NCBI GenBank assembly: GCA_964187785.1
Contig: OZ076416.1
Location: 54,932,001-54,996,000, forward strand
Source: Amphiscolops sp. MND2022
Taxonomy: Eukaryota
DNA: 64,000 nucleotides
Direction: 5' to 3'
Shown here: piece by piece, positions 1 to 64,000 of the stretch
Numbering within the stretch: the stretch's first letter is position 1
Layout of the letters: each line of letters opens with the position of its first letter
The notes under the pieces: model-generated
The model's input: only the letters and a program-made list of their open reading frames with translations
Database searches by the model: none
What the model was told of the DNA's origin: nothing
Position numbers and translations under genes: made by a program

Positions 1-812
1 TAGAAATTCGAAGAGTTTTGGGTCAGAAGAAAATTGAATTTGTTGAACTTTGTTGAATTTGAACTTCGAATATTATTCTCTTGTGCAGTGCATTTCTCTT
101 GTGCGTATTTAGAAATTCATTCGAGAAAACAATGTCACGTGCCTCCCCCCACTGTCTTAGTAAAACTCAGACAACACTGATCTGTAAAGCTTGAAATGCT
201 GTAATCTAGTGCCCAGTTTAAGCACAGTTAAGTTTAAGCCCAGTTCAAAAGTTCTTATGTTTTGGTGAAAGAACGTCGATCGGTTAATGCTGCCTTCGAG
301 TGTGACGAGAAAAGCACTGGAGACACCGCCAAGCTCTGGTCAATCCGAGCGTTTGTATTCTGACTGTGGGTTAACGGTTTTTGAGAAACGGCGAATTTTC
401 CCCGAGTTTTCTCCCCAGTTGAAAACGGCTAGTATAAATTAATGAATTTGACAATCATGCCGGCCCGTTGCCGAGTCTAGGTATAATACAGTCTCGATGA
501 TAATACAGTCTTCAGATGAATAACGTTCTAGCTCGTTCACTTTTTTTGTTCAAATAGCAAACTTCTTTTTGTAGTGTTGTGATAACTTTGCCTTTCCCAT
601 TAATATTTGAAACTAATTCCGATAGAAATTCGAAGAATTTTGGGTCAGAAGATCTTTGAATTTGTTGAACTTTGTTGAATTTGAACTTTGAATATTATTC
701 TCTTGTGCAGTGCATTTCTCTTGTGCGTATTTAAAAATTTATTCGAGAAAACAATGTCACGTGCCTCCCCCCACTGTCTTAGTAAAACTCAGACAACACT
801 GATCTGTAGAGC

Positions 813-1064
813 TTGAAGTGCTGTAATCTAGTGCCCAGTTCAAGTACAGTTAAGTTTAAGCCCAGTTCAAACGTTCTTATGTTTTGGGGAAAGAACGTCA
901 ATCGGTTTATGCTGCTTTCGAGTGTGACGAGAAAAGTACTGGAGACACCGCCAAGCTCTGGTCAATCCGAGCGTTTGTATTCTGACTGTGGGTTAACGGT
1001 TTTTGAGAGACGGCGAATTTTCCCCGAGTTTTCTCCCCAGTTGAAAACGGCTAGTATAAATTAA
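813..1064 (+). pseudogene. hAT transposase C-terminal dimerisation-domain fragment (representative copy; one per array unit)
   Basis: NVLMFWGKNVNRFMLLSSVTRKVLETPPSSGQSERLYSDCGLTVFERRR matches the hAT C-terminal consensus (L.WW...F..L..LARKYL..PA(S/T)S..SER.FS..G..V...R). The frame starts at TTG, there is no DDE core, and unit 1 has an in-frame TGA. Confidence 0.85.
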
Positions 1065-4000
1065 TGAATTTGACAATCATGCCGGCCCGTTGCCGAGTCT
1101 AGGTATAATACAGTCTCGATGATAATACAGTCTTCAGATGAATAACGTTCTAGCTCGTTCACTTTTTTGTTCAAATAGCAAACTTCTTTTTGTAGTGTTG
1201 TGATAACTTTGCCTTTCCCAATAATATTTGAAACTAATTCCGATAGAAATTCGGAGAGTTTTGGGTCAGAAGATCTTTGAATTTGTTGAACTTTGTTGAA
1301 TTTGAACTTTGAATATTATTCTCTTGTGCAGTGCATTTCTCTTGTGCGTATTTAGAAATTTATTCGAGAAAACAATGTCACGTGCCTCCCCCACTGTCTT
1401 AGTAAAACTCAGACAACACTGATCTGTAGAGCTTGAAATGCTGTAATCTAGTGCCCAGTTTAAGCACAGTTAAGTTTAAGCCCAGTTCAAACGTTCTTAT
1501 GTTTTGGGGAAAGAACGTCGATCGGTTAATGCTGCCTTCGAGTGTGACGAGAAAAGCACTGGAGACACCGCCAAGCTCTGGTCAATCCGAGCGTTCGTAT
1601 TCTGACTGCGGGTTAACGGTTTTTGAGAGACGGCGAGTTTTCTCCCCAGTTAAAAACGGCTAGTATAAATTAATGAATTTGACAATCATGCCGGCCCGTT
1701 GCCGAGTCTAGGTATAATACAGTCTCGATGATAATACAGTCTTCAGATGAATAACGTTCTAGCTCGTTCACTTTTTTGTTCAAATAGCAAACTTCTTTTT
1801 GTAGTGTTGTGATAACTTTGCCTTTCCCATTAATATTTGAAACTAATTCCGATAGAAATTCGAAGAGTTTTGGGTCAGAAGATCTTTGAATTTGTTGAAC
1901 TTTGTTGAATTTGAACTTTGAATATTATTCTCTTGTGCAGTGCATTTCTCTTGTGCGTATTTAAAAATTTATTCGAGAAAACAATGTCACGTGCCTCCCC
2001 CCACTGTCTTAGTAAAACTCAGACAACACTGATCTGTAGAGCTTGAAGTGCTGTAATCTAGTGCCCAGTTCAAGTACAGTTAAGTTTAAGCCCAGTTCAA
2101 ACGTTCTTATGTTTTGGGGAAAGAACGTCAATCGGTTTATGCTGCTTTCGAGTGTGACGAGAAAAGTACTGGAGACACCGCCAAGCTCTGGTCAATCCGA
2201 GCGTTTGTATTCTGACTGTGGGTTAACGGTTTTTGAGAGACGGCGAATTTTCCCCGAGTTTTCTCCCCAGTTGAAAACGGCTAGTATAAATTAATGAATT
2301 TGGCAATCATGCCGGCCCGTTGCCGAGTCTAGGTATAATACAGTCTCGATGATAATACAGTCTTCAGATGAATAACGTTCTAGCTCGTTCACTTTTTTGT
2401 TCAAATAGCAAACTTCTTTTTGTAGTGTTGTGATAACTTTGCCTTTCCCAATAATATTTGAAACTAATTCCGATAGAAATTCGGAGAGTTTTGGGTCAGA
2501 AGAAAATTGAATTTGTTGAACTTTGTTGAATTTGAACTTTAAATATTATTCTTTTGTGCAGTGCATTTCGCTTGTGCGTATTTAAAAATTCATTCGAGAA
2601 AACAATGTCACGTGCCTCCCCCAATGTCTTAGTAAAACTCAGACAACACTGATCTGTAGAGCTTGAAATGCTGTAATCTAGTGCCCAGTTTAAGCACAGT
2701 TAAGTTTAAGCCCAGTTCAAACGTTCTTATGTTTTGGCGAAAGAACGTCGATCGGTTTATGCTGCTTTCGTGTGTGGCGAGAAAAGTACTGGGGACACCG
2801 CCAAGCTCTGGTCAATCCGAGCGTTTGTATTCTGACTGTGGGTTAACGGTTTTTGAGAAACGGCGAATTTTCCCCGAGTTTTCTCCCCAGTTAAAAAAAG
2901 CCAGTATAAATTAATGAATTTGACAATCATGCCGGCCCGTTGCCGAGTCTAGGTATAATACAGTCTCGATGATAATACAGTCTTCAGATGAATAACGTTC
3001 TAGCTCGTTCACTTTTTTGTTGAAATAGCAAACTTCTTTTTGTAATGTTGTGATAACTTTGCCTTTCCCATTAATATTTGAAACTAGTTCCGATAGAAAT
3101 TCGAAGAGTTTTGGGTCAGAAGAACTTTGAATTTGTTGAACATTGTTGAATTTGAACTTTGAATATTATTCTCTTGTGCAGTGCATTTCTCTTGTGCGTA
3201 TTTAAAAATTTATTCGAGAAAACAATGTCACGTGCCTCCCCCCACTGTCTTAGTAAAACTCAGACAACACTGATCTGTAGAGCTTGAAATGCTGTAATCT
3301 AGTGCCCAATTTAAGCACAGTTAAGTTTAAGCCCAGTTCAAACGTTCTTATGTTTTGGGGAAAGAACGTCGATCGGTTTATGCTGCTTTCGAGTGTGACG
3401 AGAAAAGTACTGGAGACACCGCCAAGCTCTGGTCAATCCGAGCGTTTGTATTCTGACTGTGGGTTAACGGTTTTGGAGAGACGGCGAGTTTTCTCCCCAG
3501 TTAAAAACGGCTAGTATAAATTAATGAATTTGACAATCATGCCGGCCCGTTGCCGAGTCTAGGTATAATACAGTCTCGATGATAATACAGTCTTCAGATG
3601 AATAACGTTCTAGCTCGTTCACTTTTTTGTTGAAATAGCAAACTTCTTTTTGTAATGTTGTGATAACTTTGCCTTTCCCATTAATATTTGAAACTAATTC
3701 CGATAGAAATTCGAAGAGTTTTGGGTCAGAAGAAAATTTAATTTGTTGAACTTTGTTGAATTTGAACTTCGAATATTATTCTCTTGTGCAGTGCATTTCT
3801 CTTGTGCGTATTTAGAAATTTATTCGAGAAAACAATGTCACGTGCCTCTCCCCACTGTCTTAGTAAAACTCAGACAACACTGATCTGTAGAGCTTGAAGT
3901 GCTGTTATCTAGTGCCCAGTTCAAGTACAGTTAAGTTTAAGCCCAGTTCAAACGTTCTTATGTTTTGGGGAAAGAACGTCAATCGGTTTATGCTGCTTTC

Positions 4001-7000
4001 GAGTGTGACGAGAAAAGTACTGGAGACACCGCCAAGCTCTGGTCAATCCGAGCGTTTGTATTCTGATTGTGGGTTAACGGTTTTTGAGAAACGGCGAATT
4101 TTCCCCGAGTTTTCTCCCCAGTTGAAAACGGCTAGTATAAATTAATGAATTTGACAATCATGCCGGCCCGTTGCCGAGTCTAGGTATAATACAGTCTCGA
4201 TGATAATACAGTCTTCAGATGAATAACGTTCTAGCTCGTTCACTTTTTTTGTTCAAATAGCAATCTTCTTTTTGTAGTGTTGTGATAACTTTGCCTTTCC
4301 CATTAATATTTGAAACTAATTCCGATAGAAATTCGAAGAGTTTTGGGTCAGAAGATCTTTGAATTTGTTGAACTTTGTTGAATTTGAACTTTGAATATTA
4401 TTCTCTTGTGCAGTGCATTTCTCTTGTGCGTATTTAAAAATTTATTCGAGAAAACAATGTCACGTGCCTCCCCCCACTGTCTTAGTAAAACTCAGACAAC
4501 ACTGATCTGTAGAGCTTGAAGTGCTGTAATCTAGTGCCCAGTTCAAGTACAGTTAAGTTTAAGCCCAGTTCAAACGTTCTTATGTTTTGGGGAAAGAACG
4601 TCAATCGGTTTATGCTGCTTTCGAGTGTGACGAGAAAAGTACTGGAGACACCGCCAAGCTCTGGTCAATCCGAGCGTTTGTATTCTGACTGTGGGTTAAC
4701 GGTTTTTGAGAGACGGCGAATTTTCCCCGAGTTTTCTCCCCAGTTGAAAACGGCTAGTATAAATTAATGAATTTGACAATCATGCCGGCCCGTTGCCGAG
4801 TCTAGGTATAATACAGTCTCGATGATAATACAGTCTTCAGATGAATAACGTTCTAGCTCGTTCACTTTTTTGTTCAAATAGCAAACTTCTTTTTGTAGTG
4901 TTGTGATAACTTTGCCTTTCCCAATAATATTTGAAACTAATTCCGATAGAAATTCGGAGAGTTTTGGGTCAGAAGATCTTTGAATTTGTTGAACTTTGTT
5001 GAATTTGAACTTTGAATATTATTCTCTTGTGCAGTGCATTTCTCTTGTGCGTATTTAGAAATTTATTCGAGAAAACAATGTCACGTGCCTCCCCCCACTG
5101 TCTTAGTAAAACTCAGACAACACTGATCTGTAGAGCTTGAAATGCTGTAATCTAGTGCCCAGTTTAAGCACAGTTAAGTTTAAGCCCAGTTCAAACGTTC
5201 TTATGTTTTGGGGAAAGAACGTCGATCGGTTAATGCTGCCTTCGAGTGTGACGAGAAAAGCACTGGAGACACCGCCAAGCTCTGGTCAATCCGAGCATTT
5301 GTATTCTGACTGTGGGTTAACGGTTTTTGAGAGACGGCGAGTTTTCCCCGAGTTTTCTCCCCAGTTAAAAACGGCTAGTATAAATTAATGAATTTGACAA
5401 TCATGCCGGCCCGTTGCCGAGTCTAGGTATAATACAGTCTCGATGATAATACAGTCTTCAGATGAATAACGTTCTAGCTCGTTCACTTTTTTGTTGAAAT
5501 AGCAAACTTCTTTTTGTAATGTTGTGATAACTTTGCCTTTCCCATTAATATTTGAAACTAGTTCCGATAGAAATTCGAAGAGTTTTGGGTCAGAAGAACT
5601 TTGAAATTGTTGAACTTTGTTGAATTTGAACTTTGAATATTATTCTCTTGTGCAGTGCATTTCTCTTGTGCGTATTTAAAAATTTATTCGAGAAAACAAT
5701 GTCACGTGCCTCCCCCCACTGTCTTAGTAAAACTCAGACAACACTGATCTGTAGAGCTTGAAATGCTGTAATCTAGTGCCCAATTTAAGCACAGTTAAGT
5801 TTAAGCCCAGTTCAAACGTTCTTATGTTTTGGGGAAAGAACGTCGATCGGTTTATGCTGCTTTCGAGTGTGACGAGAAAAGTACTGGAGACACCGCCAAG
5901 CTCTGGTCAATCCGAGCGTTTGTATTCTGACTGTGGGTTAACGGTTTTTGAGAGACGGCGAGTTTTCTCCCCAGTTAAAAACGGCTAGTATAAATTATTG
6001 AATTTGACAATCATGCCGGCCCGTTGCCGAGTCTAGGTATAATACAGTCTCGATGATAATACAGTCTTCAGATGAATAACGATAGCAAACTTCTTTTTGT
6101 AATGTTGTGATAACTTTGCCTTTCCCATTAATATTTGAAACTAATTCCGATAGAAATTCGAAGAGTTTTGAGTCAGAAGAACTTTGAATTTGTTGAACTA
6201 AGTTGAATTTGAACTTTGAATATTATTCTCTTGTGCAGTGCATATCTCTTGTGCGTATTTAGAAAATTATACGAGAAAACAATGTCACGTGCCTCCCCCA
6301 CTGTCTTAGTAAAACTCAGAAAACACTGATCTGTAGAGCTTGAAATGCTGTAATCTAGTGCCCAGATTAAGCACAGTTAAGTTTAAGCCCAGTTCAAACG
6401 TTCTTATGTTTTGGGGAAAGAACGTCGATCGGTTTATGCTGCTTTCGAGTGTGACGAGAAAAGTACTGGAGACACCGCCAAGCTCTGGTCAATCCGAGCG
6501 TTTGTATTCTGACTGTGGGTTAACGGTTTTTGAGAGACGGCGAGTTTTCTCCCCAGTTAAAAACGGCTAGTATAAATTAATGAATTTGACAATCATGCCG
6601 GCCCGTTGCCGAGTCTAGGTATAATACAGTCTCGATGATAATACAGTCTTCAGATGAATAACGTTCTAGCTCGTTCACTTTTTTGTTCAAATTCCAAACT
6701 TCTTTTTGTAATGTTGTGATAACTTTGCCTTTCCCATTAATATTTGAAACTAATTCCGATAGAAATTCGAAGAGTTTTGGGTCAGAAGAACTTTGAATTT
6801 GATGAACTTTGTTGAATTTGAACTTTGAATATTATTCTCTTGTGCAGTGCATTTCTCTTGTGCGTATTTAGAAATTTATTCGAGAAAACAATGTCACGTG
6901 CCTCCCCCCACTGTCTTAGTAAAACTCAGACAACACTGATCTATAGAGCTTGAAATGCTGTAATCTAGTGCCCAGTTTAAGCACAGTTAAGTTTAGGCCC

Positions 7001-9038
7001 AGTTCAAACGTTCTTGTGTTTTGGGGAAAGAACGTCGATCGGTTTATGCTGCTTTCGAGTGTGCCGAGAAAAGTACTGGAGACACCGCCAAGCTCTGGTC
7101 AATCCGAGCGTTTGTATTCTGACTGCGGGTTAACGGTTTTTGAGAGACGGCGAGTTTTCTCCCCAGTTAAAAACGGCTAGTATAAATTAATGAATTTGAC
7201 AATCATGCCGGCCCGTTGCCGAGTCTAGGTATAAAACAGTCTCGATGATAATACAGTCTTCAGATGAATAACGTTCTAGCTCGTTCACTTTTTTGTTCAA
7301 ATAGCAAACTTCTTTTTGTAATGTTGTGATAACTTTGCCTTTCCCATTAATATTTGAAACTAATTCCGATAGAAATTCGAAGAGTTTTGGGTCAGAAGAA
7401 CTTTGAATTTGATGAACTTTGTTGAATTTGAACTTTGAATATTATTCTCTTGTGCAGTGCATTTCTCTTGTGCGTATTTAGAAATTTATTCGAGAAAACA
7501 ATGTCACGTGCCTCCCCCCACTGTCTTAGTAAAACTCAGACAACACTGATCTATAGAGCTTGAATTGCTGTAATCTAGTGCCCAGTTTAAGCACAGTTAA
7601 GTTTAAGCCCAGTTCAAACATTCTTATGTTTTGGGGAAAGAACGTCGATCGGTTTAAGCTGCTTTCGAGTGTGACGAGAAAAGTACTGGAGACACCGCCA
7701 AGCTCTGGTCAATCCGAGCGTTTGTATTCTGACTGTGGGTTAACGGTTTTTGAGAGACGGCGAGTTTTCTCCCCAGTTAAAAACGGCTAGTATAAATTAA
7801 TGAATTTGACAATCATGCCGGCCCGTTGCCGAGTCTAGGTATAATACAGTCTCGATGATAATACAGTCTTCAGATGAATAACGTTCTAGCTCGTTCACTT
7901 TTTTGTTCAAATAGCAAACTTCTTTTTGTAATGTTGTGATAACTTTGCCTTTCCCATTAATATTTGAAACTAATTCCGATAGAAATTCGAAGAGTTTTGG
8001 GTCAAAAGAACTTTGAATTTGTTGAACTTTGTTGAATTTGAACTTTGAATATTATTCTCTTGTGCAGTGCATTTCTCTTGTGCGTATTTAGAAATTTATT
8101 CGAGAAAACAATGTCACGTGCCTCCCCCCACTGTCTTAGTAAAACTCAGACAACACTGATCTATAGAGCTTGAATTTCTGTAATCTAGTGCCCAGTTTAA
8201 GCACAGTTAAGTTTAAGCCCAGTTCAAACGTTCTTATGTTTTGGCGAAAGAACGTCGATCGGTTTATGCTGCTTTCGTGTGTGGCGAGAAAAGTACTGGG
8301 GACACCGCCAAGCTCTGGTCAATCCGAGCGTTTGTATTCTGACTGTGGGTTAACGGTTTTTGAGAAACGGCGAATTTTCCCCGAGTTTTCTCCCCAGTTA
8401 AAAACGGCTAGTATAAATTAATGAATTTGACAATCATGCCGGCCCGTTGCCGAGTCTAGGTATAATACAGTCTCGATGATAATACAGTCTTCAGATGAAT
8501 AACGTTCTAGCTCGTTCACTTTTTTGTTCAAATAGCAAACTTCTTTTTGTAATGTTGTGATAACTTTGCCTTTCCCATTAATATTTGAAACTAATTCCGA
8601 TAGAAATTCGAAGAGTTTTGGGTCAAAAGAACTTTGAATTTGTTGAACTTTGTTGAATTTGAACTTTGAATATTATTCTCTTGTGCAGTGCATTTCTCTT
8701 GTGCGTATTTAGAAATTTATTCGAGAAAACAATGTCACGTGCCTCCCCCCACTGTCTTAGTAAAACTCAGACAACACTGATCTATAGAGCTTGAATTGCT
8801 GTAATCTAGTGCCCAGTTTAAGCACAGTTAAGTTTAAGCCCAGTTCAAACGTTCTTATGTTTTGGCGAAAGAACGTCGATCGGTTTATGCTGCTTTCGTG
8901 TGTGGCGAGAAAAGTACTGGGGACACCGCCAAGCTCTGGTCAATCCGAGCGTTTGTATTCTGACTGTGGGTTAACGGTTTTTGAGAAACGGCGAATTTTC
9001 CCCGAGTTTTCTCCCCAGTTAAAAAAAGCCAGTATAAA

Positions 9039-9240
9039 TTAATGAATTTGACAATCATGCCGGCCCGTTGCCGAGTCTAGGTATAATACAGTCTCGATGA
9101 TAATACAGTCTTCAGATGAATAACGTTCTAGCTCGTTCACTTTTTTGTTCAAATAGCAAACTTCTTTTTGTAATGTTGTGATAACTTTGCCTTTCCCATT
9201 AATATTTGAAACTAATTCCGATAGAAATTCGAAGAGTTTT
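9039..9240 (-). pseudogene. LINE ORF1-like (coiled-coil + LE.YS motif) fragment (representative copy; one per array unit)
   Basis: LQKEVCYLNKKVNELERYSSEDCIII resembles the coiled-coil-LEQYSR..L.I motif of L1/CR1-type ORF1 proteins. A shifted frame just downstream reads RLG...MIVKF, resembling the HRLG...IVKF RRM segment. Recognised by eye only. Confidence 0.5.
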
Positions 9241-9379
9241 GTGTGCCACTCATGGTTCTTGGTTGTCGCTGTGAACATCTTCACCGAACCTCATGTAGCA
9301 CACATGAACAACTAACATCAATATGACTTTCGATTGGTAGCAAAAAGTCTTTGGTTTTTGGACTGCCGGACAAATTGCA

Positions 9380-9700
9380 GCTGCTGGAGGCGAGGGTATC
9401 GCAAGACTAGAATCTGCGCGAGCTTAATTTCGCCAAAAACGGTGTTTCGTTTGCAATTAGAACGGACATTACCGACTTCAACCGCCTTGATTGGCTGTTT
9501 TGATTTCTGGAAAGCATGAATCAGAAAAAGGAACTTGTATGGATGGCCAGCTGTGACATCGGAATAAACAAACAGAAACCATCAAGAAGCAAGAGAACAC
9601 GTATCTGAATTATCAAATGACGAAAGACTTTTTGGAGTCCAGCTGCTCCCGAATTGGATATTAAATCGACTCTGGAGAAGCAAGAGCATGTCCCAAATCA
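9380..9700 (+). pseudogene. Possible decayed gag/protease remnant of an LTR retrotransposon
   Basis: KRCFVCN*NGHYRLQP near 9437 is a degenerate CX2CX4H knuckle lacking the last Cys. *IDSGEA near 9665 is a retropepsin-like D-S-G. Several stops are present. Confidence 0.3.
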
Positions 9701-10630
9701 TTAGACTGTGGATCAAAGGTAAGGTTCGAGACGCGAATTTTCTCGTGTGATACTCAATGGAATTGCGTTACCTACGGTTGAATGAGATTATTTTTATATT
9801 TTTACGTTCTTGGGTCTTGAGTTTGCGAGATGCCCATTTGGTGGTTTTTTTTCGCATATTTCGCAAACATGTGCCTATTTTTCAAGCTTGAGGCAAATTT
9901 CTCAAAACCGAAAAAAGATATGGATACCATGTTTTTGCTAAAAGTCACACAAGATCCTAGGCTACATTTTCGTCGAAAAAATAAAAAAAACTGACTTGGT
10001 TTTTTTGCAAAGAAGTTTCGAAAAAACGCAAATTTTGAGTGTTTCTCATCTTTGATCCCCTATATCTAAGAACTGAGACCGAATACAGAGTGCATGGTTT
10101 CGTAAATTATACAAGCATTTTATAGGCTACATTTTACTTGTTTTTAATACTACTTGGGCAAAAATTTTCTCATTTGTAGTTCATATTTCTCAAAAGTGAT
10201 TAAAAAACACAGAAACCATTCTCCCTCAAGAAGTACAGCACGGATGTAGGCTAGTTTTTGTACCAACTCAGTTTCCGTCATCAAGTATGACGCCTTCGTT
10301 TTTCTACTCGTTTTTTCATTTTTTTCCAACTTCTTTCATACTCGAGCTCCTTTATCTCAAGACCGAGACGAAATACGGAGTCCATGGTTTCGTAAAATTT
10401 ACGAGGCTTCTGTAGTCTACGTTTTAGGCTAAAAATGACGTCGAATTTTTTTCGTTATTTTTTTGGGCAAATAAAGGGATGAAAAAATCTCCTTTTTTCC
10501 TATTTGTGACCGATTTTTCTGAATTGAAAATAGATACAGAAACCATTCGTCCTCAAAAAGGGTGTGGTCTAGTTTTTTACCATCTAAGTTTCCGTCCTGA
10601 AGTATGGCGAATTCGGGTTTCAGCCATCAA

Positions 10631-10688
10631 TACATTTCCTCTCATTACATTTCCTCTCATTACATTTCCTCTCAATACATTTCCTCTC
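10631..10688 (+). repeat. 15-bp minisatellite, about 4 copies (TACATTTCCTCTCAT/A)
   Basis: Direct reading: units start at 10631, 10646, 10661 and 10676. Confidence 0.9.
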
Positions 10689-11144
10689 CTCATTTTTCTT
10701 TAAAGTTTCATTCATCCTTTTAGTTCTTTCAAAATTTCCTGATCTGAGACATAAGTTCACATGGTTTTGGGCCCTGAAATATACACAATTTGGAGCGCCT
10801 TCTGCAGACCATTGAACGTTTCTGTCGAAGTTAAGCGCTACATATCGCGCCTATGTTTTGAAATCACATTGGATCAAGTATGGTAAGTGAAGAATCATGT
10901 TCTCATGAATCATCAATAAATCATCGATAACCAGAGCCGCATGTGCGGTAAAAGAGTCGGATACGGATCAAAATATTGAAAAAATTAGGATATTATTCGA
11001 GACACATACACTTTTTCTAAGCAAAAACTAAAAGGACCGCGCGTATTGAAACCACAAGTTAGTTTTTAAAAGCTTGTTTGTGCCCATAGTACAGAGGGGG
11101 CGTGTCCGTAAAGAAAAATTGAAAGAAAAAGCAAAGAAGAACAG

Positions 11145-11417
11145 GTGTCAAAACGCTGCAAGCTGCAGAGTTCTCATGAATTGGATTTTCATTCCGAAGG
11201 TGTCACATTTTTCAGGCAATTCGATTTTTTTGCTCTGAAAAGATTGAGACTTAGAGAATCGGACCTTTTGGCCTGGCAGGATAGTAGATTCTACGTAGTG
11301 GACCAGAAAGTAAGGACTGAAATGCTGATACAGGTCGCATTTAATGAAAACTTTTCTGAAGCCGGAATAAAAAAATTGGCTTCAGGTACGTTTACTGATA
11401 GAGGTAACTTACCTTGA
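11145..11417 (+). pseudogene. Possible C-terminal remnant of a DNA transposase
   Basis: DLLAWQDSRFYVVDQKVRTEMLIQVAFNENFSEAGIKKL loosely follows the W.....Y......V....V.ND..ERGVK pattern recalled from some invertebrate DDE transposases. No termini were found. Confidence 0.3.
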
Positions 11418-11691
11418 ATTGGAGATGCAGAATTAGCGAGGAAAGCCTTTTTAGTACAAAAGTAGTGAAAAGGTGGATCACGGATCCGACCGTTTTTCTT
11501 CGGTAGTACCTATAGTTGTAGAAACTTGTTCGAGCATCAAATGATGCTCTCTTGTGGCAGCGCAATCACCAAAGTGGCCTCATGGATGGCGTTAAATTAG
11601 TCTGAGCACGCTAACGCTCATTGCACGAAGTTTTTAGTGAGTTTTTTGGAGGTTTCTAATGAGTTAAAAATCTCACACAATCCTGAGACGT

Positions 11692-12279
11692 AACCAGAGC
11701 CGCATACGCGGTAAAGGAGTCGGCTTAAGTATTTTTCCTTCTAACTCGCTCGAATCCCAGTCACGCGAATTTGATGAAATTGCAAATATAGGACCATAAT
11801 GTGGTGTAGAATCACTCTACAAAATTTCGTTCGAATTGTATGGACAGGTTTTGCGAAAATTGAAAAAGTCCAAAAATAGCCGTTTTTTGATCATTTTAGG
11901 ACTATTTTTGGCTTTGTTTCTCAGCTGCCAGTCATACGATTTTGATGCCAATGCACATATAGGACTCTAATATGGGGTAGAATGACTGTAGAAAATTTCG
12001 TTCGAATCGTATGGACAGTTTTTGATAAAATTGGAAAAAGTCCAAAATTGGCTGTTTTCTGGCCATTTTTAGGCTCATTTTGGCAATGTTTATCAGATCC
12101 CAGCTATACGATTTTGATGCCATTGCGTACGCAAGAGCTCCTTTGGGTGTAGAATGACTGCAAAACTTTATGAAAATAGTATGGACAGTTTTTGAGAAAT
12201 TTGAGATTTTCATTGAAAGGTTGGGAGAAAAAACGTCACGACTGCATAAGTAGTCGAAAATTTTTCCGACATCTAAAAA
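11692..12279 (-). mobile_element. Helentron/DINE-1-like non-autonomous element, family B
   Basis: In element orientation it starts TTTTT-AG(G)AGTCGG (degenerate here) and ends CCGACTCCT + palindrome CCGC(G)TATGCGG + CTCTGGTT, with internal ~170-bp repeats. An isolated 3' terminus also occurs at about 10930. Confidence 0.7.
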
Positions 12280-12556
12280 TGAGAATTCATAAACTTTCAA
12301 AAATCCCTTAAAAGGATGATGAAGGCTTCTTTAATAAGGATAACTCGTGGTCGAAGCAAGTGATAAAGATTTCCCTCTTGAAGTTTCTTCGGAAAAAATG
12401 GAAAAAGCACTTAACTTTCTTATACAGTTCAAGCCAAAACCACATTCAAGAGTTCCCATTAATTCCCGGTTTATATTTGCCTTCTGTATTCAGGATCCAA
12501 AAGGCATTAGTAATTGTGCTCCCAACTTTATAAGCCGCAATTAATTCATGCTCCTG

Positions 12557-12562
12557 TTTATT
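12557..12562 (-). promoter_or_regulatory. Candidate polyadenylation signal (AATAAA) of galactokinase
   Basis: AATAAA on the minus strand about 100 nt downstream of the TAA stop. Confidence 0.5.
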
Positions 12563-12579
12563 TTGTCTACGGTGTGATA

Positions 12580-12627
12580 GAAGCCGCGGGTAATGAATGT
12601 ACTGATTCGAGCCCTACCCGCGGCTTC
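12580..12627. other. 13-bp GC-rich perfect stem, 22-nt loop, in the galK 3' UTR
   Basis: GAAGCCGCGGGTA (12580-12592) is the reverse complement of TACCCGCGGCTTC (12615-12627). Confidence 0.85.
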
Positions 12628-12660
12628 AATTCTAATAAATAATGCTGCCAATAAATAAAG

Positions 12661-12824
12661 TTAGGAAAGAATGAAGGCTTTAGCTCCTTGTTGTGGCGTG
12701 GCCAGGAAAAACTGTGGCTTCCTGTGATGACATTTCTCGTTATAAATGTTCTTCACAGCTGCAATGACGTCATTAATTTCAGACTTCTTCAGCAGAACCA
12801 CGCAACAGCCACCAAACCCACCGC
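12661..12824 (-). CDS. GALK1: galK exon 6 (GGFGGC...GAKAFILS*), 164 nt
   Basis: Acceptor CTCTACAG completes ARITGGGFGG; stop TAA at 12663-12661. Confidence 0.95.
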
Positions 12825-15800
12825 CTGTAGAGATGCTCAAAGATAATGATGTCAATTTTAATGTACTGGGTATATAAAAACAAGACGGGAACGTCTAAAG
12901 TCGGCGCTATATCTAAGGCTCAAAAAGCGCAAAAAGCTTTTTGAAAAAAACTTGAAATTTTTGATCTTCTTCCTTTCAGAAAATATCGCATAGTGCCGAA
13001 AAATGTAAAAGGGGCCCTTTGGGCTTTATTAACATATATTCTGTTGCAAAATATCAAAAAAACTCGAAAGGGGGACTCTTTTGAGACATTAAAAAAATTC
13101 CGAAAAAAGTCGCACAGTGCCGAAAAAAAATTGAAAGGGGAGACCCTTTAGTCTCTTCTGGTTTTGTAGGTTACGTAAAAAAAGGTTAAAAATGAAAGGG
13201 GGACCCTTTGCACTAAGTTTGCATTGCAAAGAACGTGTCAAGAAACTTATTTAAATAGCATGAATGGGAGTTACTAATTGTATAAGTTCATTGGCAGCCC
13301 GATGGAATCAATGAAAATTATTTTTGGTTATTTTGGACCCAACTGCTTGGGACAGAAATGCCTTTGAATTACATGTCTGGCACCGAAATGTTACTTTTTA
13401 CAACATCACGAAATAAAGCTCAGTATAAAAATCGGCTCATTTGGAGTTCGGTAAAATTTGTTACTGCAAAAACTTCCAAATAAATTTCAAGACGTACACT
13501 GACTACTGCCAGTCAATTTCTTTTAACCCCAATGAACCTAGTGATGCTTTAAAGCAGCCTACCTTTTTTTTCAAATTCTGATTCCTTTTGCCAGTAGCCC
13601 ATTTTCTCTAGCACAGTTTTTTTTCAACAAGTAATTGGTACCTAGATTGATTTGAATGGTACAAGCATTAGAAAAAGGGAATATATCTCCAAAGCTGAGA
13701 AAAATGGGTTTTTTGCACAAAAAAAGAGTTATATTTTCTCAATATTCAGATTTTGACGAAATCCTGTTTTCTCAAAAGTCTTTGATCAATAGAAACCAGA
13801 GCCGCATATGCGGTAAAGGAGTCGGCTTAAGTCTTTTTCCTTCTGACTCGCTTTCGTTCGAATCGTATGAACAGTTTGTAAGAAAATCGAAAAATGACTG
13901 TTTTTTTGGCCATTTTTGGGCTAAATTTGGCTATGTTTCTCACATCCCAGCCATACGAATTTAATGAAATTGCACATAAAGGACCATAATATGGTGGAGA
14001 ATAACTGTAGAAAATTTCGTTCGAATCGTATGGACAGTTTTTGAGAAAATCGAAAAAAATCGAAAAATGACTTTTTTTTGGCCATTTTTGGGCTAATTTT
14101 GGCTATGTTTCTCACATCCCAGCCATACGATTTGGATGCCATTGCACATATAGGACTCTAATATGCTGTAGAATAACTGTAGAAAATTTCGTTCGAATCG
14201 TATGGACAGTTTTTGAGACCAGAGCCGCATATGCGGTAAAGGAGTCGGCTTAAGTCTTTTTCCTTCTGACTCGCTTTCGTTCGAATCGTATGAACAGTTT
14301 GTGAGAAAATCGAAAAAATCGAAAAATGACTGTTTTTTGTCCATTTTTGGGCTGATTTTGGCTATGTTTCTCACATACCAGCCATACGATTTTGATGCCA
14401 TTGCACATATAGGACTCTAATATGGTGTAGAATAACTGTAGAAAATTTCGTTCGAATCGTATGGACAGTTTTTGAGAAAATCGAAAAAAGTCGAAAAATG
14501 GCCGTTTTTTGGCCATTTTTGGGCTAATTTTGGCTATGTTTCTCACATCCCAGCCATACGATTTTGATGCCATTGCACACGCAGGGGCCCCTTCGGGTGT
14601 AGAATGACTGTGCAAAATTTCGTGAAAATCGTATGGACAGTTTTTGAAAAATTTGAAATTTTCATGAAAAGGTCGGGAGAAAAAAAACAGCACGATTGCA
14701 TAAGTAGTCGAAAATTTTTCCGACTCCTAAAAACCAACCACATACCCTTCCACAACAAGTCCTGGTGCAACAAACCCCTATAATATTCTGTTGTTACTAC
14801 AAGCCCCCGCGCAGCGGCGGTACCGGAAAAAGAGACTAAAATTCTGAAGGAAGGGGCGCGCGCGACAGGGGCTCACCTGACCAAAATGAAAGCCCAATAT
14901 CAGACCTTTCAAACGCGCTATAGTTCATTCCTCTGGTACGCGTAGTTGTGGAGATATTGATGATTGAAATTTTTTTGGCAAATTTTTCGAAAATTTTAAA
15001 AAACGCCCAGGTCGATTGGGCTTAAGTACGAAAAAATCAAGAGAATTCTGTATATCATGCAAACTTATCGCAGCAATTTTTAATCTTGACATTTGCATAC
15101 GAAAGGAAAATCCAACGTTTTACTGGAAGCATCAAATGAAAACGACTACAAGCATATGCCTGAAATAAATGAGAACAAAGAATTTTATATTAGAAAAATA
15201 GGCCCCTGTGGGGCACAGTATTATTTCTGCTTTTAGGCTTTCATGTTCAATAATAGAAGCATATCTTAATCATCTATATAGCGCACAATTAATCACTCTA
15301 CCAGTTTACACCGCCTTTAATTTTTCTCGGACTTTAGAAAATATAACTATTAAGCGTAGATGAAGTTTGGTATTCGCATTTGAATGCAGGCGAAGCTGTC
15401 GGCGAACGAACTCGATAGCTTCATCTCAATGAATTCGGCGTACGAATGCATAATTACCACTCGCTCATTCCATCGCACGAGAAACGAATTGTTGTCGGCA
15501 GCTTGAAAAATTTAAATGTCACGCTTAAACTCACTGCCGAACAAAATATCTGAATTTCTCAGTAGGTACTCGGAATCAGACGAAAATTGAACTGAAAAAA
15601 AAAGTTGGAAGAATTCAGATTTCAATAATATTCCTGCTATCGCAGAAATAAGAATAAAAGGGGAATAAGGAAGCTTTCGTGGAACTCATGACAGTTTGAG
15701 AGATAGTAGCAGCAAAAGCAGTTCCACTGCGGTATTTTTTCGTTTGCTGGTACAAAAAGTTACTTAGGAAAGATCGGGCGGGAACTCACAGAAAAAAAAC

Positions 15801-18800
15801 TGAATTTTTACTAAGTAAGAAAAAAGACCTGAAAAAGGACATTGGCGAAATTACCATTGATGTTACAAGGAACGTACGCGAGACTTTTGCAAAAAACGAT
15901 TCGTCAAAGTAACTAAAGGGGCGAAACAATTTGACGCGTTTGTTCACTTCGAGCATCTCTGTGGCTAACCAACCTGTTATCCTAGCCCCAAGAACACCGG
16001 GTTGTTTCATAGCACAACCAACTAAGAGGTCAACTTCAGGACAACTGACCTCGTAGAGGTCACGCAGAGACTCATGGGATTCGGCCATTAGATGTCCAAT
16101 TATTTTAAGGTCACTGTTGTTGGTTGATTTCGTCAGAATTTCCGCAACCTGTTGTGTCCTGTTTATTTCTTTAATCACATGCAACGCTTTTTTCCAATGG
16201 TCTTCCCCAATCTCATCTTTCTTCTCGTGAAGATTTTCTAAATTCGTGTCTCTCAGTGTTTCCACGCCTGAAACAACGTGTGTTAGAGCCGCAGAAAAAC
16301 GAAGAACAAGCCGGAACCGGCCCAAGTCGGCGGCCCGCTCAAATTTCTTGCATATGCAAGAATACTTTTTTCAAACTTTTATCACTTTCTCGAGACCAAA
16401 AAATATCCCAAAGAATACGCATTCGACTCGGGAACCACATTTTTCCCAACTGGTAACAAAAAATCCTTTTCCCAAAAATTTTTAGATTTTTTCCAAAAGT
16501 CTTAAAGTGTCGAAAAAGGAACTATCAGCTCAAAAAACTACCTTTTCCCAAGCCGAAATCCGCTCTGGAAGTGGGAGGGTGCCTTTGACCAAATGAAAAT
16601 TTCTGAAAATTTCGTTAATAAAGCACAGAGCCAAAAAAGCTTTAACAAAGTATAATAAAGTATTGAAAATAAAACAGCTGTTCGGTTCAGTTGAAAAAGA
16701 ATATGGTCTCGCAATACCAAAAAATCCAAAGGGGGGCTTTGGCTTCGAATGATTTTGTATCAACTCTAAGAATCCTAAAAATCAAAAGGGGGACCCTTTT
16801 GTATCATTGAAAAATTCCCCCCCCCCCCCCCACGAAACGTTATATCCAGTTTGCGCCAAAAAATATAAAGGGGGGTCATTTGGCTTCAATGATTTTGTAC
16901 TAACTCTAAATATCCTGAAAATTGAACGGGGGGACCCTTTTGTAAAATCGAAAAATTCTCTAAGAAACATTATATCCGGTATACGTTATATGGGTTGTGT
17001 TATTGTCGAAGGGCTCCTTTACAGTTTAAATGTAGTATGTCGATGGCCAAAAGGGACTGAAGCGAAAACTGAACCAGAACTTTTGGTAGAACTATTTCGG
17101 GCAGTTCAGGTATATCCGAAAAGCAACGATTGACAGCGCCCACAAAAATTCACGCGAAGTATTTCGCTATTTTTATCCGAATTTCTCCTTAAAATTGCAC
17201 AATTTTCAGACAACAAGGTTGCTTCAGGTTGAAAAGCTCGAGCATGACTTGAGGTTATAGTATACTTGGAAAAAGATGATTGTTTTAAACTCACTCCGTG
17301 GCACAAAATCAGATACTAAATTATAATGATCAGTAGATTATTTTTACTCGGCGCTTTTATAAAACAAGCCGGGAACGGCCCAAGTCGGCGCCATATCTCA
17401 GGCTCAAAAATACCAAAAGGACTTCCAAAGTATCGGTGAATTGGGGACCCTTTTATGAATTTTTTTTGAAAAGTCTCACCATGCCGAAAAAAACTGGAAG
17501 GGGGGACTCTTTGGGATTTTTCAAAATCCATTCTGTCGGAATATATCCAAACAATTGAAGGGGGACCGACCCTTCGGTGAATTTTTTTTGAAAAAAAGTC
17601 TCACAGAGCCGAAAATACTCTAAGGGAGTACCCTTTGGCCCCCTTGAGTTTCTTAGATGATGTAAAAATACTACTTCGTAAGCTAAGTAAGAATTGTAAG
17701 AAATTGTGAGATTGTAAGAATTGTAAGAAAAGTGGACCATTCAGGGTGAGATCGTCAGCTGAAAAAAAACTACCCACTGTAATAGTCGGGAAAAGAGCCC
17801 GACTATTACAGACACTCCTTTCTTTCTGTTTTTATTATTCTCATTTTTCGTTTTTTTTGAAAATTTTTTCATGTCACCAAAAGCTAACTCTTCAATTTTT
17901 TTGATAACTGGTAATCAAACGGAAAACAAATCATTTTCTAATTTTATATTTCAAAAATTTCAAACCTCTATAAACCAGAGCCCCATATGCGGTAAAGGAG
18001 TCGGCTTAGGTCTTTTTCCTTCTGACTCGCTCCAATCCCAGTCATACGAATTTATTGAAATTGCACACATAGGACCATACTATGGTGTAGAAAATGACTG
18101 TAGAAATTTTCGTTCGAATCGTATGGACAGTTTTAGCAAATGAAAAAAAGTCAAAAAATGGTTGTTTTTTGGCCATTTTTGGATTAATTTTGGCTATGTT
18201 TCTCACATCCCAGCAATACAAATTTGATGAAATTACACACAAAGGGCCATAATATGGTGTAGAAAAACTGTACAAAATTTCGTTCGAATCGTATAGACAG
18301 TTTTTGCGAAAATCAAAAAAAGTCGAAAAATGGCTGTTTTTGGGCTAATTTTGGTCATTTTTGGGCTGATTTTGGCTGTTTCTCACATTCCAGCCATGCG
18401 ATTTCGATGTCTTTGCGCACGCAGGGGCCCCTTTTGGTGTAGAATGACTGTGCAAAATTCTATGAAAATCGTATGGACAGTTTTCGAGAAATTTGAAATT
18501 TTCATGAAAAGGTCGGGAGAAAAAAAAACAAAAAAAAAACGACACGATTGCATAAGTAGTCGAAAATTTTTTCCGACTCCTAAAAACAAAAACGACACGA
18601 TTGCATAAGTAGTCGAAAATTTTTTCCGACTCCTAAAAACAAAAACGACACGATTGCATAAGTAGTCGAAAATTTTTTCCGACTCCTAAAAATCAAATAT
18701 TGCGAACCTCAACACTGAAAGTGCGTTAATCTGGTAAATAGAAAAAGCTTCAAATATTCTGCTGATCCTATCACGAGTCACGATTTTTCATCGTTTGAGC

Positions 18801-21800
18801 CCTATCGATGTAAACCACCTAAATATAATAACATGGTCCTTTAGGAGGAACTACAGAGTATTAATTAGGATGAAATCATGGGAGAAACAAAGGAGCACAC
18901 TAACCGAGACACTGTGCAACTTTCTCGCACATGGCTCTGCGTTTCCTGTATGGCCCGTCTCCCAGGTTATGTTTGACCCCAGAGTTGATTACGAGGAAAG
19001 CGTAGTCCGAGTAGTCAAATCTGAGGTGGGTTGTCGACTGCGTTTTACAGTCCAAAAGAAGAAGATGGTTTTCCTAGAACAGTACCAAAAACTAATTTAT
19101 TCAAACAAATACGGAACTTCAAGCGGAAAAAGAAGTTCTTAATATCGAAAATGAATGTCCGTACCAGGAAATCCATCAAAGCTATAATAATTGAAGTACC
19201 GCAAACCCAAGACATTGAAAACAATTCAATCATTTTGCAAAAAACCCAAATTTTGTACCAACAATCCGCGTGTAACATATCTTTCCGCAAGTGTTTTTCA
19301 CGCAATTGAAGAACCTTTATATCGCACGAAAAATAGATTTTAGAAAAAATTCGAAAATGTAATTTCGAGAATAGTAAAATCAAAAAACGCAGTGTCATTG
19401 TGATATTTTTTGTTTGCTGGTACAAGAAGCTTTTAGGAAAAGATTGCTCGTGTAATTAAGGGAACTGAATTTTCGCAAAAAAACGTAACGGGAGAATGGA
19501 CGAAAGGTTACCTGACAAAGAACACTAGCGAACTGGTCCATGATGCCACAAGGCACGTTGGCGAAGTTGTGTTCGGCTCTCTGGCACGCCAGCGCCTTGG
19601 CCACTTTTTCACTGTGGTGCCCAGACATGCTCTCCAGAAAGGTGTAAACAGCTGCTTCCAGACTGGCAGAGCTGGAAAGACCGGCTCCCAGTGGAACCGA
19701 AGAGGATATGACGCAATCGAAGCCCTGGCTCAGGGGATGGTTCTGACTGAATTCATGCACTGTGCCTAAAGTTTATTTGAAAAACAAATTGCGGCTCTCT
19801 CGGTAACAGCACATTCCAAGTTAGCATCCACTCAAGAAAGCTGTTACATGTCCAAAAGGAAGAACATCTCAAAATATGGATATGATAAACATTGATTTGA
19901 CTTCACATTGCAAAAGCAGCGAAGTTAATTCATTTTACATTGTCTCTATAGAGCCATGAGTCCAAAAACGGGTTCTGTGCTGAACCCTCAAATTTCCTTT
20001 GAAGAAAAGTTTGCTTTTTCAGCGAGTAGATTGAATCAAACTGACACCTATAATCTTTTTCGGGAACATGAGGAAATTTCTGCTATTTATAACCGAATGC
20101 TTTCAAAGTCTTTTTTTTCCGGTACTCAGTTTTTTGTCTTGAAGAATTCTTTAAACAAAAGAAGAGAGTGTCATAGTCGGGCGAATCAGGTCTCAACTAA
20201 AAGCGCCGACTAAAAGAACTGTGACGTACCTAGAACGTAGTTAGCCCATGTGAAGTTTTTGTCCGTAATAGACGACAGAGGACAGCTTTCAGAATCCTCA
20301 GGCAGCTCTATCTGGTAGGACTTGTGATCGACACTCTTCTCATTCGTGTGTAACCTGTTAAGAGATGAATCATGAGAAGACAACAAACGCTACAGAAAAT
20401 GAAACTCTTACACTTGCCCACAAAAGTCAGCGGCGATGCCACTTTAGTAAGGACTCAATTTTTAAAGACGAAGACAAACAAGCCGGTAGAGCCCTCTTAA
20501 TGCTCAACAAGCCGGGACCGGCCCAAGTCGGCGCCATATCCAAGGCTCAAAAATAGCAAAAGGACTTCCAAGTGTCAATTTACAGTACTCGAAAATCAAA
20601 AACCAAAAAAATGGACAGAGTGGCGCGCCGGGGCCCGCTAGCGCGTGCCACTGGCGCGCTAAAAGGGGGACACTTCCGAAATTGTCAACATTTTTGTCGC
20701 AGTTGAAAGGGGACCCTTTGGAGAAAAAACAAATTTTCGGAAAAAAATCTCACAATGCCGAAACAAAACTGAAATGGGGGACCCTTTGGGGATTTTTCAA
20801 CATCCATTCTGTCGCAAAACATCAAAAATATTGAAGGGAGGAAAAATTTTTATTTTCGGAAAAAAATCTCACAATGCCGAAAAAAACTGAAAGGGGGGAC
20901 CCTTTGGGGTTTTTCAACATCCATTCTGTCGCAAAACAGCAAAAATTTGAAGGGAGGAAAATTTTTATTTTCGGAAAAAATCTCAATGCCGAAAAACTGA
21001 AAAGGGGACCCTTTGGGATTTTTCAACATCCATTCTGTCGCAAAACATCAAAAAATTGAAGGGAGGAAAAATTTTTATTTTCGGAAAAAATCTCAATGCC
21101 GAAAAACTGAAAAGGGGACCCTTTGGGATTTTTCAACATCCATTCTGTCGCAAAACATCAAAAAATTGAAGGGAGGAAAAATTTTTATTTTCGGAAAAAA
21201 TCTCACAATGCCGAAAAACTGAAAAGGGGACCCTTTGGGATTTTTCAACATCCATTCTGTCGCAAAACATCAAAAAATTGAAGGGAGGAAAAATTTTTAT
21301 TTTCGGAAAAAATCTCACAATGCCGAAAAACTGAAAGGGGGGACCCTTTGGGATTTTTCAACATCCATTCTGTCGCAAAACAGTAAAAAATTTGAAGGGG
21401 GACACCCTTTGGGGAAAAATTTGGCGAACAAAAAAGTCTCGCAGTGCCGAAAAAAATTGAAAGGACCTCGCCTGGTATGGCATGTCTCGCCCGGTATGGT
21501 ATGCCTCGCCCAGTATGATATGTTACGCGGGAAAACAGGAAAAACCTTTTTGGTTCAGTTCGCTAGGGAAAATGGTGCAATTTGGTGCAATAATATTTTG
21601 TAGAACTTTTAAGAACTATTTTGGTCAGTTCGTGTGTATTGAAAAAAAAGAGTCACTATAATAGTCCCGTTTCACTTCATGAAGCGCCGACTAAAAAGAA
21701 CAGGGTCGCCTGTTGAAAAAAATATAATTGAGAAGCTATCGTCAACCTCACAGTACCAAAAATATCCAAAGGGACTTTTTCAGACTAAAAACGTTTTCTC

Positions 21801-24800
21801 TAACCGAAAACAAAAAAACTTCAACTTATGGAAAAATTCCTTCGGAACAAGTCGCACGATGCCAAAAAACCAACGTTTTTTTCCTTTCTGAGAACCAGAA
21901 AACTCAAAGGGAGAAGGAGTATTTGGTGAACTGAAATTTCTTCTCCAGAAAAACGCACAATGCCAAAAACCCAACGTGTGGGACCCTTTGACCTAGTCTA
22001 TGTTGGCAGTCGTGAAAAAGTTTTTTAAACCAGCCCGTGATTCGATCCCGATATCACGATTCCCAGCCACTGTCACCGTCACAGACGTTGGACTTTCCTC
22101 CACCTTTTCAAGCATAAAAAACTTGAAGCACCTTAGATTATGAGCTTTGATACTTGAAAGTGTAAAAACTGAAATTGTAAGCTGTCAGGAAACGATAACC
22201 TAGGAAAGACTAGCTCACATTACGCCAATAAAATCCGCAACACTAAGCTGGTAAAAGAGTTAGATATGAGTAAAAACTCCAGGCCAGGCCAAGTAAAATG
22301 TCATCAGGCCTGGAAATCCGCTGTCCCAAAAGGTGGACCCCTTCTTTCCATTTGAAGTGTTGAAAATGCCATTCAAAATTTATAAACGTTGACTCTTTAG
22401 GGTGACCGAAGAAAAAATCGCCACTGTAAGAGTCTTGGACTTTTTGCCAAAAAGCGCCGACTAAAAACGCAAAAAAATAATGTATTACGCCGGAAATGTA
22501 TAACACCGGAAAGCATTGGCAAAATTCTCTAACTCACTCGGTTATGAAGTATTTAGTAGTCACAGATTTTCATTTTTAACCACATTGACATTTTTAGAAA
22601 AAAAGGTCCATTGAATTTTTTGGCACTTGGTTTTTTGCAGATTTTTTTTCAAAATAGTCCACCTTTGGGTACTCTGATAATTTGCAACCACGTCGGACCA
22701 AACGAACCCAACAGAACGTTTCCCCTTTTGATTTATTCGGCACTGAGATGATTTGAATGTTCCTCAAAAACAGGCACTCTTTTCAAATTTAAAAAAATTA
22801 CTCGTTTCGAATCTCAAGCAGAATGTTGACTTCGGCCGTTCCAGGGTTGTTGAACAAACACTTCAAACCCTGGTTATTCCAGGTTAACTCTGTTTTGCAT
22901 TAACATGAGCGTCGATATGCACTGGAGAGGAGACATTAGTCAATTTCGATACCGAAAAAAACGAATTTTGATTCTAAAAAATTGACAGATCGGAGAGTTT
23001 ACTATTTTTCAGACTTTGTATTAGGTAAACCATATTTGAAACTGTGATGGTGATTTACCTTGAAGAAAGCGCAAAAAACTTTAACAACGCCGAGACTCGG
23101 TTTGACGGTATTTGGTCACTAATTATTCGAAGATGTAGTGAAACGCTTTTAGTTGGCGCCTTTCCCCTAAAGGAAAAAAGCCCGACTATTACAGTGGGTA
23201 GTTTTTTTTCTTTTTCAGCTGACAATCTCACTCTGAATGGTCCACTTTTCTTACAATTCTTACAATCTTACAATTTCTCAATTTCTTACAATTCTTAGCT
23301 TACGAAGTAGTATTTTTATATCATTTAAGAAACTCAACGGGGCCAAAGAGTATTTTCGGCTCGGTGAGACTTTCTTTCGAAATTTTTTTTTCACCGAAGA
23401 GTCCCACCTTCAATTTTTTGATATTTTTGGACAGAATGGATTTTGAAAAATCCCAAATGGTCCCCCCTTTCAGTTTTTTTCCGGCATTGTGAGACTTCGA
23501 AAAAAAAATCCATAAAAGGGTCCCCAATTCACCAATACTTTTACATTTGAAGTCCTTTTGGTATTTTTGAGCCTTAGATATGGCGCCGACTTGGGGCGAT
23601 CCCGGCTTGTTGTTTCCATTACAAAGCAGCAGTGCTGAAATGAGCGAAGAACAACGTCAACGGGATTTTACTTTTTAAACTCATCATTTGAAGCGGTTTA
23701 AAGATTATCTATGAAAAAAATCTCGATTTACGCAATATTTCGCAGATTAGCACAAAATACAATCAATTATATATTATCGAAATATACAAGAACTTCTCCG
23801 AGAAATTCGAATTGTTTCTCAACAAACTTCCGAATTCTTTATAAGATTTTGTCACCTGACAAAAAAGCGTCGAATTTCCCCCAGACGTGCTTATTTATAA
23901 TTTTGAAACGTCATTTAATTATGATTTAGGTTTATATAATAATTTAGGTTTATAGAAGCAGCGTGCTGTCCTCCAAATACATAAAAAGAAAGCTTCCGGA
24001 AAAACAAAAGACTGACATTTCCGAAAACAACAAGACTCCTCCAACTTCTGCCACTCAAATTATTCAATAATTTAATAAATAATCAACTTCCAAAAACATT
24101 GCACTTGGGGTTGAAAAAGCCAATTTTACAAAACTTCGCAATAAGGCTACAGAGTTCAACTTTGTGAAAGATTAGATACAGGTAAAGAAAGAATTCATAG
24201 TCAAAAAAGGCGCAAAAAGCAAACTTTTCGTCATAAATTTGTTTCACATTCAATGAGAAACAAGCACAGGAGAAATATGGTACATCTTGTTCAATTAACT
24301 GACATCTAGTAATGAATAACGCACTCTTTTTTAACACTAAAAAGCTTTGAAAGAGCTCAAATTATCAAAAATTTAGTGTTAAAAAAGAGTGCGTTATTCA
24401 TTACTAGATGTCAGTTAATTGAACAAGATGTACCATATTTCTCCTGTGCTTGTTTCTCATTGAATGTGAAACAAGTTTATGACGAAATACCTTAATTGTA
24501 CTTAATTGTACTATTACTTTATTATTATTTTCCGACCCACATTTTTAATGGGGAGGAAAATCATCATCTGTGTTGCGTTTTTTCCCAAATTCTGCCAAAA
24601 CTCCACTTTGTACAACTCCATTCCACTTACTCAGTCTCCATGCTCAGCCTTCATCCTTCATACTGAGATGAGAATAATATCTAAAGTAAAAATGGGATTA
24701 AGATCTAAAGGGAATAAGATCTAAAATTTCAGGACGGGAAAAGATCTAAAGGGAATAAGATCTAAAATCACTAAATTTTAGATCTTATTATTTAGTTCCT

Positions 24801-25481
24801 ATTCCCCTCCCAAAATAGCTATGGCTCAAGTGATGAAGGCGAAAAGGGAGGAAAATATCCCGGTGCTTAGCGGGCGTCTTGTTTAGTAATATCACTAGTA
24901 AATTGCATTATTTTCCATATATGAATAATGGTGCAAAATGATATGAAAACACACCCGGAAAGCACGGGGTATTATCCGCCCTGAAATTCTCCAGCAATAG
25001 GAGTACTAATGGAGAAACAAATAAATTCTGCCACCGAAAAGATTCAAAAAATGGTTCCGACTAGCGCAAATTGTGAGAATTTTCAAGTCAATTTCTGAAA
25101 AATCTCAGATTTCTCCATAAATATGTATGCTATACTTTATTCTAAGAGATTAATATTGCTTGAATTTTCCCTGTGAATCCTTGAATGAATCCTATTTTCG
25201 TTCAAATTAATGGATGAATGATTTTGAATTATTGCACTTTATCATTATATACTGAATTATAATAACCTGCACATTCTGTCGAATCTCACTTTGCCGACAA
25301 CAACAGTCCACATAGGCATGGCCATTGGTAAGACGAATCCCCCATTGTAGTCCACATGTTCCCCTATGATGTTCACTCTGCCGGGGGCACAGGCCGCTTT
25401 CTCTGGCTGGCAGCCAAAATTGGTCTCAAAACTGGCTCGTGTCTCTGCCAGCAGCTGCTCCAAACTCGGCAGCTCATTCAT
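12661..25481 (-). CDS. GALK1: Galactokinase (GHMP kinase, GALK1-type), 6 coding exons, 1221 nt, 406 aa, intact
   Basis: The exons join in phase through GT-AG introns of 4912, 464, 438, 2637 and 3149 bp. Motifs: signature [23 protein letters not shown] loop [37 protein letters not shown] and GARITGGGFGG. Confidence 0.95.
12879..13230 (-). mobile_element. Helentron/DINE-1-like family A copy (GACG-hairpin subfamily) in galK intron 5; right boundary approximate
   Basis: Terminus AACAAGACGGGAACGTCTAAAGTCGGCGCTATATC on +, followed by family internal repeats (cacagtgccgaaaa...gggggaccc). Confidence 0.7.
13794..14733 (-). mobile_element. Helentron-like family B composite (second 3' terminus at 14218; 172-bp internal repeats) in galK intron 5
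   Basis: ACCAGAGCCGCATATGCGGTAAAGGAGTCGG occurs at about 13795 and 14218; cccagccatacga recurs at 172-bp spacing; the copy ends CCGACTCCTAAAAA. Confidence 0.75.
15974..16267 (-). CDS. GALK1: galK exon 5 (VETLRD...GVLGARIT-G), 294 nt
   Basis: Acceptor TTTCAG, donor CAG|[21 protein letters not shown] motif. Confidence 0.95.
16305..17811 (-). mobile_element. Two adjacent family A copies (termini at 16305 and 17363) in galK intron 4
   Basis: AACAAGCCGGAACCGGCCCAAGTCGGCG and AACAAGCCGGGAACGGCCCAAGTCGGCGCC termini plus family internal repeats. The second copy ends in a 14-bp fold-back at 17777-17811. Confidence 0.7.
17973..18692 (-). mobile_element. Helentron-like family B copy with a triplicated 53-bp 5' terminus
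   Basis: 3' terminus at 17973; GACACGATTGCATAAGTAGTCGAAAATTTTTTCCGACTCCT starts at 18541, 18594 and 18647. Confidence 0.8.
18905..19073 (-). CDS. GALK1: galK exon 4 ([10 protein letters not shown]...INSGVKH...[10 protein letters not shown]), 169 nt; not in the ORF track
   Basis: Acceptor GTTCTAG, donor G|GTTAGT, LLLDC and NSGVKH motifs, phases 0 to 1. Confidence 0.93.
19512..19765 (-). CDS. GALK1: galK exon 3 (TVHEFSQ...[12 protein letters not shown]), 254 nt
   Basis: Acceptor CTTTAG, donor CAG|GTAACC, GHMP ATP-binding motif. Confidence 0.95.
20230..20354 (-). CDS. GALK1: galK exon 2 (LHTNEKSVD...FTWANYVL-G), 125 nt; not in the ORF track
   Basis: Acceptor TTAACAG, donor G|GTACGT, WANYV motif, phases 2 to 1. 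Confidence 0.92.
20506..21697 (-). mobile_element. Full-length family A Helentron/DINE-1-like element with 6 internal tandem repeats of 109-117 bp (galK intron 1)
   Basis: Sub-terminal inverted repeats AGTCGGCGC / GCGCCGACT, T-run at the element 5' end, terminal hairpin GCCGGTCCCGGC+TTGTT. The anchor tccattctgtcgcaaaac occurs at 20803, 20920, 21029, 21139, 21251 and 21364. Confidence 0.8.
23147..23611 (+). mobile_element. Family A copy (subfamily with AATTGTAAG micro-repeats), opposite orientation
   Basis: TTTTAGTTGGCGCC...GGCGCCGACTTGGGGCGATCCCGGCTTGTT; internal sequence shared with the 17363 and 63376 copies. Confidence 0.75.
24226..24487. repeat. Long inverted repeat: 116-bp arms (115/116 complementary), 30-nt spacer, in galK intron 1
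   Basis: The left arm 24226-24341 is the reverse complement of 24372-24487 apart from one position. Confidence 0.97.
25267..25481 (-). CDS. GALK1: galK exon 1 (MNELPSLEQ...[13 protein letters not shown]), 215 nt
   Basis: ATG at 25481-25479; galactokinase signature; donor AG|GTTATT gives the phase 2 needed by exon 2. Confidence 0.9.
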
Positions 25482-25544
25482 ATCACAACTGAAACGAAAC
25501 CGAAAGGGATAGAGTAGTGTAGTGGTTAGAGCACTCGAATTGTA

Positions 25545-26029
25545 CAGTAGCGTTCTAAAATATCGCAACTCCATTACTCAAAATGACAAAATTCAAAACT
25601 AAATAACTCACAAACTGTCACAAATGCAAAAAATGTCCAATAAAAATCATCAATTTTCTAGAAATACATGTCTTCCAGTGTTCATGGACACAAAATAGTG
25701 TACATTTTTTTTCTGATTTCAAACTAATTTTCGATCAGGACAATTCAATAAGTTCGGGAGATTGTAAGGAATCTCCGAATATATTTAATTTCCAAAAAAG
25801 TTGAATTTAAGCCTCTCAAATATCCAAAAAACTCTACCCAAAAATTGCAATTTCGAACTTTCTCAATATGTGTCGTTGAAATTTCAAACAAACATTTTTG
25901 TAAACTACAAAAACTTCTAAGAAACTTTCCTAGCTGGCAATTTCTCGAATTCTTAACAGTTTTCAAGATATTTGGATTTGAAAATGGCAATTTTAAGCAA
26001 TGGAGTTGCGATATTTTAGAACGCTACCG
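25545..26029. mobile_element. Tc1/mariner-type MITE (485 bp, 31-bp TIRs, TA TSD)
   Basis: TA|CAGTAGCGTTCTAAAATATCGCAACTCCATT ... AATGGAGTTGCGATATTTTAGAACGCTACCG|TA, one mismatch. Confidence 0.88.
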
Positions 26030-26054
26030 TATTGGGGTTGTATCAAGTTGGAAC

Positions 26055-28965
26055 TAGGGCTGTCGACGGCTAACCGGTTATGAAGCCCGTAACCGGTTAA
26101 TGAATGAATGAATGAATAATTTATTAATGTTGCCCGAGGGCGTACAAATTACAAACAATAAAGAGAATGATACTTAGCTAGTACTAGATGTATAAGCTTT
26201 ACAGATGATACCACATAGGGCCGAAAGTTTTTTGAGTAATTCAAAATTCACGGTGTTCATCAGCTGGTCAAATTTCACCATATTCGGATACGAGTAATAA
26301 AAATCCGGAAGAAGTTCTACCCTACTATCTCTAAAATATTCACATACCATAATCATGTGATATTCATCCGCTTTACATTGATTACAGCAAAACGGACAAT
26401 TTTGATTATAGTTGTCAGTGATTCTCTCTGTCACTCGCGGTGAGGTGTACGGTGCGCAGCGAAATTGGCTTAGTTGCACCCTTTGTTTACCCTTCATTTT
26501 TTGTAGATAAGTTCTAGAATCAGCCGATGTTTGAATCCCCTATAGCAGTCGCAAAGTGAGGTGGAATGTAGCATCGTATGCCAGGACCGAATAGCTAAGT
26601 CTTCACATTGTCGCTTAATATACTTCTTGAACTCGGCGTCTCTGATGCAATTCACGTATGTATCTACCATAGGTATTCCGCAGCTGCCATAATATTTTTC
26701 ATACTCAGTATCCATTTGTTCTCATATTGGTTGGAATTGATTAGCCAAAACATAAAATTCGCAAAACTTTATTTTATCGCACGAAAGTTTTTTTCCAAAA
26801 AGATGCCATTCTTTGCCATATTGTAAATTTCAGTTCTTGTTGCCCTAACTCCCCATATGTCATTGCTTTAGGGCACTTTTTCGTATACGAAGCAGACGTC
26901 TGAGAAAATTACGATGAAAAACTTCAATCTGCTCAATATCCTCATGGCCCCACACTTCACATCCATATAGTAAAATGGGCTTTATCATCACGTCAAAAAG
27001 GTGTAATTTGGTGTCTATTTCGAGATCGATTTTACTCATAAGAACATCCAATTTGAATAGTGCCTTTTTAGCTTTATCGACATTGTTTTTCATAGCAGCT
27101 TGAAACGTGTTGTTGTACTTTAACACGACTCCGAGGTAGCAAAATGTATCGACACGCTCAATTGCAGTTCCATTAATGTAAAGAATTGACTGTTTCCTAA
27201 TTTTACCTCTTGAACGAATCATATATTTAGTTTTCGATACATTTATTGTCATTTTATTCTGAATGCATTATTTCAAGGTTGCGTCGAGAGCTCGTTGCAT
27301 ATCTTCCTCAGTTTCACTAAGCAGAAGCGTATCATCTGCATATAGAAGTCAGTACATCTTCAAAAAAATTTTAAGCTCTTCACTTCGCTCTGCATTCAAA
27401 CAAATACCTTCAGATTCCGTTCGTATCAAGTTATTGAAATCATTGAGAAAATATATGAAAAGAAGTGGCGATAAATTATCACCTTGACGTACACCTATAT
27501 TGCAATTAAAGACATCAGTTAGTTCTCCATTTACTCGAACACGTGCTTCGGTTTTCTGATGGAGGCTTTGGATGACACGTAAAACTTTTCCCGTTATTTT
27601 AGCTTGTCCTAGTTTTTGCCAAAGTAATCCATAGTCTACCTTATCGAAGGCTTTTTCATAGTCGATGAATGTAACAAAAAGTTTCTTCTTCTGTGCAAGG
27701 TATAGGCTCATGATTGATGATATAATGAAAACATGATCAACGCATCCAGTATTTTTTCTAAAACTTGCTTGTTCCAATCCTAACACATCTCGTTTCTCTA
27801 GGTCTTTTTGGATTCTTTCAGTGAGCACCGAGGTGAAGAGCTTACAGACACAACTGGCTAGAGATATACCCCGGTAGTTGTTGGGGTCCATTTTGTCCCC
27901 TTTTTGAAAATGGGCTGCTATATTGAGGTCGCCCAGTCATCGGGCACTATCCCTATATCAAGTATTTCATTGAAAAATGTTGTTATCATGAGAACAAGTT
28001 CATCGGGAACATACTTTATAAATTCAGGGTAGATATCATCGAGACCAGCTGATTTCCCATTTTTAATCTTTTTCATACAGGAACGTACTTCACTCTCTGT
28101 AATGGGTACATTCAAATCATCATTGTCATCATTTATATTAACAAAAACTTGCGGAGCTTCGAGAGCATTGTTCAGGTACTTAAAGTGATCGTATAATTTA
28201 GATTTCTCAATGGGGATGTTGAGATTACTTATCATATTGATAATTCGATGATTCATCTTTTCAATGTGTATTATTCAGCGCTTTTACCGCGTTCAATTTT
28301 CATTGTTTTGTAGTCTATTTTGAATATCACTTGTTCCTTTTTTAAGCCTTTTTGCTATCCAAGCTATAGCAACCAAGTACAGCTGTCCTCGCTACAGCAT
28401 TCACAAGTTGAAACAACAGGGGATATTGTTTAGTTCTTTTGAGAGTCTCTTGAAAAAACCAATATTCTTTCGGGTTGTCAAGTTTTTTCTGGCGTAGTAG
28501 CTGATTAGTGTCAGAATCCCATTTACTTTTCTTTTGCAGCAAAAACAACTTATATTCTTTAGCCGCTGCTTTCCTCTCGCAATGACTGGATGTTTTATTT
28601 ACTTCCCGTAACTTTCTGCGGTATATCGATCTGAAAAAATCGATAAACGGCTAACCAAAAAAAATGTGAGTCACATTATTGCAGTGAAAATCAAATACAT
28701 TTTTGTTACTTTCCGCTCACTCGCACATTTTTCATTTACCCTTAGTGAAGAAATAAGTCATTAGATTGCTTTTTTTGTTGTATTCCATTGTGTTATTGAG
28801 TTTTAATATTTTCTGCTTATTTATATTTTGTTCATTTGCATTGCACTTTCATTTAATATTAAAGTTCAAGTTTTTGCAAAAAAAACTGTTTTCATTGAAA
28901 AGCTCTAAGGTTAAGAAAAAAACGGTTAACAGGGGATAGTCTTTTTATAACCGCCGACAGCTCTG
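26055..28965. mobile_element. Non-autonomous hAT element (~0.4 kb of its own sequence) interrupted by a LINE
   Basis: Imperfect TIRs TAGGGCTGTCGACGG / rc CAGAGCTGTCGGCGG; perfect 8-bp TSD GTTGGAAC at 26047-26054 and 28966-28973; sub-terminal (A/C)CGGTTA/GCTAAC motifs. Confidence 0.85.
26101..28640 (-). mobile_element. 5'-truncated, frameshifted non-LTR retrotransposon (RTEX-like RT and C-terminal CCHC); 5' boundary approximate
   Basis: KNGKSAGLD, NYRGISL, FIDYEKAFDKV, GVRQGDNLSPLLF, YADD (27342-27331), CYLGV, LLYGCEVWG and CPFC...DEYHMIMVC; 3' AATAAA then (ATTC)n tail at about 26101-26125. The clade call is by eye. Confidence 0.9.
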
Positions 28966-29835
28966 GTTGGAACCCCTCAACTAACCATTGTTCGGTATTG
29001 AGCAAGTCCTTAATCCCGAGCTTAAAGGTATTGTCAGTGACAAAACCGCAACGAACTGCAAACTCGCTAAAAACATCTTGAGAAATCTTTAAAACGTCTC
29101 ACAGTTCCGAGCAAGTCAAAAACGAGTCCATTTGGCCTTTTTATTATTATCCACGCGGCTGCAAAATATCAAAATATCCAAGAGAAGGACGCGTTTGAAA
29201 CTAAACAATTCGAAAATAAATCTCAGAGTGTCAACAACTATCCAATGGCAGACCAATTATCTCTTCTAAATTTTTGAGAACAACCGACGGGTTTGTTTCG
29301 TTGAAAACTGATTGCTGACCGAAAGAATTGACAGCAAAAAAAGGTTTCAGCTGAAATTAGGCCTTTTCGAAAAAGTTTTTCTCAACATTGCTACTTTTAT
29401 TTGAGCGACAGTAGTTTCTCTGGATTTCAAAATCAGAGTGAATAAAAAAACTTTTGGAGAGCATATTTATGTCATCAAGATTGTTTTAATATTTTTGGTA
29501 ACTGATGCAAATTTTAGGCAGAAAGCGCTGGCAGTACGACACCGCGCATTTTTTCAGAAAGCGGGAAAAAAGACATTCTCGTTTCTCGTACCTTTGGTTG
29601 TGTAATTTTAGTCGGCGCATTTTAACAAAATATGCATGACTGTTACAGTGAAAAGTTCTTTTTTTTCTCGTCAGATAACAGCATGTATCCGCAGAGGACA
29701 CTTTATACAGAAACTACTAAACTACTGGACCGGCCAGCGGAAACGCATCTAAGTTAGTGCAAAAGGTCCCCTTTTTCAATAATTCCATTTTAACGTAACA
29801 CACCAAACCGGACGAGACTAAAGGGGCCCTTTCGA

Positions 29836-30029
29836 TTTTTTCGGCACTATGAGACGTTTTTCAAAAATTTTCAATGTCTCCATAGGACCCTGTTTTTGGT
29901 TCTTTTAGTTACAATTCTTTTAGTTACTGTCTTAAGCTCAGTAACTGAAAAATAGTAACTAAAAAAGAACCAAAAACAGGGCCTCTTTGGAGACATTAAA
30001 AAACTTAGGGTCTCACGGTGCCGAAAAAA
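29836..30029. repeat. Imperfect fold-back built from inverted family A internal sequence
   Basis: TTTTTTCGGCAC..GAGAC, AATGTCTCC and CCCTGTTTTTGGTTCTTTT(T)AGTTAC are mirrored by GTAACTAAAAAAGAACCAAAAACAGGG, GGAGACATT and GTCTC..GTGCCGAAAAAA. Confidence 0.75.
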
Positions 30030-30576
30030 TAATATTCATTGGTTTGATTTCCACTTCTCAATTGAATATGTAAAAAATGCAGCATTTTATATTAGCCCAA
30101 CTTGAGCTCAGTACCCTGGCTGGAACTGATTGCACTTTTTACGTCCACGCATTAAAACTTCACTTATTTGATTTAATTTTATCAAGCTGCCTATAAGATG
30201 CATCCTAAATTTGGCGGCAATTCTGCGCCACAAAGTTTTGTATGTTTCATTGGGACGCCGTTCTAGTTTTGAAAGCAGTCGAGGCCATCATCGATTTTAC
30301 CGCGCTTTCAATGCAAATAAACTTCAGTCACATTATAATATTATTCTCCAAAAACTCAAATTTTCCGAAGGTCCTAACATCCGGAAAAAATTCTCAATAG
30401 TTGGAAAATATAAGCTAAAAATCGAGAAAGAAACATTCAAGAATCTGCTAGGCATATCAACTACACTTTGCATCATCACCTTCATAGAAATATTATGAGC
30501 AGTTAAAGCACGGTTAATAGGACTGGTGAAGAAACTCAAATATTAATGCTGACCATTTGCATAGAAATGAGCACAA

Positions 30577-33500
30577 ATGGATAGTAGTAGGCAAGATAGC
30601 AGCGAAAAACCACAAGTAAGCATTTCATTTCCCAAAAATGCATTGAAGTAACTTAGTTTTCATGATCACACTATCTATTAATAATAATTTGCATTGATTC
30701 GACGAAAACGCATCACTTAACGTGAGCGGAGCGTTAGTTTCCGGTCAAAATAACAGGAATGTTTTAAAAACAGACAACTTAACATGTTTCCTATACGCTA
30801 TATAACCTCTCGAGTTTCGTGAATATGAAAAACGTTATCATCTTTATCTACGTCAAGATTATCAAGCACCAATCAAAAATGAAAATAAACAGAATTTGTT
30901 ATTTATCCGTATACTGTAGTTGTTTTCTGCAAAAAAGCTATGCATTGTATGTATAAGGGGAAAACATTCAAATGGCTCTTATACCAAGCATTCTCATCAG
31001 CGCTTGATTTCTGCAAAATATCAACTATTCAAAAATCTGTAGTTTATGGTACCTTTTGCTTAGAAAACGCAGCGTTACTTGGCAACCAACGCACCAAGTC
31101 AAGGCGTTCAGGTATTCAAACTTATATTTTGTAATCTGTTTTTTTTTCCAACACATTATTGCGACTTTTATTTGAAAAATCAAAAGTCTTGAGAGGCGCA
31201 ATTTCTAGTCTAATTGAATCTGATGAAAAAAATTAAACACCAATTGAAAGTTTTTTTTCAGGACAAAATACACAACATTCATTCCAAACTCATTTGAATT
31301 TTTTTTAAAAGTACATTGTTAAAGAGCCCAAAGGGTTTATTCAATATTTAAAAATTATAGCACAGCGCGGTATTTTAAATCATTTTCACCTGCTTGCCAG
31401 CCCAGTCACCACGCAGACAAGCCCGCGGTAACTTCTGGACAGGGCTGGCAAAAACGAGTTTTTAACACGAATGAAACAAACAGTATGTTCTTTAAAAAAC
31501 AGCGTTTATTTGTTTTTATTGGTTTTCCTTTTTCTTGCAAAGTAAGGTTGAAAGCTCAATTTTAATGCACACAGAGTACAAATTACTCAGTGTTCAACTG
31601 TCTGAACAAAAATGCGAGTTTGCCAGCTTTCTCAACACCCAAATTTGTTCGACGATAACCATAGTTAAGCCCAAAAGTAGAGGTTTCTATGTAACTATTG
31701 CCTTGTTGGAATTCTTCAGGTGTAATATTTTTTCTTTAGTGCGAGGATAGGTACCTGAGAAAAAATGTTTTTTTTTGTTATTGTTTAAAACATGTTTTTT
31801 ACTGCTGTTACGAACGTGCCAGCCTTGTTTCTAGGTTAATTAGAAAGTACTTTTAATCTTTCCACTGATATCTAGTAGCTATTGACAAAAATTGTTGAAA
31901 AAAATTGTCGCGCACTAAAACGAAGGTTTTTCATTTCTCAAGGAAACAAAAACTAAAAAGACAAAAACTGAAGCCAACAGCTTTTGCACACGACGAGGGA
32001 AATGTTTTCGAGAAAACTGAGCTTGCCGAAAGAAGTGATTGCTGCACAAAAGGTTGTTGGCTCAAGGTAAGGCTTTTACGAAAAATTTTTTGAATCAAAA
32101 CAATTTTGTTTGAAATATTCTCAAGAATTCGAAAAGAAAATAAAGAAAAATTTAGACAAATTCGAAAAGAAAATAAAGAAAAATTTAGACGATGTATATT
32201 TTAAATACTGATTTTAATTTACGTTTATTTGATTGAAAACAAAAATGCTGTGACGCTTTTCCATTTTGATGACGCTCATATGGCATTTCCTTCTTTACAA
32301 AATGAAGAAAAACTCAAACCGAACATCTGAAAATAGTTCAATTTCAAAATTTTTAGTAACTGTTGCATACTTCCGGCAATATTCAGCGTTTGGACGACAC
32401 AGCGTTAGCTTCGAAAACGAGAACAACCCAAAAAAGTGAACTCTTGAATGAGTTTCTCGAATAAACGATGCAATATCCTTGCATCAAGGATTCTCTACTG
32501 AATAAACGCTCCACTTCACAGTACCAAAGAACACAAAGGGGAACCCTTTGGGCTTGAAAGGGCTTTTATGGTTTTTGTTCTCACGAGAAACATAAAAAAA
32601 CCAAAAACTTTTCTGCTTCTTTTCCCACCAGAAACCATAAAACCAAAGTGAGAACCCTTTTGTGAAATATAAATTTCCGAAAAAAATGGCAGTGCCGAAA
32701 AAACGCAAAAGGGGCCCTTTGCGCTTGGAACGTTTGATCCGAAAATATCAAAAACCAAAAGGTGATAATTTTGGAAATTTGAACTTGTTTTCGAAAAAAA
32801 ACTTATTTAATCCGAATAGGAACAGTTAGACCCTTCCGACTAATTTGCCATTTTGTAGAATTTGTCATTCGGCATGAAATGGCGACTTCGACCAGATTTA
32901 AACAAGACGGGAACGTCTAAAGTCGGCGCTATATCTAAGGCTCAAAAAAGGTTTTAAACTTGTAAAAGGGGGACCCTTTCGGCTTTTTGAAAATCCAGTC
33001 TGTTGCAAAATATCAAAAAAATTGAAGGAGACATTTAAAAAATTCGGAAATTTTTTTGAAAAAACGTTTTTTTTTCAAAACGGAAATTTTGAAACTATCT
33101 CACAGTGCTCAAAACTAAAAAGGGGGGACCCTTTGGGCTTTTTGAAACTTCAGTTTGCTGCAAAATATCAAAAAACTTGAAGGGGGGACCGTTTGGCGAT
33201 AAAAGAAAATTCGAAAAACAGTTGCACAGTGCCGAAAAAATTCAAAGGGGGACCCTGTAGTCCCGCCCGGTTTTGTATCTTACGTTAAAAATTGAGTACA
33301 CGAAAGGGGGGACCCTTTGCAGTAACTCAGTAGTGATTCCGCTTGCCGGTTCAGTACTTTTAGTAGTTCTGTAAAAAGTGTCCACTACGCATACATTCTG
33401 TGGTCTGACGAAAAAAAAAAGAAAAAACTTGCCACTGTAATAGTCGGGCTCATTTTGATAAAATGCGCCGACAAAAACACGACGAAAAGCCACTATAAAA

Positions 33501-34944
33501 GTCCCGTTTTATTTCATAAAGCGCCGAATAAAAACGTCATTTCATAAAAACGCCGAACCTGAGAAAGATCATATACTGTTTCTGATGTTTTCACTAGATC
33601 AATTTACTGCCGCTGTAAAATTCGCGAGAGCAAATTGTAAAGATAACATCTGGTCGGGAAAAATTGGCCCAATTGGCCGGGCGCTTTCGTGTTTCAATAA
33701 AATTCCATCTTACGCACAAAGGTTGAATATGTAATGAGAACGTGTCAAAGTGAATTTTTAAGAGCAACAAAAAAGAATTTAAGTGCGATAATGTATGCCG
33801 TTTTTGATGACTCAATTCAGGAGCAAAAAAACTAGAGACGCTGAAACGTCCCAAACGTGTTACTAAAACCACCTTGATTTTGACAGCTAAAAAGAATCCG
33901 ATTTCTGTGACGTGGTATGAAAAACTCTTCTAGAGAAGTCAATTAAAAATCCAGTTTTGACATAAATCCCTCATTCAGAATGCAAATTGAAGAGTTCAGA
34001 GTAATTTCAACAGAGTTCAGTATATCCTGATGTCGAATCAAAATTCATTGTTTCAAAGGGTGGTTCTTGGAAAAGAATAGAAACTTAACAAAACGCAATA
34101 AATTTCACATCCCCATTGAGCCACAAAACGACTTGACATTCCCAAATTCCAATATTGAGAGCTTTCAGCCTCATCCGACATTTAAGCCGCATATCGAGAA
34201 CGGAAAGATTTTTCACTCTTCAACTAAACTTCTTAAAAATATCACAAAGATATTGCGGATATTTGAAGTGATGAAATAAATCCAAGAATGTGAATCGAGG
34301 ATTATTTAAATCGGGAGCCATTTGGTCAATGATTGTAGGCCGACCAATGTGAAATAAATGTGGGCCAAATTAGCTGGCACACTCGTAGCCCTTTTGTTTG
34401 TCTGCTGGGGCTAAGGGACTGCCAGGTATCTCTGGAAGAAGCGGCGCTTCATTGTCTGGAAAAGGCTCTTTTGAACTCATAACGAACTTTGTGGAATAAA
34501 TTAAAAACCCATTCCGAGATTAAGGGATCTGCGTATTAATTTAGATTCCACTGCAGATTCCAACTAAATTGCGGGGCTAAAAAATAAACTAAATAACTCG
34601 AGACCCTTGTTTGCTTCGGATCAGGCGATCAATGGATGTCTTTCTGTGTGTTTTCCTTCATATTACTTTCCGCCTCGTTGTCAAGAAGTGTTGCGCTGAT
34701 ATTCTTTCCGTTACGGTCAGCTGGTTAAGGAGAAAAAAAATCGGGAGCGATCAACTTTGAAGGAAGTAAGTTAAGAGTAGCAAAATGGGCATTGAAGAGA
34801 AAAAACAGAGGGGGTAAAAAGAAGATGCATACCTCTCTCTATTCATTTCTTTCTGTTTCCCCACTTTTTGTTTCTTTCCAGTTGCGAGCGACGCTTCCCC
34901 CAACTGGGATTGAATGGAAAAGAACAAGAAGCGCTGCGGTGTAG
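30577..34944 (+). CDS. Tentative spliced gene of unknown product, divergent from galK (candidate exons 30577-30615, 31740-31750, 31943-32066, 34882-34944; 78 aa)
   Basis: Strong donors CAA|GTAAGC (30616) and AAG|GTAAGG (32067), a long polypyrimidine acceptor ending TTCCAG (34881), and phase-compatible joins. One acceptor is a weak AAG, an alternative phase-compatible model exists, and no homology was recognised. Confidence 0.25.
32901..33478 (-). mobile_element. Family A copy (GACG-hairpin subfamily)
   Basis: AACAAGACGGGAACGTCTAAAGTCGGCGC ... GCGCCGACAAAAA with internal repeats. Confidence 0.75.
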
Positions 34945-37900
34945 AGACAGGAGAATAAGAATGAGAGAGCGCTGTGATTGGTGCATTGGTGTTTCCAAAC
35001 TAACAAATGTGTTGTCGTCTGGCACATTTTTGCTGGAATCGCTGTTGTATTTCAATGCTGCCTGTTTTGTGCCAGAGCTTACCTTTTGATTAGAATTGAT
35101 TTGCTTACTCCGCTCCTCAGGTGCGTGTAAACGCTGGCTGCAATGCTCGCTCCCACAGATCAGTCGAGTTAGATATTATAACTAGTTATAACAAGGAGAA
35201 GAGCAAATAGCCAAGATACCCTAACTGATTGATCGCTATCATTTCTTCACCAAATTCGAGAATTCCAGCGCAGTCCTTTCCAACAAACTTTCCTCAGAGT
35301 GTTTTGTCTTTGTTTATCCTTTCGGTTATTTATTCATGACTAAGTCTTATTTACAGCTTACCCTATCAATAGGCAGAACCCAATAATACTTCGGTGGGTT
35401 TCAAATTTGATGACAAAAACATCATGTCGATACCAATGAAGTGTTGTACAAATAAAAGAATAAATGGACTAAATGATCATGCAACAGATTGCTTATTTGA
35501 TCGTTCAAGAATTTGGACCTGAAATACTTTATTAAAGCACAGCGAAAATGGATAATTTGCTGATAGTTAAAATTTGATTTTTTTTCAAGAATACGAGAAA
35601 AATCAAATTGAACGCGTTCTACAGTATTTCGATTAAAATCAGTAGAAATACTTTAGAGGAAAAAGTGCGTTTTTTGTTCATTTTCAAAGAAGAACCAGTT
35701 TGAGTAGGGACTCACATTTTTTGCCAATGATTTCAGGAAACTGAAAACTAATCATTTTTCTAAAATTTTAATCTTCATTTCAAAAAATGAAACTCAAACT
35801 ACTGAAGCATATGTGCTTTATTCATCTATTATTTTAATTTTTTTAGAATCCTAACTTTTCTTCCAATAATCTGTATACAACATAGATGCATGTACATGTA
35901 CAACACTTGCTGATAGTAGGTAGACGCGGTAATCGCCTTGTTCTAGCACGGGGATGGTAACCCTGGAGGTATTAATGGTTCCTTGAACTCGGAACATACA
36001 GACGTGAGAACAGCATAAAACGTAACCAAATTTTTGAAACTTCAAAAAGGGTAACCGTTGCATACATCAAACGGGTACATCCGACACCTAGACACCTAAC
36101 GACAGGTACTCGCCCGAGGAACCACATCACATAACGGCACTTTATTGATTGGTGGAACCCTTGTGAAAAGAAAGAACCCCCGAGGGTAAAGCAACTTGGA
36201 CCCGAACAGAAAAAGTGTCATCAAAGTTGACGACCAAGTTGCAAGATCTGGGAGACACTAGTTGCGAAGAAACCTTTCAGCGGTAATCTACTTCTAAAAA
36301 ATCATTCTGCACATATACCTCACTAATTACGGCCAGTAAGAAGGGAGGATTACCCAGAAGGTTTGATATTTTGGTTATATATAACGTACTTGATAGGATA
36401 ATTAGACGATTTTCTCAAGTACCGCTTCTCGGCTACTTCGGGTTTTTGCGAGCAACAAGCGAAATGCAAAGAAGTAACAAAATCTGATAACTTTGATTGC
36501 TTAACGGATCCATCTGCCCTACTTTAATTCGTTTATCGCCACCAACTGCGTTTCAGCCTGAGTACAACAACAAGAATTAGAATAGGAAAAAGCACTATCA
36601 TCAGTTAGAAGAGATACTACAATCTGAAATCTGATCGCGAACTCCTTCAGAATCCGGGAAAGGAGAGTTTTGAAAATTGTCCCAAAAAGTTTGTACCCCA
36701 TAGCTAACGTTTTACCAATATAACATTTCACCGATATACCGTTTTCCAATATACTTGGGAAAACAAGTCCCCAAGTTTCATCGTTAGTCGTTATATTTAA
36801 AATACCATGTCGGTGTTTTCCTTCATTTGCCATTGTACAATGTAAACGTGACAAGCAACACGTACTATCATCAAGAGAAGAAACAAAATTGCGCCAACAA
36901 TATTCAACAGTATTACCGATTTCAGAATAGTGACAATAGTGTTGGTTATTGAAGTATAGCGATAAATGGAATCGTTGTATATGAAAGGAATACCATGGTA
37001 TATTAATGTAACAACACGTTGGTACTGTCTTTATTTTCATCTTCATCTTTTATCCTAGCTGCTTTGGTCTGCGGCGTTTGTTGTTGCTGTTTTCCCTCCT
37101 TTTTGCACAACATCCCTGTGCTCATTTCTGGAAAAGAACCCTGGCTACGACGATATTATCCTTACACCTTTACGCCTCTCCTCTTTCCTTTGTTTTCTCT
37201 TGTGAAATGACGTCATGATAAATCCAGCGTGGAAAGATAAGGATGATAAACGAGAGCCAACCGATAAAACAACACCACTGACTGTCGCTGTTGCTGTTGG
37301 CTCTTGCAAAGCCCAGACTGAATTGTATAAAATTCTTCATTCTTTGCAATGATTCTTCACACTTGAACTGTTCATTTACTAAGCAAGTTTTCTTTATCCG
37401 GCAAGCCAGCTGCGGGTTGCAATGTTAATTACATCAGCCGAAATGGAGGGAAAATTACATCAGTGCTTTAACCCCGCGCGGACGCCACCGGAAAACCCTT
37501 AGCATTTTATTCCACCACTGAAAACAAAACAATGCAGCACGCAAGTGGAATCATTCAACTGTCGATTCCTGTTACGAAAAAAGGGGGAAAACATCAGAAA
37601 AAACAACAAAAATATATCTGAAGAACATTTCGACAGGATTTTCACCGCCCAACACACTATTTGACACCCAACTCTTACCATTGATTGGGTCACCCAAAAA
37701 ATTCCCAGTGACCTAACATTCCTATCATCATTCTTACCATTGTGTCCTTAGCACTGTTACCATTGGGTGACCCAGCATTGCTAGCATCTTACCATCGTCA
37801 CCATCAGCTACGGTGGTCTTCTGTTAAGTGGAAAACCAACCCGGAGTTGCTGCAGTTGTGGTTGCTTAGCAAGCATGAGCCCGTTGCCACCACCATTCCA

Positions 37901-38914
37901 TGTCAACAATATTTCCTTCCCTCTTATCGCAATATTTATTATCATTCACGCAACATCACGGTAAGTAGAATTTGTTTATTTATCACAGCCACGCCGCCAA
38001 ATCAACAATTCGTCCAGTCGGGTGTATCCGCGTGTGAACAAACCAACAATAAAAAATCTGATAATTTTCAAAATTCCACGGCAGGGATAGACTATTCAGC
38101 AAGTTATTCGGCAAATGGTTCAACATATAGTTGAAAAATCCATCCATCAAAAACCTTATGGCTAAATTTATCAAGTTTCTAACAACTTGTATTCACTGAA
38201 GCGAGCCGGAAAATACCAGCAAGGCGGGAATGGCAGAAGTTGGCGCCCCTTCTAGGTCCAAAATGCACAAAGGACTTCGAATCGTTTAGGAACTGTTTAT
38301 GGAAAAAACTCAAAATCTAACAGCCGCAAAAATATACGGAAGGAGGACCTTTTGGTCTTGAATTTTCTTCTGAATGAAAAACCAAAGCCAGAACCCTTTT
38401 GCGGAATGAGATTTTCAAAAAAAAGTCGCACATTTTGAACAGAATAAAACCTACTTCCATAAAACAAAAAGGAGACCCTTTATGAAAAAACCTCAAAAAC
38501 AGTCGTACAGTGGCGAAAAACCTATATATAGCTTTGTGGGCCAAATGGAATTGTCAGATGAAGAGAAAAGAAAACAAGATTTTTGGAAGTTAAAAACTGA
38601 AGAGGACAGAATTCATCAACAAAATTCAAGGAAATTAGATATCAAAATAGGTATCATGATTGAGATTCATGCTGAAACATAATCGACTGCCATTCATTTT
38701 TCATTTCAAGAGGAATTATCGATAATTAACTCAAAAAGAACAAATATAGATAAACCTGCCTCGTTATCCAAGATTTAGTCAATTATTTTTTGCGATAGCA
38801 TCTTTCATGCCAATCATAGCCTTTGCAAGCCTAAAAACCGAGCGAGCGGAGAAAACCCAGAACATTATAGAAGCGCCTTCTATAGTCAAAGTAGACAATT
38901 ATTTGGATCAGAAA

Positions 38915-39257
38915 CAGAGTTTTGACACCGCTAATCAGCGATTTAGCGAATTAGCGGCCGCGCAGAATTTTTCAGCGATTTTATTAGCGGCAACTAAAAG
39001 GATGTCGAAAATCAAAATTTCCTCAGAAAATACACGAGTTTCAAAATGAATTTCAAAAAATTCCAACTTTTACACTTGTAAAACTCACACAGTATGAAAA
39101 AATCTTATTTTTTATGCAAAAATTGATCATAGTTATTTTAAAACATACTTGAAGTTGAACATTTATAGTTTAATTTTGAAATTTTTCAGCGAAATAGCGA
39201 TTTTAAAATTAGCGGTTTAGCGATCAGCGAAAAAAAATTAGCGATGTCAAAACCCTG
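38915..39257. mobile_element. hAT MITE, 343 bp
   Basis: TIRs CAGAGTTTTGACACCGCTAAT / rc CAGGGTTTTGACATCGCTAAT; perfect 8-bp TSD ATCAGAAA (38907-38914, 39258-39265); many (T/C)AGCG sub-terminal motifs. Confidence 0.92.
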
Positions 39258-40203
39258 ATCAGAAACAACTCAGTTCAGCAGTCTGCTTCACTCCATCCGA
39301 AACATGAGAAGAGATTCATCTGTTAGCGCTCTGGATAATTTCCGTTTGGGCTGTTATATGTGCCACAATCGTACCAAGGTGATAGGGTTTCCTCCACAGA
39401 ATTCAAGTACAATTAACTTAGTTTGGTGGGATGTGTGGGACTTTTCGAGATGAAAACACTTCGACACAACAGCTTGATAACAATATCAATTAGGAACCAC
39501 GTTCACGGTTACTTGCTGAAAGAGAAAACCCTGTCGAATAGAAGGCTATTTAGATCGTCAAAAATGAAAAAGTGACATTTATCAGAGTAAACACAGAGAG
39601 CGTTTTTAACCAGAGCTAGATAAAATGAAGCTCACTTATTGGTGTCCGTTTGAATCAGCGCCAAACGACACGTCAAAGTGGTTGTGATGAAGCATAATAG
39701 CTAAATCATAAATCGGGATTCGCTCCAAGGGATTCGTTTCCATTGTTTATTGAAAAGGAGACAGAAACGGCCGGCGTCGGGAACCCGCACAAGGTTCACA
39801 AAAACCAAGTTTTTTAAATATACAAAAAGACACTATTGCCAAAACTTTTTCCCAACTGGAAACATCAAAAACTGAAATTATATTACTTAAAATTTTTCGG
39901 AAAATTTCTTTCTTCTGAGAAAAGTCCCACAAGGCCGAACAAAGAACTTCATGTCCGCCAAACACTTTTTTACGCCGAAAACATTCATGAAAGTGAAGGG
40001 GATATCACTTGTGCAAAATCAAAACTTTTCGATGTCGAACAGTGCCGTAATCCATAGGTCATTTCCAAATTATTGAAAAAACTCTTTTAGGTTTCTTAGA
40101 AAGTGCCTAATTAATTTGTCTGAAGATGAAAAACGCAGTTAAGACAAAGTTTGAATGAAGCAGCTGTATTATTCAGATCAACACAACAAAACTAAACGAG
40201 CTG

Positions 40204-40487
40204 AACAAGTTTACATAATCTAGTAGCTTGCATGAGAAGTCAACACGGCTTCTTCCTCCAAGACGGAAACCACATGTAACATGTTGGAATGAAGGCTGTG
40301 TGATCATCGGTTTACACTAGCTTACAACTGCCATTTTAAAGATAAAAAGAAATTTTACCAAACGAAAAATTGAAAAAATTCAAAAGGTTTAGGGTTTGTT
40401 GTCGTCGACATCTGCTGCGCTTCGGCTCTGTATCTGCTGGTTCAATTATCCTTACTACTAGTTGTTGAAAAAGTTCTGGAGCATGCA
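40204..40487 (-). repeat. Putative 3' LTR (inner boundary approximate)
   Basis: Diverged direct repeat of 45915-46207; shares e.g. GGAATGAAGGCTGTGTGATCATCGGTTTACACTAGCTTACAACTGC. No clear PPT. Confidence 0.7.
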
Positions 40488-41437
40488 CAAAACCACGTTG
40501 TTAGTGATACGCAATTGGAATGACACCATGCAATTTTGTTGTTGTTGTTGTTGCAACATTTGATCATTTCCCAGTTGTATGGTTGTTGGCAAAAGCAAGA
40601 AACTCCTGTGCGTATTGTGGGTGACTGCAGGGGATGATGCTTATTAGTTTATCGACCAAATGATATTGTGCATAGTTTGAGGCGTTGAATGCTGACGATG
40701 ATATGGTCGTTCTTTTCTTGATTGTTCCTGTAGATAATCCTCCGTTAATTTCGATAAGCTCGTGAGGTCCAGTGTAAGGTGCTTCCAATGGTAGCTTTAC
40801 TCGATTGGCAAGGAAAATGCAGTTATAGAGTGCATTTGGGAAAACGGTCTTCAGTGTTGAATGTTGTCTGATATATTTTAAGAAAGCTAGCTGTTCGAGG
40901 TTATGCTGAAGTTTGTTGATGAAGACGAGAGGGATGGGCGCTGACTCTGCTTTGAGGGTTCATTTTTTGCCATTCCAACGCTGCTTGGAGGATGAAACGC
41001 TCAATTTTTCCATCGCTCTGTGGGTGATATTAAATAGTACGGAGTTTGCCAAATCTTGGTGATTGAGAAAGTTGTGCAAAAAAATAACTTTCAAACTGGG
41101 TTCCACGGCCAATCGTGATGTACAATGGTACGTTGAACCGCGAAAACCAGCTTGTAAGAAAAGCATGGCAAACTTCTTCGGCAATGATGGAATGTATTGG
41201 GTGGGCTTTAAACAAATATGTGCTGCGGAAGATGAAGGTAACGAGGTATCGGAATGGCGAATTGTTGATGACAGGTAGTGGTCCTACAATATTCATACGA
41301 ACGTGGGTAAAACGGGCGACGGCTTCATTGACTTGACGTGTTGGAGGATGTATATGGCGAGTGACTTCCATGTGTTGGCACCATTCTGTATTACGGCGTT
41401 GGGCGTTTGGCCATGTGAAGCAGGCGAGGATCATAAG

Positions 41438-42284
41438 CAGGGTTGAGTTTTAATCGGATTAAAAGTTTAAAAAAAATCATATACTCGGATTTTTTTTTAT
41501 TATAATCAAGATTTTTGATTACAATCACGATTTTTTTCTTCAAATTTTAGATAGGCCACGTCTGACGGAATTCACAATTCGTAATAAATCTGAACAAATA
41601 TTAAATGACTAATTTAAAACAAAATGGAATGTTTTAAAATGTAAATCATCTTGAAGGATTTATGCTCAACGTGCAGGAATGGCGTGTTGGTGGCTAGGAA
41701 GTATTTAGTCACCAAAATGTCTAGCTGATGTTGGTCATGACGTGTAGTACTTGAGATGAAGTTGGCCATTTTTTGTTGTTTAGCGGGTGTTGGACCACTC
41801 TGAGTGACTCCGGATGTCACACTGCTGGTTGTTGACTCCTGCTGGACCCCGACGGCTGCGCCACGTGACAGCTCCTCTGCATCTGAATGGCAAAGTGCAC
41901 GATTATTCTACATGCGGCTGCATGAATCCCTTGCATTCCCGCATTGCATTTCTTACATATCGCCCAATGACCACTGTTGTTTTCCTTGTGCGTCTTGTGA
42001 AAGTGCTCCCACAATGGGCTCACTTTTCTGCCCGCCGGCGCCATTTCGCATACTAGAATTAACAGAGCATTTTAACTTTGGCAGCAGCAGACATCAAATT
42101 GTATACCATGATACCCTCAGCCTAATAAAACAAACAAGAGTACAAATTCAATTCCACTTGCTTTAGGTGGTACAAAGGACAACGATATTTACATAGTAAA
42201 AGCACAACCTCAAAGCGCCAGCAGCGTGTGAATTTTATTCAAGATTGTTGATTGAAATGCTGTGATTATAATCGCCCAACCCTG
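41438..42284 (-). mobile_element. Internally deleted hAT element (847 bp) retaining a BED zinc finger and N-terminal region; inserted in the Gypsy integrase
   Basis: TIR CAGGGTTG at both ends; TSD ATCATAAG / ATCATAGG; SPLWEHF...WAICKKC BED finger then (frameshift) LVTKYFLATNTPFLHVEHKSF. Removing it restores the integrase frame FHNLRHSNWKSTSPMILACFTWP. Confidence 0.92.
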
Positions 42285-43825
42285 ATCATAGGTGACGTTG
42301 ATTTCCAGTTGCTGTGACGAAGGTTGTGAAATTGCGTGAATATTAGATAACAGCATTGTTCGGCAGGATGGCGCACGGAGTATTGCTAGTATCAGAACTG
42401 AGAGTCGAGGTTTCGATGCTGATCATCTGTGTTCCATGTTGGTATTGTTCTGACATCTGCTGTTGGAATAAAGTGTCTTGGAAGCTGGCAGTTGGTGGTA
42501 GAACTCCGTTTTCGATGAAAACTGTTGACGTTGATGCTGGAATGATTGATGCGTCGTCGGTTGGTGGTCGATAAAGGCAATCGGATACAATATTCGTTGA
42601 TCCTGAGATATTTTGAATTTCGTCGATGTATTCAGATAGTAGAGAAAAATGTCGAGACTGCTGAGGGTTGAGGTTTTGTTCTGATTTGGTTGAAATGAAC
42701 TGGTGATTGCTCTGTGGTCTATGAAAACAACGAATGGTGTCCTTCAAATTCATGTTTGAACTTTATTGTTGCTGCGAAGATACTGAGGAGTACATTATAA
42801 AATGCACTTTAATTTCTTTCAGTGGCAGTGAGTCGGCGACAGCAAAATGCATTAGGGCGGCTACTGTTGTCTGTTATCTCGTGTAAGCCTGCTGCCATGG
42901 CTGTATCAGAGGCACCTGTTGTGAGGGAGAGTGTTGAGTTTTCTGTGAGATGATGAGGAAGTGTTGCAATAGCGAGTGCGGTCCTCAACGTGGTGAACGC
43001 GATGCGGTGTTCTTCTAAAATGGGTAAAGTCTATGGGGCGGTGGTTCTAAAATGAAAGGTATCGCTGCAGGTTGTTGTTGGTTGTTCTGCTTTCGGCGGA
43101 ACAATTGTTTCAGCTGGGCTTAGTATAGTAGATGTTATAGTGTTCAATTTTCAACTATATGGGCGTTGTGTGGGATATGTTGTCGATAAAATGAAAACAT
43201 TCCCATATAACGTCGAAATTCTTTGTAATCTGTCGGTTCTGGTAGTTTTGCGAGGGTTTTGGCCCACTCTATGGTTTGACTTTTTCCGATGTGAGGATGT
43301 AACCTAATAATTCTATTTCTTGTATCTATTTGCATTTTTTGAATTTATTGCGAAGTCCAACTTCTCGATGCGGTTGAAGGGTTCTGCTAGTGCGTTGATG
43401 TGATCAACCAAAGTGCTGCTGGCGACAAGTATATCATCGGCGTAGGCGAACAAATCTGGCAAAACGTTGGTGACTTCATTGTTGAATTTTTGGAAAGTTT
43501 TACCGGCGTTCTAGAGTCCAAAAGGCATGCGAAGAATCCAAAAGGAGTGGTAATGGCTATCTTCTCAATGACGTCGGGGTGCATGGGAAATTGATGGTAC
43601 GTTTTAATAAAGTCCAGTTTGGGGAAGTCGTGGAGCGCGAACGATGAAAGCTGTGATAGTGAGCAAGAACAGCGAACTGTAAACTGGTTGAGGAAGTATC
43701 AACTGCGCGGTAGTCTCCACACGGTCTCCAGTTACGAGTCTCCTTCGGTACCATATGTAGGGGTGATGCGTACGCGGTTTTCGATAGTCGGATGAATTCT
43801 GTTCCATTATATTTCACATTGAGAG

Positions 43826-44290
43826 CCGTGTTGGTTTAAGGTGAACCCAGCGGTCACGGGTTCGAGTCCTTGCTTTAACCAGAAACTTTTTCGAGCAATT
43901 TTTTTCGGCACTGTGCGACTTTTTCAATTTTTTTTCGGCACTGTGCGATTTTTTTTTCGAAATTTTTTTTTTGTCGCCAAAGGTCCCCCTTCAAGTTTTT
44001 TGATATTTTGCAGCAAACTGAAGTTTCAAAAAGCCCAAAGGGTCCCCCCTTTCTAGTTTTTCGGCACTGAGACTTTTTCAAAAATCTCAATTTTCGTTTT
44101 TCGAAAATTTTTCCAGAAAATTGTTATATTTTTTAAATGTCCCAAAAGGGTCCCCCTCAACATTTTTGAAATTTTGCAACAGACTGGATTTTCAAAAAGT
44201 CGAAAAGGTCCCCCTTTAACAAATTTCAAAAAAAATGCGCTTTTTTGAGACTTAGATATAGCGCCGACTTCAAACTTTCCCGTCTTGGTT
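43826..44290 (+). mobile_element. Family A copy with tRNA-like head, inside the Gypsy element between gag and RT
   Basis: B-box-like GGTTCGAGTCC at 43859, family internal repeats, terminus GCGCCGACTTCAAACTTTCCCGTCTTGGTT. No Gypsy protease is recognisable here. Confidence 0.7.
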
Positions 44291-44559
44291 TCCTGTGCAG
44301 CGGGTGACGGTGCGCGAGATGACGGTGTTATGTGTGTGCGCCTTGGTCCAGGCCATTTACACCAGGGATTACAGTGTTTTGCGGAGTTAGCGAATGAAAC
44401 AAAAACAAGTGAAAGCGGTATATTTTCGGTCGTTGTCCGGGTTAAAATGACTGGATACTGTTGGGTTGTGCTGTTTCTTTGCTTTCGGCTGTGGCTGGCG
44501 TGGACGATGATTGATGTGGCATAAACGTGCTTGTGGATTGTGTATCGCCTCCTCGTGGC

Positions 44560-45240
44560 ACAATTGGGAACGCGCAAGCGGCAAAGATACATAACGGGGT
44601 GCAGAAAAAGGGGGACAAAAGCAGAGGAGATGAAGCCGATGTCTACCCACCTCCACCTGTCAAAGGGAGAAAGGCCCAATCGACCTGATCTCCCCAAAAT
44701 CAACAAAGGCTATTACCCTCGTGCAAAAACCCTGCCCGAAAACCGCATCTGCTGCAGGGCCACCTTTGGATGGCTACAAAGCCTCGAGAACTACCCCCAA
44801 AAGAAAGGCACGAGAAGCACTTGAAAGTTTTATTGGGCGCAGATAATCAATGAAATGGGCGTGAATTGGAACGAAGTGAGCGATTTGGCCAGTTACTGGA
44901 AAAAAGGAAGGAGTTAACGACAGCAAGAATGACACACCTGGAGCAGTGGGAACGTAACTTGGGCAACAAACAGACTTCAAACAACATGACACGAAATTGC
45001 CCCATCACAAAATGACCCCTACACTGCGCAACTTGCAGTAGCGACTTCAAATCATCAGCGGGTCTCACACTACACAAAAAACACACAACAAATCGAAAAT
45101 CTCATTCGAAAGCAAGAAGTGCAAATCCTCGTTCTTCACAGCTGCAGCCAAGAGGAATCACGAGAAAAAGTGTCGAAAGGAAAATCCTAATGATCCGCCA
45201 TCCCCAGCCAAGCACTACAGAGCGTCCTACAAAGATGCGG
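44560..45240 (+). mobile_element. 3' fragment of an RTE-like non-LTR retrotransposon inserted in Gypsy gag; boundaries approximate
   Basis: LPENRICCRATFGWL...YWAQIINEMGVNW resembles the RTE post-RT region, followed by zinc-finger-like CATCSSDFKSSAGLTLH and KCKSSFFTAAAKRNHEKKC. Confidence 0.55.
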
Positions 45241-45897
45241 TAGATGGCTATCAGGAACTAATATGGCCCGTCATTTGAGGACAATGCACGAGGAGGACAT
45301 ATCCCACCAAGGGGTTAACGTCTAAGAATAAGTGGACGTGCGCGGTTTCTCCCCATCCAGTCAATTCCAGAGTGATGCTGTGCTTGAGAATGCTGCAGAT
45401 TTCAATTTGAATGAGCAGATTCTTTGCGACGTTTTCTGGGATTGCTTCGAGGAATTTAGTGGTGCCGTTGGTAATTACAGCTAAGAGGAACCGGGATTCC
45501 ATTTGTCGAAACCAAACAAATGGGTTTGTGCGGTAGAATGGAGGTGCATTCGTGATGACTCAATTGACAGGGGCTTGTTAGTTTATGTTAGTTGATGTTG
45601 TAGTGTTGTCTCTGAGTTAGTTGATGTTGTAGTGTTGTCTCCTGATCCAAATCCGATGGTGTTGTGCATTCTGGCATCGATATTTCGTTTTCTGGCGGCT
45701 ATCATGGTTTTGTTATACAATATTCTGGTTTAATTACTGTCTCGACTTCCTTGTGATGTTACTGTTTTTTTCCTTTTTGGCCTTCTTTGTTTTTTTTTTT
45801 TAAAAAAAACTTTCGTTTTTTCAATTACTGGGAAGGAGAAAACAAGTTTTGGGAGACGACGATTCAGATCGAAATTCGTTTTGGGGTCGGTATTTGG

Positions 45898-45915
45898 ACC
45901 ACGTCGGGGTCACCA
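45898..45915 (-). promoter_or_regulatory. Primer-binding site complementary to the tRNA-Trp 3' end
   Basis: TGGTGACCCCGACGTGGT; 17/18 identical to the tRNA-Trp PBS TGGTGACCCCGACGTGAT. Confidence 0.9.
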
Positions 45916-46207
45916 ACAAGTTTAAATAATCTAGTGGTACTAAGCTTGCATGAGAAGTCAACCAACATGGCTTCCTTCCTGCAAGACCGAAACCACAAGT
46001 AACATGTCGGAATGAAGGCTGTGTGATCATCGGTTTACACTAGCTTACAACTGCGATTTTATAGGTATTTTACCAAACAAAAATTTTTTAAAAAAAGGTT
46101 CAAAGGTTTAAGGTTTCTGTTGTCGTCGGGATCGGCTGCGCTTCGGTTCTCTATCTGCAGGTTCAATGATCCTTACTCTTTCAGTTGTTAAAAAAGTTCT
46201 GCAGCTT
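45915..46207 (-). repeat. Putative 5' LTR (outer boundary obscured by an adjoining tRNA-like/family A sequence)
   Basis: Homologous to 40204-40487 and directly abuts the PBS. Confidence 0.75.
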
Positions 46208-47099
46208 GGGTAAACTTGGTCTCCCCTCTACTTTTGTAAGGACAAAAAGTTTTGGTTCAGTGCGAGAATCGAACCCACGTAATCCTCCTGTTTCTCAGAT
46301 CTCGCCACCAAAACAAGAAATCCGCGTTAACTACTTCCTCCATTCTACTGGCCTTGGTCAAACCCAGCCACTGGACTAGTAATGGCACGTCTCTCCGCTG
46401 CTGCATTTACGACACTAGAGGTAGGGGGACATTGCTATTTGCCGATGGTAGTCAAAATTACGTTATAGTATCTTGATCGAACGTGCACAATGGCAAGTAT
46501 TGGCCAATGGCAAGCTTCCGCTGGGAGGAAATTGTATGTTATGCTTAGTGAAACTAATTTCGTTTTTGTTATTTGCTCTCACGCTATTGGCGAATCCACG
46601 GAGCCTAATCACCGTATCAGTAGTTTCTAGCTTGTTCAACTTATCTACTTCTTGCGATCAACAAAAATCTGCAATGAAATAAAACTCACAAAGAGGAGAA
46701 AACCATTTATGCCAAATTTAGTCCAAAGTAAATGTTCTCACTTTTGGTAAACTTTTGCTCAACATTTTTGAGACATTCTAAGTCCAATCCACCCCTGAAT
46801 TTACCGAAGACCCTGATGTTCCGATTCAGAATGAATTGTAAAATCATAGAAAAATGAGCTGTAAAATTAGGCTTTTTCAAAATTCACAACTTAAAGCAAC
46901 CTCATCAAAATTGCAATATTTCCAAATAAAATATATACTGTCAGGTTCGAAATGTTCAGAATTTTTGGCAACATTTTGAAATCAAAAATGCGAGTGGGTC
47001 AACAATTCAAGAAACAGAAAACTGATGCTTTGAGTTCTCGCCCAATAAAATGAGCGCGTGAGACCTTGACTAGCTGCTGAATATTGCTTTCTTTCCGCG

Positions 47100-47900
47100 T
47101 GCTGTTTTTTTCTAGAACCACTACTGTATATTCCGTAGTTGGGAAAACTCCATAATTCAACAGCTATGAGAGACAATAGTGTAGGAAACGTACTGAACCT
47201 TAATTTGTAAAAAAATGAGCCAAAACAAAAAAGGTTCTGATTTTTGCTGTCAACAAGGTTGTTCGAAAAACAAATAAACGTTCTACAGGTTTGTTAGGCA
47301 CTTGAAATGTAGGTTTGCAAATACTGACGAAACCTCCTAATTGCATTTCTCATTGATTGCTTTTTGTACTGAACTGGCATGTGGGACATCATTTTAGCTA
47401 GATTATTTTAGGGGATATCTTGTTACGTGGGACTGTCTTTTTTTTCAAACGTCGTGGACCCTTTTTTATTTTAACTTGTGGATCTCTTTTACTATGCCCC
47501 CCTATATCACTCGTTACATTATGCCCCCCTAGACAAAAAGAATGTTTGTGACTCATTTATATTCATCTCCTTTTGGCTAATCTCTCATGCTATTCTGTCA
47601 ATCAATTGATCTCGTCATAACTATCATAGTGAAAGAGATCCTAAATTGTTTCTCGACAGAATTAATATGAACAGAATTAGCTAATTAAAGCGATTTTATC
47701 TATTATCTTAACCCTTGAATTTGTCTTTACAGTTTCCTAAATTTATGGGTGGAACAGAGATTGAAAGAAATCACCATATAAAATTCTAGCTTTGTTTACA
47801 AGACGTTCAGGTTATTTCTGACTGACAAAGATTCGGGTTTCTTAAACTATTGTATTAGGCAGCACAATAACCAATCGAGGCGGATTTTAATCGGAAGAAC
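47100..47900 (+). repeat. Diverged dispersed duplicate of about 51295-51800
   Basis: Shared blocks CTAGAACCACTACTGTATATTC...CAACAGCTATGAGAGACAATAGTGTAGGAAACG, TTTCTCGACAGAATTAAT and ACTATTGTATTAGGCAG in the same order. Confidence 0.8.
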
Positions 47901-48112
47901 GTATTGTAGCTAGAATTGTAGCTATGTTCAGCGTAGACCTTCGATTCAAGTTGACAAACATAAGACACCTTCCCGTTTCAGGCTCGAAGAGCAGTCTTTT
48001 AAATATGATAAAGAAATTCTGAATGATCTCACAGTGCCGAAAAAACCCAAGGGTGTCTCATCTGGCTTTGTAATTAAAGTAAAATTGTAAAACAAGAGTA
48101 GGGAAATTGTAA

Positions 48113-48647
48113 AACAAGCCGGGAACGGCCAACGTCGGCGCTATATCAAATGCTCAAAATTATAAAAGGGGGACCCTTTGGGCTTTGTGAAACTCAAGTT
48201 GGTTGCAAAATTTCAAAAAAATTAAGGGGGACCCTTTGGAGACATTTAAAAAAATTCGAAAAAAGTTAAAATTGAGATTTTTGAACAGTGTCACAGTGCC
48301 GAAAATTGTAAAAGGGGGACCCTTTGGATTTTTTGACATCCATTGTGTTGCAAAATTAAAAAAAATTGAAGGGGAGACCCTTTGGTGGAATCCAAAAATC
48401 TTCAAAAAAGTCGCATAGTGCCGAAAAAAATCCGAGTGAAAAACACCAAAGGGGCATCCTATGTTATCGAGGTTCTGGACGTCGATGTTTTTGTTTTGGA
48501 CGAGGTTCTGGCGTTTCGAGTATGTTTCGTAGTTAAAGTTGATGATGTTGAACAAATGAACAAAAAAGTGGACCGATCGCGTTGAACTGACGAAAAAAAC
48601 TAGCCATTGTAAGAGTCGGGATTTTCTTCGAAAACGCCGACTAAAAA
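48113..48647 (-). mobile_element. Family A copy
   Basis: AACAAGCCGGGAACGGCCAACGTCGGCGC ... CGCCGACTAAAAA. Confidence 0.75.
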
Positions 48648-50947
48648 GGGAACCTTTAAATACCTTCTACATTAAACACCAAAAGCAAAAGTCGACCGTA
48701 AAAATTTTTACCATTGTGGGAGTCTATGGTCAGGGGAAAATTAGTCACTTCAGTAGTCGGACATTTTTCTTAAAAAGCGCCGAATAGCAGGCACGGCGTT
48801 CATAATTTCGGATCTCCACGTTCAGAGTGTTTATTGAAACAGTTTTCAGGTCACATATAATGCTCGCGAAATGACTTTTTGTTGGAAAGTTTTGTACTAA
48901 ACGTCTAAAATTGAACTGTTTCAGCATAGAAAATAATATGCTAATCATTCACAGAATCAAGCGACGCTTGATTTTTTGGGGGAAAATTTAGAGAAATTGT
49001 AGCATGACAAATGCAGGGTTTTAAATCCGTTTTTACGCGACCAGCTGCTATTCACTGTAAATAAAGCGATGCAAAATTTGCTTCGTTTCGCTTGTATTGC
49101 TTTTTGCAAAACTCCAAAAAATGAAGGGGGCCCTTTGGGGGATTTTTTTCGTTTTTTACCCTTTAGTCCCGCCCGGTATTGCATGTTACGCTCAAAAAAG
49201 GAACAACTTTTATATTTCAGTTCTCTGTGCCAAATGGTCCAATTTGACACCATAAAAATTCGTATAACTTCGTAGAACTATTTTGGTCAGTTCGTGTGGA
49301 TTGAAAAAAGTCACTATTATAGTCGCGTTTCACTTCATGAAGCGCGGATCAATGGTAAATGCATGATAAATAGGATGAATGGTGATACTTTGAATAGCAA
49401 CCAGGATCCAACAAAAACAGGAGCAAGAGGGGCCCTGGTAGACGACACTTGTGAACAACAAAATCAGCGGCGGAGCAAAAAGTGCATCAGTTTGTGTGCG
49501 CAATTGTACAGGAGGAAAATCCTATCGTCACGCTTGTTAAATCCTTTTGTTATGTTGACCTCATCCATGCAATACATGGTAGAAATTATGGCAGCCAAAC
49601 AAATCTGAAAACATTTTTTGACACAATTCAATGTTTACCATAAAACATAATTCTTCACGAAAAACCACGAAACGAAGTAAATTTTTAGATCATTTCCTAC
49701 AACCTATGAAGCAAAGATTGAAAACATTTTGTCCAAAAGCAACCTCCAAAGACTTGTTTTTCCCAGACACTATTTTTTCTTCAGTCACGCGAAATCAAAA
49801 TTGAGATCGAATTCAAGGCATTTGAGAAAACAGCTGATAAAATTAAAACCTGGCGCGAACAAAACGTTGGTGGAAGCACGCTTTCATCTTTTGAAAACAT
49901 CATTTCTCGTATTTCTCGTTTCAGAAAAAAAAACAATTTTCGTTTCAGAGAACAAAACTTTCATGTTAAATAAACCCCTTGCATTTTTCGTGTCAGTAGA
50001 AACTTCAAAGACTGCGGTTGAAACAAACAATCAACAATAATTTCGAAGAAGATGTGAAAAAACTCCAGCAAGAACTCATTTCTCGAGCAAAAATTCCGCA
50101 AACATTGAGCGTCGGAAACACATTAGAGAGGATAAACCAACAAATGAGTAACATCCTTTGTATTTGTGAACTGTATACTTATTGAAATGTTGAATCGAAA
50201 CTGAATATTTTCACAGAGCTATGATAGATTTTTGTTCATCGACAGGTCGCAAATGGCAACGACAGTTTGAGCTCAGAATACAGTTACACTTCTAACATCT
50301 GGTATTGATTTCAGATGCACTTGCTTTGCGCGTTAGATACTCTTGAATAATTGAAAAAAACTTGCTTTAAAGAAAAATGACGTCACAATCAAGAGGGACA
50401 AACGTTAACTTCAAACTCAAACTATCGAAAATGAACTTCGCTTGAAGAAAAGCGAAACGCACACTGCCAAAAAAAAAGATTCATTGAGAGAGTAAAGCCG
50501 CCCGTAAAATTTAGTATTTTTCGTTTTCTTAGAAGAAAATGATAATTCTTCAACGTTCTTTAATTTTTTTCTTTATTTTCCGACAATTTCTGCCTGTAAC
50601 TACTGGAAAGATGTAGAAGGAACTAGCCATAGCCATTTGGCCTCAAAGTTATAGTGCGAGGTTTGGAAGCTGGAGGTCGATGGTTCGAAACTCGGTCGGG
50701 CAAAAAAAATTGTTTCCAGAAGAAATGGTACTAATAACGTTTCCTCGTGAAATGTTTGAAACGCCGACGAACAGTGGCGTGGAAAGTGAGATACAATGCC
50801 AAAAAACTAAAAAAAATTGATCCGCTGACGAAAAATTTCATCGCGCAAGAACTTCTCAAATATGCATTTGACAAAAAAGTTGCGCCAGCAAAAAAGTCTG
50901 AAACTTGACAAGAAAATTAATGGTATTTCATTCGGCAATAGAACCAA

Positions 50948-53845
50948 AACAAGCTGAGAACGGCCCAAGTCGGCTCCCCACTCAAGATTCAAAAAGATGA
51001 CTTTTACATATGCAAAAGGATATGTAACACATATCATATACACTTGTTAAAATTTCATCCATTTTACAGTGCCAAAAATACCTCAAGGGACACTCATAAG
51101 ACTAAAAAGCCACTGTTCCCCCTACCAGAGATAACTAAACTTCTCAGAAAAACTTTTAGGAGAAAAATTTTAGGAAAAAAAACTAGGATTCGTTTGTAGT
51201 AAAAATCGAGAAAGGTTCCGGTTAAAACAAACTAGAAAGTCGCATGGAAAAACGCCGGTCTTGAAAAAAAAACAAAATTCAGATATAGCGTGCTATGTTG
51301 CTTCTTCTAGAACCACTACTGTATATTCAGTAGCTGGGGAAACTCCATTATTCAACAGCTATGAGAGACAATAGTGTAGGAAACGAACTGAACCTTAATT
51401 TGTAAAAAAAAACAACCCAAAACAAAAATAGCTCTGAATTTTGCTGTCAACCAGGTTGTTCGAAAAACAAATAAACATTCTACAGGTTTCTTATGCACTT
51501 GAAAAGTAGGCTTGCAAATAATGACGAAACCTACTAATTGCATTTCTCATTGATTGCATTTACTACAGAACTGGTATAGTTGGGTACTGGTATATCAGTT
51601 TAGCTAGCTAGTTTTAGGGGTTTCCATTAATTTCATGTCTACTACTGTCTTGTTACGTGGGTATTTTTTGAAAACGTTGTGGACTTTTTCATATTTTAGA
51701 TAGTTTCTCGACAGAATTAATACAAAAAAATTGGCTCATTCTTTTCTTACACTATTGTATTAGGCAGTACATTAACCAATCGAGTCGAATTTTAATCCAA
51801 AAAGCCGGGAACGGCATAAGTTGGGAACGGCCATATCTAAGGATCAAAAATAGCAAAAGGATTTGAAACGTCAAGTACCCGAAAACCCAAAAGTTGGACC
51901 AAATTGGCGGCGCGCAGGTGGGCCGCTAATAGGAGGAATCCTTTTGGATTTTTCAACATTTCTGTCGCAAAACATCAAAAAATTAAGAGGGGCCCTTTAA
52001 AGTCAATTTAAAAATTTCAAGGTGACCCTTTGAGATTTTTCAACATCCATTCTGTCGCAAAACATCAAAAAATTGAAGGGGGGACACACTTTGGGGAAAA
52101 CATTTGGCAAAAAAACGTCGCACAATGCCGGAAAAAAACTGGAATTGGGGACCCTTTAGTCCCGCCCGGTATTGTATGTTGCCCTGAAAAAAAGAACAAC
52201 TCTTTTGGTTAAGTTCCTTGGGCCAAATGGTCCAATTTGACACCTTGAAGTATCGTAGATCTTTTAGGAACTATTTTCGTCAGTTCTTGTGGATTGAAAA
52301 AAGTCACTAGGATAGTCGCTTTTCACTTCATGAAGAGCGGACTCAAAACGGCATCTGAAAATGTAGTTATGTTCATCGTATACCTTGATTATTTAACGAA
52401 CAAGTTAAACTCGTTCATCAAACAAAAAGCAATCGAACCAAAACAAGCCGGGAACGGCCCAAGTCGGCTCCCCACTCAAGGTTCAAAAAAATGTTTTTTA
52501 CATATGCAAAAATATATGTAACACAAATCATATACACTTGCTAAAATTTCATCCATTTTACAGTGCCAAAAAATACCTCAAGGGACACTCATAAGACTAG
52601 AAAACTACTGTTCCCCCAACTGGAGATAACTAAACTTCTCAGGAAAACTTTTAGGAGAAAAAATTTAAGAAAAAACTAGGATTCGTTTGTAGTAAAAATC
52701 GAGAAGGGTTTCATAGAGAAAACACCGGTCATGAAAAAAAAACAAAATTCAGATATAGCGTGCTGAGAAAACCGAATTTTGAGAGAAACAAGCCGGGACC
52801 GGCCCAAGTCGGCGCCCCGCTAAAGTTTCTTGAATATGCGAAGGACACTGTGTTTAAACTTTTATCACTTTCTCAGTGCCGAAAAATTTTCCAAAGGATA
52901 CGCATAAGACTCGGGAACCAGATTTTCCCAACTGGAAACAAAAAATCCATTTTTCGAAAAAAAAATTGATTTTTAGGAAAGATTTCATAGTGTCGAGAAA
53001 GGAACTTTCAGCTCGAGAAACTACCGTTTCCCGAACCAAAATCCGCTATGAAAGCGGGAGTGTATTCTTTGAGCAAATGAAAGTTTCGGAAAAAACGCAC
53101 AGGGACCCTTTCAGCTTTTTGAAAATTCAATTTGTTGCAGAATGTCAAAAAAATTGAAGGGGGACACTTGGAAGAAAAAATATCATAAAGCCGGAATTAC
53201 AAGCATAAAAGCACGACGTAAAAGCTAACTATAGCAGGGGCTTTTTTAAACAGACGCGAAGTGACAGGTTTATATATATTATTCAATACAGATTTTAGTA
53301 ACTTCCAACTGCCACTTGGCCTAGATGTTAACTCGAATTTCCTAAAGACGAGGTCTGAGAAGCAGGAAGAATACGTCAGCTCGAGCCTCGTACTAAACCA
53401 AGAAAAAGTTTTATGCTTGCGAATGTAGAGAAGAGGAGACCAAAAGTTCCCCCTCTGGGTTTTTTGTCGACACTATGCGACTTTTCCTCAAAGTTTTTTG
53501 AACTGAAGTGCCCCTTTGACTTTTAGCAGAAACAAATCGTTTGGCCAGCATAGAGCGCCGTCTAATTTTGTTTCGCCACAATAGAATATAACCAAAAAAA
53601 TTTTAAATCAATTGGTCAAAGGGTTCTGCCTTCACTTTAAAAATAGCTTGGAAAGCGTTTTGCGAACTTAGAGGGTCTCCCTATGTGTTTTCGGCACTGA
53701 GATTTTTCCGGAGAATTTTTTTTCCAAAAATTTAGTTCTTCGCGCTTCGAGTATTTTTCGGCGCTCTATCCCTTCGCATATTCAAAACACTTTGCTCTTT
53801 TTGAACCTCGAGCGGGGTGCCGACTTGGGCCGTTCCTGGCTTGTT
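50948..53845. mobile_element. Cluster of family A copies/fragments (termini at 50948, ~51803, 52442, 52787; opposite-orientation terminus ending 53845)
   Basis: Repeated AACAAGC.GGGA.CGGC termini; 50948-51293 and 52442-52764 are close copies of one subfamily (AAGTCGGCTCCCCACTCAAG). Confidence 0.7.
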
Positions 53846-54511
53846 TTTGGTTCACCTAGTATGCCATTGTAATAGCGTTAGTTTTGAAGCACAAAATGAC
53901 TTGTTTCATTATTGACGGTATCTTTGTGTGGACAATTTTCATCATGCTACTTTTTTACAATATGCTCCGAAGGTAAGAGAAGTTCTTTGGTCGGTGAAGA
54001 TAAATAATAAGCAAATAAACAACCCTACAGCAGCAGCATGTATAGAAACTTTGGTCGACAAATTGTCTCCTGTTTTTCAAAGCACATCTTTATAACTTAC
54101 CGCAGATGAATTCTCACCGCATTCTCTGAGACGGCAAAACAAAGGCCCGCTCGAAATTACGTCACAGACGCGCATGTCACACTAGCTGCAAACATTTTCC
54201 ACCATCGGCGAATAAAAGCACCAGGCATTAAATCACAGACACCAATTTAAAAATCGGATTTAAATTTTCCAAAAATACTTCAACTCAACCTTGAATTTTG
54301 ATCGGACACCGGGTAACGTAATTTAGAAAAAGTTTTGTATCTTCAAGTGACTAAACTTTGTTCAATACTTTCAATTGTACCTCTCAGGCGCTTTTCTTAC
54401 ATTATACAGGAAAAGACTCAGACAGCTTTTATTGACTAGCATACGCGGCCCACTGATTTTCACGCGGCGTCAAACAATCAATTTGTAACTATGGAAGAAA
54501 CTTACATTTGA

Positions 54512-54955
54512 TTTTTTGTCGGCGCTTCATGAAGTGAAACGCGATTATAAAAATGGCTTTTCAATCCACACGAGCTGACCAAAATAGTTCTGCAAGTTCT
54601 ATAAAATTTTAAGGCTCCAAATTGCACCATTTAGCCCAGGCAACTGAACTATAATAGTTGTTCCTTTTTCAGCGTACATACAATACCGGACGAGATTAAA
54701 GGGGCTCCCTTTTCATTTTTTTGAACATTTTTTTTCATTTTTTGAAAATTTTTCAATGTCCCCCTTCATTTTTTTGATACTTTGCAACAGAAAGGATGTT
54801 AAAAAATTCCGAAGGGTCCCTTCTTTTAGCGCGCCAGTCCGGTCCAACTTTAGGGTTTTTCGAGTACTGTAGGAGAAAATACTTGACACTTTGAAGTCCT
54901 TGTGCTATTTTTGAGTCATAGGTATGGCGGCGACTTATGCCGTTCCCGGCTTGTT
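54512..54955 (+). mobile_element. Complete family A copy (duplicated at 58336-58779)
   Basis: TTTTTTGTCGGCGCTTCATGAAG ... GGCGACTTATGCCGTTCCCGGCTTGTT. Confidence 0.75.
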
Positions 54956-54964
54956 TAATTTTAG

Positions 54965-55447
54965 AATCAATCAATAGGCATAGGCACGGTTCATGATGAA
55001 CTATTGGATGGATGTCTTACACGCAATTGAAGAGGCAGTTCAATAAAATCAGATGAGACACCGACTGCATCTTTTGGGGATGATAGATGATCTTTTTGGA
55101 CGAATGATGTCAAATTTACCCAAAGGTTTAAGCATCGACTGAACAAACTGGTTGAAAAAAAAACGGTTACTCGAGTAATGATTCATGAAAGAATGATTAT
55201 TAAAATCACTTTTGTTACCCCGCAGGTTGTACAAACTCAAACTGTCATTTTTACAACGGACAGGGTCGGTGACCAATTTACTGAACATGCTGAGGCGCGT
55301 TAATCTTACGGTGCTTGTCAGGTTCATCAGTTGGTCAAGTTTCAGGAGACTGGGTTTTTGTTGATAGCACTTGTTTGAGGTATTTTGCATGTAGGTCTAT
55401 AACTCCGCACAGACCAGTAAAAAGTGGGATTCATCAGCATTCACCTG
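54965..55447 (-). mobile_element. 3' remnant of an RTEX-like LINE (duplicated at 58789-59271)
   Basis: ADESHFLLVCAEL*...KPSLLKLDQLMNL parallels ADEYHMIMVC...PNMVKFDQLMNT of the 26.1-kb LINE; short (ATTG)n tail at about 54966. Confidence 0.6.
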
Positions 55448-56572
55448 ATTATTACAGTTTTTCTTTTCAATTTGCGAAACTTCAGAATATTTAGATTGTT
55501 TCTTACTTATCGAACAGTTTGAATAATTTCATCGCTTTTTGAGTATCATTTCAAGTGAACAAAAATATACTTTTGTAAATAACCAGGCAATAACTGGCTA
55601 TCACTACAAGAATTGGCAATGTAAAAATGAACTAAAAAACCTAAAATTCTATATAGAAGCAACACTACAATGCTTATTAACTCGGAATGAATGAGGAATT
55701 TTCCAGATCCATCCAAAATCTGGTGCTTAACCTTTAAACCGCAATATCTCCCAAACTATTCAAGTCCGACAAACGATTTTTAGCGCGTTCAAAAGACAAT
55801 CACAGCTTTCAATTTGATTTTTGAACTGCTGGGGGCTGAGCTTCGCCGCACTGGCTCCGGTCTTTCCGCCAAAACTTTGCACGCCTCGTATCTCTGACTG
55901 TATTTCAGCATGTTTCAAAGCATTCTAGGACCACTTTGACCCAATCTTGTCCCCAGTGGGATAAAGTGGCCACACAACAGGAAAATCGGAAAATTTTGCG
56001 CTCAATTTTTTTGGACCCGTTTTCTTGACTTTGGAGACATCTAGTCAACAATCCATGAGAATGCTTGCAATGCAATGTAATATCGCTTGAAAATCTTATT
56101 CAAGGGTTTTCTTTACCATACGGTCAGCTGGTGCCTTTAGAAGTTTGCAGATCTTCAGTACCAAACCGTACCAATAACGTACCACGGTGCTATTTAGGGT
56201 TAAGGACGGCTCCGACTTTGGAGTTGAAATTTGTACTCTGAATTCAAATAGAGGGAAAACTTTGATATTTGCATTAGATTCATATACCCCAGATTAGGAG
56301 ACAAAAAAGCCGACTGGGGATAAAATAAGCGCAATAAAAACATCAAATTGGCGAAGCCTACAAATGCACAGAAAAATAAAGTACGGTCTGACCGAAAAAA
56401 TAATAGGCGGTATTTACACAAGTGTTTTTTTATGGCTTACGGCTATTCAAGCGCGTACAAGAGGGATTTGATAGGATATTTTCGCAGATGAAGAAGCAAA
56501 ATTATAATGAAAACATTCAAATAAAAGCATTGCTGAACAAATAATGAAGCGAAAATATTGCATTGAAAAGTG

Positions 56573-57001
56573 CACGATAAACTCCGCCTTATAATTAGGG
56601 AACCACAAGGAAAATATGAGGTGTCCCAGCTAAAACAACAAGAAATTTTTAAGATTAATTTACATGCATAAGTCTCTAGAGAAGAAGCATCAACAGAATA
56701 TAAGCATCTTCTTTTCATGCTACCAATAGCTGCAGCAACTTCAGGAAAAATACAAATCACCTTGAAAGGCCTGCTCAATGTCTGTGCTGGTTTTGCTGCT
56801 GGACAAATATTCCAACATACTCTGGCGATCCAAATAATAGGGACAACCGTGTAATGTTTTGGACTAAAAATCGGTAACAACCCTCTCATTAACACCACTA
56901 CTAAAGTTTTACATCATATCAGCGGGTTTTTTGAAAAGATAGCTTCCGAGATACACAAAGAACGACAACGAATTCGTCAATCAGAAAGCAGTTTTGCCTA
57001 A
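56573..57001 (+). pseudogene. Decayed reading frame of unknown family (duplicated at 60397-60825)
   Basis: 143 codons with only two internal TAA stops in AT-rich DNA; hydrophobic Gly/Ala-rich segment LLFMLPIAAATSG...LLNVCAGFAAGQIF. Confidence 0.3.
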
Positions 57002-60000
57002 AATGCACTTTCTCACTGAACCCTCATACACAATCCTGTTTACTGAATACTTAATTCAAGTTTTTTTCAAGCTGTAAAAGTTTTTCAATCGAATACCCGA
57101 ATTCAGACCCCCTTCTAATTTAGACCCGCTTTCATGAAATTTTCACGACGAGACAATGACCCCCTCTTATTGTGACTTTCCTCTCATTTGGATACTCAGA
57201 AAAGAAGCATTCAAACTGCAAAATATTCGTGAAACCTGCACTTGAAGATGAAAGTTTCCTATTTTCCAATTATAAAGCGGAGTTTATCACACAGTGATAA
57301 TTTCGGACCCACTATTGTCTCAGTTGGATTTTGTTGACCTCCTGAATCTAAAAAGAAATAGAACCTCTAACCAACTTCTACTGAACTACACATGGCAATT
57401 GCGGAAACATGAAATAACTCAGGAAAAGACCCTGAAATTAGTTATGGTTTGACTAAAAGCGAACAGCAGAAAAATACTTTTTTCAAATGAAAAACCTATA
57501 GAGCACAATGCCAGAAAACGAACTTTTAGTTCCGGAGAATTTTTTTTCCAAAAATTTAGTTCTTCGCGCTTCGAGTATTTTTCGGCGCTCTATCCCTTCG
57601 CATATTCAAAACACTTTGCTCTTTTTGAACCTCGAGCGGGGTGCCGACTTGGGCCGTTCCTGGCTTGTTTTTGGTTCACCTAGTATGCCATTGTAATAGC
57701 GTTAGTTTTGAAGCACAAAATGACTTGTTTCATTATTGACGGTATCTTTGTGTGGACAATTTTCATCATGCTACTTTTTTACAATATGCTCCGAAGGTAA
57801 GAGAAGTTCTTTGGTCGGTGAAGATAAATAATAAGCAAATAAACAACCCTACAGCAGCAGCATGTATAGAAACTTTGGTCGACAAATTGTCTCCTGTTTT
57901 TCAAAGCACATCTTTATAACTTACCGCAGATGAATTCTCACCGCATTCTCTGAGACGGCAAAACAAAGGCCCGCTCGAAATTACGTCACAGACGCGCATG
58001 TCACACTAGCTGCAAACATTTTCCACCATCGGCGAATAAAAGCACCAGGCATTAAATCACAGACACCAATTTAAAAATCGGATTTAAATTTTCCAAAAAT
58101 ACTTCAACTCAACCTTGAATTTTGATCGGACACCGGGTAACGTAATTTAGAAAAAGTTTTGTATCTTCAAGTGACTAAACTTTGTTCAATACTTTCAATT
58201 GTACCTCTCAGGCGCTTTTCTTACATTATACAGGAAAAGACTCAGACAGCTTTTATTGACTAGCATACGCGGCCCACTGATTTTCACGCGGCGTCAAACA
58301 ATCAATTTGTAACTATGGAAGAAACTTACATTTGATTTTTTGTCGGCGCTTCATGAAGTGAAACGCGATTATAAAAATGGCTTTTCAATCCACACGAGCT
58401 GACCAAAATAGTTCTGCAAGTTCTATAAAATTTTAAGGCTCCAAATTGCACCATTTAGCCCAGGCAACTGAACTATAATAGTTGTTCCTTTTTCAGCGTA
58501 CATACAATACCGGACGAGATTAAAGGGGCTCCCTTTTCATTTTTTTGAACATTTTTTTTCATTTTTTGAAAATTTTTCAATGTCCCCCTTCATTTTTTTG
58601 ATACTTTGCAACAGAAAGGATGTTAAAAAATTCCGAAGGGTCCCTTCTTTTAGCGCGCCAGTCCGGTCCAACTTTAGGGTTTTTCGAGTACTGTAGGAGA
58701 AAATACTTGACACTTTGAAGTCCTTGTGCTATTTTTGAGTCATAGGTATGGCGGCGACTTATGCCGTTCCCGGCTTGTTTAATTTTAGAATCAATCAATA
58801 GGCATAGGCACGGTTCATGATGAACTATTGGATGGATGTCTTACACGCAATTGAAGAGGCAGTTCAATAAAATCAGATGAGACACCGACTGCATCTTTTG
58901 GGGATGATAGATGATCTTTTTGGACGAATGATGTCAAATTTACCCAAAGGTTTAAGCATCGACTGAACAAACTGGTTGAAAAAAAAACGGTTACTCGAGT
59001 AATGATTCATGAAAGAATGATTATTAAAATCACTTTTGTTACCCCGCAGGTTGTACAAACTCAAACTGTCATTTTTACAACGGACAGGGTCGGTGACCAA
59101 TTTACTGAACATGCTGAGGCGCGTTAATCTTACGGTGCTTGTCAGGTTCATCAGTTGGTCAAGTTTCAGGAGACTGGGTTTTTGTTGATAGCACTTGTTT
59201 GAGGTATTTTGCATGTAGGTCTATAACTCCGCACAGACCAGTAAAAAGTGGGATTCATCAGCATTCACCTGATTATTACAGTTTTTCTTTTCAATTTGCG
59301 AAACTTCAGAATATTTAGATTGTTTCTTACTTATCGAACAGTTTGAATAATTTCATCGCTTTTTGAGTATCATTTCAAGTGAACAAAAATATACTTTTGT
59401 AAATAACCAGGCAATAACTGGCTATCACTACAAGAATTGGCAATGTAAAAATGAACTAAAAAACCTAAAATTCTATATAGAAGCAACACTACAATGCTTA
59501 TTAACTCGGAATGAATGAGGAATTTTCCAGATCCATCCAAAATCTGGTGCTTAACCTTTAAACCGCAATATCTCCCAAACTATTCAAGTCCGACAAACGA
59601 TTTTTAGCGCGTTCAAAAGACAATCACAGCTTTCAATTTGATTTTTGAACTGCTGGGGGCTGAGCTTCGCCGCACTGGCTCCGGTCTTTCCGCCAAAACT
59701 TTGCACGCCTCGTATCTCTGACTGTATTTCAGCATGTTTCAAAGCATTCTAGGACCACTTTGACCCAATCTTGTCCCCAGTGGGATAAAGTGGCCACACA
59801 ACAGGAAAATCGGAAAATTTTGCGCTCAATTTTTTTGGACCCGTTTTCTTGACTTTGGAGACATCTAGTCAACAATCCATGAGAATGCTTGCAATGCAAT
59901 GTAATATCGCTTGAAAATCTTATTCAAGGGTTTTCTTTACCATACGGTCAGCTGGTGCCTTTAGAAGTTTGCAGATCTTCAGTACCAAACCGTACCAATA

Positions 60001-63000
60001 ACGTACCACGGTGCTATTTAGGGTTAAGGACGGCTCCGACTTTGGAGTTGAAATTTGTACTCTGAATTCAAATAGAGGGAAAACTTTGATATTTGCATTA
60101 GATTCATATACCCCAGATTAGGAGACAAAAAAGCCGACTGGGGATAAAATAAGCGCAATAAAAACATCAAATTGGCGAAGCCTACAAATGCACAGAAAAA
60201 TAAAGTACGGTCTGACCGAAAAAATAATAGGCGGTATTTACACAAGTGTTTTTTTATGGCTTACGGCTATTCAAGCGCGTACAAGAGGGATTTGATAGGA
60301 TATTTTCGCAGATGAAGAAGCAAAATTATAATGAAAACATTCAAATAAAAGCATTGCTGAACAAATAATGAAGCGAAAATATTGCATTGAAAAGTGCACG
60401 ATAAACTCCGCCTTATAATTAGGGAACCACAAGGAAAATATGAGGTGTCCCAGCTAAAACAACAAGAAATTTTTAAGATTAATTTACATGCATAAGTCTC
60501 TAGAGAAGAAGCATCAACAGAATATAAGCATCTTCTTTTCATGCTACCAATAGCTGCAGCAACTTCAGGAAAAATACAAATCACCTTGAAAGGCCTGCTC
60601 AATGTCTGTGCTGGTTTTGCTGCTGGACAAATATTCCAACATACTCTGGCGATCCAAATAATAGGGACAACCGTGTAATGTTTTGGACTAAAAATCGGTA
60701 ACAACCCTCTCATTAACACCACTACTAAAGTTTTACATCATATCAGCGGGTTTTTTGAAAAGATAGCTTCCGAGATACACAAAGAACGACAACGAATTCG
60801 TCAATCAGAAAGCAGTTTTGCCTAAAATGCACTTTCTCACTGAACCCTCATACACAATCCTGTTTACTGAATACTTAATTCAAGTTTTTTTCAAGCTGTA
60901 AAAGTTTTTCAATCGAATACCCGAATTCAGACCCCCTTCTAATTTAGACCCGCTTTCATGAAATTTTCACGACGAGACAATGACCCCCTCTTATTGTGAC
61001 TTTCCTCTCATTTGGATACTCAGAAAAGAAGCATTCAAACTGCAAAATATTCGTGAAACCTGCACTTGAAGATGAAAGTTTCCTATTTTCCAATTATAAA
61101 GCGGAGTTTATCACACAGTGATAATTTCGGACCCACTATTGTCTCAGTTGGATTTTGTTGACCTCCTGAATCTAAAAAGAAATAGAACCTCTAACCAACT
61201 TCTACTGAACTACACATGGCAATTGCGGAAACATGAAATAACTCAGGAAAAGACCCTGAAATTAGTTATGGTTTGACTAAAAGCGAACAGCAGAAAAATA
61301 CTTTTTTCAAATGAAAAACCTATAGAGCACAATGCCAGAAAACGAACTTTTAGCACGCTGAAAAACGGTTGAGTAGTTTTAAGAGTTTTTTCATGTCGCT
61401 GGTAGCCATGAGCGCTTCCCAAGCAGACAGCCTTGGTTTCGATGTCTGCCGAGGACCTAAGTTCTTTGTTTACACACATTGACGTGTGTCCTCCCTTTGT
61501 TTTTTCGGTAATTTGACGGTATTTTTTTCGGAATTTTTTTCACCAAATGCCCCCCTTTCCCGTGTTTCAATTTTTAAAAAGACGTTTTCAAGGCCTTAAA
61601 GTTCTCATTTTGGGGTTTTCGGCACTGTGCGACTTTTTTTCGACAATTTCTAAAATCAATTAGGGTATTTTTTGATGTTTTTCATCAAGGGTAAAACTCT
61701 TTTCAGGCCGCAGGTTGCCCCCTCCTCGGATATTTTTACCACTCTTCCTAAAAGCCACCCTGAGCATATTTATGAGACTTCGAGCTTTTTGAGATTTAAG
61801 CGGCGCCGACTTTAGACGGTCCAAACTTAATGTGTGACTTTTTTTATTCCAACGAAGGGGGCCAAAAAAACTAAAAAAGACTTCTAAAACTTTTAACTAA
61901 AGACGTTAAAAAAACAAAGGAGGAACCCTTCGATGGAATAAAAAATGTCGCACAATGCCAAAAAACACCCAAAGGAGTTATCTTCTGGTCTCATACAGCT
62001 TAGTCATTCAATTGGAAATGTTGAAAAATTAGATTCTAGCAAGAATCGAACTCTGTTCAGCCGCTCCGACAGCAAGCGCTGTAATCACTAGGACGACAAG
62101 CATCCCACAAACTCCAACTGCCATCTATCGGAGAATTCAGAACATTCAAGATGACTGCAAAGGTATTACGTCAGGGAAAACCACAGCAAGAAAGGGGATT
62201 TCAGTTTGATTCAATTTCAAAGATGTTCAAAGATTCGAGTTCAAGCGATTCTACATTGAATTTTCCCTCAAGATTGTTTTTGACCCTCTCCTTATTTAAA
62301 AACTCGAAGGATTTGCCAACCGCCTCTCTCTCTCATTTTAATAAACACCCTTCCCTGGGTAATTAAGCACAACAGAGTATCCATCCAATCTCTCAAAACA
62401 CCTCTGCACAGCACCTGAGATACTTTAGTTTTTCTTGAGATTACACAGCTGAAAGTGACAGATTTATTTTTCATAGGTAACCAGATAATTCAATTTAATC
62501 TTGAAAACGAACCACTTCCACGAGAAGACTCAGATGAAGCCTTGAAGAAGCCCCGACTGACTTCTTTTTGTGACAAATGGCGATGTCCCTATTAGGGTTC
62601 AACTATTGTTTTAATATATCAAAATAGTTCCAAGAACACCGAAGGGTCCTTTTCGAAATCTCTCGGGGCCTCAGGAGGCGGATCCTAAATTGACATCCCC
62701 AAGTTGACTCTGAGCTAACTCGAATTTGAAAATCGTCTAGGTTCAAATTTGGAAAAAGATCATTTGGGCTATTTCAAATTCACCCAAAGATGAGATGAAG
62801 CGACAAAAATAACGCGTGAGAAACTGAAAAAAAATTAATACACCAAACCAAAAATACTTTGAAAAACTAGACTCTTGAATTACTAGTGTTTGTTCCTAAT
62901 AAGAAAAACAACAGCTCTGGATGTATGGAAAAGTTTCGTTAAAAAGAAATGAAGCAAAATTCCATTCCATTTTCCTCGTTTTTTTTGCTACTGACATTTT

Positions 63001-63375
63001 AATAGACAAAATTGTTCGTTTTGTAGCTTTTTTGGAACCAAAATAACTACCAGTTCGAGTACTAGTGATTGCATGATTGTTATAGGGAAACACATGCCCC
63101 AAAACACATACTTGGAAGTTGTTGAGAGGCCTATAAACAACCAATATTCTTGAATGGAACTCTTTCAGCAGAATAACTGACACACGTGATATTGACCAAA
63201 ATGTTTTCTCCTCACTACAAGTACTTGGGTCTTGAACCAATACGCAAATAATGAAACCGATGGTCATGCCAAACAATGGGGAAGGGAGAGACAGAATAGA
63301 AAAGACGAAATTTTGTTTATACATGTATGTTCCAAGAAAAACACTTAGCGACTCCAACCCGGCAAAGCTGGAACA

Positions 63376-64000
63376 AACAAGCCGGGAACGGGCAAGTCGG
63401 CGCCATATCTAAGACTCAAAAATAGCAAAATGACTTCAAAAAGTTAAAGTATTGGTGAATCGGGGACCCTTTTATGAAAAAAATTCAGAAAAGTCTCACA
63501 ATGCCGAAAGAAAACTGAAAGGGGGACACTTTGGGATTTTTCAGCATCCATTCTGTCGGAAAATATCAAAAAATTGAAGGGGAGACGAAAAAAAGTCTCA
63601 CAGAGCCGAAAATACTCTAAGGGAATACCCTTTGCCCCTTGGAGTTTCTGAGATGATGTAAAAATACTACTTCGCAAGCTAAGTAACAATTGTAAAAATT
63701 TTAAGATTGTAAGAATTGTAAGAAAAGTGGACCATCCAGAGTGAGATTGTAGGCTGAGAAAGGAAAAACAAGACGGGAATGTCTAAGGTCGGCGCTATAT
63801 CTAAGGCTCAAAAAGCGCAAACGACTTTTTTTCGGAAAAAAACTTGAAATTTTCGAATTTTTTTCTTTCAGAATATGTCGCATAGTGCCGCAAAATGTAA
63901 AAGGAGGGACCATTTGGGCTTTACTAACATATGTTCTGTTGCAAAATTTCAAAAAAACTCGAAAGGGAGACTCTTTTGGGACATTAAAAAAATTTCGGAA
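63376..64000 (-). mobile_element. Two family A copies (termini at 63376 and 63767); the second runs off the window
   Basis: AACAAGCCGGGAACGGGCAAGTCGGCGCC and AACAAGACGGGAATGTCTAAGGTCGGCGC with internal repeats. Confidence 0.75.

What the first reader, a model, noticed from the sequence alone, without database searches (positions are those of the whole stretch)
1..9240. Satellite array made from the hAT transposase dimerisation domain
Seen: at least 15 tandem ~615-bp units, each carrying the hAT C-terminal motif (FW...RKVL.TPPSSGQSERLYS.CG); 14 of 15 keep a 76-83-codon open frame, with an internal in-frame ATG (MFW...). Known: this domain mediates hAT transposase multimerisation, and TE-derived satellites usually come from termini or UTRs. 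Inference: amplifying this coding module could make the locus a small-RNA source against hAT transposase mRNA, or a source of short dominant-negative peptides. The window also shows hAT activity (three TSD-flanked insertions). Neutral amplification is a fair alternative, since low divergence alone can keep frames open.
Basis: partly seen in the sequence, partly recalled or inferred. Interest (0 to 1): 0.7.

Follow-up and report, generated by a model that had tools for sequence, protein, structure and literature searches.

The report
Single-locus tandem array of transposon scraps
A 15.6-kb run of 25 head-to-tail copies of a ~620-bp patchwork of dead mobile-element pieces (the tail end of a hAT transposon, the start of a LINE gene on the opposite strand, and a spacer) sits at one place in this animal genome and evolves as neutral DNA, so it is a tidy but ordinary example of how new repeats are born from transposon remains.

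Summary
The window holds 15 tandem units of 583-622 bp, and the array continues 6.4 kb upstream of the window, giving 25 full units over about 15.6 kb. Each unit carries a hAT C-terminal fragment; Pfam Dimer_Tnp_hAT scores up to 33.6 bits against a cutoff of 21.4.

The unit is not just a dimerisation-domain module. It is a composite of three parts:
- The last ~239 bp of a hAT element, ending exactly at its 3' terminal inverted repeat.
- The first ~60 codons of a LINE ORF1, on the opposite strand.
- A ~190-bp spacer, partly related to a third repeat.

The unit exists only at this one locus in the 1.07-Gb assembly.

I found no sign of protein-level constraint:
- Omega is about 0.86. Neutrality is not rejected, and omega of 0.4 or less is rejected.
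- Variants hit the three codon positions 14, 14 and 18 times.
- The coding segment varies more than the non-coding hAT end.
- Only 12 of 25 units keep the full frame.
- The 'in-frame ATG' is a satellite-specific K-to-M change.
- The nearest hAT relatives are all dead.

No RNA data exist, so the small-RNA idea stays untested. I judge it a young, neutrally evolving composite transposon-derived array, a new member of a known kind. Earlier scan notes report similar single-locus arrays elsewhere in this genome.

The parts
1..9241 (+). Window part of the tandem array: 15 units (m11-m25) plus the terminal ~20 bp. The whole array runs from 6,372 bp upstream of the window (L034:3628 = C8:54925628) to window 9241, with 25 full units over about 15.6 kb.
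   Evidence: unit boundaries; edge sequences
623..1243 (+). Reference unit m12 (621 bp). Unit position 1 = window 623, the register used throughout the report.
674..862 (.). Spacer (unit ~52-240), origin unresolved. It lies next to the LINE ORF1 start, where a LINE 5'UTR would be. In the genome it occurs only in this array and at three loci (C211, C6, C5). Unit 150-228 is ~83% identical to part of a third dispersed repeat of ~1.5 kb. It ends in a 16-bp imperfect duplication just before the junction with the hAT part.
   Evidence: distribution; related loci; 16-bp duplication
863..1101 (+). hAT 3'-terminal fragment (unit 241-479). It holds the last ~65 codons of a transposase (Dimer_Tnp_hAT), a shortened 3'UTR and the complete 3' TIR ending at window 1101.
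813..1064 (+). 83-codon open frame, counted stop to stop, with stop codon at 1062-1064. Only about residues 21-70 are hAT-homologous. The upstream ~20 codons are read from spacer sequence.
1087..1101 (-). Outer 15 nt of the hAT terminal inverted repeat (TAGACTCGGCAACGG). It occurs once per unit, always in the 3'-end orientation, with no mismatches in all 15 window units. There is no 5' TIR in the unit.
   Evidence: compare the L032 TIRs
1102..1294 (-). LINE ORF1 fragment on the minus strand (unit 480-621 plus 1-51 of the next unit), covering ORF1 residues ~6-66. It is 88-91% identical to a young LINE family. Protein-level similarity extends to about unit position 65.
9242..9796 (.). Right flank: ~555 bp of sequence unique in the genome, then a dispersed repeat. 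It is not a continuation of the LINE or of the unit.

Best explanation
This is a young, single-locus, composite transposon-derived tandem array that evolves neutrally.

Proposed history:
1. A hAT element integrated into the 5' part of a LINE ORF1. The hAT terminus abuts LINE sequence exactly, which is shown.
2. The hAT was fractured so that only its 3'-terminal ~239 bp remained next to the LINE start and a spacer. This step is inferred.
3. One ~620-bp segment of this nested debris was duplicated in tandem. The repair-type junction is most likely between the spacer and the internal hAT sequence, where a 16-bp imperfect duplication sits. This step is inferred.
4. The dimer expanded to 25 copies by unequal exchange, which still shuffles multi-unit blocks. 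The interspersed near-identical units are shown; the mechanism is inferred.

The open frames persist because the array is young (mean unit identity 96.8%) and the frame is short, not because a peptide is selected.
For: Structure:
- 25 units, 94-100% identical, with near-identical units interspersed (m10, m12, m14 and m18 at 99.4-99.8%; m2, m3, m4 and m11; m7, m9 and m17) and no regular period.
- The hAT fragment is 90% identical to a 697-bp deleted hAT with TIRs and the TSD GCTCTTGG. Homology starts at unit 241 and ends at the TIR tip, unit 479.
- The LINE ORF1 start lies on the minus strand. The parent family has APE and RT domains, and its copies are 99.4-99.8% alike.

Distribution:
- The spacer search finds exactly 25 copies, all in this array, plus 3 other loci.
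- Both flanks are unique sequence.

Neutrality:
- 13 synonymous, 32 non-synonymous and 1 stop variant, with codon positions hit 14, 14 and 18 times.
- Kappa-corrected omega is 0.86. The test against neutrality gives p=0.61. Omega of 0.4 or less has p=0.011, and 0.3 or less has p=0.0006.
- The LINE frame, used as a control, behaves alike (5 synonymous, 28 non-synonymous, 1 stop).
- The hAT coding segment has 24 variants per 100 bp, against 10.9 in the hAT 3'UTR and TIR.
- An 11-bp frameshift deletion is shared by 7 units, a TGA by 5, and one unit has a +1 insertion.
- Compared with relatives, the satellite lineage has 12 non-synonymous and 3 synonymous codon changes, including loss of conserved Pro and Ala. 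The ATG is a derived K-to-M change.

Other:
- No Rfam family or tRNA lies in the unit.
- Composite TE-derived monomers and ORF-derived satellites are described kinds (PMC12628747, PMC9659126). A single-locus hobo array of ~16 copies and the dimer-then-unequal-exchange model are in PMC5932611.
Against: - Expression was never tested. No RNA run on record holds the array, so a non-coding RNA role cannot be excluded.
- Variation is unevenly spread along the unit (chi-square p=0.0014). Unit 433-621 is about half as variable as the average and unit 1-51 about twice as variable. That could reflect a constraint on DNA or RNA rather than on protein.
- The array edges do not fit a simple in-situ duplication. 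It starts at unit 466, inside the hAT TIR, and ends at unit 20, inside the LINE part, which makes 25.28 units. Neither flank continues the unit. So either the edges were eroded or the array arose differently.
- No progenitor locus with the same junctions was found elsewhere.
Confidence: 0.78

Rival explanations
1. Small-RNA source locus. The array is transcribed, either by read-through or from a promoter in the LINE-5'-like part. It would yield piRNAs or siRNAs that are sense or antisense to the hAT 3' end and to the 5' end of the LINE ORF1, damping those elements.
For: - Each unit joins fragments of two transposon classes in opposite orientation, so any single transcript is antisense to one of them.
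- The LINE family is very young, with copies 99.4-99.8% alike and ORF1, APE and RT domains present. A live target therefore exists.
- The least variable part of the unit is the hAT end plus the LINE ORF1 piece.
- piRNA clusters are known to be rich in TE relics (PMC12628747).
Against: - No RNA data at all.
- The fragments are 9-12% diverged from their nearest genomic relatives.
- The hAT family has no intact copy among scored candidates, so one proposed target is already dead.
- The locus is small (15.6 kb) and flanked by unique sequence near a possible host exon.
- Several comparable arrays in this genome were judged inert in earlier notes (these are unchecked leads).
Confidence: 0.1
2. Source of short dominant-negative peptides. 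The 54-61-residue MFW... peptides would bind hAT transposase through the dimerisation region and poison it.
For: - 19 of 25 units have an open frame beginning with or containing an ATG.
- The region matches Dimer_Tnp_hAT.
Against: - Omega is about 0.86 and codon positions are hit evenly.
- Two different C-termini arise from an 11-bp frameshift, 5 units share a stop after codon 3, and one has a frameshift.
- Conserved residues of the domain are replaced, and Pfam scores fall from 47.7 bits in the relative to 15-34 bits.
- The last ~17 positions of the domain profile are missing.
- The ATG is a derived mutation.
- No intact transposase of this family was found. The other open hAT frames in the genome are only 35-49% identical.
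Confidence: 0.02
3. Same neutral array, but with a different seed event: alternative (two-element) hAT transposition. The fractured hAT 3' end, used together with another terminus, was joined by transposase to a nearby target in the LINE fragment. This would create the first tandem duplication, so the hAT-tip-to-LINE junction is the novel one.
For: - Every unit ends exactly at the hAT terminal nucleotide and then continues with LINE sequence.
- hAT (Ac/Ds) termini of nearby elements are shown to generate tandem direct duplications with such junctions (PMC3744419).
- The TIR is perfectly conserved in all 15 window units.
Against: - An ordinary hAT insertion into a LINE gives the same junction.
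- There is no 5' terminus and no second TSD copy in the unit to check.
- The 16-bp filler-like duplication sits at the other junction, spacer to hAT, which looks more like the repair junction.
- The array edges match neither model.
Confidence: 0.12
4. Same neutral array, but not born in place. A ~620-bp circle or a pre-formed array segment from a now-lost progenitor was amplified, for example by rolling-circle replication of extrachromosomal DNA, and then inserted here.
For: - The array holds a non-integer number of units (25.28).
- Its two edges fall at unrelated unit positions (466 and 20).
- Both flanks are unique and continue neither the hAT nor the LINE.
- No remnant of the rest of the hAT or LINE lies beside the array.
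Against: - No target-site or microhomology signature was recognised at the edges.
- No second array or progenitor exists in the assembly.
- Edge erosion by deletion explains the same facts.
- The leftmost partial unit is the most diverged (91.7%), as expected for an old in-situ edge.
Confidence: 0.08

Closest known systems
Composite satDNA monomers from 'TE graveyards' (review PMC12628747)
   Same: The monomer consists of consecutive stretches similar to different transposons: a hAT 3' end, LINE ORF1 and a third repeat. This is consistent with tandem amplification of a nested or shuffled TE-remnant locus.
   Different: This is a single 15.6-kb locus with unique flanks near a possible host exon, not an abundant heterochromatic satellite. 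The pieces are still long and clearly assignable, at about 90% identity to relatives.
Satellites derived from TE coding regions: chicken HinfI from CR1 ORF2, Phodopus PROsat from L1 ORF2, rye E3900 from gag, Chenopodium CficCl-61-40 from a CACTA transposase gene (listed in PMC9659126)
   Same: The tandem unit includes part of a transposon ORF with a recognisable residual reading frame.
   Different: Two ORF fragments from two TE classes lie on opposite strands. The hAT ORF piece comes together with the element's own terminus, so the array also fits the more common terminus or UTR origin.
hobo (hAT) tandem array in D. melanogaster strain I03 and the double-insertion model (PMC5932611)
   Same: A hAT-derived, single-locus, euchromatic array of a few tens of copies. 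The two-step model applies: a seed dimer, then unequal exchange.
   Different: The hobo units carry both TIRs, separated by an 8-bp target-site motif. Here each unit has only a 3' TIR and no inter-unit TSD, so double insertion of whole elements is excluded.
Tandem direct duplications made by alternative transposition of maize Ac/fAc (PMC3744419)
   Same: A fractured hAT 3' end lies at the unit boundary, and the junction sits exactly at the transposon terminus.
   Different: That mechanism yields one duplication with a diagnostic 8-bp TSD. Here no second terminus or TSD can be checked, and 25 copies need further unequal exchange.

Membership tests
hAT transposon-derived sequence | Match to the hAT C-terminal dimerisation region (Pfam PF05699) above the gathering score | tested here: met
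   33.6 and 28.7 bits against a cutoff of 21.4 for two unit variants. Two other variants score 20.6 and 15.3, below the cutoff. The related element L032 scores 47.7 bits.
hAT transposon-derived sequence | Homology to an element with hAT-type TIRs and an 8-bp target-site duplication | tested here: met
   L032:5071-5767 has 24-nt TIRs beginning TAG and the TSD GCTCTTGG on both sides. The unit is 90% identical over 147 bp and 97% identical over the 30 bp that include the TIR.
Complete non-autonomous hAT element repeated in tandem (double-insertion type) | Both TIRs in each unit, with a target-site motif between units | tested here: not met
   The TIR motif occurs once per unit and only in the 3' orientation. 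There is no 5' TIR.
Classical satellite DNA | Head-to-tail tandem organisation of a defined monomer | tested here: met
   25 units of 583-626 bp.
Classical satellite DNA | High copy number, long arrays, usually at several loci | tested here: not met
   The assembly holds exactly 25 copies at one locus. Unitig depth relative to the flank in 4 runs fits tens of copies, which is only a rough measure.
Composite TE-derived tandem repeat | Monomer made of adjacent stretches homologous to different TE families | tested here: met
   hAT at unit 241-479. LINE ORF1 at unit 480-621 plus 1-65, minus strand. A third repeat at unit 150-228.
Domesticated or dominant-negative transposase-derived peptide gene | Purifying selection on the reading frame | tested here: not met
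   Omega is 0.86. Neutrality is not rejected (p=0.61) and omega of 0.4 or less is rejected (p=0.011). Codon positions are hit 14, 14 and 18 times.
Domesticated or dominant-negative transposase-derived peptide gene | Intact, uniform ORF across copies | tested here: not met
   12 units have the full frame, 7 share an 11-bp frameshift, 5 share a premature TGA and 1 has a +1 frameshift.
Domesticated or dominant-negative transposase-derived peptide gene | Expression and translation | not testable with these tools
   No RNA run on record holds the array. The four runs that hold it are contigs of DNA-like depth.
piRNA/siRNA-producing TE-fragment cluster | Small RNAs mapping to the locus | not testable with these tools
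   No RNA or small-RNA run is available.

The most novel reading that the evidence does not exclude
The array is a compact two-target silencing trap. Each unit would keep a LINE 5'-end promoter-like segment that transcribes through the LINE ORF1 start and into the hAT 3' end in antisense. Alternatively, read-through from the neighbouring minus-strand gene would do the same. The 25 copies would then feed small RNAs against a currently active LINE family and a hAT family. The unusually low variation of unit 433-621 would reflect selection on that RNA.
Probability: 0.06. Interest if true: 0.55.

Novelty: new member of a known kind. Interest (0 to 1): 0.2.

Why it matters
The array is a clean, datable snapshot of an early stage of tandem-repeat birth from nested transposon debris. 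The parental pieces are still recognisable to the base, including an exact hAT terminus joined to a LINE ORF1. The array is small, sits at a single locus and is still being reshuffled. It illustrates the 'composite monomer' route proposed in recent reviews. It also shows why open frames in young arrays should not be read as evidence of coding function. It opens no new question by itself. Together with the other single-locus arrays noted in this genome, it may indicate an unusually high rate of local tandem amplification in this species.

Tried and rejected
- TRF cannot see the array because its longest period is 500. I used the repeat finder and BLAST instead.
- A strict screen for hAT insertions with exact 11-mer TIRs found nothing. 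A relaxed screen found one MITE, not three.
- I looked for a paralogous empty site or a larger host repeat around the array. The left flank has ~125 bp of unique sequence after an LTR-like repeat, and the right flank has ~555 bp unique, so no empty site exists.
- I compared the flanks with the LINE, the hAT and each other. Only the array-derived ends match.
- I asked whether the spacer is the 5'UTR of an extant LINE subfamily. No LINE copy in the assembly carries it. It occurs only here and in a 5-kb low-copy repeat on C6, C5 and C211, so its origin is unresolved.
- I looked for an intact transposase of the same hAT family. The nearest relatives are a 697-bp deleted element and two copies with stops and only short ORFs. 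Only 150 of 268 candidates were scored, so this is not exhaustive.
- The expression test failed for lack of data. No RNA run holds the array, and the four runs laid are DNA-like contigs.
- Rfam and tRNA scans of the array found no match.
- The protein atlas gave only generic hAT clusters and no useful taxon.
I made the comparison in a script with stops shown as such.
- A regular higher-order repeat period is rejected, because the lag-identity profile is flat.
Full report
OBSERVATION

The tandem array is real. The repeat finder places 15 in-register copies in window 1-9240 at spacings of 582-622 bp. TRF missed it only because its period limit is 500. Pfam recognises the hAT C-terminal dimerisation region, PF05699. 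Four unit variants score 33.6, 28.7, 20.6 and 15.3 bits against a gathering score of 21.4, over profile positions 12-67 of 84.

The window is C8:54932001-54996000 of a 1.07-Gb eukaryotic assembly, and it cuts the array. The 10 kb upstream (L034) shows that the array starts at L034:3628. It therefore has 25 full units (583-626 bp), a 156-bp partial unit on the left and ~20 bp on the right, about 15.6 kb in all.

ANATOMY OF THE UNIT (unit position 1 = window 623)

A search of the whole genome with one unit returned three separate kinds of partial match.

(a) hAT part, unit 241-479.
- Its closest relative is at C9 (L032). That element is 697 bp long and internally deleted, with 24-nt TIRs (TAGACTTGGCAACGG...) and a perfect 8-bp TSD (GCTCTTGG).
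- It encloses a 139-aa ORF whose C-terminus scores 47.7 bits for PF05699.
- The unit is 90% identical to it over 147 bp of coding sequence and 97% identical over the 30 bp that include the TIR.
- The TIR motif occurs exactly once per unit, always in the 3'-end orientation, with no mismatches in all 15 window units. There is no 5' TIR.
- So the amplified hAT piece is the 3'-terminal ~239 bp of an element: the last ~65 codons, a shortened 3'UTR and the TIR.

(b) LINE part, unit 480-621 continuing into 1-51 of the next unit.
- It is 88-91% identical to a dispersed family whose copies are 99.4-99.8% identical to each other and share one end.
- That family encodes a 301-aa ORF1, an APE endonuclease and a reverse transcriptase on the opposite strand.
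- The segment in the unit is ORF1 residues ~6-66, read on the minus strand (...KLFEFLSELVSNIN...ELERYSS.DCIII...). Protein-level similarity reaches about unit position 65.
- The LINE similarity begins directly after the last base of the hAT TIR. This is the signature of a transposase-made junction, meaning a hAT end integrated into LINE ORF1 sequence.
I verified that here.

(c) Spacer, unit ~52-240.
- It occurs in the genome only in this array (exactly 25 hits) and at three loci on C211, C6 and C5.
- At those loci it is again contiguous with the LINE piece, and it lies near one end of a ~5-kb low-copy repeat without long ORFs.
- Unit 150-228 is ~83% identical to part of a third dispersed repeat of ~1.5 kb and unknown class.
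- The spacer sits where a LINE 5'UTR would be, but no extant LINE copy carries it, so its origin is unresolved.
- Just before the spacer-to-hAT junction there is a 16-bp imperfect duplication. It looks like filler at a repair junction; that is an inference.

DISTRIBUTION AND SETTING

- The unit exists only at this locus.
- The immediate flanks are unique sequence: ~125 bp on the left after an LTR-like repeat, and ~555 bp on the right. Neither flank continues the hAT, the LINE or the unit.
- The array begins at unit position 466, 13-14 bp inside the hAT TIR, and ends at unit position 20, inside the LINE piece. That makes 25.28 units, so the edges do not fit a simple duplication of one segment.
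- A possible host exon (GHMP-kinase C-terminal domain, minus strand) lies ~6.5 kb to the right.
- Four public runs from one study (two samples) hold the array as contigs. The flank has depth 24-49 and array unitigs have depth ~200-1,800. That is compatible with tens of copies, but the tool warns that depth is a poor measure.
- The right junction contig (9212-9700) is present in both samples.

ARRAY DYNAMICS

Units are 94.2-99.8% identical, with a mean of 96.8%. There is no regular higher-order period. Near-identical units are interspersed, in the groups m10/m12/m14/m18, m2/m3/m4/m11, m7/m9/m17 and m13/m19. This is the pattern expected from recent multi-unit unequal exchange. The leftmost partial unit is the most diverged, at 91.7%.

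TEST OF PROTEIN-LEVEL CONSTRAINT

- Among the 25 units, the hAT frame carries 46 substitution variants: 13 synonymous, 32 non-synonymous and 1 stop. Codon positions are hit 14, 14 and 18 times (chi-square p=0.71).
- With a transition/transversion bias estimated from the rest of the unit (kappa ~1.8), the neutral expectation for the synonymous fraction is 0.254 and the observed fraction is 0.283. Omega is about 0.86 and the test against neutrality gives p=0.61.
- Omega of 0.4 or less is rejected at p=0.011, and omega of 0.3 or less at p=0.0006.
- The LINE ORF1 frame on the other strand serves as an internal control. It is equally 'open' in the consensus and gives 5 synonymous, 28 non-synonymous and 1 stop variant.
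- The hAT coding segment is more variable (24 variants per 100 bp) than the hAT 3'UTR plus TIR (10.9) and the main LINE piece (10.5). The heterogeneity is significant at p=0.0014.
- Frame status over 25 units: 12 keep the full consensus frame, 7 share an 11-bp deletion that shifts the C-terminus, 5 share a TGA three codons after the ATG, and 1 has a +1 insertion.
- Compared with L032 and two further relatives, the satellite lineage shows 12 non-synonymous and 3 synonymous codon differences. These include replacement of the conserved Pro in RFPLL and of the Ala in the ...ASS... motif.
- The 'internal in-frame ATG' is itself a derived Lys-to-Met change.
- The nearest relatives are all dead: one internally deleted element and two copies with stops and only short ORFs. 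The other open hAT frames in the genome are only 35-49% identical.

These results contradict a selected peptide. They also remove one proposed target of silencing, with the caveat that only 150 of 268 candidates were scored.

WHAT COULD NOT BE TESTED

Expression could not be tested. No run on record as RNA holds the array. The small-RNA hypothesis is therefore neither supported nor refuted. No Rfam family or tRNA lies in the units.

MECHANISM

Shown:
- The unit is a mosaic of at least three repeat families.
- The hAT-to-LINE junction is exactly at the transposon terminus.
- The array is at a single locus.
- Near-identical units are interspersed.
- There is no protein-level constraint.

Inferred:
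- A hAT inserted into a LINE ORF1 5' region and was later fractured.
- A ~620-bp stretch of the debris was duplicated once, most likely with the spacer-to-hAT junction as the repair junction.
- Unequal exchange expanded it to 25 copies.

Two alternative seed events cannot be excluded. One is transposase-mediated duplication of the Ac/fAc type (PMC3744419), which would make the hAT-tip-to-LINE junction the novel one. The other is insertion of a pre-amplified segment, which the odd array edges and the unrelated flanks hint at.

COMPARISON WITH KNOWN KINDS

- Satellites containing TE ORF fragments are on record: CR1 ORF2, L1 ORF2, gag and a CACTA transposase gene (PMC9659126).
- Composite monomers built from several TEs have been described and explained by amplification within nested TE remnants (PMC12628747).
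- A single-locus hAT (hobo) array of ~16 copies, and the model of a seed dimer followed by unequal exchange, are in PMC5932611. That model's double insertion of whole elements is excluded here, because the units lack a 5' TIR and an inter-unit TSD.
- The locus fails the copy-number and multi-locus criterion of a classical satellite.

Earlier notes of this scan (unchecked by me) report other young single-locus arrays in the same genome. They include one grown from a piece of a hAT transposase gene (s1-151641), one from a Helitron arm (s1-188609) and one from a SET-domain exon (s1-193574). The scan has therefore seen this kind of thing before on other DNA of this genome.

VERDICT

The 'coding module' framing is too narrow: the unit is a hAT 3' end plus an antisense LINE ORF1 start plus a spacer. 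The peptide function is contradicted and the small-RNA function is untested. The best reading is a young, neutrally evolving, composite TE-derived tandem array, a new member of a known kind and of low to moderate interest.

Noticed in passing
L031:6088-9930 (C13:48559687-48563529) and about 25 further loci (L006-L030): A very young LINE family. Its copies are 99.4-99.8% identical over at least 1.77 kb and share the same 5' end. It has a 301-aa ORF1, an APE endonuclease and an RT. It is probably still active, and it is the parent family of the LINE piece in the array.
   Followed up: partly
L032:5071-5767 (C9:38335070-38335766): A 697-bp internally deleted hAT element with 24-nt TIRs, a perfect 8-bp TSD (GCTCTTGG) and an intact 139-aa ORF ending in the dimerisation region (47.7 bits). 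It is a naturally occurring 'C-terminus only' hAT ORF.
   Followed up: partly
L033:4634-9900 (C6), the matching region on C5 (L059/L003) and C211 (L001): A ~5-kb low-copy repeat, 98% identical between C6 and C5, with internal tandem repeats and no long ORF. About 280 bp near one end equals the LINE piece plus spacer of the array unit, at 83-89% identity. Whether it is the ancestor or a derivative of the array unit is unknown.
   Followed up: partly
window unit positions 433-621 versus 1-51 (for example window 1055-1243 versus 623-673): Variation among the 25 units is uneven (chi-square p=0.0014). The hAT 3'UTR and TIR plus the main LINE piece have ~10.5-11 variants per 100 bp, while the first 51 bp of the unit have 37 per 100 bp. 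This is unexplained. It could reflect conversion tracts or some constraint at the DNA or RNA level.
   Followed up: partly
window 38915-39257: A 343-bp hAT-like MITE with TIRs CAGAGTTTTGACAC.../CAGGGTTTTGACAT... and the perfect 8-bp TSD ATCAGAAA. It belongs to a different family from the hAT in the array. It was the only clean TSD-flanked hAT-type insertion found by a strict screen.
   Followed up: partly
window 53706-54005 and 57530-57829 (also ORFs at 56443-56898 and 60267-60722): A direct duplication with 3,824-bp spacing and 100% identity over the 300 bp compared. This is another very recent local tandem duplication in the same window.
   Followed up: no
window 11803-18354 and 20733-21399: Several short arrays of a 172-bp repeat (1.9-2.3 copies each, 78-92% matches), with a 431-bp higher period at 13795-14647. 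There is also a 110-bp repeat of 5.9 copies at 20733-21399.
   Followed up: no
window 15789-16325 (minus strand): An open frame with a GHMP-kinase C-terminal domain (26.5 bits against a cutoff of 21). It is a possible host-gene exon ~6.5 kb from the array. A dead RT fragment lies at 27352-27891.
   Followed up: no
L060:2079-3564 (C12), L061, L062: A ~1.5-kb dispersed repeat of unknown class, with copies ~98% identical and no TIRs or long ORFs seen. It shares ~80 bp at ~83% identity with the array's spacer.
   Followed up: partly
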